Shown here: positions 1 to 64,000 of the stretch, piece after piece
Position numbering within the stretch: position 1 is the first letter of the stretch
Layout: every line of letters begins with the position of its first letter
Assembly (NCBI GenBank): GCA_963707505.1
Contig: CAVPQB010000003.1
Span: 256,001 to 320,000 of the forward strand
Origin: an uncultured Gemmatimonadales bacterium
GTDB lineage: Bacteria; Gemmatimonadota; Gemmatimonadetes; Gemmatimonadales; Gemmatimonadaceae
Reading direction: 5' to 3'
Length of the DNA: 64,000 nt
Notes under the pieces: model-generated
The model's database searches: none
Seen by the model: only the letters and a program-made list of their open reading frames with translations
What the model was told of the DNA's origin: nothing
Translations under genes and position numbers: made by a program

Positions 1-517
1 TGTCGCCGAGCACGAAGAGATCGCGCGGCGGGACTACCAGAGGGCCCCAGTTGTTGCGCGAGGGCCAGTACGCTTCGCTCGCGCGGGCGGGCTTGACCAG
101 ATAGCCCCGCTGCCAGCGAAACTCATCCACAGCCATGTCGGCATCGGCCGAGGTGTGGGTGACGTAAGCCTCCTTGAGCAACCGGCCGTTGCGCTGGAGA
201 ACTCCGTTGTGCATGAGTAGCGTGTCGCCCGGAACACCGACCACCCGCTTCACGAAGTTGATCGAGGGATCGGACGGCCATTTGAAGACGATCACGTCGC
301 CGCGGCGCGGCTGGTGGATTCCCGGAAGCTTGATGTGGGTGAATGGCAGCTCCGGGCCGTACACCATCTTATTGACCACGAGGAAATCACCAACCAGCAG
401 CGTGCGCTGCATGCTCGGAGTCGGGATCTTGTACATCTCGACGACAAGCGCGCGCGTAACCAGGAACAGCAGCACCGACGCTCCCAGCTGCAAAACCGCT
501 CGCACGAATCCACGCAT
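1..517 (-). CDS. lepB: Signal peptidase I (3' end runs off the window)
   Basis: Hand translation from ATG at 517: MRGFVRAVLQLGASVLLFLVTRALVVEMYKIPTPSMQRTLLVGDFLVVNK...RGDVIVF...NFVKRVVGVPGD...WGPLVVPPRDLFVLGD. Catalytic Ser (PSM) and Lys (VKR) boxes are present. Not in the ORF track because it is truncated. Confidence 0.93.
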   Translation of the reverse strand, partial: MRGFVRAVLQLGASVLLFLVTRALVVEMYKIPTPSMQRTLLVGDFLVVNKMVYGPELPFTHIKLPGIHQPRRGDVIVFKWPSDPSINFVKRVVGVPGDTLLMHNGVLQRNGRLLKEAYVTHTSADADMAVDEFRWQRGYLVKPARASEAYWPSRNNWGPLVVPPRDLFVLGD

Positions 518-601
518 CACGAGTTCAGTATACCTCTATGTGACCGGCGCTCATGCGCGCCGCAAGGACTCGATATTCCCTCACGCACAATACGAAGTTT
601 T

Positions 602-2102
602 CTAGTCCGGCGTCCCAAGGTAAGCATCGATCTGTGCGCGCTGCAGCGTGCCGGAATAATCGACGTAACCAACCTTGGTCTCGGAATAGAACTCATACAC
701 TTCCCAGCCCGCCTTCGCGGTGGCCGTTGCCAGTCTGCTTTACCCCTCCAAAGGGTAGATGTGCCTCAGCCCCGATGGTTGGGGCGTTGATGTACGTTAT
801 ACCGTTATCGAGCTCCTGCAGAGCGCGGAACGAGATGTTGACGTCCCTGGTGTAGACGGATGACGACAGGCCGTACTTGACGGCGTTGTTTACCGCAAAC
901 GCCTCGTCTGGCGTCGAGACGCGGATTACCGACAGCACCGGCCCGAAGATTTCCTCGTAGGCGATCCGCTGCGTGGGCTCGACGCGCGTGAAGATCGTGG
1001 GCTCGTAGAAGAGGCCGTCCCTGAATGCATCGCCACTCGGCCGCTGCGCGCCGCAGACGATATCTGCGCCGTCGGCCTGCCCGATATCCACGTAGTGCTC
1101 GATCTTCCGAAGTGCCGCTTCATTGATGACCGGGCCAACGTCGACGCCTTTCTTTCTGCCGTCGCCCAGCTTCAGCGCCTTGGTGCGCTCGACCAGCATG
1201 CCGAGGAAGTTGTCGTGGATTCCCTTCTGCAGGATGAGGCGACTGGTCGCAGTGCAGCGCTGGCCCGTGGTGCCGAACGCGCCCCAGAGCGCGCCTTCGA
1301 GTGCAAGGTCCAGATCCGCGTCGTCGAGCACGATCTGCGCGTTCTTGCCGCCCATCTCGAGTGACAGGCGCTTGTGCATGCGCCCGCAGGTGGCACCGAC
1401 GATGCTGCCGGTCGCGGTCGATCCTGTGAACGAGATAAGCGGAACGTCGGGATGCTCGACCAGTGGAGCGCCCACGTCTTCACCGGTTCCATGCAACAGC
1501 TGAATCACTTCTGGCGGAAGCCCCGCATCGAGCATGATCTCGACGAGCAAGGTGCCGGTGTGTGGCACATCCTCGGCGGGTTTGAAGATTACCGAGTTTC
1601 CGCACAGGAGCGCCGGAAACATCTTCCACGTCGGAATCGCCATGGGAAAGTTGAACGGACAGATCAGTCCCGCGACGCCGATCGGACGGCGGAAGCTCAT
1701 CGCCCACTTGTTGCGCAGTTCCGACGGAACCGTGCGTCCGGAAAGCTGGCGTCCCATCGTCGCCGCGTAGTAAGCGGTGTCGATCCCTTCCTGGACGTCG
1801 CCGCGTGTCTCCGTGAGCGGCTTGCCCATCTCACGCGTCATCGCGTCGGCGATCTCTTCCTTACGCGCGACGAGCAGATCGCCTGCCTTGCGCAGTATGT
1901 CGCCACGCTGTGGCGCGGGAGTCGCCTTCCACAATTCGAAGCCGCGTTTCGCACTCGCGACGGCGCGATCGACGTCGGTCGAATTTGAAAGGGGAAATTT
2001 TCCGATCACATCGTTGAGATCAGCGGGATTGCGGTTGTCGAAATACTTACCCGTGGACGGCTCGACCCACGAACCCGCGACGAAGTTCTTGAATACTTTC
2101 AT
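602..2102 (-). CDS. NAD(P)-dependent aldehyde dehydrogenase, one frameshift near 709
   Basis: [26 protein letters not shown] and PFGG motifs. Removing one base at 708-710 restores the C-terminus [36 protein letters not shown] with TAG at 602-604. Confidence 0.93.
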
Positions 2103-2731
2103 TATTGGACGTTCTTGTAGAGCGTGACTTTGCCATCGGCGATTCGAATATCACCGATGTAACTGGGAAGCGGAATCGGAAATGCATCCGGTGCGATTCC
2201 CGGTGGCGCGTCGTGCCGGATCTGTTGCACGAGCTTTGGAATCATCGCGTTGGGTACTGCGAGTTGATGAATCTGCGCCTTGGTGACGTGCATCTGTGCC
2301 AGCCCCGCCTTGATGAGATCGACGCGGCCCGCCAGCTCGACGGTGTCGCGCGCGCTGAGCATCGAAGCGAGCGGACCGAGAGCACGGTCAGCGCCGAGCT
2401 CGCGGAGGGGCACCACGGCGCGGACGTGAAGCTGGTCGCCCGACACCATTGCCTGAACGTCGGTCGATGATGGCGGCAGTTGCTTCGCAGTTGCCTGGAT
2501 CAGATAGGCCACCGCCTGAGCAGGTGTCAGATTGGCGAACACCTTGCCCTGGCTTGCCCTGAGGCCAGTCACAGCAGACTCGCCCGCCGACGCATCGGCC
2601 GCCGTCACACCGTGCCACACCCCGGCTGTGGGGGCCGTAGGCGAGGCTTTCATGGTCCACCAGTAGTAGCCCGCCGCGACGATCGCGGCCAGAACTATGA
2701 GGCATCCAACTCTTCGAAGGCACCCGAACAT
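2102..2731 (-). CDS. Hypothetical protein with N-terminal membrane anchor
   Basis: 209 aa ORF with N-terminal hydrophobic helix. Stop overlaps the ALDH start (TAATG). Confidence 0.75.
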   Translation of the reverse strand: MFGCLRRVGCLIVLAAIVAAGYYWWTMKASPTAPTAGVWHGVTAADASAGESAVTGLRASQGKVFANLTPAQAVAYLIQATAKQLPPSSTDVQAMVSGDQLHVRAVVPLRELGADRALGPLASMLSARDTVELAGRVDLIKAGLAQMHVTKAQIHQLAVPNAMIPKLVQQIRHDAPPGIAPDAFPIPLPSYIGDIRIADGKVTLYKNVQ

Positions 2732-2774
2732 CCCGAAAGTTAGCCGGTATCGGGTGGCCCGCCTACCCGCACTC

Positions 2775-3278
2775 TCATCCCGCCGTCGCCAGCAACGCCT
2801 CCAGATCCAGCGGATCCGTCCCCATCAGCGGCAGCCCGCTTTCCGCGCGTGGCCATTCCTCGCTCGGGCGATCCCAGTACAGCTCGATCCCGTTCCCGTC
2901 GGGATCGCTCAGATAGATCGCCTCGCTCACGCCGTGGTCCGCAGCGCCCTGCAACGGGATACCTGCGTCGATGACGCGTCTGACCGCTACCGCCAGATCC
3001 CGCTGCGTCGGATACCGGATCGCGACGTGGTAAAGCCCGGTGTGCCCCCGCGGCGGCGCTGTCCCGCCGCGGCTCTCCCACGTGTTGAGGCCGATGTGAT
3101 GGTGATAGCCGCCGGCCGAAACGAACGCCGCCTGTGCGCCGTAGCGTTGCGTTATGTCGAAGCCGAGCACGCCGTGGTAGAAAGCGAGGGCGCGGTCGAG
3201 GTCAGCGACCTTGAGATGCGTATGGCCGATGTCGACGCCGGCAGGGACTGAGTAAGCGGAAGCGGACGTATCGTTCAT
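2775..3278 (-). CDS. VOC/glyoxalase family protein (CatE-like)
   Basis: IGHTHLKV, GGYHHHIGLNTW, GLYHVA, DHGVSEAIYLSDPDGNGIELY. GGAG RBS before ATG 3278. Confidence 0.88.
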   Translation of the reverse strand: MNDTSASAYSVPAGVDIGHTHLKVADLDRALAFYHGVLGFDITQRYGAQAAFVSAGGYHHHIGLNTWESRGGTAPPRGHTGLYHVAIRYPTQRDLAVAVRRVIDAGIPLQGAADHGVSEAIYLSDPDGNGIELYWDRPSEEWPRAESGLPLMGTDPLDLEALLATAG

Positions 3279-3412
3279 CGTTTCTCCATGTCTCTTCATG
3301 ACGTCTGGCGGACGGAGTACCTGATGGGATACCCGAAGAATAACGTGGCGGTCCTGTTTCGCATTGAGAGCCGCCCGCGCCCTCCCAAAGGTAATGATTC
3401 CGGAGTGGGCGC

Positions 3413-4933
3413 TCACTTCCGCACAGATGGTCGATACCGCAACGCTTCGGCAACATGCGGCGGCGCAATTCGCTCATCACCGGTCAGATCGGCGATGGTG
3501 CGGGCAACCTTGAGCACCCGGTGATATGCACGTGCCGATAAATCGAGCGCGGAAGCCGCTGAATGCAACAGAGTGCGCGCATCCGTATCGATCGGAGTGT
3601 GGCGATCGAGCCAGCGTCCCGGAACGTGCGCGTTGCACGTCACGCCACGCAGCGGTCGGTAACGCGCACGCTGAACGCAACGTGCCTGATCGACGCGGTC
3701 GCGCATCGCAGCCGAATTCTCACCGCCTTCGGCATCCGCACTCAGGTCACGCAATGCAACTGCACCAACGGGCACGTGCATGTCGATTCTGTCGACGAGC
3801 GGACCTGACATTCGCGCGGCGTACTTTGCAACTTCTGCCGCGCCACAGCTGCACTTGCGACCGGGTTCGCCAGCTCTTCCACAAGGACAGGGATTTGTCG
3901 CGCCGACCAATGTGAATCGCGCAGGAAAGCTCACCGACATCGCCGCGCGCGCGATGACGACCGAGGCATCCTCCAACGGCTGCCGCAATCCGTCCAGCAC
4001 TCCGCGCGAAAACTCCAGCATCTCGTCGAGAAACAGAACTCCGTTGTGCGCGAGACTCACCTCGCCTGGACGCGGGCTGCTTCCGCCGCCAATGAGACCT
4101 GCACCCGATATGGAGTGATGCGGCGCGCGAAATGGGCGCGCACCGAGCGTGATCTCCGGCGACAATACGCCGGCAACCGAATGTATTGCGATCACTTCGA
4201 GTGCTTCTTCCTCACTGAGATCGGGGAGAATCGTCGGAAGGCGGCGCGCCAGCATCGTCTTGCCAGCTCCTGGAGGCCCGATCATGATGAGATTGTGCGA
4301 GCCGGCAGCCGCGACTTCCAGCGCACGCTTCGCGCTCTCCTGACCCACGACGTCAGAGAAGTCGACTTCATACGCGCGCTGAGATTCGATCGACTCCGCC
4401 GCGCGCCCGACCATGAGATCATCACAACGCAGCTGCAGGACAAGCTCACGCAACGTCGCGGGTGCGGCCAGCAGGATGTTCGTAACGCGCCCGGCCTCGG
4501 CGTGGTTCGCTGGCGGAACTACGAGCACCGATCCCGGTGCAACGCGCCCGACGTGGCGCGCAACCGAGAGCGCGCCACGTATGTTGCGCACTGCGCCATC
4601 CAGACTCAATTCGCCGACGAACATGCGATTCTCGACGGCACTGGGATCGACCTGCCCTGTTGCGACCAGAATGCCCAGAGCTATAGGCAAATCGAATGCG
4701 GTACCTTCCTTGCGAATATCCGCCGGTGCAAGATTGACAGTTATGCGTCGAGGCGGAAGCGTGAACCCGGAATTCACGATCGCGGCTCCGACCCTTTCCC
4801 GGCTTTCCTTGACAGCGCCAGCTGGCAGGCCCACGATGGTCCATTGCGGCAAGCCTTGCGCTGCGTCAACCTCGACTGTCACGTTGTAGGCATCGATACC
4901 GATGACTGCGGCCGATCTTATCGCTGCTAGCAT
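3413..4933 (-). CDS. comM: YifB/ComM Mg-chelatase-like AAA+ ATPase
   Basis: IVGLP...VKESRERV, NLAPAD.RKEG, GPPGAGKT, PFRAPHH, PGEVSLAHNGVLFLDE, NPCPCG, LSAR...ARTIADL. GGAG RBS before ATG 4933. Confidence 0.92.
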   Translation of the reverse strand: MLAAIRSAAVIGIDAYNVTVEVDAAQGLPQWTIVGLPAGAVKESRERVGAAIVNSGFTLPPRRITVNLAPADIRKEGTAFDLPIALGILVATGQVDPSAVENRMFVGELSLDGAVRNIRGALSVARHVGRVAPGSVLVVPPANHAEAGRVTNILLAAPATLRELVLQLRCDDLMVGRAAESIESQRAYEVDFSDVVGQESAKRALEVAAAGSHNLIMIGPPGAGKTMLARRLPTILPDLSEEEALEVIAIHSVAGVLSPEITLGARPFRAPHHSISGAGLIGGGSSPRPGEVSLAHNGVLFLDEMLEFSRGVLDGLRQPLEDASVVIARAAMSVSFPARFTLVGATNPCPCGRAGEPGRKCSCGAAEVAKYAARMSGPLVDRIDMHVPVGAVALRDLSADAEGGENSAAMRDRVDQARCVQRARYRPLRGVTCNAHVPGRWLDRHTPIDTDARTLLHSAASALDLSARAYHRVLKVARTIADLTGDERIAPPHVAEALRYRPSVRK

Positions 4934-5036
4934 GTGCTCTCCCTGTCCGATCAACCTCGCTGATTTCACGACAATGAGCTGAATCGGATTTGCGTGCGGA
5001 GAGTCATTTCACCGATTCCCGGATTAGCTTGAATTC

Positions 5037-7613
5037 ATGACGCCGACAGCCCTCGCCAGCGCCATCCCCGGTACGTCGCTCGCCCGCGGTCTGTTAATCG
5101 TCGCGCTAGCCGTTGGCGCCGGAAATGCGAATGCTCAACGATCCGCACAGCCGGCGCCCCCGCCGACTGCCCCGGCATCGTGGGACACACTCTACAGTCA
5201 GCACCGCTTCTTCGATCTGCGCGATGCGGTCCGGGCCTACGGCGGTGCAACCGGTCCGGACGTGCAGTTCTACCGAGGCATCGTCGCGCACGCATTCAAC
5301 GACAATGACGGTGCGATCGAATTGCTCGCGCCGCTCGTCGACAGCATGCCGCCTGGCTTCAGCGCATCACGTGTGGCAGACGCTGCCGACGCGCTTGGCG
5401 ATAGCTATGCGCGCGTCTTTCGCTATCGCGAATCGGCTGCAACGTACCGACGCGCGCTGCGCGTCAGGGGTGTCACGCGCGACACCGCCACGCGGTCGCT
5501 TTTCACGCACCGTGCCGAGCGCGCGGACGCTTTGGCGAGCGTACCTCCGCAACGTATCAGGTGGACAGCGGAAGCGAACACGTCGCCGGTGCCAAACGAC
5601 AGCGTCGCATTCGCAGCGGTCGCGCTCATCAATAGCGCTGGCCCGCGTGTGCGTCTCGGCGTTGACGCAGGCGCGCAGTTCACGATCATAGATTCCACCA
5701 CCGCGGCATCGCACAAGGTTCAGATTCTCAGGGATTCGGTGCTCACCACTGTCGGCGGCAGAACGATCACGGCCCAGGTTGGTGTCGTGCGCACTCTGGA
5801 TATAGGCACGGCGCAGCTCGCGAATGTGGTCGTGGTCATCGCACCGGACGACTCGCTGCAGCTGATCTACATGCGCTATCCCGTGAGCGGCATCATTGGC
5901 CTGCCGGTGCTGTCGTCACTCGGAAGCGTCACATTCACGCGCGACGGACACATCGCGCTGTCTTCACCTGGCGCGGACAACGACTCGTCGGCTGCACCGA
6001 ACATGGCACTCGCAGACGGTGCGGCTGTCGTCAACGCATCGTACGATACGAGCCGGGTCGCGCTGCTGCTCGATGCGCGTGCTCCCAGGACGCTGCTGTA
6101 TCCATCATTCCTGCGCGAGTTCTCATCTGCGACCAAAGCCGCGACTCTGACGACCTACATCGGCACCGAATTCGGCGGTGGTGTTACATCCATACCGTCG
6201 TACATGATTCCCACCATCACACTGGGCGTCAACGGCCGTCCGGTCAGGATCGGCTCGGTGCACGCATTGATGCGCGACGGTGATTTTCGCGCACAATTCT
6301 ATGCGGGTGCTCTGGGTCAGGATGCACTGCAAACGGCCGATCGTGTGACGCTCGACTTCTCCGCGATGACGCTACGTCTTCGTGACCCGCCACAGACGCC
6401 GGTCCTGCCGAAGATCGTCTACCCTACGGGCATCGTGGGCGCGCCGTCACCGGTGAGCAAGGTGCCCGGCGACATCGCCTTCGTTGTCCTGCTTTTTGCG
6501 CTGTTCGTGGTGCCAAAAGCGCTGCAACGGTACCGTTTGCCGAGCGCAATCACCAGCCTGCTCATGGGCGCCGGTGCGACAGCACTCGGCCTTTTTCACA
6601 ACGATCCAACACTTCACCTGCTGTCGACCTTTGGAATTGTCGCACTGTTCCTCTTCGCGGGGCTCGAGATCGATGGGCACGAGCTGCGGCGACAGGCGTC
6701 ACCGCTCATCGTGCACGGCATAGTCTGGTCGGTGATTCTCGCGGTCGGGTCTGCAATAATCGCGTTCGGGTTCGGCTTTGCCGCTCGTCCGGCGGTGTTG
6801 ATCGCACTCGCGCTGCTCACGCCATCGACCGGCTTCATACTCTCGTCGCTCTCCGGCTTTGGTCTGCTGGAGGGTGAGCGGTTCGCCGTGAAGACCTACG
6901 TCATTGGGTCGGAGCTGCTTGCCCTGACAGTACTCTTCTTCGTGCTCCAGTCGACTTCCATAGGGAGGCTGGCCTTTGCCGTCGCGGCAATGATTGTCGT
7001 GGTGACAATCATTCCATTGATGTTTCGGCTTTTCGCGCGGCTGGTCGCGCCGCACGCTCCTCGCTCGGAGTTCGCGTTCCTGCTCATGGTCGCGATCGTA
7101 TGCGCGTACGCGACGACGCGATTGGGCGTCTACTATCTGGTCGGCGCATTTCTTGTCGGTATCGCAGCGCAGCGCTTCCGATCGGAGCTGCCGGCGATGT
7201 CGTCGGAAAAGATGGTCGATGCGCTCGAGTCATTCGGATCGGTGTTCATCCCGTTTTACTTCTTTCACGCCGGAACGGAGATCGTGCGTGACCAGATCAC
7301 GACGCGTGCGATTGTCATCGGGCTGCTGTTGATAATACTGCTGATTCCAATTCGCGTCGGGATTACGATGCTTCAGCGCCGGTCCTTTCTCAACGATTCA
7401 ACTGCGGTTGCACGCAGGATCGGTGTCGCGCTCGTTCCCACACTGGTATTCACGCTCGTCATCGTCGACATACTGAACATCAACTTCGGCGTCGAGAAAT
7501 ACGTACTCGGCGCTCTCGTTCTGTACACGGTGATCAACACCAGCATTCCGGCATTCGTGCTGCACTCCGCACCACCGGAATTCGAGAACGTGGAAGCAGC
7601 GGATATCGGTTAG
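5037..7613 (+). CDS. Fusion: signal peptide + helical repeats + two degenerate retropepsin-like domains + cation:proton antiporter
   Basis: One 858 aa ORF. LGVDAGAQFT...GIIGL and LLLDARAPRT...GALG resemble clan AA aspartyl protease units. The last ~380 aa are multi-TM with antiporter motifs (LFLFAGLE, TPSTG, LVGAFLVG, FIPFYFFHAG). Confidence 0.75.
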   Translation: MTPTALASAIPGTSLARGLLIVALAVGAGNANAQRSAQPAPPPTAPASWDTLYSQHRFFDLRDAVRAYGGATGPDVQFYRGIVAHAFNDNDGAIELLAPLVDSMPPGFSASRVADAADALGDSYARVFRYRESAATYRRALRVRGVTRDTATRSLFTHRAERADALASVPPQRIRWTAEANTSPVPNDSVAFAAVALINSAGPRVRLGVDAGAQFTIIDSTTAASHKVQILRDSVLTTVGGRTITAQVGVVRTLDIGTAQLANVVVVIAPDDSLQLIYMRYPVSGIIGLPVLSSLGSVTFTRDGHIALSSPGADNDSSAAPNMALADGAAVVNASYDTSRVALLLDARAPRTLLYPSFLREFSSATKAATLTTYIGTEFGGGVTSIPSYMIPTITLGVNGRPVRIGSVHALMRDGDFRAQFYAGALGQDALQTADRVTLDFSAMTLRLRDPPQTPVLPKIVYPTGIVGAPSPVSKVPGDIAFVVLLFALFVVPKALQRYRLPSAITSLLMGAGATALGLFHNDPTLHLLSTFGIVALFLFAGLEIDGHELRRQASPLIVHGIVWSVILAVGSAIIAFGFGFAARPAVLIALALLTPSTGFILSSLSGFGLLEGERFAVKTYVIGSELLALTVLFFVLQSTSIGRLAFAVAAMIVVVTIIPLMFRLFARLVAPHAPRSEFAFLLMVAIVCAYATTRLGVYYLVGAFLVGIAAQRFRSELPAMSSEKMVDALESFGSVFIPFYFFHAGTEIVRDQITTRAIVIGLLLIILLIPIRVGITMLQRRSFLNDSTAVARRIGVALVPTLVFTLVIVDILNINFGVEKYVLGALVLYTVINTSIPAFVLHSAPPEFENVEAADIG

Positions 7614-7729
7614 GCGGGCGCCCACGGACAGCACTGGGATCCAGCCCCGCCTCGTCGCAGATGACGAGCGTTCGGCGATGATGACGACGACCCTGCTTCG
7701 CCGCTTGCGACAAATTTCATCCATATAAA

Positions 7730-7771
7730 GCTCAACGGGCGGGGCAGCTTTCGCCGCCCCGCCCGTTGAGC
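7730..7771 (-). terminator. Intrinsic terminator after ompA
   Basis: Perfect 16-bp stem GCTCAACGGGCGGGGC/GCCCCGCCCGTTGAGC, extended by GGC-GAAA-GCU on the minus strand and followed by TTTAT, 14 nt after the ompA stop. Confidence 0.8.
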
Positions 7772-7785
7772 CCAAGGAGTGCCGC

Positions 7786-9396
<1,611 letters not shown>

Positions 9397-9642
9397 CTTG
9401 AATCTCCTTGGGATGGAGGAAGGACTGAATCGGAGCCAGTTGCGCTCGTCGCGCGCCTACCCGGCAGGATGCATGCCGCCCCATGTGGACGCCACGCGCA
9501 GGTCCGATTCGCGGCCTGCTTACAACGCGCTCAATTTGCTTGATCATGATGCAGAATGCTAGCCGACATGGCCATACAATAATGTCGTAAACACTTGAAT
9601 TCAGAATCTTCGCAGAAATCACACGTTGTTTGGTCGCGAGAG

Positions 9643-9658
9643 TGCAAGTCTGACGCCA
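9643..9658 (-). promoter_or_regulatory. Putative sigma54 -24/-12 promoter for ompA
   Basis: TGGCGTCAGACTTGCA matches TGGCAC-N5-TTGCW with exact spacing. Confidence 0.6.
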
Positions 9659-9670
9659 CGTTCGCTCCAT

Positions 9671-9718
9671 CAAACCTGCCGGCAAACCTGACGGCAAACC
9701 TGACGGCAAATCCGCAGG
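9671..9718. repeat. 12-nt tandem repeat x4 (CAAACCTGACGG)
   Basis: caaacctgccgg caaacctgacgg caaacctgacgg caaatccgcagg, between the kinase stop and the sigma54-like motif. Confidence 0.9.
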
Positions 9719-11464
9719 TCATCGCCGCCTTATCGGAATCAATCTCCGCCACCATCGCAACGCACGCTCTCGCTTGAGTGCCGCCGAAGCCGCCGCCCGC
9801 CAGGCTGATCGCATTTCGGCGGCATCGGCAAAGCGATTCGACGGCCGCGGCGCCAGTCCTATGCGCAGCCACTCCTCGATTGCCGTCGGCAGCTCCGATA
9901 GCTCGGTGCGCTCGCCAAGCTGCTGTGCAAGAATGGCCTGAACATCATTGCCACGAAATGGAAGCTCACCTGTAAGCACGAATGCGACGACCGCCGCAAG
10001 CGAGAAGCAATCCACGGCCGCGGTCTGCGCTTCGCCAAGGAGCTGCTCCGGAGCGGCAAAATCCAGCGAGCCGCCACTCGACACCCTGCCCTCGCCAGTG
10101 ACGTGCGCGATTCCAAAATCGGTGAGACGCCAGCGATGATATCTGTCGATCAGAACGTTCTCCGGCTTGAGGTCGCGGTGCACCACCCCGATCGCATGCG
10201 CCGCGCTCAGCCCGTCGAGTATGAGATCGACGTGAGGCGCAATCTCCTCCAAACTACGCGCACCACGACGCGCGATCAGCTGCGCAACCGATCCGCCTTC
10301 GGCGAGCTCCATCGTGTACCATGACAGTCCCTGCCGTCCGTCCCAGTCGTAGATCGGCACGATCGCCGGATGTGCCAACTGCGCTGCGAGCCGAGCCTCC
10401 TGCCAGAAGGCACCGACCGCCTCAGCGTCGCGCGCGATGTAGGGATGGAGCACCTTGAGAGCGATCTCGCGCTCCAGGGCCAGGTCGCGGGCGCGCCACA
10501 CGGTCCCAAAGCCGCCGCTGCCGAGCTTGGACAGGATTTCGTAGTCGTATCCCACGGCGTCCCGCACTACACGCTCGTTGGAGTCCTCGGGAACCGCAAC
10601 CTGGGTCTTGCCACGGTTCGGCGCGCCGCCGGGATCTGCGCCGTAGCCGCGTTCCGCGGCGCGAATGAGCGCAGCCATGGACTCGAACCTGTGCGCGGGA
10701 TCCGGCAGCAGCGCGCGATCCAGCGCTAGCGCGACGGACTCGGGAGTTTCCGGACGCAGCAGCTTTACCGGCGGCGTGTCGTGCACCGGCGCAGGCTCAC
10801 CAGTGAGCATGGCGAAGCACATCGCGGCGAGCTGCCACTGATCGCTCTCGGGAGTCGGCTCCCAGCCGCGCTCCGCCCACTCTGGTGGAACCGGTGCGAA
10901 ATCCAGGGGCGGATGCAGGCCGGCCGGCAGTTCTTCGCGCGGAACGGCCCACTGCCACTCCAGCATCCAGAACCGGCCCGTTGGCGTGATCCACAGTGCA
11001 TCGGCACTCAACGCGCCATGCACTGCGCCCGTGGTGTGCAGATACGCCAGCACGGATCCCGCTTCGCGCAGAATGCGCAATACGTACGGTACGTCCGCCG
11101 CGCCCATCCCCTCGAAGCGCGCGCCGGCGCTCTCGCCGGAAACCCAGCGGCGCAGATATCCAGGTCCACGGTCGCGCTGATTGGTCCAGAAGTGATACGT
11201 GGTCGGAATCGACGGATGGCTTCTGTGCGCAAGACCGATCGCCTCGGCGTGAAGCCACCGATGGTGCGCCGGATCGGGTGCCGTGACGAGCGCCAGCGCG
11301 CGCCCCAGGCCGTCGATTACTTCCTGGTAGTGGCGGAAATCGCCGGCGATTCCCTCCGCGCCCCAGCGCCAGCCGGGCGGAAGCTCCCATCCCGCCATGT
11401 GCGGAGGCAGCGTGCGCGTGACGCGGCGCTGGCGGGCGATCGAGCGAGGTGCGGGCGCGGTCAT
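9719..11464 (-). CDS. Ser/Thr protein kinase with N-terminal pseudokinase domain
   Basis: C-domain has GSGGFG, IALK, HRDLKPEN, DFG, APE. N-domain has VHGALSADAL, MLEW, PPE, SDQWQL, i.e. a kinase fold without HRD/DFG. Confidence 0.88.
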   Translation of the reverse strand: MTAPAPRSIARQRRVTRTLPPHMAGWELPPGWRWGAEGIAGDFRHYQEVIDGLGRALALVTAPDPAHHRWLHAEAIGLAHRSHPSIPTTYHFWTNQRDRGPGYLRRWVSGESAGARFEGMGAADVPYVLRILREAGSVLAYLHTTGAVHGALSADALWITPTGRFWMLEWQWAVPREELPAGLHPPLDFAPVPPEWAERGWEPTPESDQWQLAAMCFAMLTGEPAPVHDTPPVKLLRPETPESVALALDRALLPDPAHRFESMAALIRAAERGYGADPGGAPNRGKTQVAVPEDSNERVVRDAVGYDYEILSKLGSGGFGTVWRARDLALEREIALKVLHPYIARDAEAVGAFWQEARLAAQLAHPAIVPIYDWDGRQGLSWYTMELAEGGSVAQLIARRGARSLEEIAPHVDLILDGLSAAHAIGVVHRDLKPENVLIDRYHRWRLTDFGIAHVTGEGRVSSGGSLDFAAPEQLLGEAQTAAVDCFSLAAVVAFVLTGELPFRGNDVQAILAQQLGERTELSELPTAIEEWLRIGLAPRPSNRFADAAEMRSAWRAAASAALKRERALRWWRRLIPIRRR

Positions 11465-11512
11465 CAGGTTGCTGTTAATATAGGACTGCCTTCACATAAT
11501 GAGCGTAGTATC

Positions 11513-12175
11513 GTGCCCCCAGAACCGCAAAACGCCGACCCGAAACTGCTTCCCAAGCTACTGAAGCAGATGACCCCAGGCGACGTGGCGGAGACGCTCG
11601 CGCGCGACCCGCGATTGATTCTTCCGGTGGGCACCATTGAAAAAACGCACTCCGGCCTGCCGATGGGTGCATCCACCATCGTCGTGGACCACGTTGCAGA
11701 TGCCCTGTCAGCCGAATTTGGCGTGCTCCGGGCGCCCACGGTCGAGTACGGCGTGAACGCCGCGCCGGAGCCCGAGTATCCGGCGAGCGTCACGCTCCGG
11801 AAGAAGACACTTCACCGGATGCTCAACGATCTGCTCACATCGTGGGAATGCCACGGCATCAATGAATTCGTCCTGCTTACCGCGCACGGCTACGACCCGC
11901 ATCTCGAGGCGATCTCGACGGTAGGGACGGTCCGCGCCCGGGTGCGCGTCGTCGATCTGTTCGCTGTAAACCTTTCGAATCTGACCGGTGTCAGACGGAG
12001 CGAAGACGATCGTGGGGGTATTTACGCTTCGCTACTGTTGTATCTCACCCCGTCGCTCGTCCACGTCGAAGATGCCGATCCCGGCGCCTCGGCGGAACAA
12101 GGGCGTGCCCTTTATGAGCGAATCCGCGCGCGGGTAAGCGAACGGATCTTCCTCGCACCGGTCCCGTCCGAATAG
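11513..12175 (+). CDS. Creatininase/MftE-family protein with degenerate metal ligands
   Basis: LILPVGTIE..H..LPMG, APTVEYG, FVLLTAHG. Start GTG 11513 or ATG 11570. Confidence 0.75.
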   Translation: MPPEPQNADPKLLPKLLKQMTPGDVAETLARDPRLILPVGTIEKTHSGLPMGASTIVVDHVADALSAEFGVLRAPTVEYGVNAAPEPEYPASVTLRKKTLHRMLNDLLTSWECHGINEFVLLTAHGYDPHLEAISTVGTVRARVRVVDLFAVNLSNLTGVRRSEDDRGGIYASLLLYLTPSLVHVEDADPGASAEQGRALYERIRARVSERIFLAPVPSE

Positions 12176-12257
12176 CGTCGAACAAGCGGCTTGACATGAC
12201 GGTGCGGTAGGTCTGCATGATGAAGCGCCGCCATTCGAGAATGGCTGAAGAAATTGC

Positions 12258-12286
12258 TTGACAGCAGCACGGGGCAGACATAGTGT
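12258..12286 (+). promoter_or_regulatory. sigma70-type promoter of the tolC operon
   Basis: TTGACA-N17-TAGTGT. Confidence 0.75.
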
Positions 12287-12306
12287 ATTAGTTGACTGAT
12301 ACACTA
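12281..12306. promoter_or_regulatory. Palindromic operator, YtrA/GntR-like
   Basis: TAGTGTATTAG-TTGA-CTGATACACTA (AGTGTA-N12-TACACT), overlapping the -10 box and the predicted start site. Confidence 0.7.
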
Positions 12307-12366
12307 CGTAGTAAACGGCTTTCGGTACTGGCGCCGTCCAACAACGAATCTTTCACGCACTCATAC

Positions 12367-13875
12367 ATGAAGCCCAGACTGATTTGGGGCATCGCGGCGG
12401 TTGCCGCGCTGGTCGCCAATCCCGGTTCCGCACGCGCGCAGGTCACGGGGCGCCCGATGTTGCCCGACGCATCGCCGACCGCCCTGACGATCGACCAGGC
12501 GGTGGCGCTTGCACAGCACAACAATCCGGATTTCCTCTCGACACGCAATAATGCACGCAACGCGTCGCTGGCGCTTCGCAGTGCCTACGGCGGTCTCCTG
12601 CCGCAGCTCAGTGCATCGCTCAGCGGGCAGTACCAGCAGGGCGGACAGCAGTTCTTCAACGGTGTCTCGCTGAGCGCCAACAGCGACGTCATGCAGTCGC
12701 AGTACAACATCGGCCTCAACTATCGCATCAATGCGGCGACCTTCATCGCGCCCAAGGTGCAACGCGCGAACGTTGCCGCGGTGGACGCCGACATCGCAGG
12801 TGCGAAGGAAGCGCTGGCTGCAACGGTGCGGCAGGATTACCTGACGGCATTGCAGAGTCTCGCGCTGACACAGCTCAATGATTCGCTCGTTGCGAACGCG
12901 CAGGTTCAACTCGAGCTTGCGCGTGCCAAGGCGCAGGTCGGCACGGGAACGCTGCTCGATGTCCAACGCGCGGAAGTTGCACTCGGCCAGCAGCAGGTTG
13001 CATTGCTTCAGGCCCGGAATCAGAATGACATCGACAAGCTGCGCCTGTTTCAACAGATGGGCGTGACGCAACCGCAGAACGTCGAGCTCGTGACGACATT
13101 CACGGTCAGCGACACGCTGCCGCCGCTGACAGATCTGCTCGCAATGGCAAAGCGCCAGAATCCCGGCATTGTAGCGCTGCGTTCGCGCGAGGATGTCGCC
13201 AACCTGACGGTAAAGAGCGAGCGCACGGAGTACACCCCAACGCTGACGCTGTCCACGGGCATCGGCGGCTATACCTATCAGTATCGCGACGCGGGTTTCC
13301 TGATCAATCAGGCACAGGCCCAGACCGACGCCGCGCACTCCTCCTGCGTCGCCACGCAGGAAGTGCGACAGGCAGTGGGTCTGCCAAACACACTCGCGCA
13401 GTGTGCGAACATCACCTTCACACCCGCGATGGCGAGCAATCTGCGCGCGTCCAACTCTCAGTTCCCCTTCTCGTTCACGCCGTCTCCGCGCAGCATCTCG
13501 GCGCAGATATCGCTTCCCATATTCGATGGATTCGCACGTGAACAACGCGTGCAGCAAGCCGTCGTATCACGCGAGAATGCGCGCTACAACGTGCGCTCCC
13601 GCGAGCTGGCACTGCAGGCAGATGTCAGTGCTGCATACCTTTCGCTCCAGACCGCAAAGCAGACAGTCGCGCTTCAGGAGCAGAACTCGGCCAAGGCCAA
13701 GCAGGAGCTTCAGTTCGTTCAGGACCAGTACGCGGTCGGCCTCGCGACATTCGTTGACCTCACCACTTCTCGCGCGGCTTACGCCCAGGCGGAGAACGAC
13801 CGGATCAACGCGATCTACAACTACCACAAGGCAGTCGCCGCGCTGGAGAGCGCGGTTGGCCGTCCTCTACGTTAA
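12367..13875 (+). CDS. TolC family outer-membrane efflux protein
   Basis: Signal peptide, LTIDQAVALA...NP, LLPQL, SLPIFDG, and the C-terminal AVG; first gene of the MFP/ABC cluster. Confidence 0.9.
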   Translation: MKPRLIWGIAAVAALVANPGSARAQVTGRPMLPDASPTALTIDQAVALAQHNNPDFLSTRNNARNASLALRSAYGGLLPQLSASLSGQYQQGGQQFFNGVSLSANSDVMQSQYNIGLNYRINAATFIAPKVQRANVAAVDADIAGAKEALAATVRQDYLTALQSLALTQLNDSLVANAQVQLELARAKAQVGTGTLLDVQRAEVALGQQQVALLQARNQNDIDKLRLFQQMGVTQPQNVELVTTFTVSDTLPPLTDLLAMAKRQNPGIVALRSREDVANLTVKSERTEYTPTLTLSTGIGGYTYQYRDAGFLINQAQAQTDAAHSSCVATQEVRQAVGLPNTLAQCANITFTPAMASNLRASNSQFPFSFTPSPRSISAQISLPIFDGFAREQRVQQAVVSRENARYNVRSRELALQADVSAAYLSLQTAKQTVALQEQNSAKAKQELQFVQDQYAVGLATFVDLTTSRAAYAQAENDRINAIYNYHKAVAALESAVGRPLR

Positions 13876-13886
13876 CGGACATCTCA

Positions 13887-15179
13887 ATGAAGAAACGTAC
13901 CAAGTCAATCGTCGCGGTCGCCGCACTGGCCGCCGTCGTGCTGATCGGAGTCGTGGCAGCCACCAAGGGACGCAGCAAGGCAGTCGACGTGAAGATCGAA
14001 GCCGTCGGCACACGTGACCTCGTTGCTTCGGTCACGGCGAGCGGACAGGTCGCTTCACACACGAAAGTGGATGTCGCGTCGGACGTCTCGGGCCGCATCA
14101 CGCGACTCGCCGTCAAGGAAGGCGACATGGTGAAGAAGGGTCAGTTCCTCCTGGAGATCGATCCGTCGCAGTATCAGGCAGCGGTCGGCCGCAACGTGGC
14201 AGCCGTAGCGAGCAGCCGCGCACAGGTCGAGCAGGCCAAGGCGACCCTTGCGCAGGCACAGAGCACCTATCAACGCACTGCCGATCTCCAGAAGCGCAAT
14301 CCGAAGCTGGTTTCAGCCGATCAGGTGGACCAGCTTCTCACCGCGGTCAAGGTCAACCAGGCACTCGTGGACAACGCGACGCACGGCGTAGCCCAGGCCG
14401 AGGCGGCGCTTCGCGACGCGCAGAGCTCGCTCGACAAGACGACCATCGTGTCGCCAATCGACGGACAGGTCACGCGTCTCAACGTCGAGCAGGGTGAAAC
14501 GGCGATCCAGGGTACGCTCAACAAGGACGCCGCGACGCTGCTCACCGTGAGTGACATGAGTAACCTGGAAACCAAGGTCAAGGTGAACGAGACTGACGTT
14601 GCCCACGTGAAGGTGGGTGACTCGGCCATCGTCCAGATCGACGCCTTTCCGGACACCACGTTCCGCGGCAAGGTGACGGAGATCTCGAATAGCTCGCTCA
14701 CGACCGCGGCGGCGACCAGCGCCGGCAGCCAGGCCGATCAGGCTGTGGATTACTACGTCACCGTACAGCTGCTGAATCCGCCCGCGCAGACGCGCCCGGA
14801 CTTCTCGGCGACGGCCAAGATCATCACCGACACCAGGCCCCACGCGCTGGCGATTCCGATCATCGCTCTGACCATCCGTGAGAACGGGCCGGTCACCAAC
14901 GGCGGAGACTCCGCAGCAGCAGTCGGCAAGACTCCCGTCAAGGAAGTCGGCAAAAAGGACGCAGATGGGGTATTCGTCGTGGGCGCGGACAACAAGGTCA
15001 CCTTCCGGCCCGTAAAGGTAGGTATCGCGGGAGAGCAGTACTTCGAGGTCGTGAGCGGCCTCAAGCCGGGCGAGAAAATCGTCTCCGGTACGTACCAGGC
15101 TATCCGCGATCTAAAGGACGGCACTGTCGTGCGCGCGGCCAAGCCCGCGAAGAAGGGCGACTCAACGAAATCGTCATGA
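13887..15179 (+). CDS. Periplasmic adaptor (MacA-like membrane fusion protein)
   Basis: N-terminal [46 protein letters not shown]. Confidence 0.92.
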
Positions 15180-15991
15180 ACAATGAAATAGAAGAAGCAC
15201 CGCTCAGCACCACTGCCGAACGCAGAGCGGTCACGCAAGTAGCCGGTGTCACACCGGGTCAGGAATGGGCGATCGTCGCGCGGGGTCTCAAGCGCGAGTA
15301 CGACATGGGTGGCGAAATTGTGCGCGCGCTGCGTGGCGTGGACGTCGCCGTGCGCCGCAACGAATACGTCGCGATCATGGGTCCGTCAGGATCCGGCAAG
15401 TCGACGCTGATGAATCTCATCGGCTGCCTGGACACGCCTGACGCTGGTGAGTACTGGCTGAATGGCACGCTCGTCTCCGACATGTCCGACGATCAGCTGG
15501 CGCACGTCAGGAACAAGGAAATCGGATTCGTCTTCCAGACGTTCAACCTGCTTCCCCGCTCCACGGCGCTTCAGAACGTGGAGTTGCCGCTCGTGTACGC
15601 GGGTGTCGGCAGCGAAGAGCGGCGCGCGCGCGCCAAGGAAGCACTCGAGCGTGTGGAGCTCGGCTCGCGTCTGGATCACCGACCGAACGAGCTCTCGGGA
15701 GGTCAGCGCCAGCGCGTCGCAATCGCGCGCGCACTGGTGAACCGGCCGGCGATCCTGCTCGCCGACGAGCCGACGGGAAATCTCGACTCGCGCACATCGG
15801 AAGACATCATGCGCGTTTTCAGCGGACTGTCCGATCATGGACAGACGGTAATCATGGTAACGCACGAGCCCGACATCGCCGCGCACGCGCGTCGCGTAAT
15901 CGTGCTGCGTGACGGTGTCGTCGAGACGGACGAGCGCAAGGAAATGTTCCATGAGCGTCTCACCACGTTCGGCTCCTCGGTAGTCGGCTAG
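15176..15991 (+). CDS. ABC transporter ATP-binding protein (LolD/MacB type)
   Basis: [37 protein letters not shown]. Confidence 0.95.
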
Positions 15992-15996
15992 GCCAC

Positions 15997-17241
15997 GTGC
16001 GCTTCTACGAAGCCGTTCGTCTCGCGCTGTCCACGATCCGAGTGCAGAAGCTGAAGAGCTTCTTCACTCTGCTGGGAGTGATGATTGGCGTGATGTTCCT
16101 CATCGCCGTCGTCTCGATCGTCGAGGGGATGGGCCACTACATGCAGGACGATTTGATGGGCAAGCTCATTCCCATCAACACGTTCAATCTGCGCAGAACT
16201 CCAGACGTGCAGCTCGGCAACATCGATCGGGCCACGTGGCAGGAGTGGCAGCGTCGCCCTCGCATCAAGGAGGAGGACATAGCGCCGGTGCTGGCTGCGC
16301 TTCCCGCTGGCGCCAAAGCGGCGGTCGTCAGTCAGAACAATCTGATGGTCGAGTCGCGCTACGTCCCGAAGCCCAAGCAGGTCGATGCCTCGAACGTCAC
16401 TGCACCGTGGTTCGACATCAAGAAAATGGGCGTCACTGAAGGACGCGTTTTCACTGCGCAGGAAGATGCAATGGGCGCGCCCGTTGTGGTGATCGGTACG
16501 GATGTCGCGTCTTACTTCTTCCCGAGCGTGGATCCGATCGGGCGCGAGCTCAGGGTGGGCCATATTCCGTACACCGTCATCGGCATCGCGGAGAGCCAGG
16601 GCAGCGTGTTCGGCCAGTCGCTGGACAAGTTCATCGTAGCGCCATTCAACTCACCGCTCAAGCAGCTTACCAACCGGCACGGCGTCATCGACGGCATAAT
16701 GATTCAATCGCCCGATGAAACCACGATGCTCGCGACGGAAGATGCCGTGCGCTCCGTCATGCGCGCGCGCCGGAAACTCCTTCCGGAGCAGAAGGACAAC
16801 TTCGTGCTCGAAACGTCCGATCAGGACCTCGAGTTCTGGAACAAGATCAAGGGATATCTCGTCGTGGCCGGAATCGCGCTCCCTGCGATCGGTCTGGTCG
16901 TGGGCGCAATCGTCATCATGAACATCATGCTCGTCGCAGTCGCCGAGCGCACTGCTGAGATCGGCGTTCGCAAGGCACTCGGCGCACGTCGGCAGGACAT
17001 TCTGGCGCAGTTCCTGGTCGAGTCTGCGACACTCAGCACTTTCGGGTCGGCGATCGGCGTGGTGTGCGGGATAGGAATCTCTGCGATAATTGCAGCTGTG
17101 TCGCCATTGCCAACACACGTCGCACTCTGGTCGATCGTCGTTGCCGTCCTGCTCGGAGCCGGAGTGGGAATCATCGCCGGTGTTTATCCGGCAAGCCGTG
17201 CCGCGCTGCTCGATCCGATCACAGCTCTGAGGGCGGAATGA
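15997..17241 (+). CDS. MacB/FtsX-type ABC permease 1
   Basis: SFFTLLGVMIGV, IMNIMLVAVAERTAEIGVRKALGA, YPASRAALLDPITALRAE. Confidence 0.93.
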   Translation: MRFYEAVRLALSTIRVQKLKSFFTLLGVMIGVMFLIAVVSIVEGMGHYMQDDLMGKLIPINTFNLRRTPDVQLGNIDRATWQEWQRRPRIKEEDIAPVLAALPAGAKAAVVSQNNLMVESRYVPKPKQVDASNVTAPWFDIKKMGVTEGRVFTAQEDAMGAPVVVIGTDVASYFFPSVDPIGRELRVGHIPYTVIGIAESQGSVFGQSLDKFIVAPFNSPLKQLTNRHGVIDGIMIQSPDETTMLATEDAVRSVMRARRKLLPEQKDNFVLETSDQDLEFWNKIKGYLVVAGIALPAIGLVVGAIVIMNIMLVAVAERTAEIGVRKALGARRQDILAQFLVESATLSTFGSAIGVVCGIGISAIIAAVSPLPTHVALWSIVVAVLLGAGVGIIAGVYPASRAALLDPITALRAE

Positions 17242-18488
17242 GTCTCGCAACGCGGGTGTATTCGATATTCCAGGGCGTTAACATCGCGCTGGACGCTTTG
17301 AGAGCAAACCGGGTTCGTGCCGCGCTTACGATCCTCGGTGTCGCTGTCGGCGTGTTCGTCGTCGTCGTGATCTCCGGAGCCATTCACGGAATCAACTCGA
17401 GCGTCGCCAAGGATTTCGAGAAGGCGGGCCCATCGACGTTCTTTGTTTCTCGCTATCCGATCAGCTTCGAAGCGTGTGATGGCACTGATGACACCTGCAA
17501 GTGGCTCAGGAATCCTCCGATCTCCAACACGGAGATAGAGCGGCTCACGGTGCTCCCGGGAATCCAAACGGTTTCTGTGCGCGCGAACGATCAGGGACCC
17601 GTCTCGTATCGCCAGCAGACGATTCCGTCGCCCCGCATAACGGCATACACCGCAAACTGGACTGACGTTGACGGCGGTGACATCGATCCAGGCCGGACGT
17701 TCACGCCTGCGGAGAACTCGTCGGGAGCGCGCGTCGCGCTGATCAACGACGAGATGGCGACAGATCTGTTCGGCGACCTCGATCCGATCGGTAAGCAGAT
17801 CTCGATCAAGGGCGAGCCGTTCGAGGTGATCGGAGTCTACCACTACATCGCAAGCTTCCTCAGTGGCGGCAACGGGGCGAAGGCAATCGTCCCGATCGAG
17901 ACTGCACGCCGTCACCTTGGAACCGGGATGCGCAACATTCAGGTGACAGTCAAGCCCGAGGCGGGAGTCGAACGCGACGATGCGATCGATGAAGTCACGG
18001 CGGCGCTTCGGGTAACGCGCGGCCTCAAGCCCGGCGTCGACAACACGTTCGCGATCATCACACAGGACAAGCTGTTCGAGACCTACAACAAGGTCTTCGG
18101 CATGTTCTTCATCGTAATGATCGCCTTATCGGCGGTCGGGACGCTAGTCGGTGGCGTAGGCGTGATCGCGATCATGATGATCAGCGTCACCGAGCGCACG
18201 CGTGAAATTGGAGTCCGAAAGGCGTTAGGGGCAACCCGCAGGACGATCCTGTGGCAATTCCTCATCGAGGCCGTAACGCTTACCGGCATCGGCGCGTTCG
18301 TCGGCATGTTCGTCGGTTGGCTCGGAACCCTGGCACTCCGCGCTGCGACTCCGATCGCAGCCAGTATTCCGCTCTGGTCGATCGGAACGGCAGTCGGCGC
18401 GAGCGTGGTGACGGGAATCATCTTCGGCATGCTGCCAGCGCTTCGCGCATCGCGTCTCGATCCCGTCGAAGCTCTGCGCTACGAGTAG
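17238..18488 (+). CDS. MacB/FtsX-type ABC permease 2
   Basis: ATGA overlap with permease 1; VGGVGVIAIMMISVTERTREIGVRKALGA, RASRLDPVEALRYE. Confidence 0.93.
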   Translation: MSLATRVYSIFQGVNIALDALRANRVRAALTILGVAVGVFVVVVISGAIHGINSSVAKDFEKAGPSTFFVSRYPISFEACDGTDDTCKWLRNPPISNTEIERLTVLPGIQTVSVRANDQGPVSYRQQTIPSPRITAYTANWTDVDGGDIDPGRTFTPAENSSGARVALINDEMATDLFGDLDPIGKQISIKGEPFEVIGVYHYIASFLSGGNGAKAIVPIETARRHLGTGMRNIQVTVKPEAGVERDDAIDEVTAALRVTRGLKPGVDNTFAIITQDKLFETYNKVFGMFFIVMIALSAVGTLVGGVGVIAIMMISVTERTREIGVRKALGATRRTILWQFLIEAVTLTGIGAFVGMFVGWLGTLALRAATPIAASIPLWSIGTAVGASVVTGIIFGMLPALRASRLDPVEALRYE

Positions 18489-18496
18489 ATGCTCCC

Positions 18497-18533
18497 GTTT
18501 ATGCTCGGTGCCAGCCCGGCACCGAGCATAAAC
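18497..18533. repeat. Perfect 16-bp inverted repeat (terminator or processing hairpin)
   Basis: GTTTATGCTCGGTGCC-AGCCC-GGCACCGAGCATAAAC, 8 nt after the permease stop, with no U-tract following. Confidence 0.7.
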
Positions 18534-18567
18534 CGAATGACGCAACTGGCGCCAGCGCCGTAATTTC

Positions 18568-19293
18568 ATGCGCATGCCAGATGTGGAAATACTTGCGATC
18601 GCGGCGCACCGCGACGACATCGAGCTCACGTGCGGCGGCAGCCTCATCAAGTCCGCGCGTCAGGGCCGCACCACAGCAATAATAGATCTCACCGCAGGTG
18701 AAACGGGCACGCGAGGCTCTGCCGCGCTCAGAGCGCAGGAATCCGAAGCGGCCGCCAGGATTCTTGGCGTCGGTCAGCGCATCAATCTGGGTCTTCCGGA
18801 CGCCGGCCTGGTGAATACGCCGGAAACGCGCGCGCTGCTTGCGATCGCGATTCGTCAATTGCGCCCGCGCATCGTCATTGCCCCGCCACTGCAGGGGCGC
18901 CATCCGGACCACATCGTGGCCGGACAACTCGTACGTGACGCATGCTTCATCGCTGGTCTCGCGAAGGTCGCGCCCGAGACGCCGCCGCACCGGCCCATGA
19001 AAGTGATTCACGCCATCGCGTTCCGTGAGGATCACGTCAAGCCGACGTTCGTCGTGGACATAACCGATGTGTTCGAGGTCAAGATGCGCGCGATCGGCTG
19101 CTACGCGTCGCAGTTCGACGATGCGATTCAGGCCGGCGAGGTGTATCCCACGGGCGAGCCGCTTTACGATGTGATTCGACACCAGTCGGCGCATTACGGA
19201 TCGCTGATCCGGACTCGCTTTGGTGAGCCATTCTACACCACCGAAACCATGCGGGTCGACGATATCGGCGCGCTGGAGGTCGCGACATTTTGA
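18568..19293 (+). CDS. bshB1: PIG-L family deacetylase, BshB1-like
   Basis: AHRDDIE, DLTAGETGTRG, RHPDH, YASQF, FGEPF. Confidence 0.8.
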   Translation: MRMPDVEILAIAAHRDDIELTCGGSLIKSARQGRTTAIIDLTAGETGTRGSAALRAQESEAAARILGVGQRINLGLPDAGLVNTPETRALLAIAIRQLRPRIVIAPPLQGRHPDHIVAGQLVRDACFIAGLAKVAPETPPHRPMKVIHAIAFREDHVKPTFVVDITDVFEVKMRAIGCYASQFDDAIQAGEVYPTGEPLYDVIRHQSAHYGSLIRTRFGEPFYTTETMRVDDIGALEVATF

Positions 19294-20024
19294 CGGATGA
19301 TGAGCCAACCTACCCGACGTATCTGAAGCTCGCCGAGCTTCTGTCGCTGCAGGTTCCGCGCAGCTCGCCCGAGCATCCGGACGAATTGTTGTTCATCACA
19401 GTGCACCAGTCGAGTGAATTGTGGTTCAAGTTGATATTGCACGAGCTCGGCAAGCTGCGGAATTCGATCGCGAACGGGCGCGTTCTCGAAGCAGTTGAAT
19501 CTGTGGGAAGAGTGAATGGCCTCATGCGGATCGTCACCGCGCAGCTTCATGCACTCGACACGTTGTCGCCGCAGGGATTCTCGCAGTTCCGGCACAACCT
19601 CGGAACATCCACCGGTGGCCAGAGTGCGCAGTTTCGCGCGATCGAGTTGATATCGGGATTGCGTGATCCCGGCTATCTGGAATATGTCAAGTCACAGCAA
19701 CCGTTGGACCCGATCGTCGAGCGAGCACTGTCGCAGTCGTCACTGCCCGAGCTGTTCGCGCAGTTGCTGTCGCAGCGCAACCTTACAGCACGCACGCTGT
19801 ACGCGACTGACGACGAGCGCGAGCTCAGATTGCTGGCCGAGGGTCTGCTATCGTACGAGCAGGAATTCGCGATGTGGCGCTTCCTGCACGTAGAGGTGAT
19901 CGAGCGCGTCATAGGTCCGTCGACCCCCGGCACGGGCGGGTCGCTCGGCGCCAAGGCCCTCCGCGACACGCTCGGCAACCGTTTCTTCCCGGAGCTCTGG
20001 GCGGTCCGGGCGGAATTTTATTAG
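19290..20024 (+). CDS. kynA: Tryptophan 2,3-dioxygenase family protein
   Basis: YLKLAELLSLQ, DELLFITVHQSSELWFK, GQSAQFR, WRF.H...ERVIG, GTGGS, FFPELW. TTG start overlaps the bshB1 stop. Confidence 0.88.
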   Translation: MTDDEPTYPTYLKLAELLSLQVPRSSPEHPDELLFITVHQSSELWFKLILHELGKLRNSIANGRVLEAVESVGRVNGLMRIVTAQLHALDTLSPQGFSQFRHNLGTSTGGQSAQFRAIELISGLRDPGYLEYVKSQQPLDPIVERALSQSSLPELFAQLLSQRNLTARTLYATDDERELRLLAEGLLSYEQEFAMWRFLHVEVIERVIGPSTPGTGGSLGAKALRDTLGNRFFPELWAVRAEFY

Positions 20025-20029
20025 CTTTC

Positions 20030-21196
20030 ATGGTGATGGCACAGGCTCCTATCTACCTCGACAACGCCGCGACCACTCCCGTACGTGAGGAAGTGTTCGA
20101 GGCGATGCGCCCGTTCTTTGGACCGAAGTTCGGCAACCCGTCTTCGATCCACAGCTTCGGCCGTGAAGCGCGTGCGGCACTGGATGAGGCGCGGGAGCGC
20201 CTGGCCACCTGTCTTGGGGCGCATCCGGACGAGGTGTCGTTCAACTCATGCGGCACCGAAGGCGATAACACCGCCGTACTCTGTCTGTGGCGCGCGATGC
20301 GCGAATCCGGACGCAACGCGGTCGTTACGACGCCGATCGAGCACAAGGCCGTGCTCGCCGCCGCACACGAAGTAGCGCACGAAGGCGGTGAGGAGCGCAT
20401 TCTCGACGTCGATTCGAATGGAGTCGTGGTCGATGCGTCGTTTGACGAGCATGTTCGCGATGACGTTGCAGTAACGAGCGTGATGTGGGTCAATAACGAG
20501 ACCGGCGTCATTCAGGACATCCCTGCTCTCGCGCAACGCGCAAAAAATCGTGGCGTTGCATTTCACACCGATGCTGTACAGGCGTTCGGCAAGGTTGTCG
20601 TTGATGCTCGCACACAGCCGTTCGATCTTCTCTCGATCTCCGGACACAAGATTGGCGCGCCCAAGGGTATCGGCGCGCTGTTCATTCGTCGGGGTACCGC
20701 GTTCGAGCCACTGATTCGCGGCGGTGCGCAGGATCGCGGACGCAGAGCTGGCACGGAGAACGTCGCGTATGTCGTCGGTCTTGCGACCGCCGCCGAGTTG
20801 GCTGTGGCGGAGCGCGAGCAGCACTGGAAGGAGACGGAGCACATGCGCGATCGCCTGCAGGAGTTGCTGCTGGCCGCGATTCCCGATGCAGTAGTGCACA
20901 GCCGCGGCGCGCGACGCGCTCCGCACGTGCTGAACATCTCCGTTCCGGGTACCGATAACGAGTCCATGCTGATGGCGCTCGACCTGCGCGGAATCGCATG
21001 CTCGGGTGGTAGTGCGTGTCAGAGTGGCAGCGTCACGCCGAGCCATGTACTGTCTGCGCTGGGCGTCGAGCCTGCGCTTGCGAATGCCGCGGTGCGGATG
21101 AGCTTCGGGCCGATCAACACCGAGGCGGATGTCGACCGCGTTGCGGATCTGTTTCCAAGGCTTGTGGCGAAAGCCAGGTCGATGGCCGCGGCCTGA
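20030..21196 (+). CDS. iscS: Cysteine desulfurase (IscS/NifS group I)
   Basis: YLDNAATTP, FGNPSS.H, NNETG, HTDAVQ, SGHKIGAPKG, RAGTEN, SGGSAC. Confidence 0.92.
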   Translation: MVMAQAPIYLDNAATTPVREEVFEAMRPFFGPKFGNPSSIHSFGREARAALDEARERLATCLGAHPDEVSFNSCGTEGDNTAVLCLWRAMRESGRNAVVTTPIEHKAVLAAAHEVAHEGGEERILDVDSNGVVVDASFDEHVRDDVAVTSVMWVNNETGVIQDIPALAQRAKNRGVAFHTDAVQAFGKVVVDARTQPFDLLSISGHKIGAPKGIGALFIRRGTAFEPLIRGGAQDRGRRAGTENVAYVVGLATAAELAVAEREQHWKETEHMRDRLQELLLAAIPDAVVHSRGARRAPHVLNISVPGTDNESMLMALDLRGIACSGGSACQSGSVTPSHVLSALGVEPALANAAVRMSFGPINTEADVDRVADLFPRLVAKARSMAAA

Positions 21197-22302
21197 TGCT
21201 ACCGAATCGTGTCCTCGTCGCGATGTCGGGCGGCGTGGACTCCTCCGTCGCCGCCGCGCTGCTGGTGGAGCGCGGCTATGATGTCGTCGGTGTCACCATG
21301 AAGCTGTTTTCGGACGGGTCGGAGGTCCCCGATCGTCCGTGCTGCTCGCTCGATTCCGTCAACGATGCTCGGCGTGTTTGCGAGCGGCTTGGAATTCCGC
21401 ACTACGTGCTGAACATGGAGAGCCGCTTCGGCCACGATGTGATGGATGACTTCGTCGCGGAGTACGTCGCGGGCCGCACTCCGATTCCATGCGTGCGCTG
21501 CAACACGTTCACGAAGTTCCGCGATCTGCTGCACACCGCTGACAGCATCGACGCTCAGTGGATAGCGACCGGACATTACGCACGCGTACGTGATGGTGAG
21601 CTGCTGCGCGGTAGCGATGACGCGAAGGATCAGACGTACTTCCTCTGGGGGATCGATCGCGCGGTGATCTCGCGCATGATTCTTCCCGTCGGCGACATGA
21701 CGAAGAGTGAGACACGTGCTATCGCGACGCGGCTCGGCCTGACGATGGTCGCCAACAAGGCCGACAGCCAGGAGATCTGTTTCGTCCCCGATGGTGATTA
21801 CGTGAAGGTGATCGCGCAACGCGCTGGCGCCGATTCGCCAGCGTTGCAGCGCGGACCGATCGTGCACAGCGACGGCCGCGTGCTCGGCGAGCATGATGGG
21901 TACGCGCGGTTCACAGTCGGGCAGCGACGCGGCCTACCGGGCGGGTTTGCGGATCCGCTGTTCGTCGTGGCGATACGGCCGGAGGACCGCGCGGTGATAG
22001 TCGGGCCGCGCGACGAACTGCTTGGCACACGCGTGGCGGCTACTGAAGTGAACTGGCTTGTAGAGACGCCACCCCTTCCGGGCGATGCGGTGCAGGTACG
22101 CATCCGTCATCGCTCACCGCTCGCACACGGTGTGATACTGCGCGCGGAAGATGGCGAAGTCGAGATTGCTCTCGATGAAGCTGTCGTCGCGATATCGCCC
22201 GGACAGTCGCTGGTGATCTACAGCGATGACCGACTGCTGGGCGGCGGATTCATCGCTTCGCCGCGCCGCGCGCGGACGGAACTGCCACTGCTGGTGGGAT
22301 AG
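21196..22302 (+). CDS. mnmA: tRNA 2-thiouridine(34) synthase
   Basis: AMSGGVDSS, TP.PC..CN, ATGHYA, KDQTYFL, DSQEICF, TVGQRRGL, PGQ. TGATG overlap with iscS. Confidence 0.96.
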   Translation: MLPNRVLVAMSGGVDSSVAAALLVERGYDVVGVTMKLFSDGSEVPDRPCCSLDSVNDARRVCERLGIPHYVLNMESRFGHDVMDDFVAEYVAGRTPIPCVRCNTFTKFRDLLHTADSIDAQWIATGHYARVRDGELLRGSDDAKDQTYFLWGIDRAVISRMILPVGDMTKSETRAIATRLGLTMVANKADSQEICFVPDGDYVKVIAQRAGADSPALQRGPIVHSDGRVLGEHDGYARFTVGQRRGLPGGFADPLFVVAIRPEDRAVIVGPRDELLGTRVAATEVNWLVETPPLPGDAVQVRIRHRSPLAHGVILRAEDGEVEIALDEAVVAISPGQSLVIYSDDRLLGGGFIASPRRARTELPLLVG

Positions 22303-22363
22303 GGGGGCAGGCGCGCGATATATCCGCGCCCTACGCATGACCACCAATTCGGCGCGTGGTCAG

Positions 22364-23512
22364 TTAGTATTTCAACCCGCCCGCCTCCGCGAACTCGCGC
22401 ATCATCTTTTCCTGCTCTTCCGTCAGATTCTCTGGCGCGGCGATCGTTACCTCGACTATCAGATCGCCTTTCTCATTGCCTTTCTGCACGCCCTGGCCGC
22501 GCACGCGAAACCGCTTGCCGCTCGGCGTGCCAGACGGAATCTTGATCGCGACCTTTCTGTCGTCGATCGTGCGCACACTGATGCGCGACCCGAGCGTCGC
22601 CTGCGCGATGTTGAGCGGAACGGACGCAATGAGGTCGAGTCCTTCGCGCTTGAAGAAACGGTCCGGCTGCACGACGAATTCGACGATGAGATCTCCGGCT
22701 GGGCCGCCATTTGCGCCGCGCCCACCCTGCCCCTTGAGCCGCACCTTGGTGCCGCTGTCGGAACCAGGAGGTACGGTGATCATCACCTTCTTTCGAGTGC
22801 GAACCTCACCGCTTCCATTGCACGTCGGACACGGCTGCGACGGCACCTGTCCGCGACCGAGACAGACAGGACACGGTCGATTCACCGCGAAGCCGCCCTG
22901 GCCGAACGAAACGGTGCCGCGGCCGGAGCACTCGGGACAGATTCGCATCGATGCGCCGGGCGCAGCACCACTGCCGTGGCACGTCGGACATTCTTCGGTA
23001 ACCTCGAGCGTCACCGGAATCTTGCCACCCTTTACCGCGGTGCGGAACGGCACTTCGACCTGCGTCTCGACACTCTGCCCGCGCTCGGGTGCGCGGCCGC
23101 GACCACCGGCGCCGGCCGGTCCTCGTCCCGACTGATTGAAGATCGAGCTGAACAAATCACCCAGCCCGCCCAGTCCGCCGATGTCGACGTTGCTGAAGTC
23201 GAATCCGGCCGCGCCGGACCCGGCCCCTGGGCGGCCGGCCGAAAAGCCCCCGGGAGACCCGCCCCGGGCGCCGCTGAAGCCTTCGAACGCGCCGAGCCGG
23301 CGCATCTCGTCGTATTGCTTCCGCTTCTCGACGTCACCGAGGACGTTGTTCGCCTCGGAGATCTCCTTGAAGCGCTCCGCAGCTTTCGGGTCGTTCGCGT
23401 TTGCGTCGGGATGGTACTGCTTGGCGAGCTTGCGATAGGTCTTCTTGATCTCGTCCTGAGAGGCGCTGGACGAGACGCCAAGCACACCGTAGAAATCCTT
23501 CGTCTGGGCCAC
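22364..23512 (-). CDS. dnaJ: Molecular chaperone DnaJ
   Basis: J-domain HPD, G/F-rich region, four CxxCxGxG motifs. Confidence 0.96.
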   Translation of the reverse strand: MAQTKDFYGVLGVSSSASQDEIKKTYRKLAKQYHPDANANDPKAAERFKEISEANNVLGDVEKRKQYDEMRRLGAFEGFSGARGGSPGGFSAGRPGAGSGAAGFDFSNVDIGGLGGLGDLFSSIFNQSGRGPAGAGGRGRAPERGQSVETQVEVPFRTAVKGGKIPVTLEVTEECPTCHGSGAAPGASMRICPECSGRGTVSFGQGGFAVNRPCPVCLGRGQVPSQPCPTCNGSGEVRTRKKVMITVPPGSDSGTKVRLKGQGGRGANGGPAGDLIVEFVVQPDRFFKREGLDLIASVPLNIAQATLGSRISVRTIDDRKVAIKIPSGTPSGKRFRVRGQGVQKGNEKGDLIVEVTIAAPENLTEEQEKMMREFAEAGGLKY

Positions 23513-23516
23513 GTGC

Positions 23517-24074
23517 TTACTGGTACTGCTTGACGACTACGCGCGCCGGCCGGATCAGCTGGCCATTGAGCATGTAGCCGCGCTGATAAACCTGCGCGAC
23601 CATGTGATCTTCGTCCGGCGTGTCGGCGGCCTGCGTCGACACTGCCTCGTGCAGATTGGGATCGAACGGCAGCTCCACCGGATCGATCACCTCGACGCCC
23701 ACACTGGTGAGCGCCTTGAGCATGTTACGCTCGACCATCTCCACACCGGTGACCAGCGTCGCGCAGTCAGTCACAGCGGGGTCAACGTGCGCAAAGCGCG
23801 ACAGATCATCCAGCGAGTCGAGCAACATCTTGATGAGATCGGCCTGCCCCCGCGCACGCGCCTGCTGTGCTTCCTTCGCCGTGCGCTTGCGGTAGTTGTC
23901 ATACTCGGCGGCAAGACGCAGGTAGCGGTCGCGCTGAGCCTCGAGCGCGCCGATCTCTTCGACGTCGCCGCGCGGCCGCGCATCGGCCTGTTCAGTCGAC
24001 GCTGAAGGTTGCTGGCTGGCATCTTCTGACGGGAAATTGCCGGACTCGTTTTCAGACGGATTTTCGTTTTGCAT
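23517..24074 (-). CDS. grpE: Nucleotide exchange factor GrpE
   Basis: RLAAEYDNYRKR, FDPNLHEAV, QRGY.LNG.LIRPARV. Confidence 0.96.
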   Translation of the reverse strand: MQNENPSENESGNFPSEDASQQPSASTEQADARPRGDVEEIGALEAQRDRYLRLAAEYDNYRKRTAKEAQQARARGQADLIKMLLDSLDDLSRFAHVDPAVTDCATLVTGVEMVERNMLKALTSVGVEVIDPVELPFDPNLHEAVSTQAADTPDEDHMVAQVYQRGYMLNGQLIRPARVVVKQYQ

Positions 24075-24075
24075 T

Positions 24076-25392
24076 TCAGATTGCTGACGTTTTGGGCAGA
24101 TCCCGAACTGTACGGCGTATCATATCGAGTGCCGCCTGCGCGGCCCGGTAGCGAATCTCGTCGCGATTTCCAATAAAGTGGAAAACTCGTGCCTTGGCGT
24201 ACGGAGTGATAGGGGGCTCGCCATCCGGACGTGGAATCGGCGGCCTCCCCTCTGAGACATCGACAGCTATCCAAACGGTTCCTACTGGTTTTTCAGGAGT
24301 TCCGCCTCCGGGCCCCGCGATTCCCGTGATTGATACCCCGATCTCGGTTCCAAGTCGCACCCGGATTCCCTTGGCCATCTGCAACGCAACGGGCTCGCTC
24401 ACGGCCCCCTGCTCCGCCAGATCGGAATCCAGGACACCGAGGAGCTGCCGCTTGACACGATTGTCGTATGCGATGAGACCGCCGTGGAATACGTCGCTCG
24501 CGCCTGGCACATCGGTGATGTGCGCACCGAGCATTCCACCCGTGCAGCTTTCGGCGACCGCGATGCGCATGTTCGAATCGCGGCAGATGTCGATCACGGC
24601 CGATGCGAGACTCGCGCTGCCATCCCCGTAAATCACGTCGCCGAGTCTGTCGCGGAGGATACGAGCGCCTTCTGTGAGTGCCGCGTCGGCATCCACGGAT
24701 GAGCGGCCCTTCGATGTGAGACGCAGATCGACACCGGCAATTCCCGGAAGAAAGGCGAGCGACAATCCGTTGACGCCCTTTCCAATCTCGCCGAGCTTGT
24801 CCGCGATCGACGATTCGCCGACGCCGATCGTGCGCAACGTCATCGATCTTATGACGGTACCGTCGCCGGCAAGCTCCGCGATGCGCGGACGCAGCGATTC
24901 CATGAACATCGTGCGCGCTTCACGTGGCACGCCCGGCAGTGTCGCGACCCAACGTCCGCGCTCATCGGTAACCAGCACGCCCGGCGCGGAGCCGACGGGG
25001 TTCGCAACGATCTCGGCGCCGCGTGGGATCATCGCCTGCTTGTAGTTGCTCACTGGCATCGGTCCCTTGCGCGCGTACGTGATCCAGCGCTGCTCGAGCC
25101 ATTGTGCAATCGAGTCGTCGCGCACCAGCTCGCGATCGAACAGCTTCGCAACGGCTTCGACCGTCATGTCGTCGGCGGTCGGGCCAAGGCCGCCTGTAGT
25201 GATAACTGCTCCCGTGCGGTCCATTGCTTCGTGGAGCGTCTCGACAATGATGCCGATGTCATCGCCACACGTGGTGTGACGCGCGACGGTTACTCCGAGA
25301 TTCGCAAGCTCGCGGCCGAGGAAGCCGCTGTTCGTATCGATGGTAAAGCCAAGCAGGAGCTCATCACCGATTGTTACGATTTCGACGTTCAA
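24076..25392 (-). CDS. cinA: Competence/damage-inducible protein CinA (MoCF-like + PncC)
   Basis: IGDELLLG...DTN, TGGLGPT.DD, LPGVPRE, AESCTGG, GAVS, SITGIAGPGG..KPVG. Confidence 0.93.
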   Translation of the reverse strand: MNVEIVTIGDELLLGFTIDTNSGFLGRELANLGVTVARHTTCGDDIGIIVETLHEAMDRTGAVITTGGLGPTADDMTVEAVAKLFDRELVRDDSIAQWLEQRWITYARKGPMPVSNYKQAMIPRGAEIVANPVGSAPGVLVTDERGRWVATLPGVPREARTMFMESLRPRIAELAGDGTVIRSMTLRTIGVGESSIADKLGEIGKGVNGLSLAFLPGIAGVDLRLTSKGRSSVDADAALTEGARILRDRLGDVIYGDGSASLASAVIDICRDSNMRIAVAESCTGGMLGAHITDVPGASDVFHGGLIAYDNRVKRQLLGVLDSDLAEQGAVSEPVALQMAKGIRVRLGTEIGVSITGIAGPGGGTPEKPVGTVWIAVDVSEGRPPIPRPDGEPPITPYAKARVFHFIGNRDEIRYRAAQAALDMIRRTVRDLPKTSAI

Positions 25393-25452
25393 TTGCAGGA
25401 CCGGTCAATCGTAAGGTGTGTCGCGCGATCGGTATACGGCGCGGCGTACTCG

Positions 25453-26133
25453 TCAGCGTGTCTGGCCCGCGAAGACGCGCGCGTACTGCCGCACGTAGAG
25501 CCACAATGAGTACAATGTAAGCACTACGGCGGTGACCATGGCGAGTGCGCCGACGGTTCCGTTGAACTCGGCGAACGCATGCCACGCTGTGGAATCCCAG
25601 CCGCGTTCGTTCGCGATGGTCAGGGCGCCGAACCAGAAGAATGCGCTGCCCACCCAGAGCGACTGGAACGCGGTCTTCCACTTGGCAGGGCCGATCGCGG
25701 AGATCACGTGCCCGCGGCGGGCGGCGGCCTGACGGAAGAGCATCATGAAGACCTCGCGGCTCACGATGATGAGCACAACCCACCACGGCAGGGGAACGGA
25801 GCCGACCGGCGTCATGAACGCGAAGTGCGACGCCTCGCCGCTCCGGTCGAGCAACGGCGCCATCCAGTTGGCGCGTCCCGCCATCAGGATGCTCATTGGA
25901 ATGAGCGTCGCGAACAGGAGCAGCTTGTCGGCCAGCGGGTCGAGCAGACGGCCGGTGTCGGTCACGCTGTTCCGCGTCCGGGCGAGATGGCCGTCCACGT
26001 AGTCGGTTACTGCCGCGATGACGTAGAGAACGAACGCCGAGTACCGGATCGTGGACGATGGAAAGAACGGGAGCACCCCTATGAAAGGAGCCGCCGCGAT
26101 TCGTCCCACGGTTATGGCATTCGGAAGATTCAT
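25453..26133 (-). CDS. pgsA: CDP-alcohol phosphatidyltransferase (PgsA-like)
   Basis: MNLPNAIT..R, TDYVDGHLAR...G.LLDPLADK. Confidence 0.88.
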   Translation of the reverse strand: MNLPNAITVGRIAAAPFIGVLPFFPSSTIRYSAFVLYVIAAVTDYVDGHLARTRNSVTDTGRLLDPLADKLLLFATLIPMSILMAGRANWMAPLLDRSGEASHFAFMTPVGSVPLPWWVVLIIVSREVFMMLFRQAAARRGHVISAIGPAKWKTAFQSLWVGSAFFWFGALTIANERGWDSTAWHAFAEFNGTVGALAMVTAVVLTLYSLWLYVRQYARVFAGQTR

Positions 26134-26138
26134 TTCCC

Positions 26139-26816
26139 TTACGCTAGCGACTTCAGCACCATTTTGCTAACTGCCTTGAGTGTATCAAACACTCCGTCGC
26201 CCTGAACCGCAACCGCCTCGAAATAGGGAGCCCGCCCGACCCATTCTCCGGTGGAGATCTGCTCGGTGAGATTTTCGTTGGCGTGATAGGGATCGGGGGT
26301 GAGAATCTGGCGGCTGGAGTCGTCGACTTCCCAGCCGGGATTCAGGTTTTCCTGGAGCTGTTGCAGCGGCGCGGCGTTCGACAGATCACGTTTGTTGTAC
26401 TGAATGACGAACGGCATCTTGGTGAGATCGTAGCCGTATTCCGCCATGTTGTCGTACAGATTCTGCATCGACTCGAGATTGGCTTCGGTGCGATCCAGCT
26501 GCGAGTCGGCGACGAAGACGACTCCGTCGACGTTCTTGAGGATCAGCTTGCGGCTCGCATTGTAGTAAACCTGTCCGGGCACCGTGTACAGATGGAACCG
26601 CGTCTTGAATCCGCGGATGGTGCCGAGGTCTACCGGCAGGAAGTCGAAGAAGAGAGTGCGCTCGGTTTCGGTCGCGAGCGAGATGAGCTTGCCGCGAGTA
26701 TCAGGCTTGACCTTGCCGTAGATGAACTCGAGGTTGGTCGTCTTGCCGCCCAGTCCGGGACCGTAGTACACGATCTTGCAGTTGATCTCGCGGGACGCGT
26801 AGTTGATCATCGACAT
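26139..26816 (-). CDS. mglA: MglA small Ras-like GTPase
   Basis: [48 protein letters not shown]. Confidence 0.95.
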
Positions 26817-26822
26817 CGCGCG

Positions 26823-27335
26823 CTACCAGTTGAAGAGCTCGTCGATTTCCGCATCTGCCCCATGTAGCAGATTCGGACGAGACGGCTTTTCTTCGCGCGA
26901 GCGCGAGAAGATCGCGTCAATCACCACAGTCAATTCCTGAACGGCCTGTTTCATTCGTAGTCGTACGAGCCCCAGGGTTGTACGGTTATCGAAGAGGACC
27001 ACGAGGATGAGCCGGCGCGCAACATCCGCGAGGTAGATGGATTCCTTCTCGCCCTGATGAAACAAGGTGCTGAAGTCGCTCTCTCCAACAAGTTTCGCTA
27101 GCTGATCGTTGGCGCTGAAATCGGCAGCTGTGAGGGTCGCGAAAGTCGTCGGGTCGAAGGTCGGCTGCTCGCCGACGGTCGCCACGAGCTGGCCGGACCG
27201 ATCGACCAGCAGCGCGGAGCGCGAGTTGGTATCGGCCAGGAATCGCTGGAGCGAGTGGGTAATGGCGACGGAATCATCTTCCGTGAACGACCACGTGCCC
27301 GACCCGCCTGACTTCGCGCTACCACCTGCCATCAT
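26823..27335 (-). CDS. mglB: MglB roadblock/LC7 GAP
   Basis: LVDRSGQ, LAKLVGE..F..LFHQGE, VLFD.RTTLGLVRL; directly upstream of mglA. Confidence 0.92.
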   Translation of the reverse strand: MMAGGSAKSGGSGTWSFTEDDSVAITHSLQRFLADTNSRSALLVDRSGQLVATVGEQPTFDPTTFATLTAADFSANDQLAKLVGESDFSTLFHQGEKESIYLADVARRLILVVLFDNRTTLGLVRLRMKQAVQELTVVIDAIFSRSREEKPSRPNLLHGADAEIDELFNW

Positions 27336-27346
27336 TCTATCTCCAT

Positions 27347-27616
27347 CTAGGCCAGAGCCCTTTCAACGTGCTTGAGTAGCCGCACCGCCCGTCCTCGAAG
27401 CATCGGACGGGGCTCCCAGGCGATGTACTCGCGCAGAAGGTGGGCTGTGGCAACGGTCGGTTGCCCGGACAGGTGCCCGAGAGCAGCGAGCCGCCTCACA
27501 GGATGACGACTGAACAGGTCTCTTCGGTACGCGTGCTGTGCACCGGACCAGGTCGCGAGACCTGTCACAAGGCCGCCGAGCAGGCCGGCGACGAACCAAT
27601 CACGATTCTTACTCAT
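27347..27616 (-). CDS. Small hypothetical membrane-anchored protein
   Basis: 89 aa with an N-terminal TM and a HEAT-like helical segment; tight spacing between recR and mglB. Confidence 0.7.
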   Translation of the reverse strand: MSKNRDWFVAGLLGGLVTGLATWSGAQHAYRRDLFSRHPVRRLAALGHLSGQPTVATAHLLREYIAWEPRPMLRGRAVRLLKHVERALA

Positions 27617-27625
27617 TTGACACCG

Positions 27626-28218
27626 TCATTGCATGACTCTCCGTGCCGACAGAGCCTGGGCTATGGTCACCCCGTCAGCGTACTCCAGATCGCCACCGAC
27701 CGGGAGCCCGCGGGCAATCCGTGAAACGGTCAGCGGGTAGCCAGCGAGCCGTCGCTGAAGGTATAGCGCGGTCGCCTCTCCCTCGATGCTGGGATTGGTC
27801 GCAATTATCAGCTTCGCGCACTCCACCGGCAGCCACGCGCGCCTCCAGGTCACCGACAGCCAGGTCCTCGGGACCGATGCCGTCAAGCGGAGAGAGCCGG
27901 CCACCCAGGACGTGGTAGGTGCCGCGAAACTCGCCCGACCGCTCGATCGCACCGATATCCGACGCCTCCTCCACTGCGCAGACGAGCGCCGGATCTCGCG
28001 CGCGTATCGAGGCAGATCGAGCAGAGCTCGTTCTCGGTGAGGTTATGGCAGCGGGCGCACGGATGTACGCGCTCCGAAATCGTTACCAGCGCGTCTGCGA
28101 GTCTGCGGGTCTGGCCGGCGGGCTGCTTGAGCAGGTGATACGTGAGCCGCATCGCCGTCTTGCGGCCAATTCCGGGCAACTTCGAGAGCTCGGTCGCGAG
28201 GTCTTCTATCGCTGACAC
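27626..28218 (-). CDS. recR: Recombination mediator RecR (two frameshifts)
   Basis: LPGIG.KTA.RL, C4 zinc finger, [44 protein letters not shown] spread over three frames. Extra bases near 28000 and 27812. Confidence 0.95.
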
Positions 28219-28536
28219 TCAGAACGGGAGCTTGAACGGTAGATCCAGGCCGCCGGTAAGCTTGCCCATCTCGGACTTGGCCAGTTCGGCAGCCTTTTTC
28301 TGCGCGTCGCGAACAGCGACCATCACGAGATCTTCGAGCATTTCCACGTCGGTGGGATTCACGACGCTCGGATCGATCTTCACTCGTGTGACCTGTCCCT
28401 TTCCGTCGGCAGTGACGGTCACCATGCCGCCGCCGGCAGTTGCAGAAACGGTCTGCTTCTCCAGCTCTTCCTGGATTTCCTGCAAGCGACTCTGCATCTG
28501 CTGCGCCTGCTGCATCATCTTCATGAAGTCAGCCAT
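28219..28536 (-). CDS. ybaB: YbaB/EbfC nucleoid-associated protein
   Basis: MMQQAQQMQ, AGGGMVTV, DVEMLEDLV. Confidence 0.95.
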   Translation of the reverse strand: MADFMKMMQQAQQMQSRLQEIQEELEKQTVSATAGGGMVTVTADGKGQVTRVKIDPSVVNPTDVEMLEDLVMVAVRDAQKKAAELAKSEMGKLTGGLDLPFKLPF

Positions 28537-28560
28537 ATAGGAATCTAAAGAGTTGTACTC

Positions 28561-30053
28561 TCAGTCGAGCAATTCGAGGTCGAGCGCGTCGATTGCCGCA
28601 CCCAGTACCGGATCTTTCGCGCGCAGCATGCTGAGCACGCTCCGACCTCAGCTGATCGTCACTGAGTCGCTGAGGCGGTTCGATCCTGCGCCGACGCCTC
28701 CATGGCCGAGCGCATTCGCGCAGCAGAGCCTCGTTGACTGGCGCCGACCGGCGGAGCGGCGTTGTAGGGAGCGCGTCGGCGCTTCAGCAGGGCGGATAGC
28801 CGGCTTGCTACTGGCCGCGGTGCCGCGCGAACCGAGTCCGGTGCTGGCTCAGGTGCGCGCAATCGTTGCGCGCCAATCTCGATTGAGCACCGACGCCACC
28901 CGGCGCGCCGCCAGGACCGATACCGCGCAGAACTTCTTCGAGCGACAACGTGTGATCGAGCAACGCGAAACGCACCAGCAGCAACTCGATCAACAATTGC
29001 TGCTGGCCGCTCTTCCGGAATCGCGGCTCGAGGTCGCTCAAGACGTTGAGCATGCGAAGCACATCGCCGGATGCCAGCCGGTCCGAATTGGCGCGCAGGC
29101 GGTCGGTTGCGGCTGCCGAAACGTCCGGAACGCTTCCGCCGAGCAGAACTGCGAGCTGCGCGCGCAGAACGTCGGCGAATCCGGAGAGAAAGATTCCGAA
29201 GTCAACACCCTCGTCAGCAAGGCGGCGTACAGCGGCAAATACATCTCCGGCGCGGCGCTCGAACGATGATGTCGAGAATATCGAGGAATTCGTCTTCCGG
29301 TACCAGGCCGAGCGCTTCGCGAACGCGCTTCCGCCGTCACGCTGCCTTCGCCGAGTGACATCACCTGATCGGTGAGCGAGAGCGCGTCGCGCATCGAGCC
29401 GTCGGCGGCGCGCGCGATCATCGATCAACGCTTCGGGCTCGCGCGGAATCTTCTCCTCGTCCGAGAATGTACTCGAGGCGGCGCGATGATGTCCGCTGCG
29501 TCCGATGCGCTTGAGATCGAAGCGCTGGAGCCGGCTGAGCACGGGCGCGGCCGTCTGCGCGATCTTCTGCGGCTCGGTCGTCGCGAAGACGAATATGACG
29601 CGCGGCGGCGGCTCCTCGAGAATCTTGAGCAGCGCGTTCCACGCTTCGCGCGTGAGCATGTGCGCTTCGTCGACGATGTAGACCTTGTAGCGATCGTCGC
29701 CGGACGGCGCGTACATCGCGCGCTCGCGCAGGTCGCGCGCATCGTCGACGCCGCGGTTGGATGCAGCGTCGATCTCGACGACATCGAGACTCGACGAGCC
29801 ACTCCAGATGCGCTGGCAGCTGGTGCACACGCCGCACGGCTCGCCGTCAGCGCTGCTTGTTCTCGCAGTTGAGCGCCATCGCGAGGACGCGAGCGAGCGT
29901 CGTCTTGCCCGTTCCGCGCGGACCGCAGAGGAGATATCCGTGCGCAACCCGATCGCGCGCGATTGCGCCTCTCAGCGTGTTCGACACGTGGCCTTGGACG
30001 GCCACGTCGGCGAACGAGCGCGGGCGGTATTTGCGGGCTAGTGCGAGGGCCAT
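28561..30053 (-). CDS. dnaX: DNA polymerase III gamma/tau (multiple frameshifts)
   Basis: MALALARKYRP, GPRGTGKTT, EIDAASNRGVDD, IVDEAHML, ALLKILEEPP, ATTE, SRLQRF, GSMRDALSL, and C-terminal KDPVLGAAIDALDLELLD, in several frames. Confidence 0.95.
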
Positions 30054-30121
30054 GCGTCTGGTTTGCGGGGCGACACCCGCCCTTCGGAAGGTCCCGCGAG
30101 CGAGGCGGGATGAAGGGGGGC

Positions 30122-30217
30122 TCCAGGGAATCGGGGCAACGCAAGACACCGCATGCCGCTGCTACCTTCGGGGTCCTGACGGGGTTAGTGGGCTCGCGCC
30201 CCCCGGAAATCCCTGGA
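30122..30217 (-). ncRNA. ffs: Signal recognition particle RNA (small, 4.5S type)
   Basis: Helix-8 signature GTCAGG-ACC-loop-GGT-AGCAGC, terminal stem TCCAGGGA/TCCCTGGA, a TATATT -10 at 30227-30232, and the usual position upstream of dnaX. Confidence 0.93.
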
Positions 30218-30306
30218 ATATTCCGAAATATAACCGTCGCAACCGCTCACAGGTTGCAAGTTGTGACCGGCCCGCGAGGCGGGCCGGCGCGTGCAGCAAA
30301 GGCTTC

Positions 30307-30543
30307 TCAGGGCTTCTTGATCTTGACCGTGGGAACCTTGATCGTGGCAGAATCCTTCTTCACCTCGACCTTCGGAACCGCGACCTTGGTGCTGTCGACG
30401 CCAGTTTCCACTACCGGCGTGTGCACCGTATCGGTGACGGTGCCTACGACCGGCTTCTGCACCTCGTACGCCCCTTCTCCGGTCTTCTTGCACCCAGTTG
30501 CGGCGAGAGCAAGTACAGCGGCGGCGAAAATCACCTTTCTCAT
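30307..30543 (-). CDS. Small lipoprotein, Val/Lys/Thr-rich
   Basis: GGAGG RBS; MRKVIFAAAVLALAATGC lipobox; 78 aa. Confidence 0.85.
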   Translation of the reverse strand: MRKVIFAAAVLALAATGCKKTGEGAYEVQKPVVGTVTDTVHTPVVETGVDSTKVAVPKVEVKKDSATIKVPTVKIKKP

Positions 30544-30586
30544 CAAAGCCTCCGTTACGTGTGTGTGGTGTTCGCTAGCCCAAATG

Positions 30587-30601
30587 GCAAAAAGGGCGCC
30601 G
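30587..30601 (-). promoter_or_regulatory. Putative sigma54 promoter of the lipoprotein gene
   Basis: CGGCGCCCTTTTTGC (GG-N10-GC), about 44 nt upstream of the ATG. Confidence 0.5.
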
Positions 30602-30638
30602 TTGGAGCGGGGGAGCAATCACATGGCGGAGATGGTGA

Positions 30639-30707
30639 GGTCACAGCGGGGGTCACCGGCATGGGTCACGCGCATGGCCACGGGCATGGGTCACAGGCGG
30701 AGCTCAC
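30639..30707. repeat. Six GGTCAC-like units with 12-13 nt period
   Basis: GGTCAC/GGCCAC/GCTCAC at 30639, 30651, 30664, 30676, 30689 and 30702, in intergenic DNA. Confidence 0.8.
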
Positions 30708-30741
30708 CCGCGCCGCGCCCCACTGATCGTGGTCCCAATTT

Positions 30742-31419
30742 CTAATGTATATGGATTTTCGAACGATCGTTCGACCGAGCACGGGAGAGAAGCGCACGCA
30801 CTTCATCATCGCTCGTCTGGTCGAACACGGCGTACCAGAGTCCGACGGCTTGAAATGGTTCCGGGGTCACCAGACAAACAACTTCATCGGCCGAATGATC
30901 ACCTTCGCGAAACGATCTGCAGGTTTCGGCCGCAGCCACAGGAACCGCGACCACGATGCGCTGGGGCTCTTCACGTCTGAGAGCAAGCACTGCTGCGCGC
31001 ATGGTCGATCCCGTTGCAAGCCCGTCGTCGACGACTATCACGATGCAGCCGCGAATGTCGATGTCGGGTCTGTCGCCGCGATAGGCAAATTCGCGACGCT
31101 CGAGCTCATGCTGCTCCCGCGCGATGACCGAATCGACCGAACGCCGGTCCACACCAAGAGTGCGAATCACGTTATCGTCGAGCACGACTACACCGTCGCT
31201 GGCGATCGCACCCATTGCGAACTCTTCGTGGCCGGGCAGGCCGAGTTTGCGCACCAGAAATACATCGAGCGGTGCACCGAGCGCACGTGCAACTTCGTAC
31301 CCTACGGGCACTCCGCCGCGCGGGAGTGCAAGCACACGAACGTCCGAACGTCCAGCATACTCGTGCAGCGCTGCAGCGAGCTTGCGTCCAGCGTCGGCGC
31401 GGTCGTGAAACGGGGGCAT
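30742..31419 (-). CDS. Phosphoribosyltransferase family protein
   Basis: F.DRADAGR.L, LALPRGGVPV, VRKLG.PGHEE.AMGA, VVDDGLATGSTM, AVG.WY..F.Q.SD.EV. Confidence 0.92.
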   Translation of the reverse strand: MPPFHDRADAGRKLAAALHEYAGRSDVRVLALPRGGVPVGYEVARALGAPLDVFLVRKLGLPGHEEFAMGAIASDGVVVLDDNVIRTLGVDRRSVDSVIAREQHELERREFAYRGDRPDIDIRGCIVIVVDDGLATGSTMRAAVLALRREEPQRIVVAVPVAAAETCRSFREGDHSADEVVCLVTPEPFQAVGLWYAVFDQTSDDEVRALLSRARSNDRSKIHIH

Positions 31420-31423
31420 CACA

Positions 31424-31795
31424 TCACCGCTTACCCGAGCGATGGGTGGGATCGTTGCCGGCGCGGCGCGCCGAACGTGTCCGGTCCTGATGTGCACTGC
31501 GCTGCACGGCCGCGCGGATGTGCTCGTCTTCCTTGCTGGCCGCCTTTGCACGCGGCGAGAAAAGCTCGTTCGCCTGCGGCTCCGTCGATGGTCCTCCCGG
31601 CCCCGCTTCATCTTTCGCTATCTCGCGCGGAGTCCGATGACTGCTCGACGGATGCGATTCTGCCTCCGCCGGTGACCCTGCGGATGGAGCGGTTGCGGGC
31701 GGAGCGGTTGCGGGCGGCGACGCTGGCACAGGTCGCGCCGGCGTCCGAGATGCGGCTGGAGTATTCGGGGGCCTGGTCTGTTTGGAATCAGCCAT
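31424..31795 (-). CDS. Hypothetical Pro/Ala/Ser-rich disordered protein
   Basis: GGAG RBS, 123 aa, PATAP duplication; stop abuts the PRTase start. Confidence 0.6.
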   Translation of the reverse strand: MADSKQTRPPNTPAASRTPARPVPASPPATAPPATAPSAGSPAEAESHPSSSHRTPREIAKDEAGPGGPSTEPQANELFSPRAKAASKEDEHIRAAVQRSAHQDRTRSARRAGNDPTHRSGKR

Positions 31796-31846
31796 TCGTT
31801 CTCCGGTAGCTGGTGCACGTTCGACACGTTGCACCAGTGAGAGAGC

Positions 31847-31861
31847 GCAGGTATCGCGCCG
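31847..31861 (-). promoter_or_regulatory. Putative sigma54 promoter
   Basis: CGGCGCGATACCTGC (GG-N10-GC), about 52 nt upstream of ATG 31795. Confidence 0.4.
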
Positions 31862-31971
31862 CGACAGTTCGGAACGGCTGATGATCGCGTGCGATGCTAC
31901 CGGTGTCGTGCCCGTTCGACTCCAGGGTTGGTGCGATCGGGGGCAACCGAAGCAGCGCGGCCGTGCCGCCG

Positions 31972-32874
31972 TCAATCCTCGAATGCTTCGTGCTGGCGTT
32001 TGCGCATGTGGCGAAGCTCGTAGACCTGCGCCACCTCGCCGCCCAGTATGAAAACCATCGACGCGTAATACACCCACAACACGACTATCACGAGCGCCGC
32101 GATGGTGCCGGTGTACAGCGAGCCTGGCTTGAACGAGGTGACGTAGTACGCGAACGCAGATTTGGCGATCTCGAACATCACGCCGGTAAACGTGCAGGCG
32201 ATCAACGCGGTCTGCCAGCGCATCTTCTTGTACGGAAGATATTTGTAGAGGCCGAAGAACAGCGCCGCTATGAACACGAACGCCACGATTCGTCCGATCG
32301 TGTATTCAAGCGTGCCCATCACGTCCTGACGAATGCCGAGCGCCGCCAGCACGGCGACACCGCGCGACGAGGCTATCGCGATGTACGCGGACAGTCCTGT
32401 ATATGCGACGAACAGGAGCGACGACACGACGGTAACCTTCACGTCATACACCTTGCCGTCGATGATGCCGCGGTCCACCTCGATGTCGAATATCGCGTTG
32501 AGGATCGAGCGCAACGATCCGAACAGTCGTGTGGAGAACCAGATGAATCCGATCGCGGAGTACAGGCCTACTGCGCCGCGCGCTGCAATGATCTTTGCAA
32601 CCACGCTCGTCACGGGGTCGCTCGTACTCGGTGGCAGGAAGCGATTGACGAGAGCAACAATCTCGTCCGTCGCGGCAAGCGTGGACTGATTCAGCAGATA
32701 CGTAAGCGATGTGGCGAACAGCAGCAGGAATGGAACGATCGCGATCAGAATGTTGAACGAGATTCCGCCCGCGAGAAAAAAAATGTTATCATCGCCGCTA
32801 TTGTCCCACACGCGCCGCACGTAGTCAGCGAAGCCTACCCAGAATCGCTTGAGCCACGGGCGCTCCTGGCCCAC
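31972..32874 (-). CDS. YihY/virulence factor BrkB family membrane protein
   Basis: FLAGGISF..L.AIVPFLL, LYKYLP, FEIAK..FAYYV, LWVYYAS..FILGGEV. GTG start after AAGG. Confidence 0.9.
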   Translation of the reverse strand: MGQERPWLKRFWVGFADYVRRVWDNSGDDNIFFLAGGISFNILIAIVPFLLLFATSLTYLLNQSTLAATDEIVALVNRFLPPSTSDPVTSVVAKIIAARGAVGLYSAIGFIWFSTRLFGSLRSILNAIFDIEVDRGIIDGKVYDVKVTVVSSLLFVAYTGLSAYIAIASSRGVAVLAALGIRQDVMGTLEYTIGRIVAFVFIAALFFGLYKYLPYKKMRWQTALIACTFTGVMFEIAKSAFAYYVTSFKPGSLYTGTIAALVIVVLWVYYASMVFILGGEVAQVYELRHMRKRQHEAFED

Positions 32875-32884
32875 GGGATCGACC

Positions 32885-33289
32885 TTACAGGCTGTTCGCT
32901 TCGCGCCGCGCCGCCTTGTTCTCGGCGATTCGGCGCTCGAGATCAGAACGCGCTTCGCTCGCGGCATAGCGGCCCGCATCAACTGCGTCGAGGACCTGAT
33001 CCTGTCCGCGACGGACGGCCCTGCGGGCTGCACCGACGCGCTCGGTGACACGATCGCGCACCCCGTTCACCTGTGACGTCACGTTGTCGGCGACGTCAGT
33101 TGCGACGTTGCGCACGCGGTCACCTGCGCGCCGCGCGCGCGATTCGATCATGCGCCTGGTATCGGCGCCACTGCGAGGTGCCAGCAACAGCGCGATTCCA
33201 GCGCCGATCGCAACACCGATCAGGAGCGTCCCGATGCCGGGTTCGTCTCGCTCGATCACTACGAAGGGCTCACGTTCGAAGTCACGCAT
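32885..33289 (-). CDS. YtxH domain protein
   Basis: LLIGVAIGAGIALLLAPRSGADTR followed by an amphipathic helical region. Confidence 0.88.
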   Translation of the reverse strand: MRDFEREPFVVIERDEPGIGTLLIGVAIGAGIALLLAPRSGADTRRMIESRARRAGDRVRNVATDVADNVTSQVNGVRDRVTERVGAARRAVRRGQDQVLDAVDAGRYAASEARSDLERRIAENKAARREANSL

Positions 33290-33291
33290 GA

Positions 33292-34606
33292 TTACCTCTT
33301 CCCTGTGCGGGTCGTTTTGGATTTCGGTTTTGCGGCGGTCTTGCCGGCCGATGTCTTCTTTGGCGCGGCCTTCTCGATCGCAGGAGCTGGTGCAGCAACC
33401 GCCGCCGCGGCGAGGCGAAGATGTCGAGGCATTATGTCCTGCGCGGTCACGATCGTCCCGCGCGCCATGATCACCGCCCGCTCGACTGCATTCTTCAGCT
33501 CACGAACGTTACCGGGCCAGTGGTACGCGTGAATCCACGCCCACGCATCCTCGTCGAAACCGTTGAGTTGCTTGCTGTTCTGCCGCGAGAAGCGCAGCAG
33601 GAATTCGTTCGCGAGAAGCTGGATGTCGCTCACCCGCTCGCGCAGCGCGGGCAGAAACAGCTCGACCACTGCCAGACGATAGTAAAGATCCTCGCGCAAC
33701 TCGCCGTCTTCGAGCGCCTTCTGCAGATCCATGTTGGTCGCGGCAACTATCCGGATGTCGACCGCGATCTCCTTCTTGCCGCCCAGTCTGCGCACGCTGC
33801 GGCTCTCGATGGCGCGCAGCAGCTTCACCTGGATGTCGGTGGGCATCTCAGCGACTTCGTCGAGGAATATCGTGCCGCCGTCGGCCATCTCGAATGCGCC
33901 GGGCTTTTCGTTGATCGAGCCGGTGAAGGCGCCCTTTTCATGCCCGAATAATTCATTCTCGAGAATGTCCTTGGGCAGTGCCGCGCAGTTGAGCGCAAAG
34001 AACGGACCCTTGGCACGGTCGCTCTTGGAATGCACCGCGCGAGCGACCAGCTCCTTGCCCGTACCGGATTCACCGAGGATCAGTACCGATGCGCTCGATG
34101 GCGCAACCGCATCGATGATCTGGTAAACTCCACGCATCTCTTCGGACTGGCCGGTCAGCTCACCGTAGTGCGTGAGCGTCTCGAGCTTGGATGCAAGCTC
34201 GCGGTTTTTCTGGCCGATGGCGTACTTCTCCAGCGCTTTTGGAATGAGCGCCTTGAGGCGGTTCAGCTTCTCCGAATTGAGCGGCTTCTCGATGTAGTCG
34301 TATGCACCCTCGCGCATCGCCTGAACCGCGGAGTCGACGGTCGCCTGCCCCGTGATGATGATGCACTCCGTCGGAATGCTCTTGTCCTGAAGAGCCTTGC
34401 AGCAACGAGAGGCCGTCAACCCTGGGCATCATCAGATCAGCGAGGACTACACCGTAATCGCCGCCCTGAAGCTCATCCAGCGCCTTCTGGCCATCGGCGC
34501 AGATCGACACGTCGTATCCCTCGTCGGAAAGGATCGCGCTCAGGCCCTGTGTTATCGCCTGCTCATCGTCGGCGACCATGATTCTGGGCTTCGTGCTAGC
34601 TGCCAT
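33292..34606 (-). CDS. REC-AAA+ sigma54 activator lacking the C-terminal HTH (one frameshift near 34399)
   Basis: REC (VADDE, DLMMP, ITG, YIEKP), GESGTGKE, ELFGHEKGAFTGS, FLDEV, LREDLYYRL, WPGNVREL, then a Lys/Ala/Pro tail. Confidence 0.92.
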
Positions 34607-34620
34607 GCGTTGGTGTGTTC

Positions 34621-34911
34621 TCAGGAATGTGGATTGGGATCGGCCGGAGCAGACCCAGCGGAACGCGCACTGCGGTGCGACCCCGCAGCTTCCGCAACAT
34701 CAGCGACAAGATCAGCATAACGCTTGTGCAGTCGTGTAGCAGTGTCGAGCTGTTGCACGGCTGTTTCAATAAACGGTGCTACCTGCGTGACATCGGCGCC
34801 GCGCTCGACGCGGCTGCGCGCAACCTCGAGGTTGACAGCTACCCCGTTCAGCGCGTTCCGGACATCGTGGGCCAACTGTCTGAGCTCGGCCGCGGTATCA
34901 CGCTCATTCAC
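34621..34911 (-). CDS. Stand-alone HisKA/DHp-like protein
   Basis: 96 aa with an H-box LAHDVRNALNGV and a second helix. No sensor or HATPase domain, and 6 and 14 nt gaps to the neighbours. Confidence 0.75.
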   Translation of the reverse strand: MNERDTAAELRQLAHDVRNALNGVAVNLEVARSRVERGADVTQVAPFIETAVQQLDTATRLHKRYADLVADVAEAAGSHRSARSAGSAPADPNPHS

Positions 34912-34917
34912 AAAAAC

Positions 34918-36333
34918 TCAATCACTCAGATCCGCGTCGTCAGGTGCCGCTTCGACTACAGCAAGGTCGGGGTGCGGCATCGGACGATGTTGTGCGGGAG
35001 TATGAACGTACTTCGCGACCAGCCCACGCGTGTCGTGGATGTTCAGCTGCCTGAAAAGGAACCCGAACTTCTCGTCGTACGCCTTCGCCATCGCCTCCTT
35101 CACGTCGGCAGGCATGTCCCAGATCTTACGCTTGAACGGACCGAGCGCTTTCTTGCGGGTCTTGTAATAGAATTGCTCGTCCGTGTCCGTGGGCTTGCGC
35201 TCGTCCTTCGTGTTCACGTCCAGCCACGCGTAGATCTCCTTGCGCAGTGATTCGTGCATGTGGTCGAACAACATGTTCTGAAAATTCGTCGCGAGGTGAA
35301 TCTCGCAAGTGCCGGTACCCGGGAACTTGTGGAACAGCTCGTCCGGAAGCGTCGAGGCGCCGTGTTGCACTGCACCCGCGAGACCGTATTCCTTGCGCGC
35401 GATATCGGACAACGTGGTGAGCGTGCCGAAGTCGATCGCGACTTCCTTGATCGATCCGTCGGGAAGCACTATGCCACCGTGCGAGGTACCCGACTGCACG
35501 CTGACCTTGGACAGACCTTCTGTGCCGGGTGTTTCGCGACCAAGAAGGCTGTTGAAGCCATCCATGTAGGCACGCAGCTCTTCGGGTGTCGAGTTCTCGG
35601 TTCCGACTTCGCCGATCTCGCCGCCGAGTGAGATGGTGATGCCTGCTGGCTGAAGACCGCGAATGAAGGCAGCGATGTCCGCGCACTGCTCGACGTTGGT
35701 GCGCTGTTGCTCTGCGAGCGTCGGCCTGGAGAGATCGACGAGCGTGGATGTGTCGATATCGATATTGTAGAAGCCCGCTGCGACCGCTTCCACCGCGAGT
35801 TGCTTGACCGCGCCAGCTTCCTGATCCGGACTCGTCGCGAACTTCTTCGCGCTGATCTGAAAATGGTCGCCCTGAATGAAGAGCGGGCCGCGGAAGCCCT
35901 CGCGAATCGCGGCCGCAAGCATTACCGAGGCATACTCGCCCGGCCGCTGATCGGTGTAGGCAATCTCGGAGCGCGCGATCTCGAGCACGAACGCGCCTGC
36001 GTTCAGCTTGTTCGCCGCACGAAATACCGCGCGCGCCGTGTCGTACGCCATTCCGCGCACGTTGATCGCCGGAACGGTGACATCGTCGTACGCACCCTTG
36101 CCGCGCGCGATGTAAAGGTCGTGGATCGACGCGGGATGAATGCCGACAGCCTGCGCTATCTCCCAGATCAGCCAACGCGCGTCAGCCTTCTGGTCCTCGT
36201 CGCCGAATACCGCCTGGCGAACGAGCGTATCCATGTACGGCCCGGCGACGCGCGACGCATCGGCGACAGAAAGGGCACCATCGTTGACGGTGACCGCACC
36301 TTCGAACAACTGTTCGGTTTTCGTCTGAGTCAT
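34918..36333 (-). CDS. Class II fructose-bisphosphate aldolase family protein
   Basis: VPAINVR, QGDH, DIDTS, GEIGEVG, GTSHGG, VQHGAS; directly after pgi. Confidence 0.88.
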   Translation of the reverse strand: MTQTKTEQLFEGAVTVNDGALSVADASRVAGPYMDTLVRQAVFGDEDQKADARWLIWEIAQAVGIHPASIHDLYIARGKGAYDDVTVPAINVRGMAYDTARAVFRAANKLNAGAFVLEIARSEIAYTDQRPGEYASVMLAAAIREGFRGPLFIQGDHFQISAKKFATSPDQEAGAVKQLAVEAVAAGFYNIDIDTSTLVDLSRPTLAEQQRTNVEQCADIAAFIRGLQPAGITISLGGEIGEVGTENSTPEELRAYMDGFNSLLGRETPGTEGLSKVSVQSGTSHGGIVLPDGSIKEVAIDFGTLTTLSDIARKEYGLAGAVQHGASTLPDELFHKFPGTGTCEIHLATNFQNMLFDHMHESLRKEIYAWLDVNTKDERKPTDTDEQFYYKTRKKALGPFKRKIWDMPADVKEAMAKAYDEKFGFLFRQLNIHDTRGLVAKYVHTPAQHRPMPHPDLAVVEAAPDDADLSD

Positions 36334-36341
36334 GGTTGAAT

Positions 36342-37727
36342 TTAGCGTCCCTGCGACCAGCGCGGGTCGGGCTTGGGGAGGGCGTCCCACTGGGCCTTTG
36401 CGGCCTCGGCGCCAGGCCTGCCCAGCAGCGCATACGCGAATTGCTTGCCCAACTCGACGCCGGGCTGGTTGAATGCGTTGACTCCGTACATCTGGCCCGC
36501 GTAGGCGGTGGCGAGCTCGAACATCATCATGAGCGCGCCAACGCCGCGAGCATCGACCTTCTCCATTCGGACCGTGAGATTGCTCCGGCCGCGTTTGGCC
36601 AGCGCGCCAGCCGTGGCTCGCTGTTCGATGTTGAGGAGTTCGCCCAGCGTGTGGCCGCCGAGGTAGCCAAGCTCGGTGACGTGCTCGAACGCGGATGGGA
36701 TAACGATGTCGGTCCCGTGATCTTCGACGGCGATGAATGCGATCACCTTGTTGGCCGGTCCTTCCATGAACGATTGAACCTGGCTGTGCTGATCGGTCGA
36801 ACCGAGCGCTGGGAGCGGCGTGCTTCCAACTGATTTCCCGTCCCCGCGATGCTTGCCGAGTGATTCTGCCCAGAGCTGCACGAACCACGCGGCGAAATCC
36901 CGCAATGGATCCGCATAGGGCATGAGCACATCGACTACGCGCCCGTGACGTACGTCGCTCATGTAGAAGAGAGAGCCGATTATTCCCGCGGGATTGTCCA
37001 TCAGGTCAGTCGTCGCGCACCTGTCGAGCATCTCGCCGGCGCCCACGAGGAGGTCCGCAACGTTTATTCCGAGCAACGCCGCCGGAAGCGTTCCCACCGG
37101 AGTGAGCACGCTGTAACGCCCTCCCACTCCGGGCGGAATGTCAAGCGCCGGGACACCGAGCTCGCCTGCGAGTGGTCTCAAAGCGCCGGTCTTGGGATCG
37201 GTGACGAAAACGAAGTGATCCGCCACCTTGAGGCCGGCGTTCGTCACGCGCTCATGAGCGATGAGAAACTGCGACATCGTTTCTGCAGTGCCACCGGATT
37301 TCGAAGTGACGATGAACAGCGTGCGCTCCAATGCGAGCCTGTCGAGCAATGCCGCAATCGTCACCGGATCGATGTTGTCGAGCACGTGCAGGCGCGGATG
37401 GCCCGATCGTTCGTCGCCAGATAGCTCGTTCCAGCCAGAGCTGCACAGAGCGGTCTTGAGCGCGATCGGACCGAGCGCGGATCCACCGATTCCGAGTATG
37501 ATCGCGTCATCGTAGCGCCCGCGACTGCGTCCTGCAAAATCGATTGCCTGTTGCAGCAGCGGGGCATTGCGCGGCAGATTCATGAAATCGGCGACGCCAT
37601 CGCTCCGCAGCGTTTCGACTCCCTTGTGAACAGTGGCGAATGCGCCGTACGCCTCGTCCCATTCCTCGTCCGTCACGCCGTTATCGACGGCGCTTGCCAT
37701 CATGTTGGTAAAGTCGATCGAAATCAT
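36342..37727 (-). CDS. pgi: Glucose-6-phosphate isomerase
   Basis: GIGGSALG, SKSGGTAET, VGGRYSV, QLWAESLGK, DQHS, FNQPGVE.GK. Confidence 0.96.
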   Translation of the reverse strand: MISIDFTNMMASAVDNGVTDEEWDEAYGAFATVHKGVETLRSDGVADFMNLPRNAPLLQQAIDFAGRSRGRYDDAIILGIGGSALGPIALKTALCSSGWNELSGDERSGHPRLHVLDNIDPVTIAALLDRLALERTLFIVTSKSGGTAETMSQFLIAHERVTNAGLKVADHFVFVTDPKTGALRPLAGELGVPALDIPPGVGGRYSVLTPVGTLPAALLGINVADLLVGAGEMLDRCATTDLMDNPAGIIGSLFYMSDVRHGRVVDVLMPYADPLRDFAAWFVQLWAESLGKHRGDGKSVGSTPLPALGSTDQHSQVQSFMEGPANKVIAFIAVEDHGTDIVIPSAFEHVTELGYLGGHTLGELLNIEQRATAGALAKRGRSNLTVRMEKVDARGVGALMMMFELATAYAGQMYGVNAFNQPGVELGKQFAYALLGRPGAEAAKAQWDALPKPDPRWSQGR

Positions 37728-38500
37728 ATCCGTACCGTCAATCCGTCGAAAGCTGGTTGGATGTCGCGCGGCAGCTCTGCCTCGAGATCGGCGTGAAAGT
37801 TGTCGTGTGTGAGATGAGTCAGGTACGTGCGCTCGGCGCCCAGCTCCCTTGCCGCACTGATCGCTTCAGGCAGGCTCAGGTGGCTCGGATGGTCGGTTCG
37901 GAACAACGCGTTGATGACAAGCACCTTCGCTCCACGGAGTATTGCGGCGGCTTCGGGTGGGATGCTCTTGGCGTCGGTCACGTATGCCAGATCGCCGATA
38001 CGGTATGCAAAAACCGTGACAAGGCCGTGCGGCACAGCGACGGGCGTGACGACGGCGTCGCCGATCGATACGGGTACACCCGGAACAAGTGCTTCAGCCC
38101 GCCCTTCCGGCTTGCTCGTGCCAGGCAACACGCGCATGCTCTCATCGAATATGTACGGAAAGCGCTGGCGCAGGCTGTCGAGTGTCGTGGGCGGTCCGTA
38201 CATCGTCAGTGGCGCAGCCCGGCGATTCGTGATCGCACGAATATCGTCCAAACCGTGCGTGTGATCGGCGTGCTCATGCGTGAATAGAACCGCGTCCACG
38301 CGATCGATGCCGTTTGCGATCAGTTGGAGTCGGAGCTCGGGTGGCGTGTCGATCAGCAGTCGCGTTCCGCCGTTGGTCTCGACCAGCGCCCCTACCCTGC
38401 CGCGCTTGTCGCGCGGATCGGGCGATCTGCACACGGCGCAGCCGCAGCCGATCTGGGGCACGCCGAAGCTCGTGCCGGTGCCGAGGAAGGTGAGCTTCAC
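37724..38500 (-). CDS. Metallo-beta-lactamase fold hydrolase (PhnP/Lip-like)
   Basis: LGTGTS.GVP..GC.C.VC, THEHADH, YVTD, THLTH. Confidence 0.9.
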   Translation of the reverse strand: MKLTFLGTGTSFGVPQIGCGCAVCRSPDPRDKRGRVGALVETNGGTRLLIDTPPELRLQLIANGIDRVDAVLFTHEHADHTHGLDDIRAITNRRAAPLTMYGPPTTLDSLRQRFPYIFDESMRVLPGTSKPEGRAEALVPGVPVSIGDAVVTPVAVPHGLVTVFAYRIGDLAYVTDAKSIPPEAAAILRGAKVLVINALFRTDHPSHLSLPEAISAARELGAERTYLTHLTHDNFHADLEAELPRDIQPAFDGLTVRI

Positions 38501-38554
38501 AACGACGTCACTGGAGCGCTTTGCGCCGCGCTCGGCTCGAGCTCCGGTGTTGAA

Positions 38555-39964
38555 TCACACGACCTCCACTTTGAGCAGATTGGTCGTGCCTGGAATTCCG
38601 AATGGGTGTCCCGCAGTGAAAATCACCCGGTCGCCGGCGGCAGCGAGGTTCAGCTCGCGCACTACCACCTTTCCGACTTCGGCCATCTCGGTGTACGTCG
38701 GGCGCGATTCGGCGACGTGCGGAATCACACCCCACAACAGGGCGAGCTGGTTGCGAGTGCGCGTGTTGTCGGTGAGCGCAAGCACGGGCACGGGCGGGCG
38801 ATGCGACGAGACGATGCGCGCTGAAAAGCCGCTCTTGGTGATGACAACGACGAGTGGCGCGCCGAGCATCCTCACGGCGGCAACGGTCGCAGCCGCGATC
38901 GCGACTTCAGTTGTCACGATTCCTATCTGCCGATTGCGTGAATCGTGGAACTGACGTGAGGGCGGATGTTGCTCGATCTCCGCGATGATGCGACTCATCG
39001 CCTCGACCGCCAGTCGTGGATAACTTCCCGCGGCGGTTTCAGCGGAGAGCATCACGGCATCGGTACCGTCCAGTATTGCGTTCGCCACGTCGCTCGCCTC
39101 GGCACGAGTGGGGCGAGGGTTCGTCACCATCGACTCCAGCATCTGCGTCGCGGTAATCACCGGACGCCCGATCTGATTCGCGAGCGCGATGATCTTCTTC
39201 TGCGCGACGGGCACCTCTTCGAACGGCAGCTCGACGCCAAGATCGCCGCGCGCAACCATGACGCCATCCGATGCACGGATGATGGATTCGATGTTGGCGA
39301 GCGCTGCATCCTTCTCGATCTTCGCTACTATGTTCATCCACGGCGGCAACAGCGCACGCAGCGATGTGATGTCCTCGGCGCGACGCACGAAGCTGAGCGC
39401 GAGATAGTCCAGCTCCTGCTCGATCGCGAACGTAACGTCCGCGATGTCCTTCTCCGTCAGCGAGGGAGCGGAGACCTGCACACCGGGCAGATTCAATCCC
39501 TTGTGGCTTCGGAGCACGCCACCGTGAATGACGCGCGCGTGGACGCGCGGCGCCTGCACGTCGAGCGCTACGAGCTCGATCAGCCCATCGTCGACGAGAA
39601 TGCGGTCGCCGACCTTCACATCGTTGGCGAGTTCTGTATACGTGACCGGTATCTCGCCGCCCATCTCCTCGCCTTCATGCACGAGCGTTACATCGTCGCC
39701 CGGCTTGAGCGGGATGCTCAGTGCCAGATCGCCGATGCGGATGCGTGGGCCCTGAAGATCGCCCAGTATCGCGATTGGCTGCCCGAGCTCGTCGGCTATC
39801 CGGCGGACTGTGCGGATGCGCTCGGCGTGATCGGCGTGCGTACCGTGGGAGAAATTCAGGCGCGCGACGTTCATGCCCGCTTCCGCGATCGCCAGGATCG
39901 CGTCGTGCGTTGCAGTCGATGGACCGAGCGTACAGACTATTTTGGTGCGGCGAATATACGGCAT
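38555..39964 (-). CDS. pyk: Pyruvate kinase
   Basis: TKIVCTLGP, ARLNFSHG, DLQGP, AKIE, MVARGDLGVE, ATQMLESM, PTRAE, MLSAET. Confidence 0.97.
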   Translation of the reverse strand: MPYIRRTKIVCTLGPSTATHDAILAIAEAGMNVARLNFSHGTHADHAERIRTVRRIADELGQPIAILGDLQGPRIRIGDLALSIPLKPGDDVTLVHEGEEMGGEIPVTYTELANDVKVGDRILVDDGLIELVALDVQAPRVHARVIHGGVLRSHKGLNLPGVQVSAPSLTEKDIADVTFAIEQELDYLALSFVRRAEDITSLRALLPPWMNIVAKIEKDAALANIESIIRASDGVMVARGDLGVELPFEEVPVAQKKIIALANQIGRPVITATQMLESMVTNPRPTRAEASDVANAILDGTDAVMLSAETAAGSYPRLAVEAMSRIIAEIEQHPPSRQFHDSRNRQIGIVTTEVAIAAATVAAVRMLGAPLVVVITKSGFSARIVSSHRPPVPVLALTDNTRTRNQLALLWGVIPHVAESRPTYTEMAEVGKVVVRELNLAAAGDRVIFTAGHPFGIPGTTNLLKVEVV

Positions 39965-41076
39965 CAGATCTTGCTGGAGTGAAGCTGCGCGACCTTGGCC
40001 TTGATGCCGGCGCTCAGAGTCTCGAACGATTTTTCGAAGCTCGCAATGCCCTCGCGCAAAAGTGTATCGGTCACGTCGTTGAGGCTGACTCCCGCCTGCG
40101 CGATCGCGGCGAGCTCCGCGCGCGCCTGAGCCATGTCGGCATCCACCGTGCGCGCAACTACACCGTGGTCTCGGAAATCCTCGATCGTTTTCGGCGGCAT
40201 GGTGTTCACCGTGTTGGGACCGATCAGATTTTCGACGTAAAGCACGTCACGGTACGCCGGATTCTTGGTACTCGTGCTGGCCCACAGTGGGCGCTGCACG
40301 CGCGCACCCTTTGCCTCGAGCACGTTCCAGCGTGCTCCGCCAAACTTCGTTACGAAAAGCTGATAGGCCATCTTGGCGTTGGCGATGGCGGCCTTCCCCT
40401 CGTACTGGCGCGCGCTTCCGCCGATCGCCTCGAGACGTTTGTCGACCTCGGTATCCACGCGGCTGACGAAGAAGCTCGCTACGGACGCGATCTTATCGAT
40501 TGGCAATCCCTTCGAGACGCGCGCCTCGAGTCCATCGATGTACGCGTCGATCACACGCTCATGCGCCTTGACTGCGAAAAGCAACGTGATGTTGACGTTG
40601 ATGCCGTCGGTGATGAGCTGCCTCACGGCCTTGGCACCCTCCACCGTCCCCGGAACCTTCACGAGCAGATTGGGACGGTTGACCGTCGCCCAGAGCCGGT
40701 GTGCTTCCTCGATTGTTGCTGCCGCATTGTTCGCCAGATCGGCGGAGACTTCAATCGAAACGTAGCCGTCGTCACCATTGGTGCGATGATAGACATCTGC
40801 GAATACGTCACACGCGTCACGGACGTCCTGCGTCTCCACCAGCTCGAACAACTGCTTGGCGTCGAGTGACGCCGGCGCTGCGCGAAGCTGGTCGTCGTAC
40901 GCATTGCCTTCGGCGAGCGCCTTCTGAAAGATGGTTGGATTCGAGGTCATCCCGGTGAGCATGTCGTCCGTGAGGCGGCGCTCAAGGTCACCGTTATGCA
41001 GCATTGTACGATCTATGTAATCGAGCCAGATCGACTGGCCAGCGTCATGTAACGCCTGAAGGCGATGGTTGTCCAT
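39964..41076 (-). CDS. tal: Transaldolase
   Basis: QSIWLD, GMTSNPTIF, VSIEV, VKVP, NITLLF, ASFFVSR, QRPLWAST. Confidence 0.95.
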   Translation of the reverse strand: MDNHRLQALHDAGQSIWLDYIDRTMLHNGDLERRLTDDMLTGMTSNPTIFQKALAEGNAYDDQLRAAPASLDAKQLFELVETQDVRDACDVFADVYHRTNGDDGYVSIEVSADLANNAAATIEEAHRLWATVNRPNLLVKVPGTVEGAKAVRQLITDGINVNITLLFAVKAHERVIDAYIDGLEARVSKGLPIDKIASVASFFVSRVDTEVDKRLEAIGGSARQYEGKAAIANAKMAYQLFVTKFGGARWNVLEAKGARVQRPLWASTSTKNPAYRDVLYVENLIGPNTVNTMPPKTIEDFRDHGVVARTVDADMAQARAELAAIAQAGVSLNDVTDTLLREGIASFEKSFETLSAGIKAKVAQLHSSKI

Positions 41077-42439
41077 TGGTGTTTTTGGGTTGACGGTCAA
41101 CTAAATACGCAGCGGAGCGGAAGAGCAAGAGAATCTGACGGTATCCCAGCGATTCGATCACGGCGTACGCGAGCAGCCTGGCGTCCCTGCTTCGCGTGTC
41201 GTTACCGGGAAAAAACGTGATCTGGAACACCACGCTCCATATAGATAGGAGTATGCCGTATCCGACCACCGACGCCAAGTAGGCCCAGGCAAATGACGAA
41301 TCGAGCACGCCTGTCGTGAGCCCCACGACGAGGCCAAGATAGCCCGCCAGCTCCAGAATCGGCGCAATAATGACCCCTAGCCAGAAATACGGCATCGCAA
41401 CGAGCCCGAACATCCCATATTCCGGGTTCAGCAGCATTACCGAGTTGCGAACGAGTGCGCGGCGCAAGCCGTGGATCCAGGCTCTGCGCGTTCGGCCGAT
41501 CGCCCTCATTTCCCCCGAAACGACGAACCATGCCACAGGGTCGGGGATCACCGGCATCGTGGCGTTGATGCCGTTATCTGTCAGATATCGCGACAGCCGC
41601 ATGGCGATGTCGACCGCTGGCACGTCTACATTCGGGTCGAAGCCACCCATGCCGAAGATGTGCTCTCGCTTGAACATCACCGGGTTGCTCGGCACTACGA
41701 TATTGCTCGCGACGCGATTCCAGCCCATCCGCAGATAGACGAAATTCCGCAGAAATTCAACAGTCTGGCAACCGTCGACCCAGCCGCGGCCGCGCCGGAG
41801 TGTGATCTTCCCGTCCCGCAACTGCGCACCACTCGCTGGCCGAAGAATGCCGCTCGCGCACGCCACGGACCGGTCCAACAGAAATGGGCGCGATAGTCTG
41901 AGCAACGCGTCACGCTCGAAGACGACGTTCGGGCCAGCCGCAACGGCATGGGGATATCGCGCGGCATTGATAGCGGCGTTCAACGCGTCGCCTACCGATG
42001 TGTCCGGCATGTCGATGCACAGCAGTCGCGGATGCGTACGCGATCGGTAGTAAGCTCGCACGGGCCTGGTCCGCACGTTGATAGTGAACGCCGGAGGCAC
42101 CTCGTACAGTTGCAACGCAGCGACGAGGTTGCCGAGGGAATCCTCCGACGTACCGTCGACGACGAGAATTACCTCGAAGCGCGGATAGTCGAGTGCGAGC
42201 AGCATCGCCGCGATCTCGACCGGCGGCATCGGCGAATGTTGTAGCGAAGCTATCACGGAAATGGGAGGGAGCGCGTCGGTCCCTACCAGTGCGTGGAAAT
42301 ATTCGTCGTCGGCCAGCTGCCAGTGCGACCACAGTTCCGGAACCGCGCACATCAGCAGAATTGCATGAAACGAGTTGATGACAAGAAAGAAAATCATGAT
42401 CGTCATCATCACCACGAACAGAATTCCGGCGATCGTCAT
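41045..42439 (-). CDS. GT2 glycosyltransferase-like membrane protein with degenerate catalytic motifs
   Basis: LDYP.FEVI.V.DG, DALNAAIN.ARYP, ERDALLRL, R.GW, PDPVAW, C-terminal TMs. DxD, GED and QxxRW are absent. Confidence 0.85.
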   Translation of the reverse strand: MTIAGILFVVMMTIMIFFLVINSFHAILLMCAVPELWSHWQLADDEYFHALVGTDALPPISVIASLQHSPMPPVEIAAMLLALDYPRFEVILVVDGTSEDSLGNLVAALQLYEVPPAFTINVRTRPVRAYYRSRTHPRLLCIDMPDTSVGDALNAAINAARYPHAVAAGPNVVFERDALLRLSRPFLLDRSVACASGILRPASGAQLRDGKITLRRGRGWVDGCQTVEFLRNFVYLRMGWNRVASNIVVPSNPVMFKREHIFGMGGFDPNVDVPAVDIAMRLSRYLTDNGINATMPVIPDPVAWFVVSGEMRAIGRTRRAWIHGLRRALVRNSVMLLNPEYGMFGLVAMPYFWLGVIIAPILELAGYLGLVVGLTTGVLDSSFAWAYLASVVGYGILLSIWSVVFQITFFPGNDTRSRDARLLAYAVIESLGYRQILLLFRSAAYLVDRQPKNTNGQPSPSGVT

Positions 42440-43494
42440 CCTGCTGACAACTCCGCGACGCTGGCTTCCGACAGTCCGATTACCAGCATCGCCATGTCGC
42501 GCGCATACCTGTCGGCATTGTCGAGCGCTTCTGAAAGCGCCTGCTTGCCCGCGGGCCCCGTCGAAGCCAGTGAAAGCCCAGCACGGAAGCGAACCCACCA
42601 GTTGCTGTCGGTGAGCGCGCGAGACAGCTCCTGCACCGTGCGCTCGTCCGTCGAGCCCGACAGCGCACGTGCCGCCTGCGCGCGCACGCGCCAATCCGAA
42701 TCGCGAAGCATCGAGAGCAACTTCACCTGAACGGTGTCTCCCGATCTTCGGCGCAGCACGCGCGCAACGGCGACGCGCACTTCCGGGTGCGGATGCGTCG
42801 AAAGACTTGCGATACGCGTCATGCAGTCCGCGTCATTCAGTACGGCCGCGGCATGGATGTACGCATACAGTTTATGCGGCGGCGCGTCTGCGCGGATCCG
42901 CGCAAGCAGCATCGGGCCGGCCAGTGACGCGTACCCCTGCAATACACTGAGCTGATATGCACGCACCGCTGACGATGCGGACGAGAGACCGTCGATGACA
43001 GCGATGAGCAACTCCTCATCGGCGTAGCGTTTCAGGCACGTGGTCGCCGCGCTCTGTACGGCAGGGTGGGAGTCCGACAGTAACTGCAGGATCCTGGCAC
43101 TATCCTGCGCGCTCGCTAGAAGAGAGAGCGTGCGCGCCGCAGCCAGTCGTTTCCACCACAACAGCGAGCCAGCGCCGTCGATCGCCTGACGCACCCACGG
43201 CTCGCGTCGCAGCATGTCTACCAGCGCGTCGCGCTCGGCGGGATGCACGCGCTCCAGTCCGAGCCAGACCAGGGCCTGCGCGGTGTCGGCGTTCGACGCA
43301 CCCCGCAGCGCGCTGAGCACTTCAGGCGCGCCGAGTGCGCCGGAGAGCAGCCGTCGTGCATTGCCGACGCCTTCGTGAGCTCCCGCACCGGCCATGCTCG
43401 CGCGCGATCGCCGCGCGTAGTCGAGCGCCCCAGCCAGCACGGCCAAACCGATCTGCGACAGGCCGATTACGACTCCAACGAAGCCGTAGGTCAA
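42436..43494 (-). CDS. HEAT-repeat protein with N-terminal TM (start uncertain)
   Basis: Repeats LSDSHPAVQSAA, HPHPEVRVAVARVL, LRDSDWRVRAQAARAL, LTDSNWWVRFRA. ATGA overlap with the GT2 gene. Confidence 0.85.
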   Translation of the reverse strand: MTYGFVGVVIGLSQIGLAVLAGALDYARRSRASMAGAGAHEGVGNARRLLSGALGAPEVLSALRGASNADTAQALVWLGLERVHPAERDALVDMLRREPWVRQAIDGAGSLLWWKRLAAARTLSLLASAQDSARILQLLSDSHPAVQSAATTCLKRYADEELLIAVIDGLSSASSAVRAYQLSVLQGYASLAGPMLLARIRADAPPHKLYAYIHAAAVLNDADCMTRIASLSTHPHPEVRVAVARVLRRRSGDTVQVKLLSMLRDSDWRVRAQAARALSGSTDERTVQELSRALTDSNWWVRFRAGLSLASTGPAGKQALSEALDNADRYARDMAMLVIGLSEASVAELSAG

Positions 43495-43606
43495 CTCGAA
43501 CGACCGTTCGAACGGCGGTTTGAAAAGGGTCGCTGACCAGGCTTTGACATCGGCTCAAATATGCCAGTCTGGCGCAATGGGCGTCACCCCACAGCGTGGC
43601 CGAATT

Positions 43607-44812
43607 CTAGTATCGCGGCAGCGACGGATCGACGTCGTTGGTCCAGCTCACGATTCCGCCCGCCACGTTGGTGACGCGCGTGAATCCCTGTCCTGCCAAC
43701 TGCTCGGCGGCGCGCATGCTGCGGACGCCTGCCTTGCAGTACAACACGACTTCACGCGAGCGATCCCAGTCGCGGCTCGCGGCGCCTATGGTACCGAGCG
43801 GTACCAGGCGTGCGCCTTCGATTCGCGCTATCGCCCATTCGGCGGGCTCTCGGACATCGACGAGATCGAAGTCGTCGCCACGCGTGATTCGCGCAGCGAG
43901 CTCGGTAGCGGATATCTCATGAATCATCGCTGCTCCGTCATTGGAATCCGAATTTGCCGTTGGCATGGCGCATGAGGCGTCATCGTAGTCCGGTGCACGG
44001 TCGTCGAGGCTCCGAATCGTCGCGCCCCCTGCTGCCGCGTCGCCACACGCGGGGCACGCCGGGTCGCGGCGGACGCTAATCGAGCGAAACGTCATGCCGA
44101 GCGTTTCGATCAACAGTAGACGTCCCACCAGAGACTCACCGATGCCTAAAACCAGCTTGAGCGTCTCGACTGCCTGGATGGTTCCAACGAGTCCAGGGAG
44201 CACGCCGAGAACTCCCGCTTCGGCGCAATTTGGAATGAGACCGGCCGGCGGCGGCTCGCGGAAGAGACAGCGGTAGCATGGGCCGTTCTGCGCGCCGAAG
44301 ACAGAGGCCTGGCCTTCGAAGCGAAATATGCATCCGAACGCGTTCGGCTTGCCGAGCAACACCGCCGCGTCATTGGTCAAATACCGCGTCGCGAAGTTGT
44401 CTGTTCCATCGACGACGATGTCGAAGTCACGCAGAATTCCGAGGGCGTTTCGTGGGTCGAATCGCGTATTGAACGGCTCTACATGTACGTGCGGATTCAC
44501 ATCGTGGATACGATCGCGCGCCGAATCGAGCTTGGAGCGTCCGACGTCGGACGTACCGTGAAGAATTTGCCGATGAAGGTTGGACGCGTCCACGACGTCG
44601 AAGTCGACCAGGCCCAGTGTGCCGACGCCGGCGGCCGCTAGGTACAGTGCGCTGGGCGACCCGAGGCCACCGGCACCGATCAGCAGAACGCGCGCGTTCT
44701 TGATGCGGCGCTGCCCTTCCACTCCGACCTCGTCAAGGATCAGATGGCGCGAATAGCGCAGAATTTCTTCCGCGCCGAGCGTCGGAAGTGCGTCGCTGCC
44801 TGTCATGCTCAT
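43607..44812 (-). CDS. moeB: MoeB/MoeZ adenylyltransferase with C-terminal rhodanese domain
   Basis: RYSRH, GAGGLG, SNLHRQ, DGTDNF, PCYRC, NCAEAGVLG, DVREP.E, YCKAGVRS. Confidence 0.93.
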   Translation of the reverse strand: MSMTGSDALPTLGAEEILRYSRHLILDEVGVEGQRRIKNARVLLIGAGGLGSPSALYLAAAGVGTLGLVDFDVVDASNLHRQILHGTSDVGRSKLDSARDRIHDVNPHVHVEPFNTRFDPRNALGILRDFDIVVDGTDNFATRYLTNDAAVLLGKPNAFGCIFRFEGQASVFGAQNGPCYRCLFREPPPAGLIPNCAEAGVLGVLPGLVGTIQAVETLKLVLGIGESLVGRLLLIETLGMTFRSISVRRDPACPACGDAAAGGATIRSLDDRAPDYDDASCAMPTANSDSNDGAAMIHEISATELAARITRGDDFDLVDVREPAEWAIARIEGARLVPLGTIGAASRDWDRSREVVLYCKAGVRSMRAAEQLAGQGFTRVTNVAGGIVSWTNDVDPSLPRY

Positions 44813-44834
44813 GATGACATCCCGCCATTAGTGG

Positions 44835-45809
44835 TCACGTGCGCAACCGTTCATTGTACAGTTGCGCCGCGCCAATTGTTGCGCCGCGCGGCTCCGCTGC
44901 AGTTACAAAGGCTTCGGCAATCACGCCCGCGGATCGCCAGGCATGCTGTGCAGCATCGCGGACCCTCTCTGCTACATCGCGGCGCGCGACGGCGACGATC
45001 GCCGAGCCTGACCCGCTGAGTGTCGCGCCGATCGCGCCCGCGTCAATTGCTGCGGCGGTGACGACGTTGTATCCATTGATCAGCGAGCGCCTGAACGGAA
45101 CGTGCAGCACGTCGTCCAGCGCAGGGCCAAGAATGCCAGCGTCTGCTGTTTGGAGGCCGGCGATCAACGCGGCGGCGCGGCCGGCGGCGTTCACCGCCAC
45201 ATCGTATGGAACGGTCGCGGGAAGTGCCGCGCGCGCAACCGATGTTCGTACCTCGAAATCAGGAACCAGAAAGACGAAGCGCAGCGATGGATGCACCGCG
45301 ATCGGCGTCGAGCGGTAGCGATGTGCGGACGTGCGCACGCTGAGCACCGCACCGCCAAGCGTCGATGGCGCGGCGTTGTCCGGATGTCCCTCCAGCGATG
45401 CCGCAATGTCGATAATCGCGGCATGATCGAGATCGCCGTCGAGAACCTCATTCGCGAGCAACGCGCCGGCGATCACGGCCGCCGCAGACGATCCCAATCC
45501 GCGGGCAACGGGTATGTCGGAGGTTGCAAATATCTCTACGCCATTCGGCGTCGGGCGACCGAGCACAGCACAGGTCGCGACGAATCCGCGCCAGATGAGA
45601 TCGTCCGCGTGCGCGCAATTCAATCGCGAGAGAGTGCCCTCGCGCGTGACGACGACGGGCGAGTCGTTTGCATGGATACGCGCGCCGACGCTCAGCCACC
45701 TGTCGATGGCCATGCCGACCGCGTCGAAGCCGGAGCCAAGATTCGAAGTTGATGCGGGAACGCGCACGCTGAACTCGCGTACGCCGAATTCGCGCACACG
45801 ACTCGTCAT
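44835..45809 (-). CDS. thrB: Homoserine kinase
   Basis: VPASTSNLGSGFD, IPVARGLGSS, EGHPDN, LH.P.R, LSGSG. Confidence 0.93.
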   Translation of the reverse strand: MTSRVREFGVREFSVRVPASTSNLGSGFDAVGMAIDRWLSVGARIHANDSPVVVTREGTLSRLNCAHADDLIWRGFVATCAVLGRPTPNGVEIFATSDIPVARGLGSSAAAVIAGALLANEVLDGDLDHAAIIDIAASLEGHPDNAAPSTLGGAVLSVRTSAHRYRSTPIAVHPSLRFVFLVPDFEVRTSVARAALPATVPYDVAVNAAGRAAALIAGLQTADAGILGPALDDVLHVPFRRSLINGYNVVTAAAIDAGAIGATLSGSGSAIVAVARRDVAERVRDAAQHAWRSAGVIAEAFVTAAEPRGATIGAAQLYNERLRT

Positions 45810-47461
45810 GTCAGCTCGGCAGTGGCGAGGAACCGCGGAGCACGCCGCACCTTGCTCTTTTGCTCAAATGCATACGCGAGCTTGAGCAACATCGGCTCGC
45901 TCCACGCCGGACCAAAGAACGAGAGGCCCACCGGGAGCCCGAACGAATATCCCGCCGGCACAGTGATGTGCGGGTATCCGGCCACGGCTGGAAGTCCTGT
46001 CGCACTTCCGCCACCGCGCGGATCCCCCTTGATCAGATCGATGAGGCTGGGCGGTCCCTGAGTAGGGGCGGCTATGGCGTCGAGATGGTATCTGGCGACC
46101 GCTGCGTCAATGCCCTGAGCACGGGAATGCTCGTGGCCTGATGCAAGCGCGTCGAGATACTTCTTCTCGGTCAGCGGCCCGCGTGCCTCGGCAGCCTCGA
46201 AGATCTCCTGGCCGAAGTACGGCATTTCCTCCGCACGGTGCGCGTTGTTGAAGGCGATGAGATCCGCGAGCGTCTTCATCGGCGATGACGGGCCGAGTGA
46301 CGCGAGATATGCGTTGACGTCGGCCTTGAATTCGTACGACAGGACATCGCCCTCGCCGTCACCCGAATTACCAATCTCGATTGGATCGATTATGATTGCG
46401 CCGGCCGATCGCATGAGATCTATTGCTTCGTTCACGATCGCGTCTGTCGCAACGCTGTACCCGAAGTAACGCTTGCGCGGAATGCCGATTCGCGCACCCT
46501 TCAATCCGTTCAGATCGAGAAACGTCGTGTAATCGCGGTGAGCGTGCGCCGCGCTGGGAGCGGTCGCGCTGTCGGCGGGATCCACGCCGGTAAGTGCGCC
46601 AAGCAAGATTGCTGCGTCGGTCACGGTGCGCGCCATCGGCCCCGCGGTGTCCTGTGAATGTGAAATCGGGATTATACCGGAGCGGCTGACCAGACCCACT
46701 GTCGGCTTGAGCCCGACGAGTGATTGCACAGACGACGGCGACGTTATCGATCCATCCGTCTCCGTACCGACAGCGACCGCGCACAAGCTTGCCGCAGCAG
46801 CTGCACCGGAGCCCGAGCTGGAACCCGACGGTGTACGATCGAGCGCGTACGGATTGTGTGTCTGGCCACCCATTCCGCTCCACCCGCTGGACGAATGAGT
46901 GGAACGATAATTCGCCCACTCGCTCAGATTTGTCTTGCCCAGTATCACCGCTCCGGCAGCGCGGAGTCGCGCCGCAACAAACGAATCACGCAACGGAATC
47001 GAATGCGCAAGCGCGAGCGAGCCGGCCGCAGTCGTCATGCGGTCGTGCGTTCCGATGTTGTCCTTGATGAGAACGGGAATGCCGTGCATTGGCCCGCGGA
47101 CGTGCCCCGACTTACGCTCCGCATCGAGCGCGGCAGCGATTTCGAGCGCATCCGGATTGAGCTGAAGCACACTTCGGAGCGCCGGTCCAGTTCGATCGAT
47201 CTCCGAGATACGCTTGAGATACATGTCGCACAGCGTATGAGAAGTGTATCGTCCGGACGCCATCCAATCCTGCAGCTGCGTGATGGTCGCTTCATCAAGC
47301 TCGAACGACGGCGGATTCTGGTGGCGCGTGTATCCACCGTCGATTACGGGGGAAGCACTCGCGCCAGTGGCAGCGGCAAGCGCGCCGGCGATTCCGACGC
47401 CGACGAACGCCCGCCGGCTGAGTTTGGAGGAAGCGCCGTCGTCGGATGATGATGCAGTCAT
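45806..47461 (-). CDS. Tat-exported amidase-signature enzyme
   Basis: SRRAFV Tat motif, IKDNI, GKTNLSEWAN, GSSSGS, GTETDGSI. Confidence 0.92.
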   Translation of the reverse strand: MTASSSDDGASSKLSRRAFVGVGIAGALAAATGASASPVIDGGYTRHQNPPSFELDEATITQLQDWMASGRYTSHTLCDMYLKRISEIDRTGPALRSVLQLNPDALEIAAALDAERKSGHVRGPMHGIPVLIKDNIGTHDRMTTAAGSLALAHSIPLRDSFVAARLRAAGAVILGKTNLSEWANYRSTHSSSGWSGMGGQTHNPYALDRTPSGSSSGSGAAAAASLCAVAVGTETDGSITSPSSVQSLVGLKPTVGLVSRSGIIPISHSQDTAGPMARTVTDAAILLGALTGVDPADSATAPSAAHAHRDYTTFLDLNGLKGARIGIPRKRYFGYSVATDAIVNEAIDLMRSAGAIIIDPIEIGNSGDGEGDVLSYEFKADVNAYLASLGPSSPMKTLADLIAFNNAHRAEEMPYFGQEIFEAAEARGPLTEKKYLDALASGHEHSRAQGIDAAVARYHLDAIAAPTQGPPSLIDLIKGDPRGGGSATGLPAVAGYPHITVPAGYSFGLPVGLSFFGPAWSEPMLLKLAYAFEQKSKVRRAPRFLATAELT

Positions 47462-47501
47462 GAGTCGCTATTGAGGAAGCGTAAGCCACATCCCGCGCGC
47501 G

Positions 47502-47516
47502 GGGCACGATGGATGC
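47502..47516 (+). promoter_or_regulatory. Putative sigma54 promoter
   Basis: GGGCACGATGGATGC (GGCACG-N4-ATGC), about 44 nt upstream of ATG 47560. Confidence 0.55.
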
Positions 47517-47559
47517 GTTTTCAGATACTACTATTCTGCCCCAATTCCGGGAGGATGCA

Positions 47560-47787
47560 ATGGCGGACAAGGACAAAGGCGGCAAGGTGAGTCAGGCCGA
47601 CTCGACCAAGGAAAACCGTACCGACAAGGTTAGCGGCCGCAGCTTCGGCCGCGGGATGACCTCGCCCGATTCAACGGAAGCTGTCCTCGATGCCAGCACG
47701 GGCGAGGTCGATCCCAGAGCTGCGGGAGAAGGCGCACTACCGCCGGGCGAGAGCGAGCCGAATCGGAAGAACAGCAAGAAGAGCTAG
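47560..47787 (+). CDS. Small hydrophilic hypothetical protein
   Basis: GGAGG RBS, 75 aa, low-complexity and charged. Confidence 0.7.
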   Translation: MADKDKGGKVSQADSTKENRTDKVSGRSFGRGMTSPDSTEAVLDASTGEVDPRAAGEGALPPGESEPNRKNSKKS

Positions 47788-47994
47788 GGACTGAACGATA
47801 GCGACTTCACAGAGCACGCGAGCGACGCGCTACGGCTCGGCCCTCTACTGAATGTGTGCGGCTGTAACGCCTGCGTTCCGAATCGCGAATGCGAGTCGCG
47901 TAGTTGATGAACAGCGGCGGGAGCTTACCTGCCGTCGAGATTTTGACCAAAGTGGTACGCTCCCAAGTACGTACGCTCTGCGCGGGCCGACGCG

Positions 47995-48048
47995 TTCGCG
48001 CTGGAGCGCGATCAGAATTCGCGCTGGAGCGCGATCAGAATTCGCGCT
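47995..48048. repeat. 23-nt tandem duplication (about 2.3 copies)
   Basis: TTCGCGCTGGAGCGCGATCAGAA x2 + TTCGCGCT, overlapping the stop codon at 48035. Confidence 0.9.
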
Positions 48049-48226
48049 TGCGCATTTCCTTGAAGAACATCTCGCCACGCTCGCGTTCCTTGAGACTCGC
48101 TTCATCAATGGGATCGTCCGCGAGGTTCACGTCGTACTTCTTGCCGAAACCCTTGCGCGTTGAAGTCGCTGACGCCGCCTTCGCAGCGTTCTTCTTCACC
48201 AGAGCTTCCAGCTGCCGCTTGTCCAT
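48035..48226 (-). CDS. Small basic hypothetical protein
   Basis: MDKRQLEALVKKNAAK...FFKEMRKREF with protein-like codon use; alternative start 48250. Confidence 0.65.
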   Translation of the reverse strand: MDKRQLEALVKKNAAKAASATSTRKGFGKKYDVNLADDPIDEASLKERERGEMFFKEMRKREF

Positions 48227-48305
48227 TTTCCCGCCGTGTTGAGGAGTCATAGATCGATCAGGTCCATCGTCCCATATGACTCATAAATCTAGACGCGGGC
48301 AACGC

Positions 48306-48320
48306 GCAAGGGAGCGGCCC
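48306..48320 (-). promoter_or_regulatory. Putative sigma54 promoter
   Basis: GGGCCGCTCCCTTGC (GG-N10-GC) upstream of the small basic ORF. Confidence 0.4.
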
Positions 48321-48385
48321 CCGAGCCAAGTTCCCCGCCACGACTCGGCCGGTCGAACAAACGGTCCCCATGGCATGCGCAGATG

Positions 48386-49540
48386 TTACTGCACGACCAG
48401 GATTCCCACGCTCCCGCCGAACTCATCGGCCGCTACCGGAAGGCCGGGTGCTGGAACCCAGCTGCCTGAATCGGCCCGCACCTCCAGACGGTGGCTCCCC
48501 TCGGCCAGAGGGATGCGAACCTGCCACTTCCCGGTCGCGGAACGCGTCATCGGGACCGGGAGCCATGACGTGAAATCGCCCATGATCTCCACCGTCCGGG
48601 CATTTTGGAGCACGACGCTGATCATGCGCCGACCATCGTCAGCCACAGCGCTCACCGACGTACCGTGCGGAGCGGTCGGTATCGCCGGCGATCCAGCCGT
48701 CGCGTCGGACGGTCCCAGCGCGATTCGCAATCCGACGGATGTGTATGCGGCGCCCAACGTACCTCGCGTCGGATCGGCGGGCTGCGCGCCCGCGTATCCA
48801 ACGATCGAGACCGGACCAAAGAGCTGTACCGTGGCGGCGCCCATCGCCCATGCGCGCCGACCTTTCAAATCATCGGACGAGCGAATGCCGCCATCGCCGC
48901 CGATCACAACTCTCGCAGCCCCGGATGGATCACTTCCAAATGGTGCAACCTGAGCGTGAACCACAGCTTCGTTGTACCTGATCGATCCGCTCGCGAGTGT
49001 GCCCACCTCGGCGCCGAGCATCGCCGAAGCGGATCGTATGGATCCACCGATCCGTACGTGCGAGGTATTCCGCGTCGAGACCGCATCCACGCGTCCGACA
49101 CCCGCGTCGAGCCAGCCGGCCGCAGATCCTGTAGCAGAGGATCTTCCGAGCGTCAACGACGTCTCGCCGTATCGGGACGAGGCCTCGCCGCGATATGCAC
49201 CGCCGCCCGCGTCCGCCCGGATCACCGAGATGTTCCGGCGGTCCGATGACAGCGCGAACGATCCATGCAACTCACCATACCCAGTCGTGCTGCCCGTCTC
49301 GAAACGGGCGACGTTCGCGGTACCGACGCCGGAGAATCGCCCGGTACCGCCCCACAATGACGAAGCGAGATTGGTGAGCGTCGCGAGTGCGTACCCATCA
49401 ACTTTTATTGATGCAATTCCGCCCTCGAATAGCGCGCCTTTCGTGGCAGTCCGAGGGGCCAGCTGTGCACGGAGTGCTTCCGGCGCGCAGGCGCCTGCCG
49501 GCAATGCAAGCAGCGCAGCCGCGTACGCGCAGCTGCGCAC
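48386..49540 (-). CDS. Exported beta-rich protein with C-terminal CBM48/AMPK-like glycogen-binding domain
   Basis: Signal peptide, amphipathic beta-strands, C-terminal ARTVEIMGDFTSW.PVPM...G.W...G.H.....D...W..PG....DEFGG. Confidence 0.8.
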   Translation of the reverse strand: MRSCAYAAALLALPAGACAPEALRAQLAPRTATKGALFEGGIASIKVDGYALATLTNLASSLWGGTGRFSGVGTANVARFETGSTTGYGELHGSFALSSDRRNISVIRADAGGGAYRGEASSRYGETSLTLGRSSATGSAAGWLDAGVGRVDAVSTRNTSHVRIGGSIRSASAMLGAEVGTLASGSIRYNEAVVHAQVAPFGSDPSGAARVVIGGDGGIRSSDDLKGRRAWAMGAATVQLFGPVSIVGYAGAQPADPTRGTLGAAYTSVGLRIALGPSDATAGSPAIPTAPHGTSVSAVADDGRRMISVVLQNARTVEIMGDFTSWLPVPMTRSATGKWQVRIPLAEGSHRLEVRADSGSWVPAPGLPVAADEFGGSVGILVVQ

Positions 49541-49587
49541 CCCCGCCCGGTTACGCCGGACGAAAACAGGCCAGATGGATCGATGCT

Positions 49588-50286
49588 TTATGGCTTCGGC
49601 TTGGGGGGCGCGGGTAGAGGCACGGTTTTGCCGCCAGTAAACGCAGGCTTGAAGCTGTTCACGGCGTTGGGAGTCGCTTGCATGCCAGTAATCGCTGTCA
49701 ACGGTGCAACGCCGCCCGCGATATCATGCGATACACTGCGTCCGTATGCAAGGAGACTGGAATCATCCCGTTGCCTCGCGTTGGCAACGATAGCAACGAT
49801 CGCCGATGGCGCGGGTGCCCCGTCAACTATCAGCGAGGCCAGCACCGACAGTGGGACAACGAGTTGCCTGCCCGGCAACTCCTTGCGCAGCTGAGTGAGC
49901 CCGGCTGGCGTCGATCCCGCACGCAGCGCCGCAACCGCCGCCGCGAGTTCGTTATCCGAGGAAGGGCCGAGAGCACGACGCGCGATGCCGAGGTCGTTCG
50001 CGACTCCGCGAACAGCGATCATGATCCTGTTGTCGTCTGCACCCTTGCTGATCCCTTCGAGCGTCTTGTCCACGAGTGGCGCAACCGGCAGACCGGCGTG
50101 CGCAACCGAGTCAGCGACGAACGTCACCTGGGCCTTGAGCGAAGCAGACGCTCGGCCATCCAACTGACGCAGCGCGCCGACGTCACGGGCGCCGACGCCC
50201 TGGGCGCCAGTGACGGCGCTGCTGCCAAGCGCAAACGTCACGACCGCGAGCGATACCCCGACGGTACTCCTGAATCGTTTCATCAT
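49588..50286 (-). CDS. Exported Ala-rich helical hypothetical protein
   Basis: Signal peptide, GLP..PL.DK.LEG..KG segment; ATGA overlap with the upstream gene. Confidence 0.8.
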   Translation of the reverse strand: MMKRFRSTVGVSLAVVTFALGSSAVTGAQGVGARDVGALRQLDGRASASLKAQVTFVADSVAHAGLPVAPLVDKTLEGISKGADDNRIMIAVRGVANDLGIARRALGPSSDNELAAAVAALRAGSTPAGLTQLRKELPGRQLVVPLSVLASLIVDGAPAPSAIVAIVANARQRDDSSLLAYGRSVSHDIAGGVAPLTAITGMQATPNAVNSFKPAFTGGKTVPLPAPPKPKP

Positions 50287-50852
50287 GCCGCTCCCGATCC
50301 GGCTACCGTCACTACGGAATTAGTCGCGCCGAAATCATCGCCGGGATCGCGCGGAGCCTGTGGATCCGGAACCCAACGGTGCCCATCGATTACAAATTGA
50401 TACACATATCGTCCAGCGCCGAGCGGAATGTCGGCTGCCCAGGTGTTCTTATCGATGCGACGGAGAGGTGTCGCTGTCGCATTCCAACCATTGAAGCTTC
50501 CAGCCACTGCAACCTGCGACGCGCCCGACGCAACCAGTGTAAATCGAACGGTGCTGACCGCAGAATGTGCGACCTTCACCGGACGTTGCTTCTGCGCCGT
50601 ACGCTCGACGCCGCCACCGATCACGATGAATGCGATCGCTGCGGCCAGTGCAACACCGGCGACGGAAATCGCCGCAACCACGCGATGGCTTCCGCGATGG
50701 CCTGGGCGACTGAATACACGCTCCCGCTGCACCGCCGCCATCACACGTGCATCGAATGCATCGGCGTCCACGGCGACCGGCGCGCGAAGCTGAGCGACGA
50801 ATCGCTGCTCCGCTGCGTCCAGTTCCTGTGTGCCGTCCATGTGTTCAGCCAT
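50283..50852 (-). CDS. Putative anti-sigma factor: short N-domain, TM, CBM48-like domain
   Basis: FDARVMAAV, TM helix, VRF.L.A.GA..VAVAGSFNGW...GRY.YQFVIDG..W..DP...DDFG..NSV; overlaps the ECF stop. Confidence 0.82.
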   Translation of the reverse strand: MAEHMDGTQELDAAEQRFVAQLRAPVAVDADAFDARVMAAVQRERVFSRPGHRGSHRVVAAISVAGVALAAAIAFIVIGGGVERTAQKQRPVKVAHSAVSTVRFTLVASGASQVAVAGSFNGWNATATPLRRIDKNTWAADIPLGAGRYVYQFVIDGHRWVPDPQAPRDPGDDFGATNSVVTVAGSGAA

Positions 50853-51441
50853 CTGCTACCTCCTGCAGGGCCGCGCGCAGAAACTCCCGCGCCCTGCTCA
50901 CGCGCATCTTCAATGCTGAGACGCCAGCGCCAGTGAGCACGGCGATCTCGTCATAGCTCAGGTCCTCGACATATTTCAGAAGAAATGCTTCGCGATGCGC
51001 CGCATTCAATCCCATCAAAGCCTGCTCGACCCGCTCTGTCGACGGGGTCGTCGTATCCAGACTGTCGGGCTCGGAATATTCCGGCCACTCGTCCACGTCC
51101 ATGCCTGTCGAAACGAACACCGCCTCGCGTCTAGCGCGGCGGGCGCCGGCAGTGCGGCAGCGGTTCGCGAGAATGCTGAAGATCCATCCTCCGAAGCGTG
51201 ACGGATCCTCGCACGTAGCGAGCGAGCGGTACGCACGCACGAACGTTTCCTGGGTCACGTCATCCGCCTCGTCGGCGTCACACAACATTCGCATCGCATA
51301 TCGCAGGAGTCTGTCCCGGTGCCGCGCCACCAACTCGGCATATGCCGCCACCTCACCACGCAGCACCCGCGCGACTGTCGCAGCGTGCCACGCACGATCA
51401 TGGGCGGTTTCAGCAGTTATCGGCATCGGCACGGAATTCAA
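50845..51441 (-). CDS. ECF RNA polymerase sigma factor
   Basis: Region 2 ADDVTQETFVRAY...F.GWIF.I..N; region 4 REAFLLKYVEDLSYDEIA...GVSALKMRVSRAR. Confidence 0.93.
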   Translation of the reverse strand: MNSVPMPITAETAHDRAWHAATVARVLRGEVAAYAELVARHRDRLLRYAMRMLCDADEADDVTQETFVRAYRSLATCEDPSRFGGWIFSILANRCRTAGARRARREAVFVSTGMDVDEWPEYSEPDSLDTTTPSTERVEQALMGLNAAHREAFLLKYVEDLSYDEIAVLTGAGVSALKMRVSRAREFLRAALQEVADG

Positions 51442-51445
51442 AGAT

Positions 51446-51474
51446 AAGACCCGGGCGGACGCCCCGGCGTCACA
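51446..51474 (-). promoter_or_regulatory. Putative ECF-type autoregulatory promoter
   Basis: TGTGAC-N17-GGTCTT immediately upstream of the ECF gene. Confidence 0.45.
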
Positions 51475-51509
51475 TCGCCCACACGGGCGTTCGAATCGTC
51501 ACACCCTCG

Positions 51510-53456
51510 CTAGCGGCCACCGCCGCGCAGCAGCTCGCGCACAAGGTCGAGCAGCGCGGCGGGTAGATGTTCCGGATTGCGTAGAATCGTGTGTCCCGCC
51601 GCACCGAACACTCGTGCGAGATACGGATCCGGATCGTTCGCGTCGATGGTCAGGCAGAACGGATAGATCCCGTCAGCGCGCGCCTCGAATATCGCCTGTC
51701 GCGAATCCTCGACCGCGTACGTGGTGAAGTATCGATCCACGTCGTTCGGCTTTCCATCCGACAGGATCAACAGCAGGCGATGACCAGCCGGTTGCGCGGC
51801 GAGCAGCGCCGTCGCGTGACGAATCGCGGCGCCGAGCCGGGTATTCCCGCCGGCCTCGATTCCGGCGATGCGCTGTCGAACCGTTTCGCTGTTCAATTCG
51901 CCGAACGCCTTCAATGTCGCGATGCGTACGTCGGGCGCGCCAACACCAGAAAAACTGAGAATCGAATAGGAATCGCCGAGCGCATCGAATGCCTCGCTCG
52001 CGATGAGCAGAGTCGTTTTCTCGATGTCGATAACACTGCGTCCGTCAGTAACGACGTCCCTTGTGGATGCGCTCACATCAAGGAGAACGGTGATCGCTAT
52101 CGCGCGTCGCGCAGCGCGAACCGACATGTACAACCGATCATCGGACGAACCACCGGCCGCCGCATCCGCGAGCGCGCGCACGCAGGCAGCAAGGTCGAGC
52201 TCATCGCCCTCCCGCTGCCGAAGCATGCGCTCTCGTCGCGCCCTGAGTCGCTCGAACTCGCGCCGCACTCGCCGCACCAGTGCCGGATGCTCGCCGAGCA
52301 CGCGATCGGCCCACGCGACATCCCCCTGCGCCGCGCGTTGCGTGTGTACTACGGCGCCGAGTTCGCGGTATGCTGCCGCGTTGCAATCCCACTCGGGGTA
52401 CAGGATCCCATCACCCGATCGCGACGCCTCGAATATCGCGGCGTCCGTAACATTCAGTGCGCCAGTACGTCTCGCGCTACCGCTGTCAGCATCGGGATCG
52501 GAATTGCCGCTCGCAGCCGCACCATCCGGAGCCATCGCATGATCGGGGTCATCCTGAGCTACAGAATTGTCCGGCAATTTGGCTGCATCGTCGCCGGTTG
52601 GTGTGAGCTCCTGAACCGTATCGTCAGCACCGGCCGCAGGGGCAGCGCTTTCTCCCGAACCGTAGCCTGGACTCGGTGGAACGAGCGACCCATACTGCGG
52701 GCCCCGGGTCGCCCCTGTCTCGGTGGCGTCGAGCGTCTGTCCCCATACTGCTATCGGTTCGAGCGGGCGATACTGACCGGTGAGCGACTCGACTGCACGC
52801 GTACGAGCGCGTGCCCACGCGAGTGAATCTTCGGGAGATGCGCCGGCGCGGACCTCTTCGGGAATTTCGGCCGGATCCGACTTCAGTACTGCCTGAACGA
52901 GCTGTTCGACTGCCTGCTCACGCGCACTCAGTCGGGAAAGATTGGGGCGCGCAGCAACGGCGCGCGCGCGTTCTTCCGCGATCAGCGATGCAACACCGGG
53001 CGCGCTGGTCGCAATCGATGCATCGATCTCTGCACCTTCACGCAGATTGTAGAGGTCTCGCGTGATCGCATTGTTGGCCGTCGGTGCGAGCGCGGCGCTT
53101 CGGCGCATGATGCGCACCGCCTGTTCGATCGCCAGCAACCGGTAACGCGCGACCGCGGCATCTGCGCCATCGGACGCGTCCATCGTGGCAGGTAACTTGA
53201 TCGACACTCCATCGTGTCGCGCCATCGGGCGTCGCCTTCCGACGTGAAACGTGTTTCGCGGAGTGTCATCCGCTACCGGCGCGATCTCGAATCGCACGCC
53301 ATAAGTTGCCGCGAGCAACAGCTCCAGCCGCCGCCGCACCGTGTCGAGCGCGATCTCGGGGTTCGTGCGCATCGCGCGCACCCAGCTTGCGGCACTCGCA
53401 ACGGGTCGTCCCAGCTTGCGAGACGACTTGATCATCAATGCGCGCATCCGATTCAC
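51510..53456 (-). CDS. norD: NorD/CbbO-like VWA-domain protein
   Basis: YPEWD, G.ELDL.A, MIDAS DVSAS, NTRLGAAIRHA, SDGKPND, PFCLTID. Confidence 0.85.
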   Translation of the reverse strand: MNRMRALMIKSSRKLGRPVASAASWVRAMRTNPEIALDTVRRRLELLLAATYGVRFEIAPVADDTPRNTFHVGRRRPMARHDGVSIKLPATMDASDGADAAVARYRLLAIEQAVRIMRRSAALAPTANNAITRDLYNLREGAEIDASIATSAPGVASLIAEERARAVAARPNLSRLSAREQAVEQLVQAVLKSDPAEIPEEVRAGASPEDSLAWARARTRAVESLTGQYRPLEPIAVWGQTLDATETGATRGPQYGSLVPPSPGYGSGESAAPAAGADDTVQELTPTGDDAAKLPDNSVAQDDPDHAMAPDGAAASGNSDPDADSGSARRTGALNVTDAAIFEASRSGDGILYPEWDCNAAAYRELGAVVHTQRAAQGDVAWADRVLGEHPALVRRVRREFERLRARRERMLRQREGDELDLAACVRALADAAAGGSSDDRLYMSVRAARRAIAITVLLDVSASTRDVVTDGRSVIDIEKTTLLIASEAFDALGDSYSILSFSGVGAPDVRIATLKAFGELNSETVRQRIAGIEAGGNTRLGAAIRHATALLAAQPAGHRLLLILSDGKPNDVDRYFTTYAVEDSRQAIFEARADGIYPFCLTIDANDPDPYLARVFGAAGHTILRNPEHLPAALLDLVRELLRGGGR

Positions 53457-53464
53457 AGTCGCAC

Positions 53465-54286
53465 CTACATCGTCGTGTCGATGATGTCGCCGATCGCGGA
53501 GAGCAGATCAGAGTCGTCCGTCAGCGCGGCGCCGATCGCAACCTGGCACGCACGTCCGCTCGGAATTCCCTCCGCAATCAATCGTCCCGCCGAAACGAGC
53601 AATCTCGTGCCAGGACCTTCCGCGAGTCCCTGATCGCGCAACCGGCGGACGCGATGCGCGACTTCGACCAGCGACGCTGCAACGGACGACTTCACGCCGC
53701 TCTCGTGCGCGATGATTCTTGCCTCGACCGCCGCTGCCGGATAACCGAAATCCAGCGAAACGAAGCGTTGCCGAGTGCTCGGCTTCAGGTCCTTGATCGC
53801 GTGCTGATAGCCCGGATTGTAGGACGCGACTAGTTGGAATCCGGGCGCCGCAACGATCATCTCGCCGGTCTTGTCGATCGGCAGAAGTTTACGATCGTCC
53901 GTGAGCGGATGAATCACGACGACCGTATCCTCGCGCGCCTCGACTACCTCATCGAGATAGCAGATCGCGCCGATTCTGGCGGCGACGGCGAGCGGTCCGT
54001 CCACCCACACCGTTTCTCCGCCGCGGATGAGGTACCGTCCGGTGAGATCGCTCGCCGAAAGGTCGTCGTGGCAGGCGACGGTTACGAGGGGGCGGTCCAA
54101 TCGCCACGCCATGTGCTCGACGAAGCGCGTCTTTCCGCACCCGGTTGGACCCTTGAGCAGCACGGGAAGACCGCGCCGGTGACACCGCTCGAATATCTCG
54201 ACCTCGTGGCCGACAGCCACGTAGTACGGTTCCGTACTCGGCGCGGCACTGGAGGGCGCGGCGACCGATGATTCAGAGATCGTCAT
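53465..54286 (-). CDS. norQ: CbbQ/NirQ/NorQ AAA+ ATPase
   Basis: LKGPTGCGKTRF, ACHDDL.ASDL.GRYL, YLDEVVEAR, SYNPGYQ, DLKPSTRQRF. Confidence 0.92.
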   Translation of the reverse strand: MTISESSVAAPSSAAPSTEPYYVAVGHEVEIFERCHRRGLPVLLKGPTGCGKTRFVEHMAWRLDRPLVTVACHDDLSASDLTGRYLIRGGETVWVDGPLAVAARIGAICYLDEVVEAREDTVVVIHPLTDDRKLLPIDKTGEMIVAAPGFQLVASYNPGYQHAIKDLKPSTRQRFVSLDFGYPAAAVEARIIAHESGVKSSVAASLVEVAHRVRRLRDQGLAEGPGTRLLVSAGRLIAEGIPSGRACQVAIGAALTDDSDLLSAIGDIIDTTM

Positions 54287-54373
54287 GGTGCCCTCAAGCT
54301 ATTGGGGCGCCGTGGGTTACGGAACACGCGGCGTGTAATGGGAATGTTTGTTGCGCGTGTTACATTGCGGATC

Positions 54374-56236
54374 ATGTCCGAGCGAGCGCGCCGCCCTGCC
54401 GTAATCTTCGCGGAACGAGCCCATCTCGCAGTCGAGCGCACGTGGGCCGCGATCACGGCGTGGTTCAATGGCAAGGCGTTGAGCGAGAACGCAGTTCTGC
54501 TCATCTTCGCCGTCGTCACGGGGCTTCTGAGCGCACTCGGCGTCGTCGCGTTCTACAAGAGCATCGATCTCGCGTACTGGGTTTTCTACCGTCTCCCGAC
54601 GGCGGAATTCCCGCGCTTTGCGCTGCTCACGTATCGGCCCGTGATAACCGCGGCCGGTCTCGCCGTCGCGTGGTGGGTGATGCGCCACATCGGCCGCGGA
54701 CATGAAGGAATGAACGTCCCCGACGTGCAGCTTGCGGTCGTCCGGCGCGGCGGGCGACATCGAGCCCAGACCGGCGCTCGCGCGCACCGCCGCGAGCGCA
54801 ATCACTATCGGTTGCGGCGGCTCCGCCGGAAACGAGGGGCCGGTCGTCGTGCTCGGTGCGATGATCGGATCGTGGCTTGGACGCACCTTTCGCTTCGCCC
54901 CGTCGCGAGTCGTGGTGCTGGTCGGATGCGCGACGGGAGCCGCCATCAGCGCGGCATTCAATGCGCCACTTGCAGGCGCGTTCTTCGCGCTCGAAGAAGT
55001 CGTCGGCACGCTCGCCGCTGGATCGTTCGCTCCGGTAGTCGTCTCGAGCGTCGTCGCAGCCGTGGTATCGCGCTCCGTATTCGGAAACCACCCCGCGTTC
55101 GCGATTCCGCGGCAGTACGGATACGCGCATGCGAGCGAGCTGCTGCTGCTCTATCCGCTGCTCGGAGTCGTATGCGGACTGATCGCCGCGTTGTACGTAC
55201 GCACGTACTTTGGCGTCGGCGACCTTCAGAAGAAGATTCCACTTCCGCCCTCGCTCATCCCATGGGTCGGCGGTGCTCCGTTGGCATTCTCGTCTTCCTG
55301 TCCGGTGGCAGAATCGTTGGCTACGGACACCTCGCGATGCACGCCGACGTGTTCGGCCAGCTGGCATGGTATGCTCTGCTCGCGCTCGCGGTGGGGAAGA
55401 TCGTGGCCACGGCGATCACGCTCAACATGGGCGGATCGGGCGGAGTGTTCACGCCGTCGCTGTACATCGGTGCCGCGACCGGCGGCGCGTTCGGCGTGGC
55501 GCTGTCCGGAGCGTTTCCGGCCCTGGGGCTGCACCCCGAAGCGTACGCACTCGTCGGGATGGGCGCGCTCATCGCCGGCGCGACCGACGCTCCGATCACC
55601 GGAATACTGCTCGTATTCGAGATGACGAACGACTACGCGATAGTGATTCCGTTGATGTTGACCGTCGTCATCACGCACACCATCGCGCGCAGGCTCAGTG
55701 CCGACTCACTCTACAGCGGCTGGCTGCGCCGCCGCGGAGAGTCCATCGAGCAGGGCGCCGATCGAGACGTGCTCGCCGGCCTGCACGTGTCCGATGCGTA
55801 CGAATCGGCACCGCAGGTAATCTTCGAGGGCGCCGCTGTCGACGAGCTGCTCGCGCATCTGGGCAATACTCGCCAGCTGTACTTTCCGGTCGTTGACGAA
55901 TCGTACGGGCTCGTGGGCGTCATAACGGTCGCGGACCTGGGCCAGCTCGCGCGCGACGACGAGCATCTCGGCCCGCTGCTGGTAGCGAGCGACATCGCAC
56001 AGCCGTCAGAGACTGTTTCGCCGGGCGATTCGCTGCTCGAAGCCATTCGGAAGATGGGCATCCGCGGAGCAGAATCGATTCCGGTGGTGGACCGGCACAC
56101 GAGTCGCCTGCTCGGCATCATCAACCGAAGTCACGTGCTCAACCTCTACGAGCGCACCGTGTCATCCCTGCGCCGGCACGCGCATCAGCCCGCCAGCAGC
56201 GCCAACGCTTCGTCCGGCGGAATGTCGCCGAAGTAG
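54374..56236 (+). CDS. ClC chloride channel/transporter with CBS pair (two compensating frameshifts)
   Basis: GGSAGNEGP, AAFNAPLAG.FF.LEE (second frame), GSGGVFTP, APITG....EMT.DY, SLY, CBS domains. Confidence 0.9.
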   Translation: MSERARRPAVIFAERAHLAVERTWAAITAWFNGKALSENAVLLIFAVVTGLLSALGVVAFYKSIDLAYWVFYRLPTAEFPRFALLTYRPVITAAGLAVAWWVMRHIGRGHEGMNVPDVQLAVVRRGGRHRAQTGARAHRRERNHYRLRRLRRKRGAGRRARCDDRIVAWTHLSLRPVASRGAGRMRDGSRHQRGIQCATCRRVLRARRSRRHARRWIVRSGSRLERRRSRGIALRIRKPPRVRDSAAVRIRACERAAAALSAARSRMRTDRRVVRTHVLWRRRPSEEDSTSALAHPMGRRCSVGILVFLSGGRIVGYGHLAMHADVFGQLAWYALLALAVGKIVATAITLNMGGSGGVFTPSLYIGAATGGAFGVALSGAFPALGLHPEAYALVGMGALIAGATDAPITGILLVFEMTNDYAIVIPLMLTVVITHTIARRLSADSLYSGWLRRRGESIEQGADRDVLAGLHVSDAYESAPQVIFEGAAVDELLAHLGNTRQLYFPVVDESYGLVGVITVADLGQLARDDEHLGPLLVASDIAQPSETVSPGDSLLEAIRKMGIRGAESIPVVDRHTSRLLGIINRSHVLNLYERTVSSLRRHAHQPASSANASSGGMSPK

Positions 56237-57183
56237 TTGTCCAGATCCACACCAGATAGCGCGCCGGCGATCGACGCGTAGTCGTACGGAACACCGAGCA
56301 TCAACGCCTCCAGCTCGGTTACATCCTCCCGGCCCATGAAATCGCCGAAGATACGCGCCGCGGCGACACGTCCACCCTCGACGTTCACGCGTACATCGAT
56401 CTCTCCCGCCGTGAACCGGTGCGCACGCTGGACATTGCAGGGCGGGTTCTCCCCATAGTTCCAGTCCCACGATCCGTACTTCCGCTTTACGAGCGCATCC
56501 ACTTCAGCCCAGTCGGAATCGTCCAGCTCGAGCGTCGGGATCCTGCTTCGGTCACGCGTTCCGAAGATCCGCTCGATGATCAGCTCGCGCAGCTCCGTGA
56601 CGGTGATGGGCTCTTTGAGAAACTCACTTATGTTCACGACGCGGCTCCGGATCGACTTCACTCCTTTGGACTCGACCTTGCCAGGCTTCGGCACCAGTGC
56701 GGCGGTGACATCGTCGAGGTTCGAGTCGAACAGCAGCGTACCGTGACTGAACATCCGGTCCGGGCGCGCGAACTGCGCGTTTCCGGAAATCTTTCGGCCA
56801 CCGGCGAGAATGTCGTTTCGCCCGCCCAGCTCCGCTGGAACACCAAGATCGTGCAGCACGTCGATGACCGGACGAGTGAAAAGCTCGTATCGATTGAAGC
56901 GGCCGTGCACCGACGGTGTCATGAAGCTGAAGTTCAGGTTGCCGAGGTCGTGGTACACCGCCCCACCGCCTGAAATACGGCGCACGACTGTAATACCGCG
57001 CGCCGCGACGACCGACGGATTTACCTCCTCGATCGTATTCTGGTTCCGTCCGATGATGATGGACGGTGCGTTGATGTAGAACAGCAGGTAATCGTCGCTG
57101 CCCATCCGGTTGCGGAGCACGTGCTCCTCCAGTGCCAGATTGACACGAGCGTCGGTGATGTCACGATTATCGATGAACAGCAT
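56185..57183 (-). CDS. lplA: Lipoate-protein ligase A
   Basis: NLALEE, IIGRNQN, RRISGGGAVYHD.GN, GRND, KISGNAQ, HGTLL, KGVKSIRSRV, WNYG and the C-terminal domain. Confidence 0.93.
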   Translation of the reverse strand: MLFIDNRDITDARVNLALEEHVLRNRMGSDDYLLFYINAPSIIIGRNQNTIEEVNPSVVAARGITVVRRISGGGAVYHDLGNLNFSFMTPSVHGRFNRYELFTRPVIDVLHDLGVPAELGGRNDILAGGRKISGNAQFARPDRMFSHGTLLFDSNLDDVTAALVPKPGKVESKGVKSIRSRVVNISEFLKEPITVTELRELIIERIFGTRDRSRIPTLELDDSDWAEVDALVKRKYGSWDWNYGENPPCNVQRAHRFTAGEIDVRVNVEGGRVAAARIFGDFMGREDVTELEALMLGVPYDYASIAGALSGVDLDNYFGDIPPDEALALLAG

Positions 57184-58561
57184 CAAGTTGGTCGAAGAGG
57201 TCGAGCTTCATCAGCGTAGTTGATTCGGAGCACGCACCCTGAAACTCCGAAGTCGCAGCGAGCGCCGCCGGAATGCCCGAGCGTGCACTTTCCACGAAGC
57301 CCCAGCGTGCAAAATATTGCTCCGCGGAAGGCGTAAGAAGATAGATGCTACGAATCTTCATGCTCCGCGCATCTTCGATCGCCAGTGCGACGAGCCGCCG
57401 TGCCACGCCGTTCTTCCGATGCGCAGGGTGTACTCCCACCGAGCGAAGCAGCACAGCGTTCGAGTCAGCGAGCTCGAGCCCCGTCACGCCAATCACGGCG
57501 CCATCGTGCGTCGCAACGATGAAATTGCGCAGGTCTTCCGGAACACCGGCGATCGGCAGCCCGAGATTCGTGAGAAGACTCTCTACCGCAGGTCTGTCGC
57601 CCGCCTCTGCAGAGCGGTACACGATGCTTCTGGTCGACTTCGGTGTCATTGCAACTGGTGCCTCTTCATTTGTCCCGCAGCAGTCAGGGCCGCAGCACGC
57701 CCTGGTCTCCGCATCTGGCAGCGGCTTGGTCGCGCGTACGAATCCACTGAAGAATTTACCATCTATCTCGCGCGCAAACGACTCCGCATCCAGTCCGCTT
57801 CCCGCCAGAAACGCCATCGCATCGTCCGAGCTGTAAAATCGCGTCGGCTCGATGCTTGGCTCATCGAAACCAGAGTCGCGCAGCAGCGTCAGAAATTCCT
57901 GCTCATCGAGCGCACCGGCGACGCAACCGATCCAGAGCTCCATGTTCCGTCGCACAGCAGGTGGAACCTCGCCGCGGACCACGACGTCCGAGACGGCAAG
58001 TCGTCCGCCGGGCTTGAGCACACGATAGGCCTCGGCGAGCACACGCTTCTTGTCCGCAGAGAGGTTGATCACGCAGTTGGAGATGATGACGTCGACACTG
58101 TTGTCCGGGAGCGGGATCTGCTCGATCTCGCCTCGCAGAAACTCGACGTTGTCCGCGCCGGCCTTGCGCTTGTTCTCGTTCGCCAGCGCCAGCATCTCGT
58201 CGGTCATGTCGAGCCCGTAAGCCTTGCCGGTTGGTCCGACGCGCTTCGCCGAGAGCAGAACATCGATTCCACCGCCAGAGCCGAGGTCGAGCACTGTCTC
58301 GCCAGCGTTCAGCTGCGCCAGCGCTGTCGGATTTCCGCATCCAAGTGACGCGAGAAGCGCTTCCGTCGGAATCCCCGCGGTCTGTCCTTCGTCGTAGAGG
58401 TCGGACGTTATCGGATCCCATGCCTCGGTCGTCGATCCGCAGCACGCGCTCGAGCCGCAGCACGATCCCGACGTGTTGCCGGCCGCCACTCGCGACGCGG
58501 CGGCGCCGTACTTCTCCCGGACGCTCGCCCTGAGCAGCTCGCGATCAGTCACCGTTTCCAT
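57167..58561 (-). CDS. arsM: Arsenite S-adenosylmethionine methyltransferase fused to an ArsN2-like GNAT domain
   Basis: SCCG..ACCG, SLGCGNP, LDLGSGGG, SNCVINL, WIGCVAGA, CCGPDCC, then LLRSVGV..R..G, YLLT..AE.YF..GF, SEF...C. Confidence 0.9.
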   Translation of the reverse strand: METVTDRELLRASVREKYGAAASRVAAGNTSGSCCGSSACCGSTTEAWDPITSDLYDEGQTAGIPTEALLASLGCGNPTALAQLNAGETVLDLGSGGGIDVLLSAKRVGPTGKAYGLDMTDEMLALANENKRKAGADNVEFLRGEIEQIPLPDNSVDVIISNCVINLSADKKRVLAEAYRVLKPGGRLAVSDVVVRGEVPPAVRRNMELWIGCVAGALDEQEFLTLLRDSGFDEPSIEPTRFYSSDDAMAFLAGSGLDAESFAREIDGKFFSGFVRATKPLPDAETRACCGPDCCGTNEEAPVAMTPKSTRSIVYRSAEAGDRPAVESLLTNLGLPIAGVPEDLRNFIVATHDGAVIGVTGLELADSNAVLLRSVGVHPAHRKNGVARRLVALAIEDARSMKIRSIYLLTPSAEQYFARWGFVESARSGIPAALAATSEFQGACSESTTLMKLDLFDQLDAVHR

Positions 58562-58575
58562 GTGTACATCCTCAT

Positions 58576-58591
58576 ATCAAAAAATGTTGAT
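58576..58591. promoter_or_regulatory. ArsR operator 2 (between arsR and arsM)
   Basis: ATCAA-AAAATG-TTGAT. Confidence 0.75.
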
Positions 58592-58608
58592 GGATTGGTC
58601 AAAAAAAA

Positions 58609-58959
58609 TCAGTCACAGCACTCATTTTGTCGGCCACTGGCCGCGACCCGAACGGAGGGGCGCCGCCCGCGTGGGCGAAGCTCGCGGACCATCTCTTCAG
58701 CCTCCTCGAATGCTTCACGGTTCAGCTCGTAGTACGACCAGCGTCCATCACGCCGGTCGTTCACGATGCCGGCATCCTTGAGCACCTTGAGATGGAACGA
58801 CAGCCGCGACTGCGCCGCGTCGAGAGTGTCCTGCAACTCGCAAACGCAGCGCTCACCGCCCACCAGCAGCTCGACTATGCCGATGCGCGTCTCGTCCGAA
58901 AGCGCGTGGAATATTTGCGCTGCGCGAGCGCTGAAGTGCTGAGGGGCCTGAGCTGGCAT
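58609..58959 (-). CDS. arsR: ArsR/SmtB family arsenic-responsive repressor
   Basis: FHALSDETR, ERCVCEL, QSRLSFHLKVLKDAG, GRW.YY, C-terminal CC. Confidence 0.93.
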   Translation of the reverse strand: MPAQAPQHFSARAAQIFHALSDETRIGIVELLVGGERCVCELQDTLDAAQSRLSFHLKVLKDAGIVNDRRDGRWSYYELNREAFEEAEEMVRELRPRGRRPSVRVAASGRQNECCD

Positions 58960-58965
58960 GACATT

Positions 58966-58993
58966 AACGTATCAACATTTATTGATATGTCAA
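58966..58993 (-). promoter_or_regulatory. arsR promoter with ArsR operator 1 in the spacer
   Basis: TTGACA-N16-TACGTT; operator ATCAA-CATTTA-TTGAT at 58971-58986. Confidence 0.78.
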
Positions 58994-59024
58994 GAACCGG
59001 TATTTCGAACGGGCGCGGACCGGG

Positions 59025-59735
59025 TCAGCCGCGCGGCGGGGGGATTGGTGGCGCCAGATAGTCCGTGAACCAGCGGCGTGCGAGGTTAGCGACGGCATCG
59101 AGGGCGCCGCGCTCCTCGAACAGGTGAGTCGCGCCGGGGACGATCTCCAGCCGTACCGCGCCACGCATCTGTGTCATCGCCGCGCGGTTGAGACCGATTA
59201 CCTCTTCGTCGTTCCTGCCGACGATCAGCAGCGTCGGAGCGCGGACGGCGGCGAGCGCATCACCGGCCAGGTCTGGACGGCCGCCGCGCGACACGACCGC
59301 GTGTACCTTGTCAGGCCGGCGCGCGGCGGCAATCAACGCAGCGCCAGCGCCGGTGCTCGCTCCGAAGAGTCCCACTGGTAGCGCTCTCGTCAGCTCCTGA
59401 TGCGCGAGCCAGCCAATGGCATCCACCAGCCGGTGCGCCAACAGCTGAAGATCGAAGCGAAGCTCACGCGCGCGCAGATCCACGGATTCCTCGTCCGGTG
59501 TCAGCAGATCGAGCAGCAACGTTGCGAAGCCGGATTCGCGCAACCTGTCAGCAACGAATCTGTTGCGAGGACTGAAGCGGCTGGAACCGGCGCCATGGGC
59601 GAAAAGGATGACACCACTCGGGAAAGTTCCGGTTGGCGTTGGGATCGCCAGGGTTCCGCCGAGCGTGGCGCCGCCTGCGGCTACATGAACCGCAAGCTCG
59701 TCGGGTGGCTCATCCGTGCGCGGATCCACACGCAC
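59025..59735 (-). CDS. Dienelactone hydrolase-like alpha/beta hydrolase
   Basis: FAHG.GSSR.SPRN, GLFGASTG, SRGGRPDL, PGATHLFEE. The true start may be ATG 59781 (GGAGG RBS) if one base is spurious. Confidence 0.88.
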   Translation of the reverse strand: MRVDPRTDEPPDELAVHVAAGGATLGGTLAIPTPTGTFPSGVILFAHGAGSSRFSPRNRFVADRLRESGFATLLLDLLTPDEESVDLRARELRFDLQLLAHRLVDAIGWLAHQELTRALPVGLFGASTGAGAALIAAARRPDKVHAVVSRGGRPDLAGDALAAVRAPTLLIVGRNDEEVIGLNRAAMTQMRGAVRLEIVPGATHLFEERGALDAVANLARRWFTDYLAPPIPPPRG

Positions 59736-59853
59736 GCGTGTCGCCCCTTACGCCTTCGCTGGCCGCTGCCCTGCGTGCCATCAGGCCTCCGGTGGAATCG
59801 AGACTTGGCGCCGGCATCAATATCGGGCGAGTCGGCGCCATCGCTGAATCAGC

Positions 59854-59868
59854 GCATGGTGCGGGCCA
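59854..59868 (-). promoter_or_regulatory. Putative sigma54 promoter of the hydrolase gene
   Basis: TGGCCCGCACCATGC (GG-N10-GC). Confidence 0.55.
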
Positions 59869-59891
59869 AAGAGATCGGGAAGGCGGGATAG

Positions 59892-62800
59892 CTACGCCGT
59901 CGAATTCATCGCGTCATTCGTGGCAATCGCACCATCCACTGCGTCAGCAGCTGGAAATCCGCGCTGCAGCGTAAGTGTGAAGACCGATCCGATTCCTACA
60001 TTGCTCTCCACAGTAACGTCGCCACCCATTGCGTGGGCGAGTGATCGACTGATCGCGAGACCGAGCCCGACGCCTTCCGCACTGCGCGTAAGCGATGTAT
60101 CGACCTGGACGAATGGCTCGAAGATCGCCGTCAGTTGAGCGCTGGGAACCCCAACGCCAGTATCACCCACGTGTATCGCCACCAAATCATCGGTCACATC
60201 ACAGGTCACTTCGACGCTGCCGCCTGCCTTCGTGAACTTGAGTGCGTTGCTCAACAGGTTGAGAAGAATCTGACGTATCTTGTCAGCGTCCCCGCGCACC
60301 ATGAGCCTCTGACCATCGATGCCATTCGGCCGGCACACCTCGTAGCGCAGTCCGGCGCGCTCCATCTGCAGCGCCATCATCTCTCGAACACCCAGTAGCG
60401 ATTCGCTGACGTCCACGTCGCTATGTGCGAGGGAGACCGCACCGGCCTCGAGCTTGGCATAGTTCAGGATCTCATTGATCAGCCCCATGAGATGTTCCTG
60501 ACTGCGCGTGATCCGGACGAGATCGGCGTGTTGCGCCGTCGTCACGGGCCCGCGAATACCCATGTCGATGAGCTGCGCGTACCCAGCAATCGCATTGAGC
60601 GGAGTTCGCAGCTCGTGGCTCATGGTGGCGAGGAAGTCAGCTTTCGCGCGGTTGCTCGCCAGTGCCTCGATCGTTTTTCCGCGCAGCTCGACGCTGGTCG
60701 CTTCCAACTCGTCGGCTCTGGCCACGAGCTCGGCGTTGACGCGTGTCAACTGCACGCCGGCGGTCTTGCGCTCGGTGATGTCCTCGATGGCCATGAGGAT
60801 CAGTGGCGGCCCGTTGTCCTGCGAGCCGATGCGCCGTGCATTCAGCAGCATCGTTCGTTGACCACGGGTCGCGAATTCGTGCTCGACTTCGACGTCATCG
60901 AATGGCTCGCCGGTACGAAGCACGCGCTCCAGCAGAATTCGAAGACTCGGGATGTTCCACTCACCACCCGCGAACTCGAACAGACTGCGCGTCGTCGTGT
61001 CGCCGGCAGAGACACCAAAGCTATCATAGAAAGCATGGTTCGCGCTGACGACGCAGAGGTTCCCGTCCAGCACGAGCAACGGCTCGCGCACCGTCTGCAC
61101 TATCGCCTCGGCGAACCTTCGTGCGTCGTCCAGTTGCTCGGCTGCGCGCTTGCGGGCATCTATGTCGTGGTAGACGATGACGGCTCCGTCGATCTTGTTA
61201 TCCAGAGTGCGATACGGACGGATGTGCATCATGTACCAGTGACCTGTGCGATCGCGCACTTCACGCTCCGTCACCTCCAGAGTGTCGATCACGTGGCTGA
61301 TGAGCGTTTCGATGTTTCCGACATCTATGTTCGATCTCAGGTCACCGATGGGGCGCCCGATGTCCGTCTGAATGACGTTCATCATGCGCTCGGCTCCCGC
61401 GGTAAATCGCCGGATGTGCAGATCAGTTCCAACCATGATCACGGGGACGTGCATCGCACTCAGGAGGTTCTTGAGATCGTCGTTGAGATGATCAGCTTCC
61501 GTATTCCGGCCGCGCAACTCGTCATTGAGCGTGATCAGCTCTTCGTTGAGCGATTGAAGCTCCTCCTTCGAGGTTTCGATCTCTTCGTTCGTACTCTGGA
61601 GCTCTTCGTTGCTGGACTGGATCTGCTCATTGGCCGCCTGGAAATCCTCAACGACTGACGCATGCTCGTCAGCCACGCTCTGGAGGTGCCGCTTCGCGGC
61701 CTCGAGTTCCTGGCGCAGCTCACCGAGCTCAGTTGCGTTGTCCTCCAATTTCCGTTCTGCGATACTGGCGCGGCGGCCGCGCCTGGCGCCACTGCCCTTG
61801 TTCGTCGCGGGGGGCTGCCCACCGGCATCATCGGCCGATGGACGCGTTCCGTCCGCACGACTTTCCTCAAACGAGATGATGAAGAACTTTGCATCGGATC
61901 CCGTGACTCGAAACGGTCGCACGTCGAGGCTGACGTGTTCGACGTGCTTTCCTTGGTGGAACGACACACCCTCGACGCGCGCCGGTCGTGCTTCGTTTCG
62001 AGCGATCTCCAGCACCATGCGCAGCTCGGTGGCCAATTCGGACTTCACCATGTTCAGCAACTGAAAGCTCGCGGTGCCAGCGGCCGGCTCGATGTACCTC
62101 CCCGTGCGACCCCGGAACTGCAGGATTCGCAATTGATCGTCCACCACGACTGCGGCTGGCGCATAGCTCCCGAGCACGATCTGATCTGCGGCGCGCTGTA
62201 TGTCCGGAGACGGGGCAGCTGCGGATGAGCCGGCCGGATCTTCCACGTTCTGTGATCGCCTGATACCGGCGGCGGTCGCGCTGGCGCGATCCTGAATCAA
62301 TGATCGGGTCGGATGTGCCGGACGAACGGCCAGGTGCAATGGCTGCACTGGGCCGGGGCTGCGTGTGTACACGCGCAGCTTCTTGTCGATCGCAGTAAAC
62401 AGTGTCGGAGCAGTGCTCACCGATTCCGACGTTCCGAGCACGAGTATGCCGCCGGGCCGGAGCGCGTAATGGAAGACCGACAGCAGTCTGGTGTGTGCGT
62501 TCGGCTGCAGATAGATGAGAACGTTACGGCAGCTGACGATGTCCAGGTGAGAGAACGGCGGATCCGCGGTTATGTTCTGGACCGCGAAAACACAGCAATC
62601 CCGCACAGCCTTCGTGACGCAATAGCCAGTATCTTCCTTCCTGAAGAAGCGACTCAGCCGCTCTGGCGTGACATCCGCCTCGATGCCTCGTGTATACATC
62701 CCCGTGCGCGCGGCGGTGATCGCGGCCGCATTCAGGTCGGTTGCAAAAATCTGGATCGGGGTGTCGAGCGAATGGGCTTCCAGCAGCTCGAGAAGACAGA

Positions 62801-63957
62801 TGGCAAACGAATATGCTTCCTCGCCGGTTGAACATCCCGCTATCCACACACGTATTGGAGGGTCATCGCGAATGGAATCCGCCCGCGTACGTTTGTCCTC
62901 TGCCATTCGCCGCGCCATGAAGTCCGGTAGGACTGTACCCGACAGCGCGTTGAACAAGTCCGGATCGCGGAAAAACCGTGTTACTCCGATGAGGAGATCG
63001 TTGTACAACGTGCTCAACTCCTCGCCATCCTTGCGTAGCAGCTCCGCGTAGCGTCCGACGGTGTCGATCCTGCGAAGAGCCATGCGTCGCTGAATTCGTC
63101 GCTCGACCGTCCCCATCTTGTACAGGTCGAAATCGACACCGAATTGACTCTTGAGATCCGCGCAAATGCTCGCCAAGGCGTCGCTATTCGTACCGGTGTC
63201 CGCGCCGCTACGGGACACGCTGCGGTCGTGGGGTTGGGTGTCCAGTTCGTGATTTGTTTCAGCCGCGTGATCCAGTGAGCCGTCGCCGGAATGCGGACGT
63301 AAGTATGGATTGCGTCCCAGTCGCGCGATGTGGGTCGCGATCTCTGCCGGCGCGCGCAATGATGTCGATACACGCTGTTGCGATTGCCGATCGCGGCATC
63401 CCCTCGGCGGTTGCCGTTGCGGGATCCTGCGCAAACGCGATCCCGCCCGCGCCTCGTATTGCGCGAACACCGAGCGCACCATCGGAGCCCGTGCCAGAAA
63501 GGATCACGCCGATGGTCCTGCTTTCCTGCACTTCAGCGAGCGAGCGGAAGAATGCGTCGATCGGCAATGGGGGGCGGTCGTCCGGATCTCTCGGCACCAA
63601 CTTCAGATGGCCGTCCGTGAACGTCATCTTGGTATCCGGCGCGATCACGTACGCGTGATTGGCTTCGACACGATCGCCGTTCGCCGCCTGATGTACCGGC
63701 ATCGTCGCTTGCCGCGCGAGCAATTCAGCCAGGATGCTTCCGTGCGTCGGACTGAGGTGCTGTACCACTACATACGCAAGCGCGGTATCTGCTGGAACGT
63801 TCCGAAAAAACTCGGACAGGGCTTCGAGGCCGCCCGCGGACGCACCAATACCGACGACCGTTACGGGCGAACTGCGCACTGATTCACGCTCGGTCGATTC
63901 AGTCGATGCCGATTCGGTCGTGTCCGCCGACGGAATCGGCACCCCGTCAGAAACCAT
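59892..63957 (-). CDS. CheB-CheR-PAS-histidine kinase fusion (frameshift near 63355)
   Basis: CheB GASAGG/QHL/GTGSDG; CheR IGVTRFFRD, GCSTGEEAYS, SCRNVLIY; SNEELQSTNEE coiled coil; PAS; SHELRTPL, NLLSNALKFT, DTGVG, GLGL. Confidence 0.92.
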
Positions 63958-64000
63958 TACAGCTCGGCCATCACGTCGCTGCGGTGCTCAACCAAATGTT

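Follow-up and report, generated by a model that had tools for sequence, protein, structure and literature searches.

The window, by which we mean the whole 64,000-nucleotide stretch of Gemmatimonadaceae DNA analysed, carries on its minus strand a gene for an NtrC-type sigma54 activator, with a gene for a stand-alone DHp protein immediately upstream and a ytxH-like gene immediately downstream (Table 1). The ATG of ytxH, at 33289, follows the activator stop by 2 nt, as the first-pass annotation had stated, and the C-terminal activator sequence quoted in that annotation was exact up to the stop. Elsewhere in the window, an MglA-like GTPase and an MglB/roadblock-like protein are encoded as a pair (26139-27335, minus strand), recognised by eye.

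Table 1. Genes and features at the activator locus (positions in the window).
Feature	Position	Strand	Remarks
NtrC-type sigma54 activator gene	33292..34606	-	Receiver domain (REC), AAA+ domain and basic tail, without HTH
Stop codon of the activator gene	33292-33294	-	
Receiver domain, read across the indel	34261..34582	-	PF00072 in both frames
Extra base (frameshift in the receiver domain)	34399..34399	.	Absent in L002, L003 and the X2 contig
Sigma54-activator AAA+ core (Walker A, Walker B, sensor I, Arg fingers)	33658..34155	-	PF00158, E 5e-69
Sigma54-contact loop, variant GAFTGS	33916..33933	-	
AAA+ lid with sensor II	33418..33642	-	PF25601
Low-complexity Lys/Ala/Pro tail	33292..33417	-	Variable linker and conserved basic end
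Terminal motif K-x-K-x-K-x-x-K/R-x-G-K-R	33292..33330	-	Last two codons overlap the likely ytxH RBS
Stand-alone DHp (HisKA-like) protein gene, 96 aa	34621..34911	-	Trimmed kinase-dead histidine kinase; predicted phosphotransfer partner
ytxH-like gene	32885..33289	-	PF12732, synteny; directly downstream, likely translationally coupled
yihY/BrkB-family membrane protein gene	31972..32880 (start approximate)	-	PF03631, synteny; conserved downstream neighbour
Class II aldolase-like gene	34918..36300 (start approximate)	-	PF01116, synteny; last of the upstream tal-pyk-MBL-pgi-fba cluster

The activator reading frame is interrupted within the receiver domain. The indel that had been suspected near 34399 consists of a single extra base. 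This base is missing from the orthologues L002 and L003 (96-98% identical) and also from a run X2 contig that represents a related strain (one contig, depth 3.2). The L002 orthologue, which is 96-97% identical to the window copy, is intact and encodes 437 aa. Since the base is absent from both the orthologues and the related-strain contig, the frameshift is most likely an assembly error. The recR and dnaX genes (27626-30149; names assigned by eye) and some other genes in the window also seem to be split between frames, consistent with an indel-prone assembly.

The motor of the protein has the features of a sigma54 activator. In an alignment of 61 orthologues, 60-93% identical to L002, the Walker A, Walker B, sensor I and sensor II motifs and the Arg fingers were invariant. 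The acidic pocket, phospho-Asp, Thr and Lys of the receiver domain were also conserved, D13, D14, D57 and K107 being invariant and T85 being present in at least 90% of these sequences. Of 156 unique orthologues, 153 have GAFTGS as the sigma54-contact loop and the three outgroups have GAFTGA; GAFTGS was also found in all of the best 120 database homologues; the same change (A6S) is listed for Escherichia coli PrpR (PMC3162934). Sigma54 itself (rpoN) is encoded in the same genome. Together, the AAA+ motifs, the GAFTGA-type loop and the presence of rpoN mark the protein as a predicted sigma54 activator, and the combination of an N-terminal receiver domain bearing the phospho-Asp with the lack of an HTH is that of group 5 (FlgR/CtcC-type). 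In NCBIfam, none of the best 25 models, FlgR included, was passed.

The first-pass annotation had proposed that no Fis-type HTH followed the AAA+ domain, and this was confirmed. Pfam places the end of the AAA lid at residue 334 of the 3' ORF (375 aa), leaving 41 residues. HTH_8 gave no Pfam match in the activator at E≤1, nor any at E≤0.001 in a scan of the C-termini, in which all 11 other sigma54 activators of the genome passed the HTH_8 cut-off. The gene is present in 20 of the 21 other genomes of the genus, and HTH_8 was detected at E≤0.1 in none of the 20 same-genus copies with a complete end, including that of the window (the L008 copy, which runs off a contig edge, was excluded; the unpublished genomes G007 and G017 are included, and G017, G044 and G112 enter the counts for the family). 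Intact HTH-less orthologues occur in 18 other genomes of the genus, and in two further copies the 5' end is truncated or carries a frameshift. PF02954 was listed for none of the best 120 database homologues, and, among the 118 of these that could be scored, 101 had no HTH remnant and 17 had a degenerate HTH. The annotation had also pointed out that an HTH might have been lost through an assembly deletion; contigs from two runs span 33348-33626 and 33100-33371 without gaps. The gap-free contigs, the same-genus copies and the database homologues rule out an HTH deleted by the assembly or concealed in another frame. The loss of the HTH is real and extends throughout this soil genus. The taxa of 80 related loci were Gemmatimonadaceae or its higher ranks.

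Outside the genus, a different C-terminus was found. Family loci were fetched for part of the gene-bearing genomes, picked to span genera, and the complete-ended set comprised 151 unique proteins (148 from the family and three outgroups from other orders) after two broken ORFs had been dropped. A degenerate Fis-like HTH, followed by the same basic tail, was present in 121 of the 151, all of them among the 148 Gemmatimonadaceae proteins; the others were the 20 proteins of the HTH-less genus, six from one genus with the last helix only, L049 with none, and the three outgroups. These outgroups have a degenerate HTH, GAFTGA, no basic tail and a similar gene neighbourhood. HTH_8 was matched at E≤0.1 in only 16 of 57 family C-termini. 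The recognition-helix region (12 residues past the turn) had a mean net charge of -1.4 in 115 degenerate HTHs, versus +1 to +4 in the HTH-bearing paralogues (10 of 11 scored, one having been missed by the pattern). The Fis-type HTH with a basic recognition helix that characterises group 1 (NtrC/ZraR-type) is absent in the genus, and in its relatives the helix is acidic. The AlphaFold (AF2) model of the degenerate HTH of a relative shows three helices, all confidently predicted, and beyond them an unstructured tail. A Foldseek search with this model placed the HTHs of ZraR, Fis and NtrC1/4 on top, all of them weak matches (best E 0.045), with none at E≤0.001. Given how well the family conserves the degenerate HTH, this domain may retain some role.

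These observations bear on the first-pass annotation as a whole. Its identification of an HTH-less sigma54 activator with intact motor motifs, an rpoN gene in the genome and a conserved basic end stood, but the idea that the tail had replaced the HTH did not, since the same tail already lies behind a degenerate HTH in most family orthologues. The tail therefore most likely predates the loss of the HTH. DNA binding by the tail and a global scope, which the annotation also put forward, are predictions. In the simplest order on quick trees rooted on the outgroups, decay of the recognition helix and HTH was likely followed by gain of the tail and then by deletion of the remnant HTH. The six proteins keeping only the last helix (L079 and L120-L124) represent a half-way state. 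The quick tree nested L049 among the HTH-bearing sequences (SH-aLRT 99), suggesting a separate HTH loss in this single genome, although a single clade of L049 and the HTH-less genus was not rejected by the AU test (p 0.23).

The tail is Lys/Ala/Pro-rich and net basic, with a net charge of +10 over 49 residues, 8 Lys in 40 residues and 6 K/R in the last 15, and the equivalent region of a relative is predicted to have no secondary structure (pLDDT about 50), so that the sequence features of a histone-like lysine-repeat tail are present. Tails with at least 8 Lys and at least 60% K/A/P in the last 40 residues occur in 4 of the 2733 ORFs called in this genome by our own script. Whether orthologues keep the tail had been set out as a check, and they do: a basic end, defined as at least 5 K/R and a net charge of at least +4 in the last 15 residues, was found in 142 of the 148 family proteins and in none of the three outgroups. 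Within the genus, the stretch from the lid to the end varies in length (44-75 aa), but the frame to the terminal motif is kept in all 20 copies. Lys residues at -12, -10 and -8 are likewise present in all 20, with both Lys codons used, and variation by codon position in the tail end was greatest at third positions (0.55 versus 0.29 and 0.20). The tail end is under selection, with its basic character conserved at the protein level.

Four other basic-tailed proteins were checked: a NYN/LOTUS protein, a SET-domain protein, a beta-lactamase-family protein and one without a Pfam match. As one of these belongs to the beta-lactamase family, Lys/Ala/Pro tails are not confined to nucleic-acid binders. 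The tails of the NYN/LOTUS protein (L130:763-2616) and the SET-domain protein (L132:569-1201; both G000 C3) are similar to that of the activator. A 233-aa ORF without a Pfam match (L133:657-1355, G000 C6) has a long Lys/Ala/Pro tail, and we take it to resemble a PhaF/AlgP-type protein.

The end of the tail also has features at the nucleotide level. In the genus, terminal Arg codons are rare AGA/AGG codons in 17 of 18 cases, versus 9% genome use, and AAA accounts for 46 of 96 tail Lys codons, versus 16% genome-wide. The last two activator codons are likely to be the Shine-Dalgarno site of ytxH. With AAA enriched and the end doubling as a ribosome-binding site, part of the conservation of the tail end may act at the RNA level. 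The distance to ytxH is greater in other genera (12-107 nt), where that gene has an RBS of its own and the basic end is still there, so RNA constraint is not the whole cause of the tail; the tail as a mere by-product of the ytxH RBS was rejected as sole cause and kept as a partial one. In L060, about nine copies of a 7-base unit, arranged as a short tandem repeat, fill the spacer between the activator and ytxH.

The upstream partner gene had been overlooked in the first-pass annotation. In most other genera, the partner is a protein of about 190-220 aa with a confidently modelled CA-like fold (AF2 pLDDT 95) that resembles kinase CA domains (VIA Z about 14). This CA-like domain is absent altogether in the genus of the window, in which the partner is DHp-only. 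The DHp His is invariant (52/52 and 50/50 sequences, in overlapping sets). Of the 52 sequences, 48 have E/D at H+1 and just 34 have Asn at H+4. Neither an N-box nor a G2 box was found in any of 150 representative partner proteins. The outgroup partner L110:3243-3920 has a full HATPase_c domain with intact N, G1 and G2 boxes and is therefore probably still an active kinase. Partner matches at E<1e-25 were obtained in 121 genomes, 118 of which have the activator. A further 30 genomes have the activator but no such match: 29 belong to genera with a short or fused partner, and in the remaining one the locus is at a contig edge. In L114-L117, from other genera, the activator and the partner are both missing between fba and ytxH/yihY. 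In L049, L067, L174 and L188, a DHp remnant and the receiver domain of the activator share one reading frame with no stop between them, suggesting a DHp-REC-AAA+ fusion in this small clade. With its invariant DHp His and, in relatives, a CA-like domain without ATP motifs, the upstream gene is, as judged from these comparisons, a predicted kinase-dead ChpT-like partner co-evolving with the activator. A scan of five partner proteins with PF10090 (ChpT family) gave one match, below the cut-off, in the outgroup L112.

The activator gene was found in 148 of 251 Gemmatimonadaceae genomes and in 44 of 68 genera. Its loss is not tied to loss of sigma54, rpoN being present in 139 of 141 genomes checked. 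A flagellar (FlgR-like) role was also rejected: the gene does not track flagellin, which was found in 21 of 88 genomes with the activator versus 30 of 53 without it, counts in which related genomes are not independent. Sigma54 promoters were sought with a hand-weighted -24/-12 matrix. Upstream of called starts, there were fewer matches than in shuffled sequences; genome-wide, 16 of the 43 top sites lay outside ORFs, versus a background of 18% and 9-19% for wrong spacings, and the genes behind 20 selected candidate sites were mixed. No site scoring at least 9.5 was found in positions 30001-44000 of the window, and no target promoter could be assigned to the activator from these scans. Three points argue against a global essential role: 103 of the 251 family genomes yielded no copy of the gene, it does not track flagellin and it has no assignable target.

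Some observations concern the HTH-bearing activators of the genome. Four candidate -24/-12 sites (G000 C4:527594, C3:679985, C4:1003999 and C6:663565) lie within about 2 kb of genes for such activators and precede a pilin-like gene, an ABC-permease-like gene, hsp20 and an unknown gene. In one paralogous activator (L024:1078-3501, G000 C3), the reading frame stays open beyond the HTH for about 350 residues that resemble an outer-membrane protein, possibly through the loss of a stop codon.

The reading that we prefer, with a probability of about 0.45, is that of an HTH-less, enhancer-independent activator fed by a phosphorelay through the DHp partner, with the lysine-rich tail serving as a non-specific DNA tether. 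Some hybrid kinase would phosphorylate the partner DHp His, from which the phosphate would be handed to the REC Asp of the activator; the activator would then form a ring and remodel the sigma54 holoenzyme at whichever -24/-12 promoters were occupied, with the six basic tails raising the local concentration of the ring on DNA. Enhancer independence is the most secure of these elements, and we consider it probable. The partner seems rather better explained as a phosphodonor than as a phosphatase, and for DNA binding by the tail the balance tips slightly in favour. Precedents exist for parts of this scheme: H. pylori FlgR acts without DNA binding (PMC3930126), an HTH-less DctD250 activates nearly all sigma54 promoters, albeit about ten-fold more weakly than the cognate activator at one of them (PMC3844500), and lysine repeats are described as over-represented among DNA-binding proteins in GC-rich bacteria (PMC5714199). 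Against it, an indiscriminate activator would cross-talk with the 11 enhancer-bound paralogues.

The tail is the element on which the most serious competing explanation turns. The protein might act from solution, as FlgR does, with a tail that is a protease tag, binds polyphosphate or RNA, or merely reflects the purine-/A-rich translation start of ytxH. Basic C-terminal ClpX tags are known, and the histone-like protein AlgP binds polyphosphate. The rare AGA/AGG codons and AAA enrichment in the genus are in keeping with this explanation, as is the activity of FlgR without a tether (PMC3930126). We nonetheless regard it as unlikely, although worthy of consideration, because the basic end is kept where ytxH starts further downstream with its own RBS, and because the Lys positions are invariant with both codons in use and third positions vary most. 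Promoter specificity could also be retained, if the protein were recruited by a DNA-binding protein or formed a mixed ring with an HTH-bearing paralogue, the degenerate HTH or the tail providing a protein-contact surface. The action of Rhodobacter sphaeroides FleT with FleQ is a precedent for mixed rings, and the 11 paralogues in the same genome, the conserved residues and confident fold of the degenerate HTH, and the fixation of the family-specific GAFTGS change all fit such an arrangement. It is nevertheless improbable, given that no conserved DNA-binding gene was found at the locus by synteny and that the degenerate HTH has been deleted in one genus and in L049, and partly in another genus.

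The residues around the DHp His raise a further alternative, in which the activator is a negative regulator or phosphate sink, sequestering the sigma54 holoenzyme or draining phosphate, and the DHp protein is its phosphatase. E/D at H+1 with Asn at H+4 is the motif of HisKA phosphatases, both are frequent in the partner, and no donor kinase was found. However, the partner His is better conserved than the H+4 Asn, and all ATPase and sigma54-contact residues, none of which a sink needs, are conserved among orthologues as little as 60% identical to L002; we therefore hold out little prospect for this explanation. An assembly artefact or decaying pseudogene, for which the frameshift in the window copy and the other apparent frameshifts in the window might speak, can be set aside almost entirely: the intact copies without an HTH in 18 further genomes of the genus and the 101 HTH-less proteins among the 118 scored database homologues contradict it, and the part concerning HTH loss has already been refuted.

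HTH-less sigma54 activators are an already known class, about 4% of activators lacking a DNA-binding or sensing domain according to PMC3162934; the natural examples without an HTH named in the papers cited here are FlgR, CtcC and FleT. Searches of the openly accessible literature, main texts only, brought up no paper about the locus or the partner, and none about an HTH-less activator with a lysine-rich tail. An HTH-less activator beside 11 enhancer-bound paralogues raises the question of how specificity is achieved without enhancers. The family provides a natural series (decayed HTH, decayed HTH with tail, half HTH, tail only, gene lost) that runs with a parallel trimming of the partner kinase, making it possible to test directly what the HTH remnant and the tail do. 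It also gives a lead on how genes are regulated in a soil phylum that is abundant and mostly uncultured. A bolder and rather doubtful extension of our preferred reading would make this system a sigma54 master override of the Gemmatimonadaceae, in which the kinase would have become a phosphotransferase, the HTH would have been traded for a histone-like tether and one signal would fire the whole regulon. If true, the override would act atop about ten dedicated enhancer-bound activators. In view of its coupling to ytxH and yihY, both of which are associated with general stress, it might constitute a general stress response.

The closest architectural counterparts are the group 5 activators, H. 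pylori FlgR and Chlamydia trachomatis CtcC, which likewise consist of REC and AAA+ domains without an HTH (PMC7175178, PMC7482065). The window activator is not an orthologue of FlgR: it scores 294 bits against the FlgR model, which has a cut-off of 750 and ranks below the AtoC and PrsR models. Unlike FlgR and CtcC, it ends in a basic tail, has no flagellar link and is paired with a kinase-dead protein in place of a full sensor kinase. Chlamydia has one activator (PMC3162934), whereas the genome of the window encodes 11 HTH-bearing paralogues. The partner shares with Caulobacter ChpT, a kinase-like protein described as unable to bind ATP or autophosphorylate (PMC3433190), a DHp domain and, in relatives of the window copy, a CA-like domain without ATP binding. 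In a Foldseek search with the partner, ChpT (4fpp) had the highest query TM-score among the matches listed (0.56, rank 47). Unlike ChpT, the partner has an ordinary HisKA-type H-box, and its best PDB sequence match is ZraS; separate origins for the two proteins are likely. The CA-like domain has also been deleted in the genus.

The tail is comparable to the lysine-repeat tails reported for actinobacterial TopA, HupB/HupS, Ku and HrdB (PMC5714199), being Lys/Ala/Pro-rich in a GC-rich bacterium, but it is much shorter (8 Lys in 40 residues) and is carried by a transcription activator, and its binding to DNA is a prediction. The fate of the HTH also has a parallel. Campylobacter jejuni FlgR keeps a C-terminal domain that is dispensable for activation and has been lost in its Helicobacter relative (PMC3930126), which is the same path of decay followed by loss as that of the Gemmatimonadaceae HTH; the Gemmatimonadaceae series, in contrast, spans 151 complete orthologues and includes the gain of a basic tail.

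What the first reader, a model, noticed from the sequence alone, without database searches (positions are those of the whole stretch)
56185..58993. Lipoate-protein ligase translationally coupled to an ArsR-controlled arsenic operon
Seen: lplA starts 17 nt inside the end of arsM::arsN2 on the same strand, with no intergenic promoter space, downstream of two ArsR operators. Known: trivalent arsenicals, especially the methylarsenite made by ArsM, bind the dihydrolipoamide dithiol and inhibit 2-oxoacid dehydrogenases. Inference: arsenic-induced LplA may re-lipoylate or buffer poisoned complexes. I do not know this as a described ars function.
Basis: partly seen in the sequence, partly recalled or inferred. 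Interest (0 to 1): 0.72.

Follow-up and report, generated by a model that had tools for sequence, protein, structure and literature searches.

The report
Arsenic operon captured a neighbouring ligase
In one small branch of a bacterial genus, a gene for an ordinary lipoic-acid salvage enzyme sits directly behind an arsenic-resistance operon, likely because a deletion removed the terminator, small gene and promoter that separate them in relatives, so it is probably an accidental passenger rather than a new arsenic defence.

Summary
The layout is real: arsR, an arsM::arsN2 fusion and lplA lie on one strand, with two ATCAA-N6-TTGAT operators and a 17-nt arsN2/lplA overlap. Relatives show how it arose. 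lplA occurs in 18 of 22 genomes of the genus, mostly tail-to-tail with clc. It abuts arsN2 in only 4 of the 18 plus one metagenome contig, all one clade (100/99). Sister lineages keep about 650 bp between the two: a hairpin, a pepSY gene and a conserved promoter-like box for lplA, without an ArsR operator. The overlap looks accidental: the stop that defines it pre-exists in 10 of 13 uncoupled lplA genes, and one coupled member has a 3-nt gap. LplA is a standard ligase with unchanged dN/dS; the genome has LipB/LipA, and no dedicated lipoyl carrier was found. No ars genes flank 76 further lplA loci. This scan earlier noted arsenic-linked lipoyl-carrier modules in anaerobes and archaea; I confirmed such loci in Bacillota, but they are a separate system. 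Verdict: operon capture by deletion, likely arsenic-inducible as a by-product; adaptive role about 15%.

The parts
58970..58993 (-). Promoter-operator 1: TTGACA hexamer (58993-58988) followed by an ATCAA-N6-TTGAT palindrome, predicted ArsR operator
   Evidence: Sequence; found with 0-1 mismatch before arsR in G003, G005, G009, G015, G016, G018
58609..58959 (-). arsR, ArsR/SmtB repressor, 116 aa, with a CVCEL motif and a C-terminal CC pair; predicted As(III) sensor
   Evidence: NF033788 100 bits over cut-off 55, PF01022; motifs read, their meaning recalled
58576..58602 (-). Promoter-operator 2 before arsM: TTGACC hexamer (58602-58597) and ATCAA-N6-TTGAT (58576-58591)
   Evidence: Sequence; exact copies before arsM in relatives
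57167..58561 (-). arsM::arsN2 fusion, 464 aa: arsenite methyltransferase fused to a GNAT acetyltransferase; last 5 residues are read from lplA's first codons in another frame
   Evidence: NF008823 and NF040501 over cut-off; fused in G015, G016, G014 and L171, separate genes in G009, G018, G020, G012 and in 12 of 14 metagenome loci checked, L171 fused and L176 unresolved
57338..57343 (-). TATCTT hexamer inside arsN2 (Tyr407-Leu408 codons), 160 nt before the lplA start; candidate internal -10 box, unproven
   Evidence: Present in 5 of 5 coupled loci and identical to the box upstream of uncoupled lplA genes
57167..57183 (-). 17-nt arsN2/lplA overlap; inferred deletion junction lies just upstream
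   Evidence: 3-nt gap instead in L171; about 650 bp with hairpin, pepSY and promoter-like box in G009 and G018
56185..57183 (-). lplA, two-domain lipoate-protein ligase, 332 aa, Bacillus/Listeria-like type, motifs RRISGGGAVYHD and KISGNAQ intact
   Evidence: TIGR00545 over cut-off, PF21948 + PF10437; best solved relative 8cri, E 1.7e-103; dN/dS 0.026-0.056
54374..56236 (+). clc chloride channel with CBS domain, convergent on lplA with a 52-nt tail-to-tail overlap; lplA's long-standing neighbour
   Evidence: PF00654 + PF00571 on the G016 orthologue; beside lplA in 14 of 17 relatives' loci

Best explanation
lplA here is an ordinary lipoate-salvage ligase gene that lies directly behind arsR-arsM::arsN2, likely because a deletion of about 650 bp in the ancestor of one subclade removed the hairpin, the pepSY gene and lplA's own promoter-like box, so it is now likely read from the ars promoters as a passenger. 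Shown: gene identities, the single coupled clade, the intervening segment in sister lineages, purifying selection on lplA. Inferred: the order of events (pepSY|lplA-clc first, ars cassette arriving upstream, deletion, then loss of the arsN2 stop so that its frame runs to a stop already present in lplA), read-through transcription, and induction by As(III) through ArsR. Predicted consequence: lplA has a basal level from leaky ars promoters and rises with arsenite, goes on attaching scavenged lipoate to apo E2 and GcvH domains, and adds little or nothing to arsenic tolerance because LipB/LipA already supply lipoylation.
For: 18 of 22 genus genomes have lplA and 21 of 22 an arsM match, but only 4 of the 18 have them abutting. 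With L171 these form one clade, 100/99. A divergent pepSY|lplA pair is in 8 of the 14 uncoupled genomes, including G002 and G017 outside the ars-adjacent group. G003, G005, G009, G018 and L174 have ars genes, then a hairpin region, then pepSY, then lplA. TATCTT lies 46-50 nt before lplA in 8 of 11 uncoupled genomes examined, a variant in 2, none in 1, and is missing at that place in 5 of 5 coupled loci. No exact ArsR operator within 230 nt upstream of lplA in 17 of 17 genomes; best is one mismatch in G021. The overlap-defining stop exists in 10 of 13 uncoupled genes; L171 has TAA plus a 3-nt gap. lplA also lies close behind non-arsenic genes on its own strand in G008 (histidine kinase end, about 50 bp) and G012 (cupin, 27 bp). 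dN/dS is 0.026-0.056 in 10 coupled pairs and 0.023-0.052 in most uncoupled pairs; only 1 of 332 columns is clade-specific. lipA and lipB pass cut-off. No ars hit beside 76 of 76 further lplA loci; lplA beside 2 of 80 metagenome arsM loci, both close relatives of this genus.
Against: The coupled state has persisted over synonymous divergence up to 0.7, so it is at least tolerated, and selection for it cannot be excluded. Two genomes of another family (G278, G208, one genus) also have ars genes within 6 kb of lplA, though on the opposite strand with genes between. Anaerobic Bacillota have ligases inside ars loci, one directly before arsM in an arsR-lpdA-DGC-GcvH run. A TATCTT hexamer inside arsN2 may give lplA its own promoter, in which case it is not ArsR-driven. 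Expression was not measured. Only 38 of the 80 arsM loci had 1.5 kb or more downstream, and the tblastn probes came from this genome, so distant ars genes could be missed.
Confidence: 0.6

Rival explanations
1. Same deletion history, but lplA is not under ArsR: a new internal promoter inside arsN2 (TATCTT, 160 nt upstream) would drive it constitutively, and the ars operon is only a neighbour.
For: TAT-CTT is kept in 5 of 5 coupled loci although it is 3% of Tyr-Leu codon pairs in this genome, and it equals the box of uncoupled lplA genes. Only 9 of 36 A/T-ending codons of arsN2 are kept across four coupled sequences. lplA stays under purifying selection, which needs expression without arsenic.
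Against: No -35 or extended -10 element accompanies it, the consensus scan did not list it, it was picked after the fact, one uncoupled arsN2 (L184) has the same codons, and no terminator-like site lies between arsM and it on the minus strand, so read-through would still occur.
Confidence: 0.22
2. One reading: the junction was selected because arsenic-induced LplA protects lipoyl enzymes, for example by loading new apo E2/GcvH domains from scavenged lipoate when As(III) or ArsM-made MAs(III) poisons lipoyl dithiols or the Fe-S enzyme LipA.
For: As(III) blocks pyruvate dehydrogenase through lipoate (PMC7072575, passages); ArsM makes the more toxic MAs(III) (PMC6138428, passages). Junction kept in 5 loci. 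Ligases occur in 3 of 9 selected DGC/GcvH regions of Bacillota, 7 of which hold arsM or acr3. A second lineage has ars genes near lplA.
Against: One origin only; no ArsR operator before lplA where it has its own promoter; no change in selection or sequence; no DGC match in 22 of 22 genus genomes and one GcvH, in the glycine cleavage cluster. The usual gene after arsN2 is a metallophosphoesterase (9 of 14 other metagenome loci with an arsN2 hit). LplA needs a free lysine and free lipoate, so it cannot swap out an arsenic-bound lipoyl group (recalled biochemistry).
Confidence: 0.15
3. Assembly artefact: this genome has many frameshifts, so the fusion and overlap could be sequencing errors.
For: clc and the CheB/CheR gene are frameshifted in this window but intact in relatives.
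Against: G015 (99% complete) and G016 (98%) have the same 464-aa fusion and overlap; G014 has the same junction.
Confidence: 0.02

Closest known systems
arsR-arsM(-arsN2) arsenic operons (ArsM: PMC6138428; ArsN2 clade: PMC6465285; passages read)
   Same: ArsR-type repressor, operator palindromes, ArsM and ArsN2 over NCBIfam cut-offs; acr3 plus metallophosphoesterase at a second site with two copies of the same operator.
   Different: arsM and arsN2 are fused, and lplA follows instead of a terminator or the metallophosphoesterase; both traits were seen only in this clade.
LplA-type lipoate salvage ligases (TIGR00545; E. coli LplA, Bacillus LplJ/Listeria type)
   Same: Over cut-off, both domains, catalytic motifs intact, about 55% identity to Bacillaceae ligases, best solved match 8cri.
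   Different: Only the regulatory context. Patchy in the phylum: 21 of 401 genomes at E <= 1e-40.
sHdrR/SoxR-controlled lip-lpl(AB) genes of the sHdr-LbpA sulfur oxidation system (PMC12423496, passages)
   Same: A lipoate ligase gene within a region controlled by ArsR-type repressors.
   Different: There the sensor responds to sulfane sulfur and the ligase serves the dedicated carrier LbpA. Here LplAB scores 81 against cut-off 550, BigR 50 against 155, and no such carrier or shdr genes lie at the locus.
Arsenic-linked DGC/GcvH lipoyl-carrier module of anaerobes
   Same: A TIGR00545 ligase inside or beside ArsR/ArsM/Acr3 loci.
   Different: Has its own GcvH-like carrier, DGC proteins, and in some loci lpdA or lipA. 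Its ligases are 33-35% identical to this one and fall on a separate branch. No DGC match in this genus.

Membership tests
ars operon (arsR-arsM-arsN2) | ArsR/SmtB repressor with As(III)-type cysteines | tested here: met
   NF033788 over cut-off; CVCEL and terminal CC in the sequence; the meaning of the motifs is recalled
ars operon (arsR-arsM-arsN2) | Operator palindrome overlapping the promoter, conserved in relatives | tested here: met
ars operon (arsR-arsM-arsN2) | ArsM and ArsN2 family scores over curated cut-off | tested here: met
   358/263 and 128/125 bits; ArsN2 passes narrowly
ars operon (arsR-arsM-arsN2) | Induction by As(III), reaching lplA | not testable with these tools
   Needs transcript data or an experiment
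lplA as a conserved ars-operon gene | Repeated, independent co-transcriptional linkage to ars genes | tested here: not met
   One clade; 0 of 76 and 0 of 17 other lplA loci coupled, 2 of the 17 near but convergent; 0 of 5 plasmid loci opened
lplA as a conserved ars-operon gene | ArsR operator kept before lplA where it is separately transcribed | tested here: not met
   No exact site in 17 of 17; one 1-mismatch site in G021
Selected translational coupling | Conserved stop/start overlap created or kept by selection | tested here: not met
   Stop pre-exists in 10 of 13 uncoupled genes; 3-nt gap in L171; -17 is a rare spacing. Coupling as a by-product remains possible
LplA lipoate-protein ligase (TIGR00545) | Catalytic plus C-terminal domain, conserved motifs | tested here: met
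LplA lipoate-protein ligase (TIGR00545) | ATP-dependent lipoylation of apo domains | not testable with these tools
   Enzyme assay needed
Arsenic-linked DGC/GcvH lipoyl module | Dedicated GcvH-like carrier and DGC proteins in the ars locus | tested here: not met
   0 of 22 genomes with PF08859; single GcvH in the gcv cluster; G000 is 83% complete
sHdr-LbpA sLpl(AB) system | LplAB-type ligase and sulfane-sulfur ArsR-type sensor | tested here: not met
   NF053751 81/550, NF040642 50/155

The most novel reading that the evidence does not exclude
A young operon caught in the act: one deletion put a housekeeping lipoate ligase under ArsR, and it was kept because arsenic-induced lipoate salvage protects 2-oxoacid dehydrogenases from As(III) and self-made methylarsenite. 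This would be a carrier-free solution convergent with the lipoyl-carrier modules found in ars loci of anaerobes, and would make lipoylation an inducible arm of arsenic resistance.
Probability: 0.15. Interest if true: 0.7.

Novelty: new variant of a known kind. Interest (0 to 1): 0.27.

Why it matters
As read here it is a tidy, small example of how operons gain passengers: relatives preserve each step, and a gene overlap that looks designed is explained by a stop that was already there. It warns against reading function from one overlap. It also offers a natural with/without comparison for an old question, whether bacteria defend the lipoyl target of arsenic directly. The stronger lead on that question is the separate arsR-lpdA-DGC-GcvH-lplA-arsM type of locus in anaerobic Bacillota, not this one.

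Tried and rejected
RNA evidence: no RNA holder listed; this says nothing on expression, and no reads were laid. The one promoter-like site of the consensus scan (57195-57166) would start transcription inside lplA and matched the chance level (0.8 expected), so rejected. Literature: no paper held lipoate-protein ligase + arsenite + ars operon or lplA + arsenic + arsR + lipoate; searches listed none on this linkage by title or abstract start; the library lacks most subscription papers and no supplements were read. Relocated pepSY: a 67% identical paralogue lies at C6:590 kb in another context; not resolved whether it is the lost gene. Arsenic-specific changes in LplA: none; the single Cys249 is shared with uncoupled genomes. 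Plasmid-borne ligases: 118 records matched, 60 listed, 5 opened, none beside annotated ars genes. Earlier findings by sequence and by place in this genome: nothing. Assembly artefact: rejected. No fold or complex prediction was run, since identity of the proteins was not in doubt.
Full report
Observation. The minus strand carries arsR (58959-58609), a 464-aa arsM::arsN2 frame (58561-57167) and lplA (57183-56185). All pass their NCBIfam cut-offs, ArsN2 narrowly. The overlap is 17 nt. Two ATCAA-N6-TTGAT palindromes follow TTGAC(A/C) hexamers before arsR and arsM. The motif occurs 17 times in the genome against 1.7 expected, including twice before an acr3-metallophosphoesterase pair on contig C4. 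The closest named ligases (87-96% identity) are titled Gemmatimonadaceae or Gemmatimonadetes, so the organism is likely of that family.

Distribution in the genus. lplA orthologues are in 18 of 22 genomes and an arsM match in 21 of 22. I fetched the lplA surroundings of all 17 relatives. In 14 of 17, lplA is tail-to-tail with clc. Upstream differs. G014, G015 and G016 have the same junction as the window. G003, G005, G009 and G018 have arsR-arsM(-arsN2), then pepSY on the other strand, then lplA; G013 probably too, across two contigs that both end in pepSY. G002 and G017 have pepSY|lplA with nrdJ upstream and no ars genes. G020 and G021 have nrdJ upstream without ars genes; G008, G010, G006 and G012 have other genes. 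G019 has pepSY|lplA and an arsR-arsM-acr3 locus that reaches a contig end, so its linkage is open. Metagenome contigs add one coupled locus (L171) and two of the pepSY type (L173, L174).

Direction of change. On an lplA DNA tree of 19 rows the five coupled loci are one clade (100/99), inside a weaker group (83/88) whose other members mostly have ars genes next to pepSY. The pepSY|lplA pair also occurs outside that group, so it is the older state. In G009 and G018 the stretch from the arsN2 stop to the lplA start is about 650 bp. It holds a hairpin region (five such regions fold at -31 to -69 kcal/mol over 86-156 nt, no shuffle control), pepSY and a TATCTT box 46-50 nt before lplA, present in 8 of 11 uncoupled genomes examined, with variants in 2; some have TTCGAC 17 nt ahead of it. 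This segment is absent from the coupled clade. No exact ArsR operator lies within 230 nt before lplA in 17 genomes examined (G006 not included). The simplest history, inferred: pepSY|lplA-clc first, an ars cassette settling upstream, one deletion joining arsN2 to lplA.

The overlap. The stop that ends ArsN2 is formed by lplA's Asp5-Asn6 codons read in another frame, and is present in 10 of 13 uncoupled genes with no frame to end. L171, in the same clade, ends ArsN2 at KLDLFN with TAA and a 3-nt gap; the window has CAA at the matching place. The overlap therefore needs only the loss of one stop. Re-initiation across it is possible but not shown, and no Shine-Dalgarno sequence is evident before lplA in coupled or uncoupled genomes.

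The ligase. It is a standard two-domain LplA, best solved relative 8cri. dN/dS is 0.026-0.056 among 10 coupled pairs. Among 21 uncoupled pairs it is 0.023-0.052 in 15; 4 were saturated, one near-saturated (0.004) and one near-identical (0.216). One of 332 columns is clade-specific and no cysteine is gained. So the gene is still used after losing its promoter box, either by read-through or from a new internal promoter; a TATCTT in arsN2 is a weak candidate. The genome has lipA and lipB in the PDH cluster, three E2-type lipoyl domains among six PF00364 matches and one GcvH in the gcv cluster. No DGC match was found in 22 genomes.

Beyond the genus. Of 80 GTDB lplA loci, 4 were close relatives beside clc; none of the other 76 (further Gemmatimonadota, Chloroflexota, Bacillaceae, Bacteroidota, Balneolota; flanks up to 6 kb, some shorter) had a hit to this genome's ArsR, ArsM, ArsN2, Acr3 or phosphoesterase. 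Of 17 lplA loci from other genera of the phylum, partly overlapping that set, 2 had ars genes within 6 kb, both from one genus, convergent, with other genes between and no exact operator. This counts against my reading only weakly, but it is a second proximity. Of 80 metagenome arsM loci, 2 had lplA; 38 had 1.5 kb or more downstream.

A related but separate system. Earlier notes of this scan described lipoyl-carrier modules in ars loci of anaerobes and archaea. I tested this in Bacillota: 42 of 301 genomes have a DGC match. I picked 9 regions with clustered DGC hits, not a random sample. All 9 have a GcvH-like domain, 8 an ArsR-type gene, 7 arsM or acr3, 3 a ligase. L292 reads arsR, lpdA, DGC and GcvH-type genes, lplA, arsM on one strand. 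Those ligases are 33-35% identical to the window's and branch apart, on long branches. This makes an arsenic-lipoate link credible in general and lifts the adaptive reading here to about 15%, but the window has none of the module's other parts.

Literature. Lipoate as the As(III) target in PDH: PMC7072575, passages. ArsM makes the more toxic MAs(III): PMC6138428, passages. ArsN2 is a defined clade in ars operons, not studied in that paper: PMC6465285, passages. ArsR-type control of a lipoate ligase in sulfur oxidation: PMC12423496, passages. Searches returned no paper joining lplA to ars operons; 32, 33, 44, 51 and 70 were seen as listings only. Supplements were not read, and gene tables there could hold such cases. 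That LplA needs an apo domain and free lipoate is recalled.

Unpublished genomes. G017 enters the genus counts, the pepSY and promoter-box tallies and the tree; G007 enters the arsM count and one operon layout. The conclusions stand without them.

Verdict. Real layout, single recent origin, most likely accidental capture with by-product induction. New variant of an ars operon, interest 0.27.

Noticed in passing
L292:6010-12804 (G684:C7); also L289, L290, L293, L295, L296, L297: Anaerobic Bacillota loci join ArsR, ArsM or Acr3 with DGC proteins and a GcvH-like lipoyl carrier. L292 reads arsR, lpdA, DGC/GcvH genes, lplA and a 550-aa ArsM with an N-terminal extension; L296 also has lipA. A far stronger candidate for lipoate-based arsenic handling than the window.
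   Followed up: partly
window 57167-58561: The ArsM::ArsN2 fusion was seen only in the coupled clade; its ArsN2 half is only 42-44% identical to ArsN2 of G009/G018 while ArsM is about 80% and LplA 89%, so it evolved fast or was replaced.
   Followed up: partly
G000:C4:625424-627721: Second arsenic locus without arsR: 106-aa unknown protein, acr3 and a metallophosphoesterase behind two copies of the operator; likely regulated in trans. The phosphoesterase is the usual gene after arsN2 in relatives and has no assigned arsenic function that I checked.
   Followed up: partly
window 54374-56236 and 59892-63957: clc has its middle part in another frame (two compensating shifts) and the CheB/CheR kinase is split; both are intact in G015, so probably sequencing errors of this assembly.
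   Followed up: partly
window 56185-56236: lplA and clc overlap tail-to-tail by 52 nt, and the same overlap is kept in 14 relatives.
   Followed up: no
window 51510-54286: A CbbQ/NorQ-type AAA ATPase and a VWA partner lie beyond clc with no obvious client enzyme nearby; present in some relatives, absent in others.
   Followed up: no
G000:C3:486545-487762: lpdA and lipB share one open frame here and in G003 (706 aa) but are separate in G015 and G016.
   Followed up: partly
L149, L150 (G278, G208): In one genus of another family lplA lies within 6 kb of acr3/phosphoesterase or arsM, on the opposite strand.
   Followed up: partly
G000 genome, 17 sites: The ATCAA-N6-TTGAT motif also precedes a copper ATPase/CsoR-like pair and lies near or inside unrelated genes, so other regulators may share it.
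   Followed up: no
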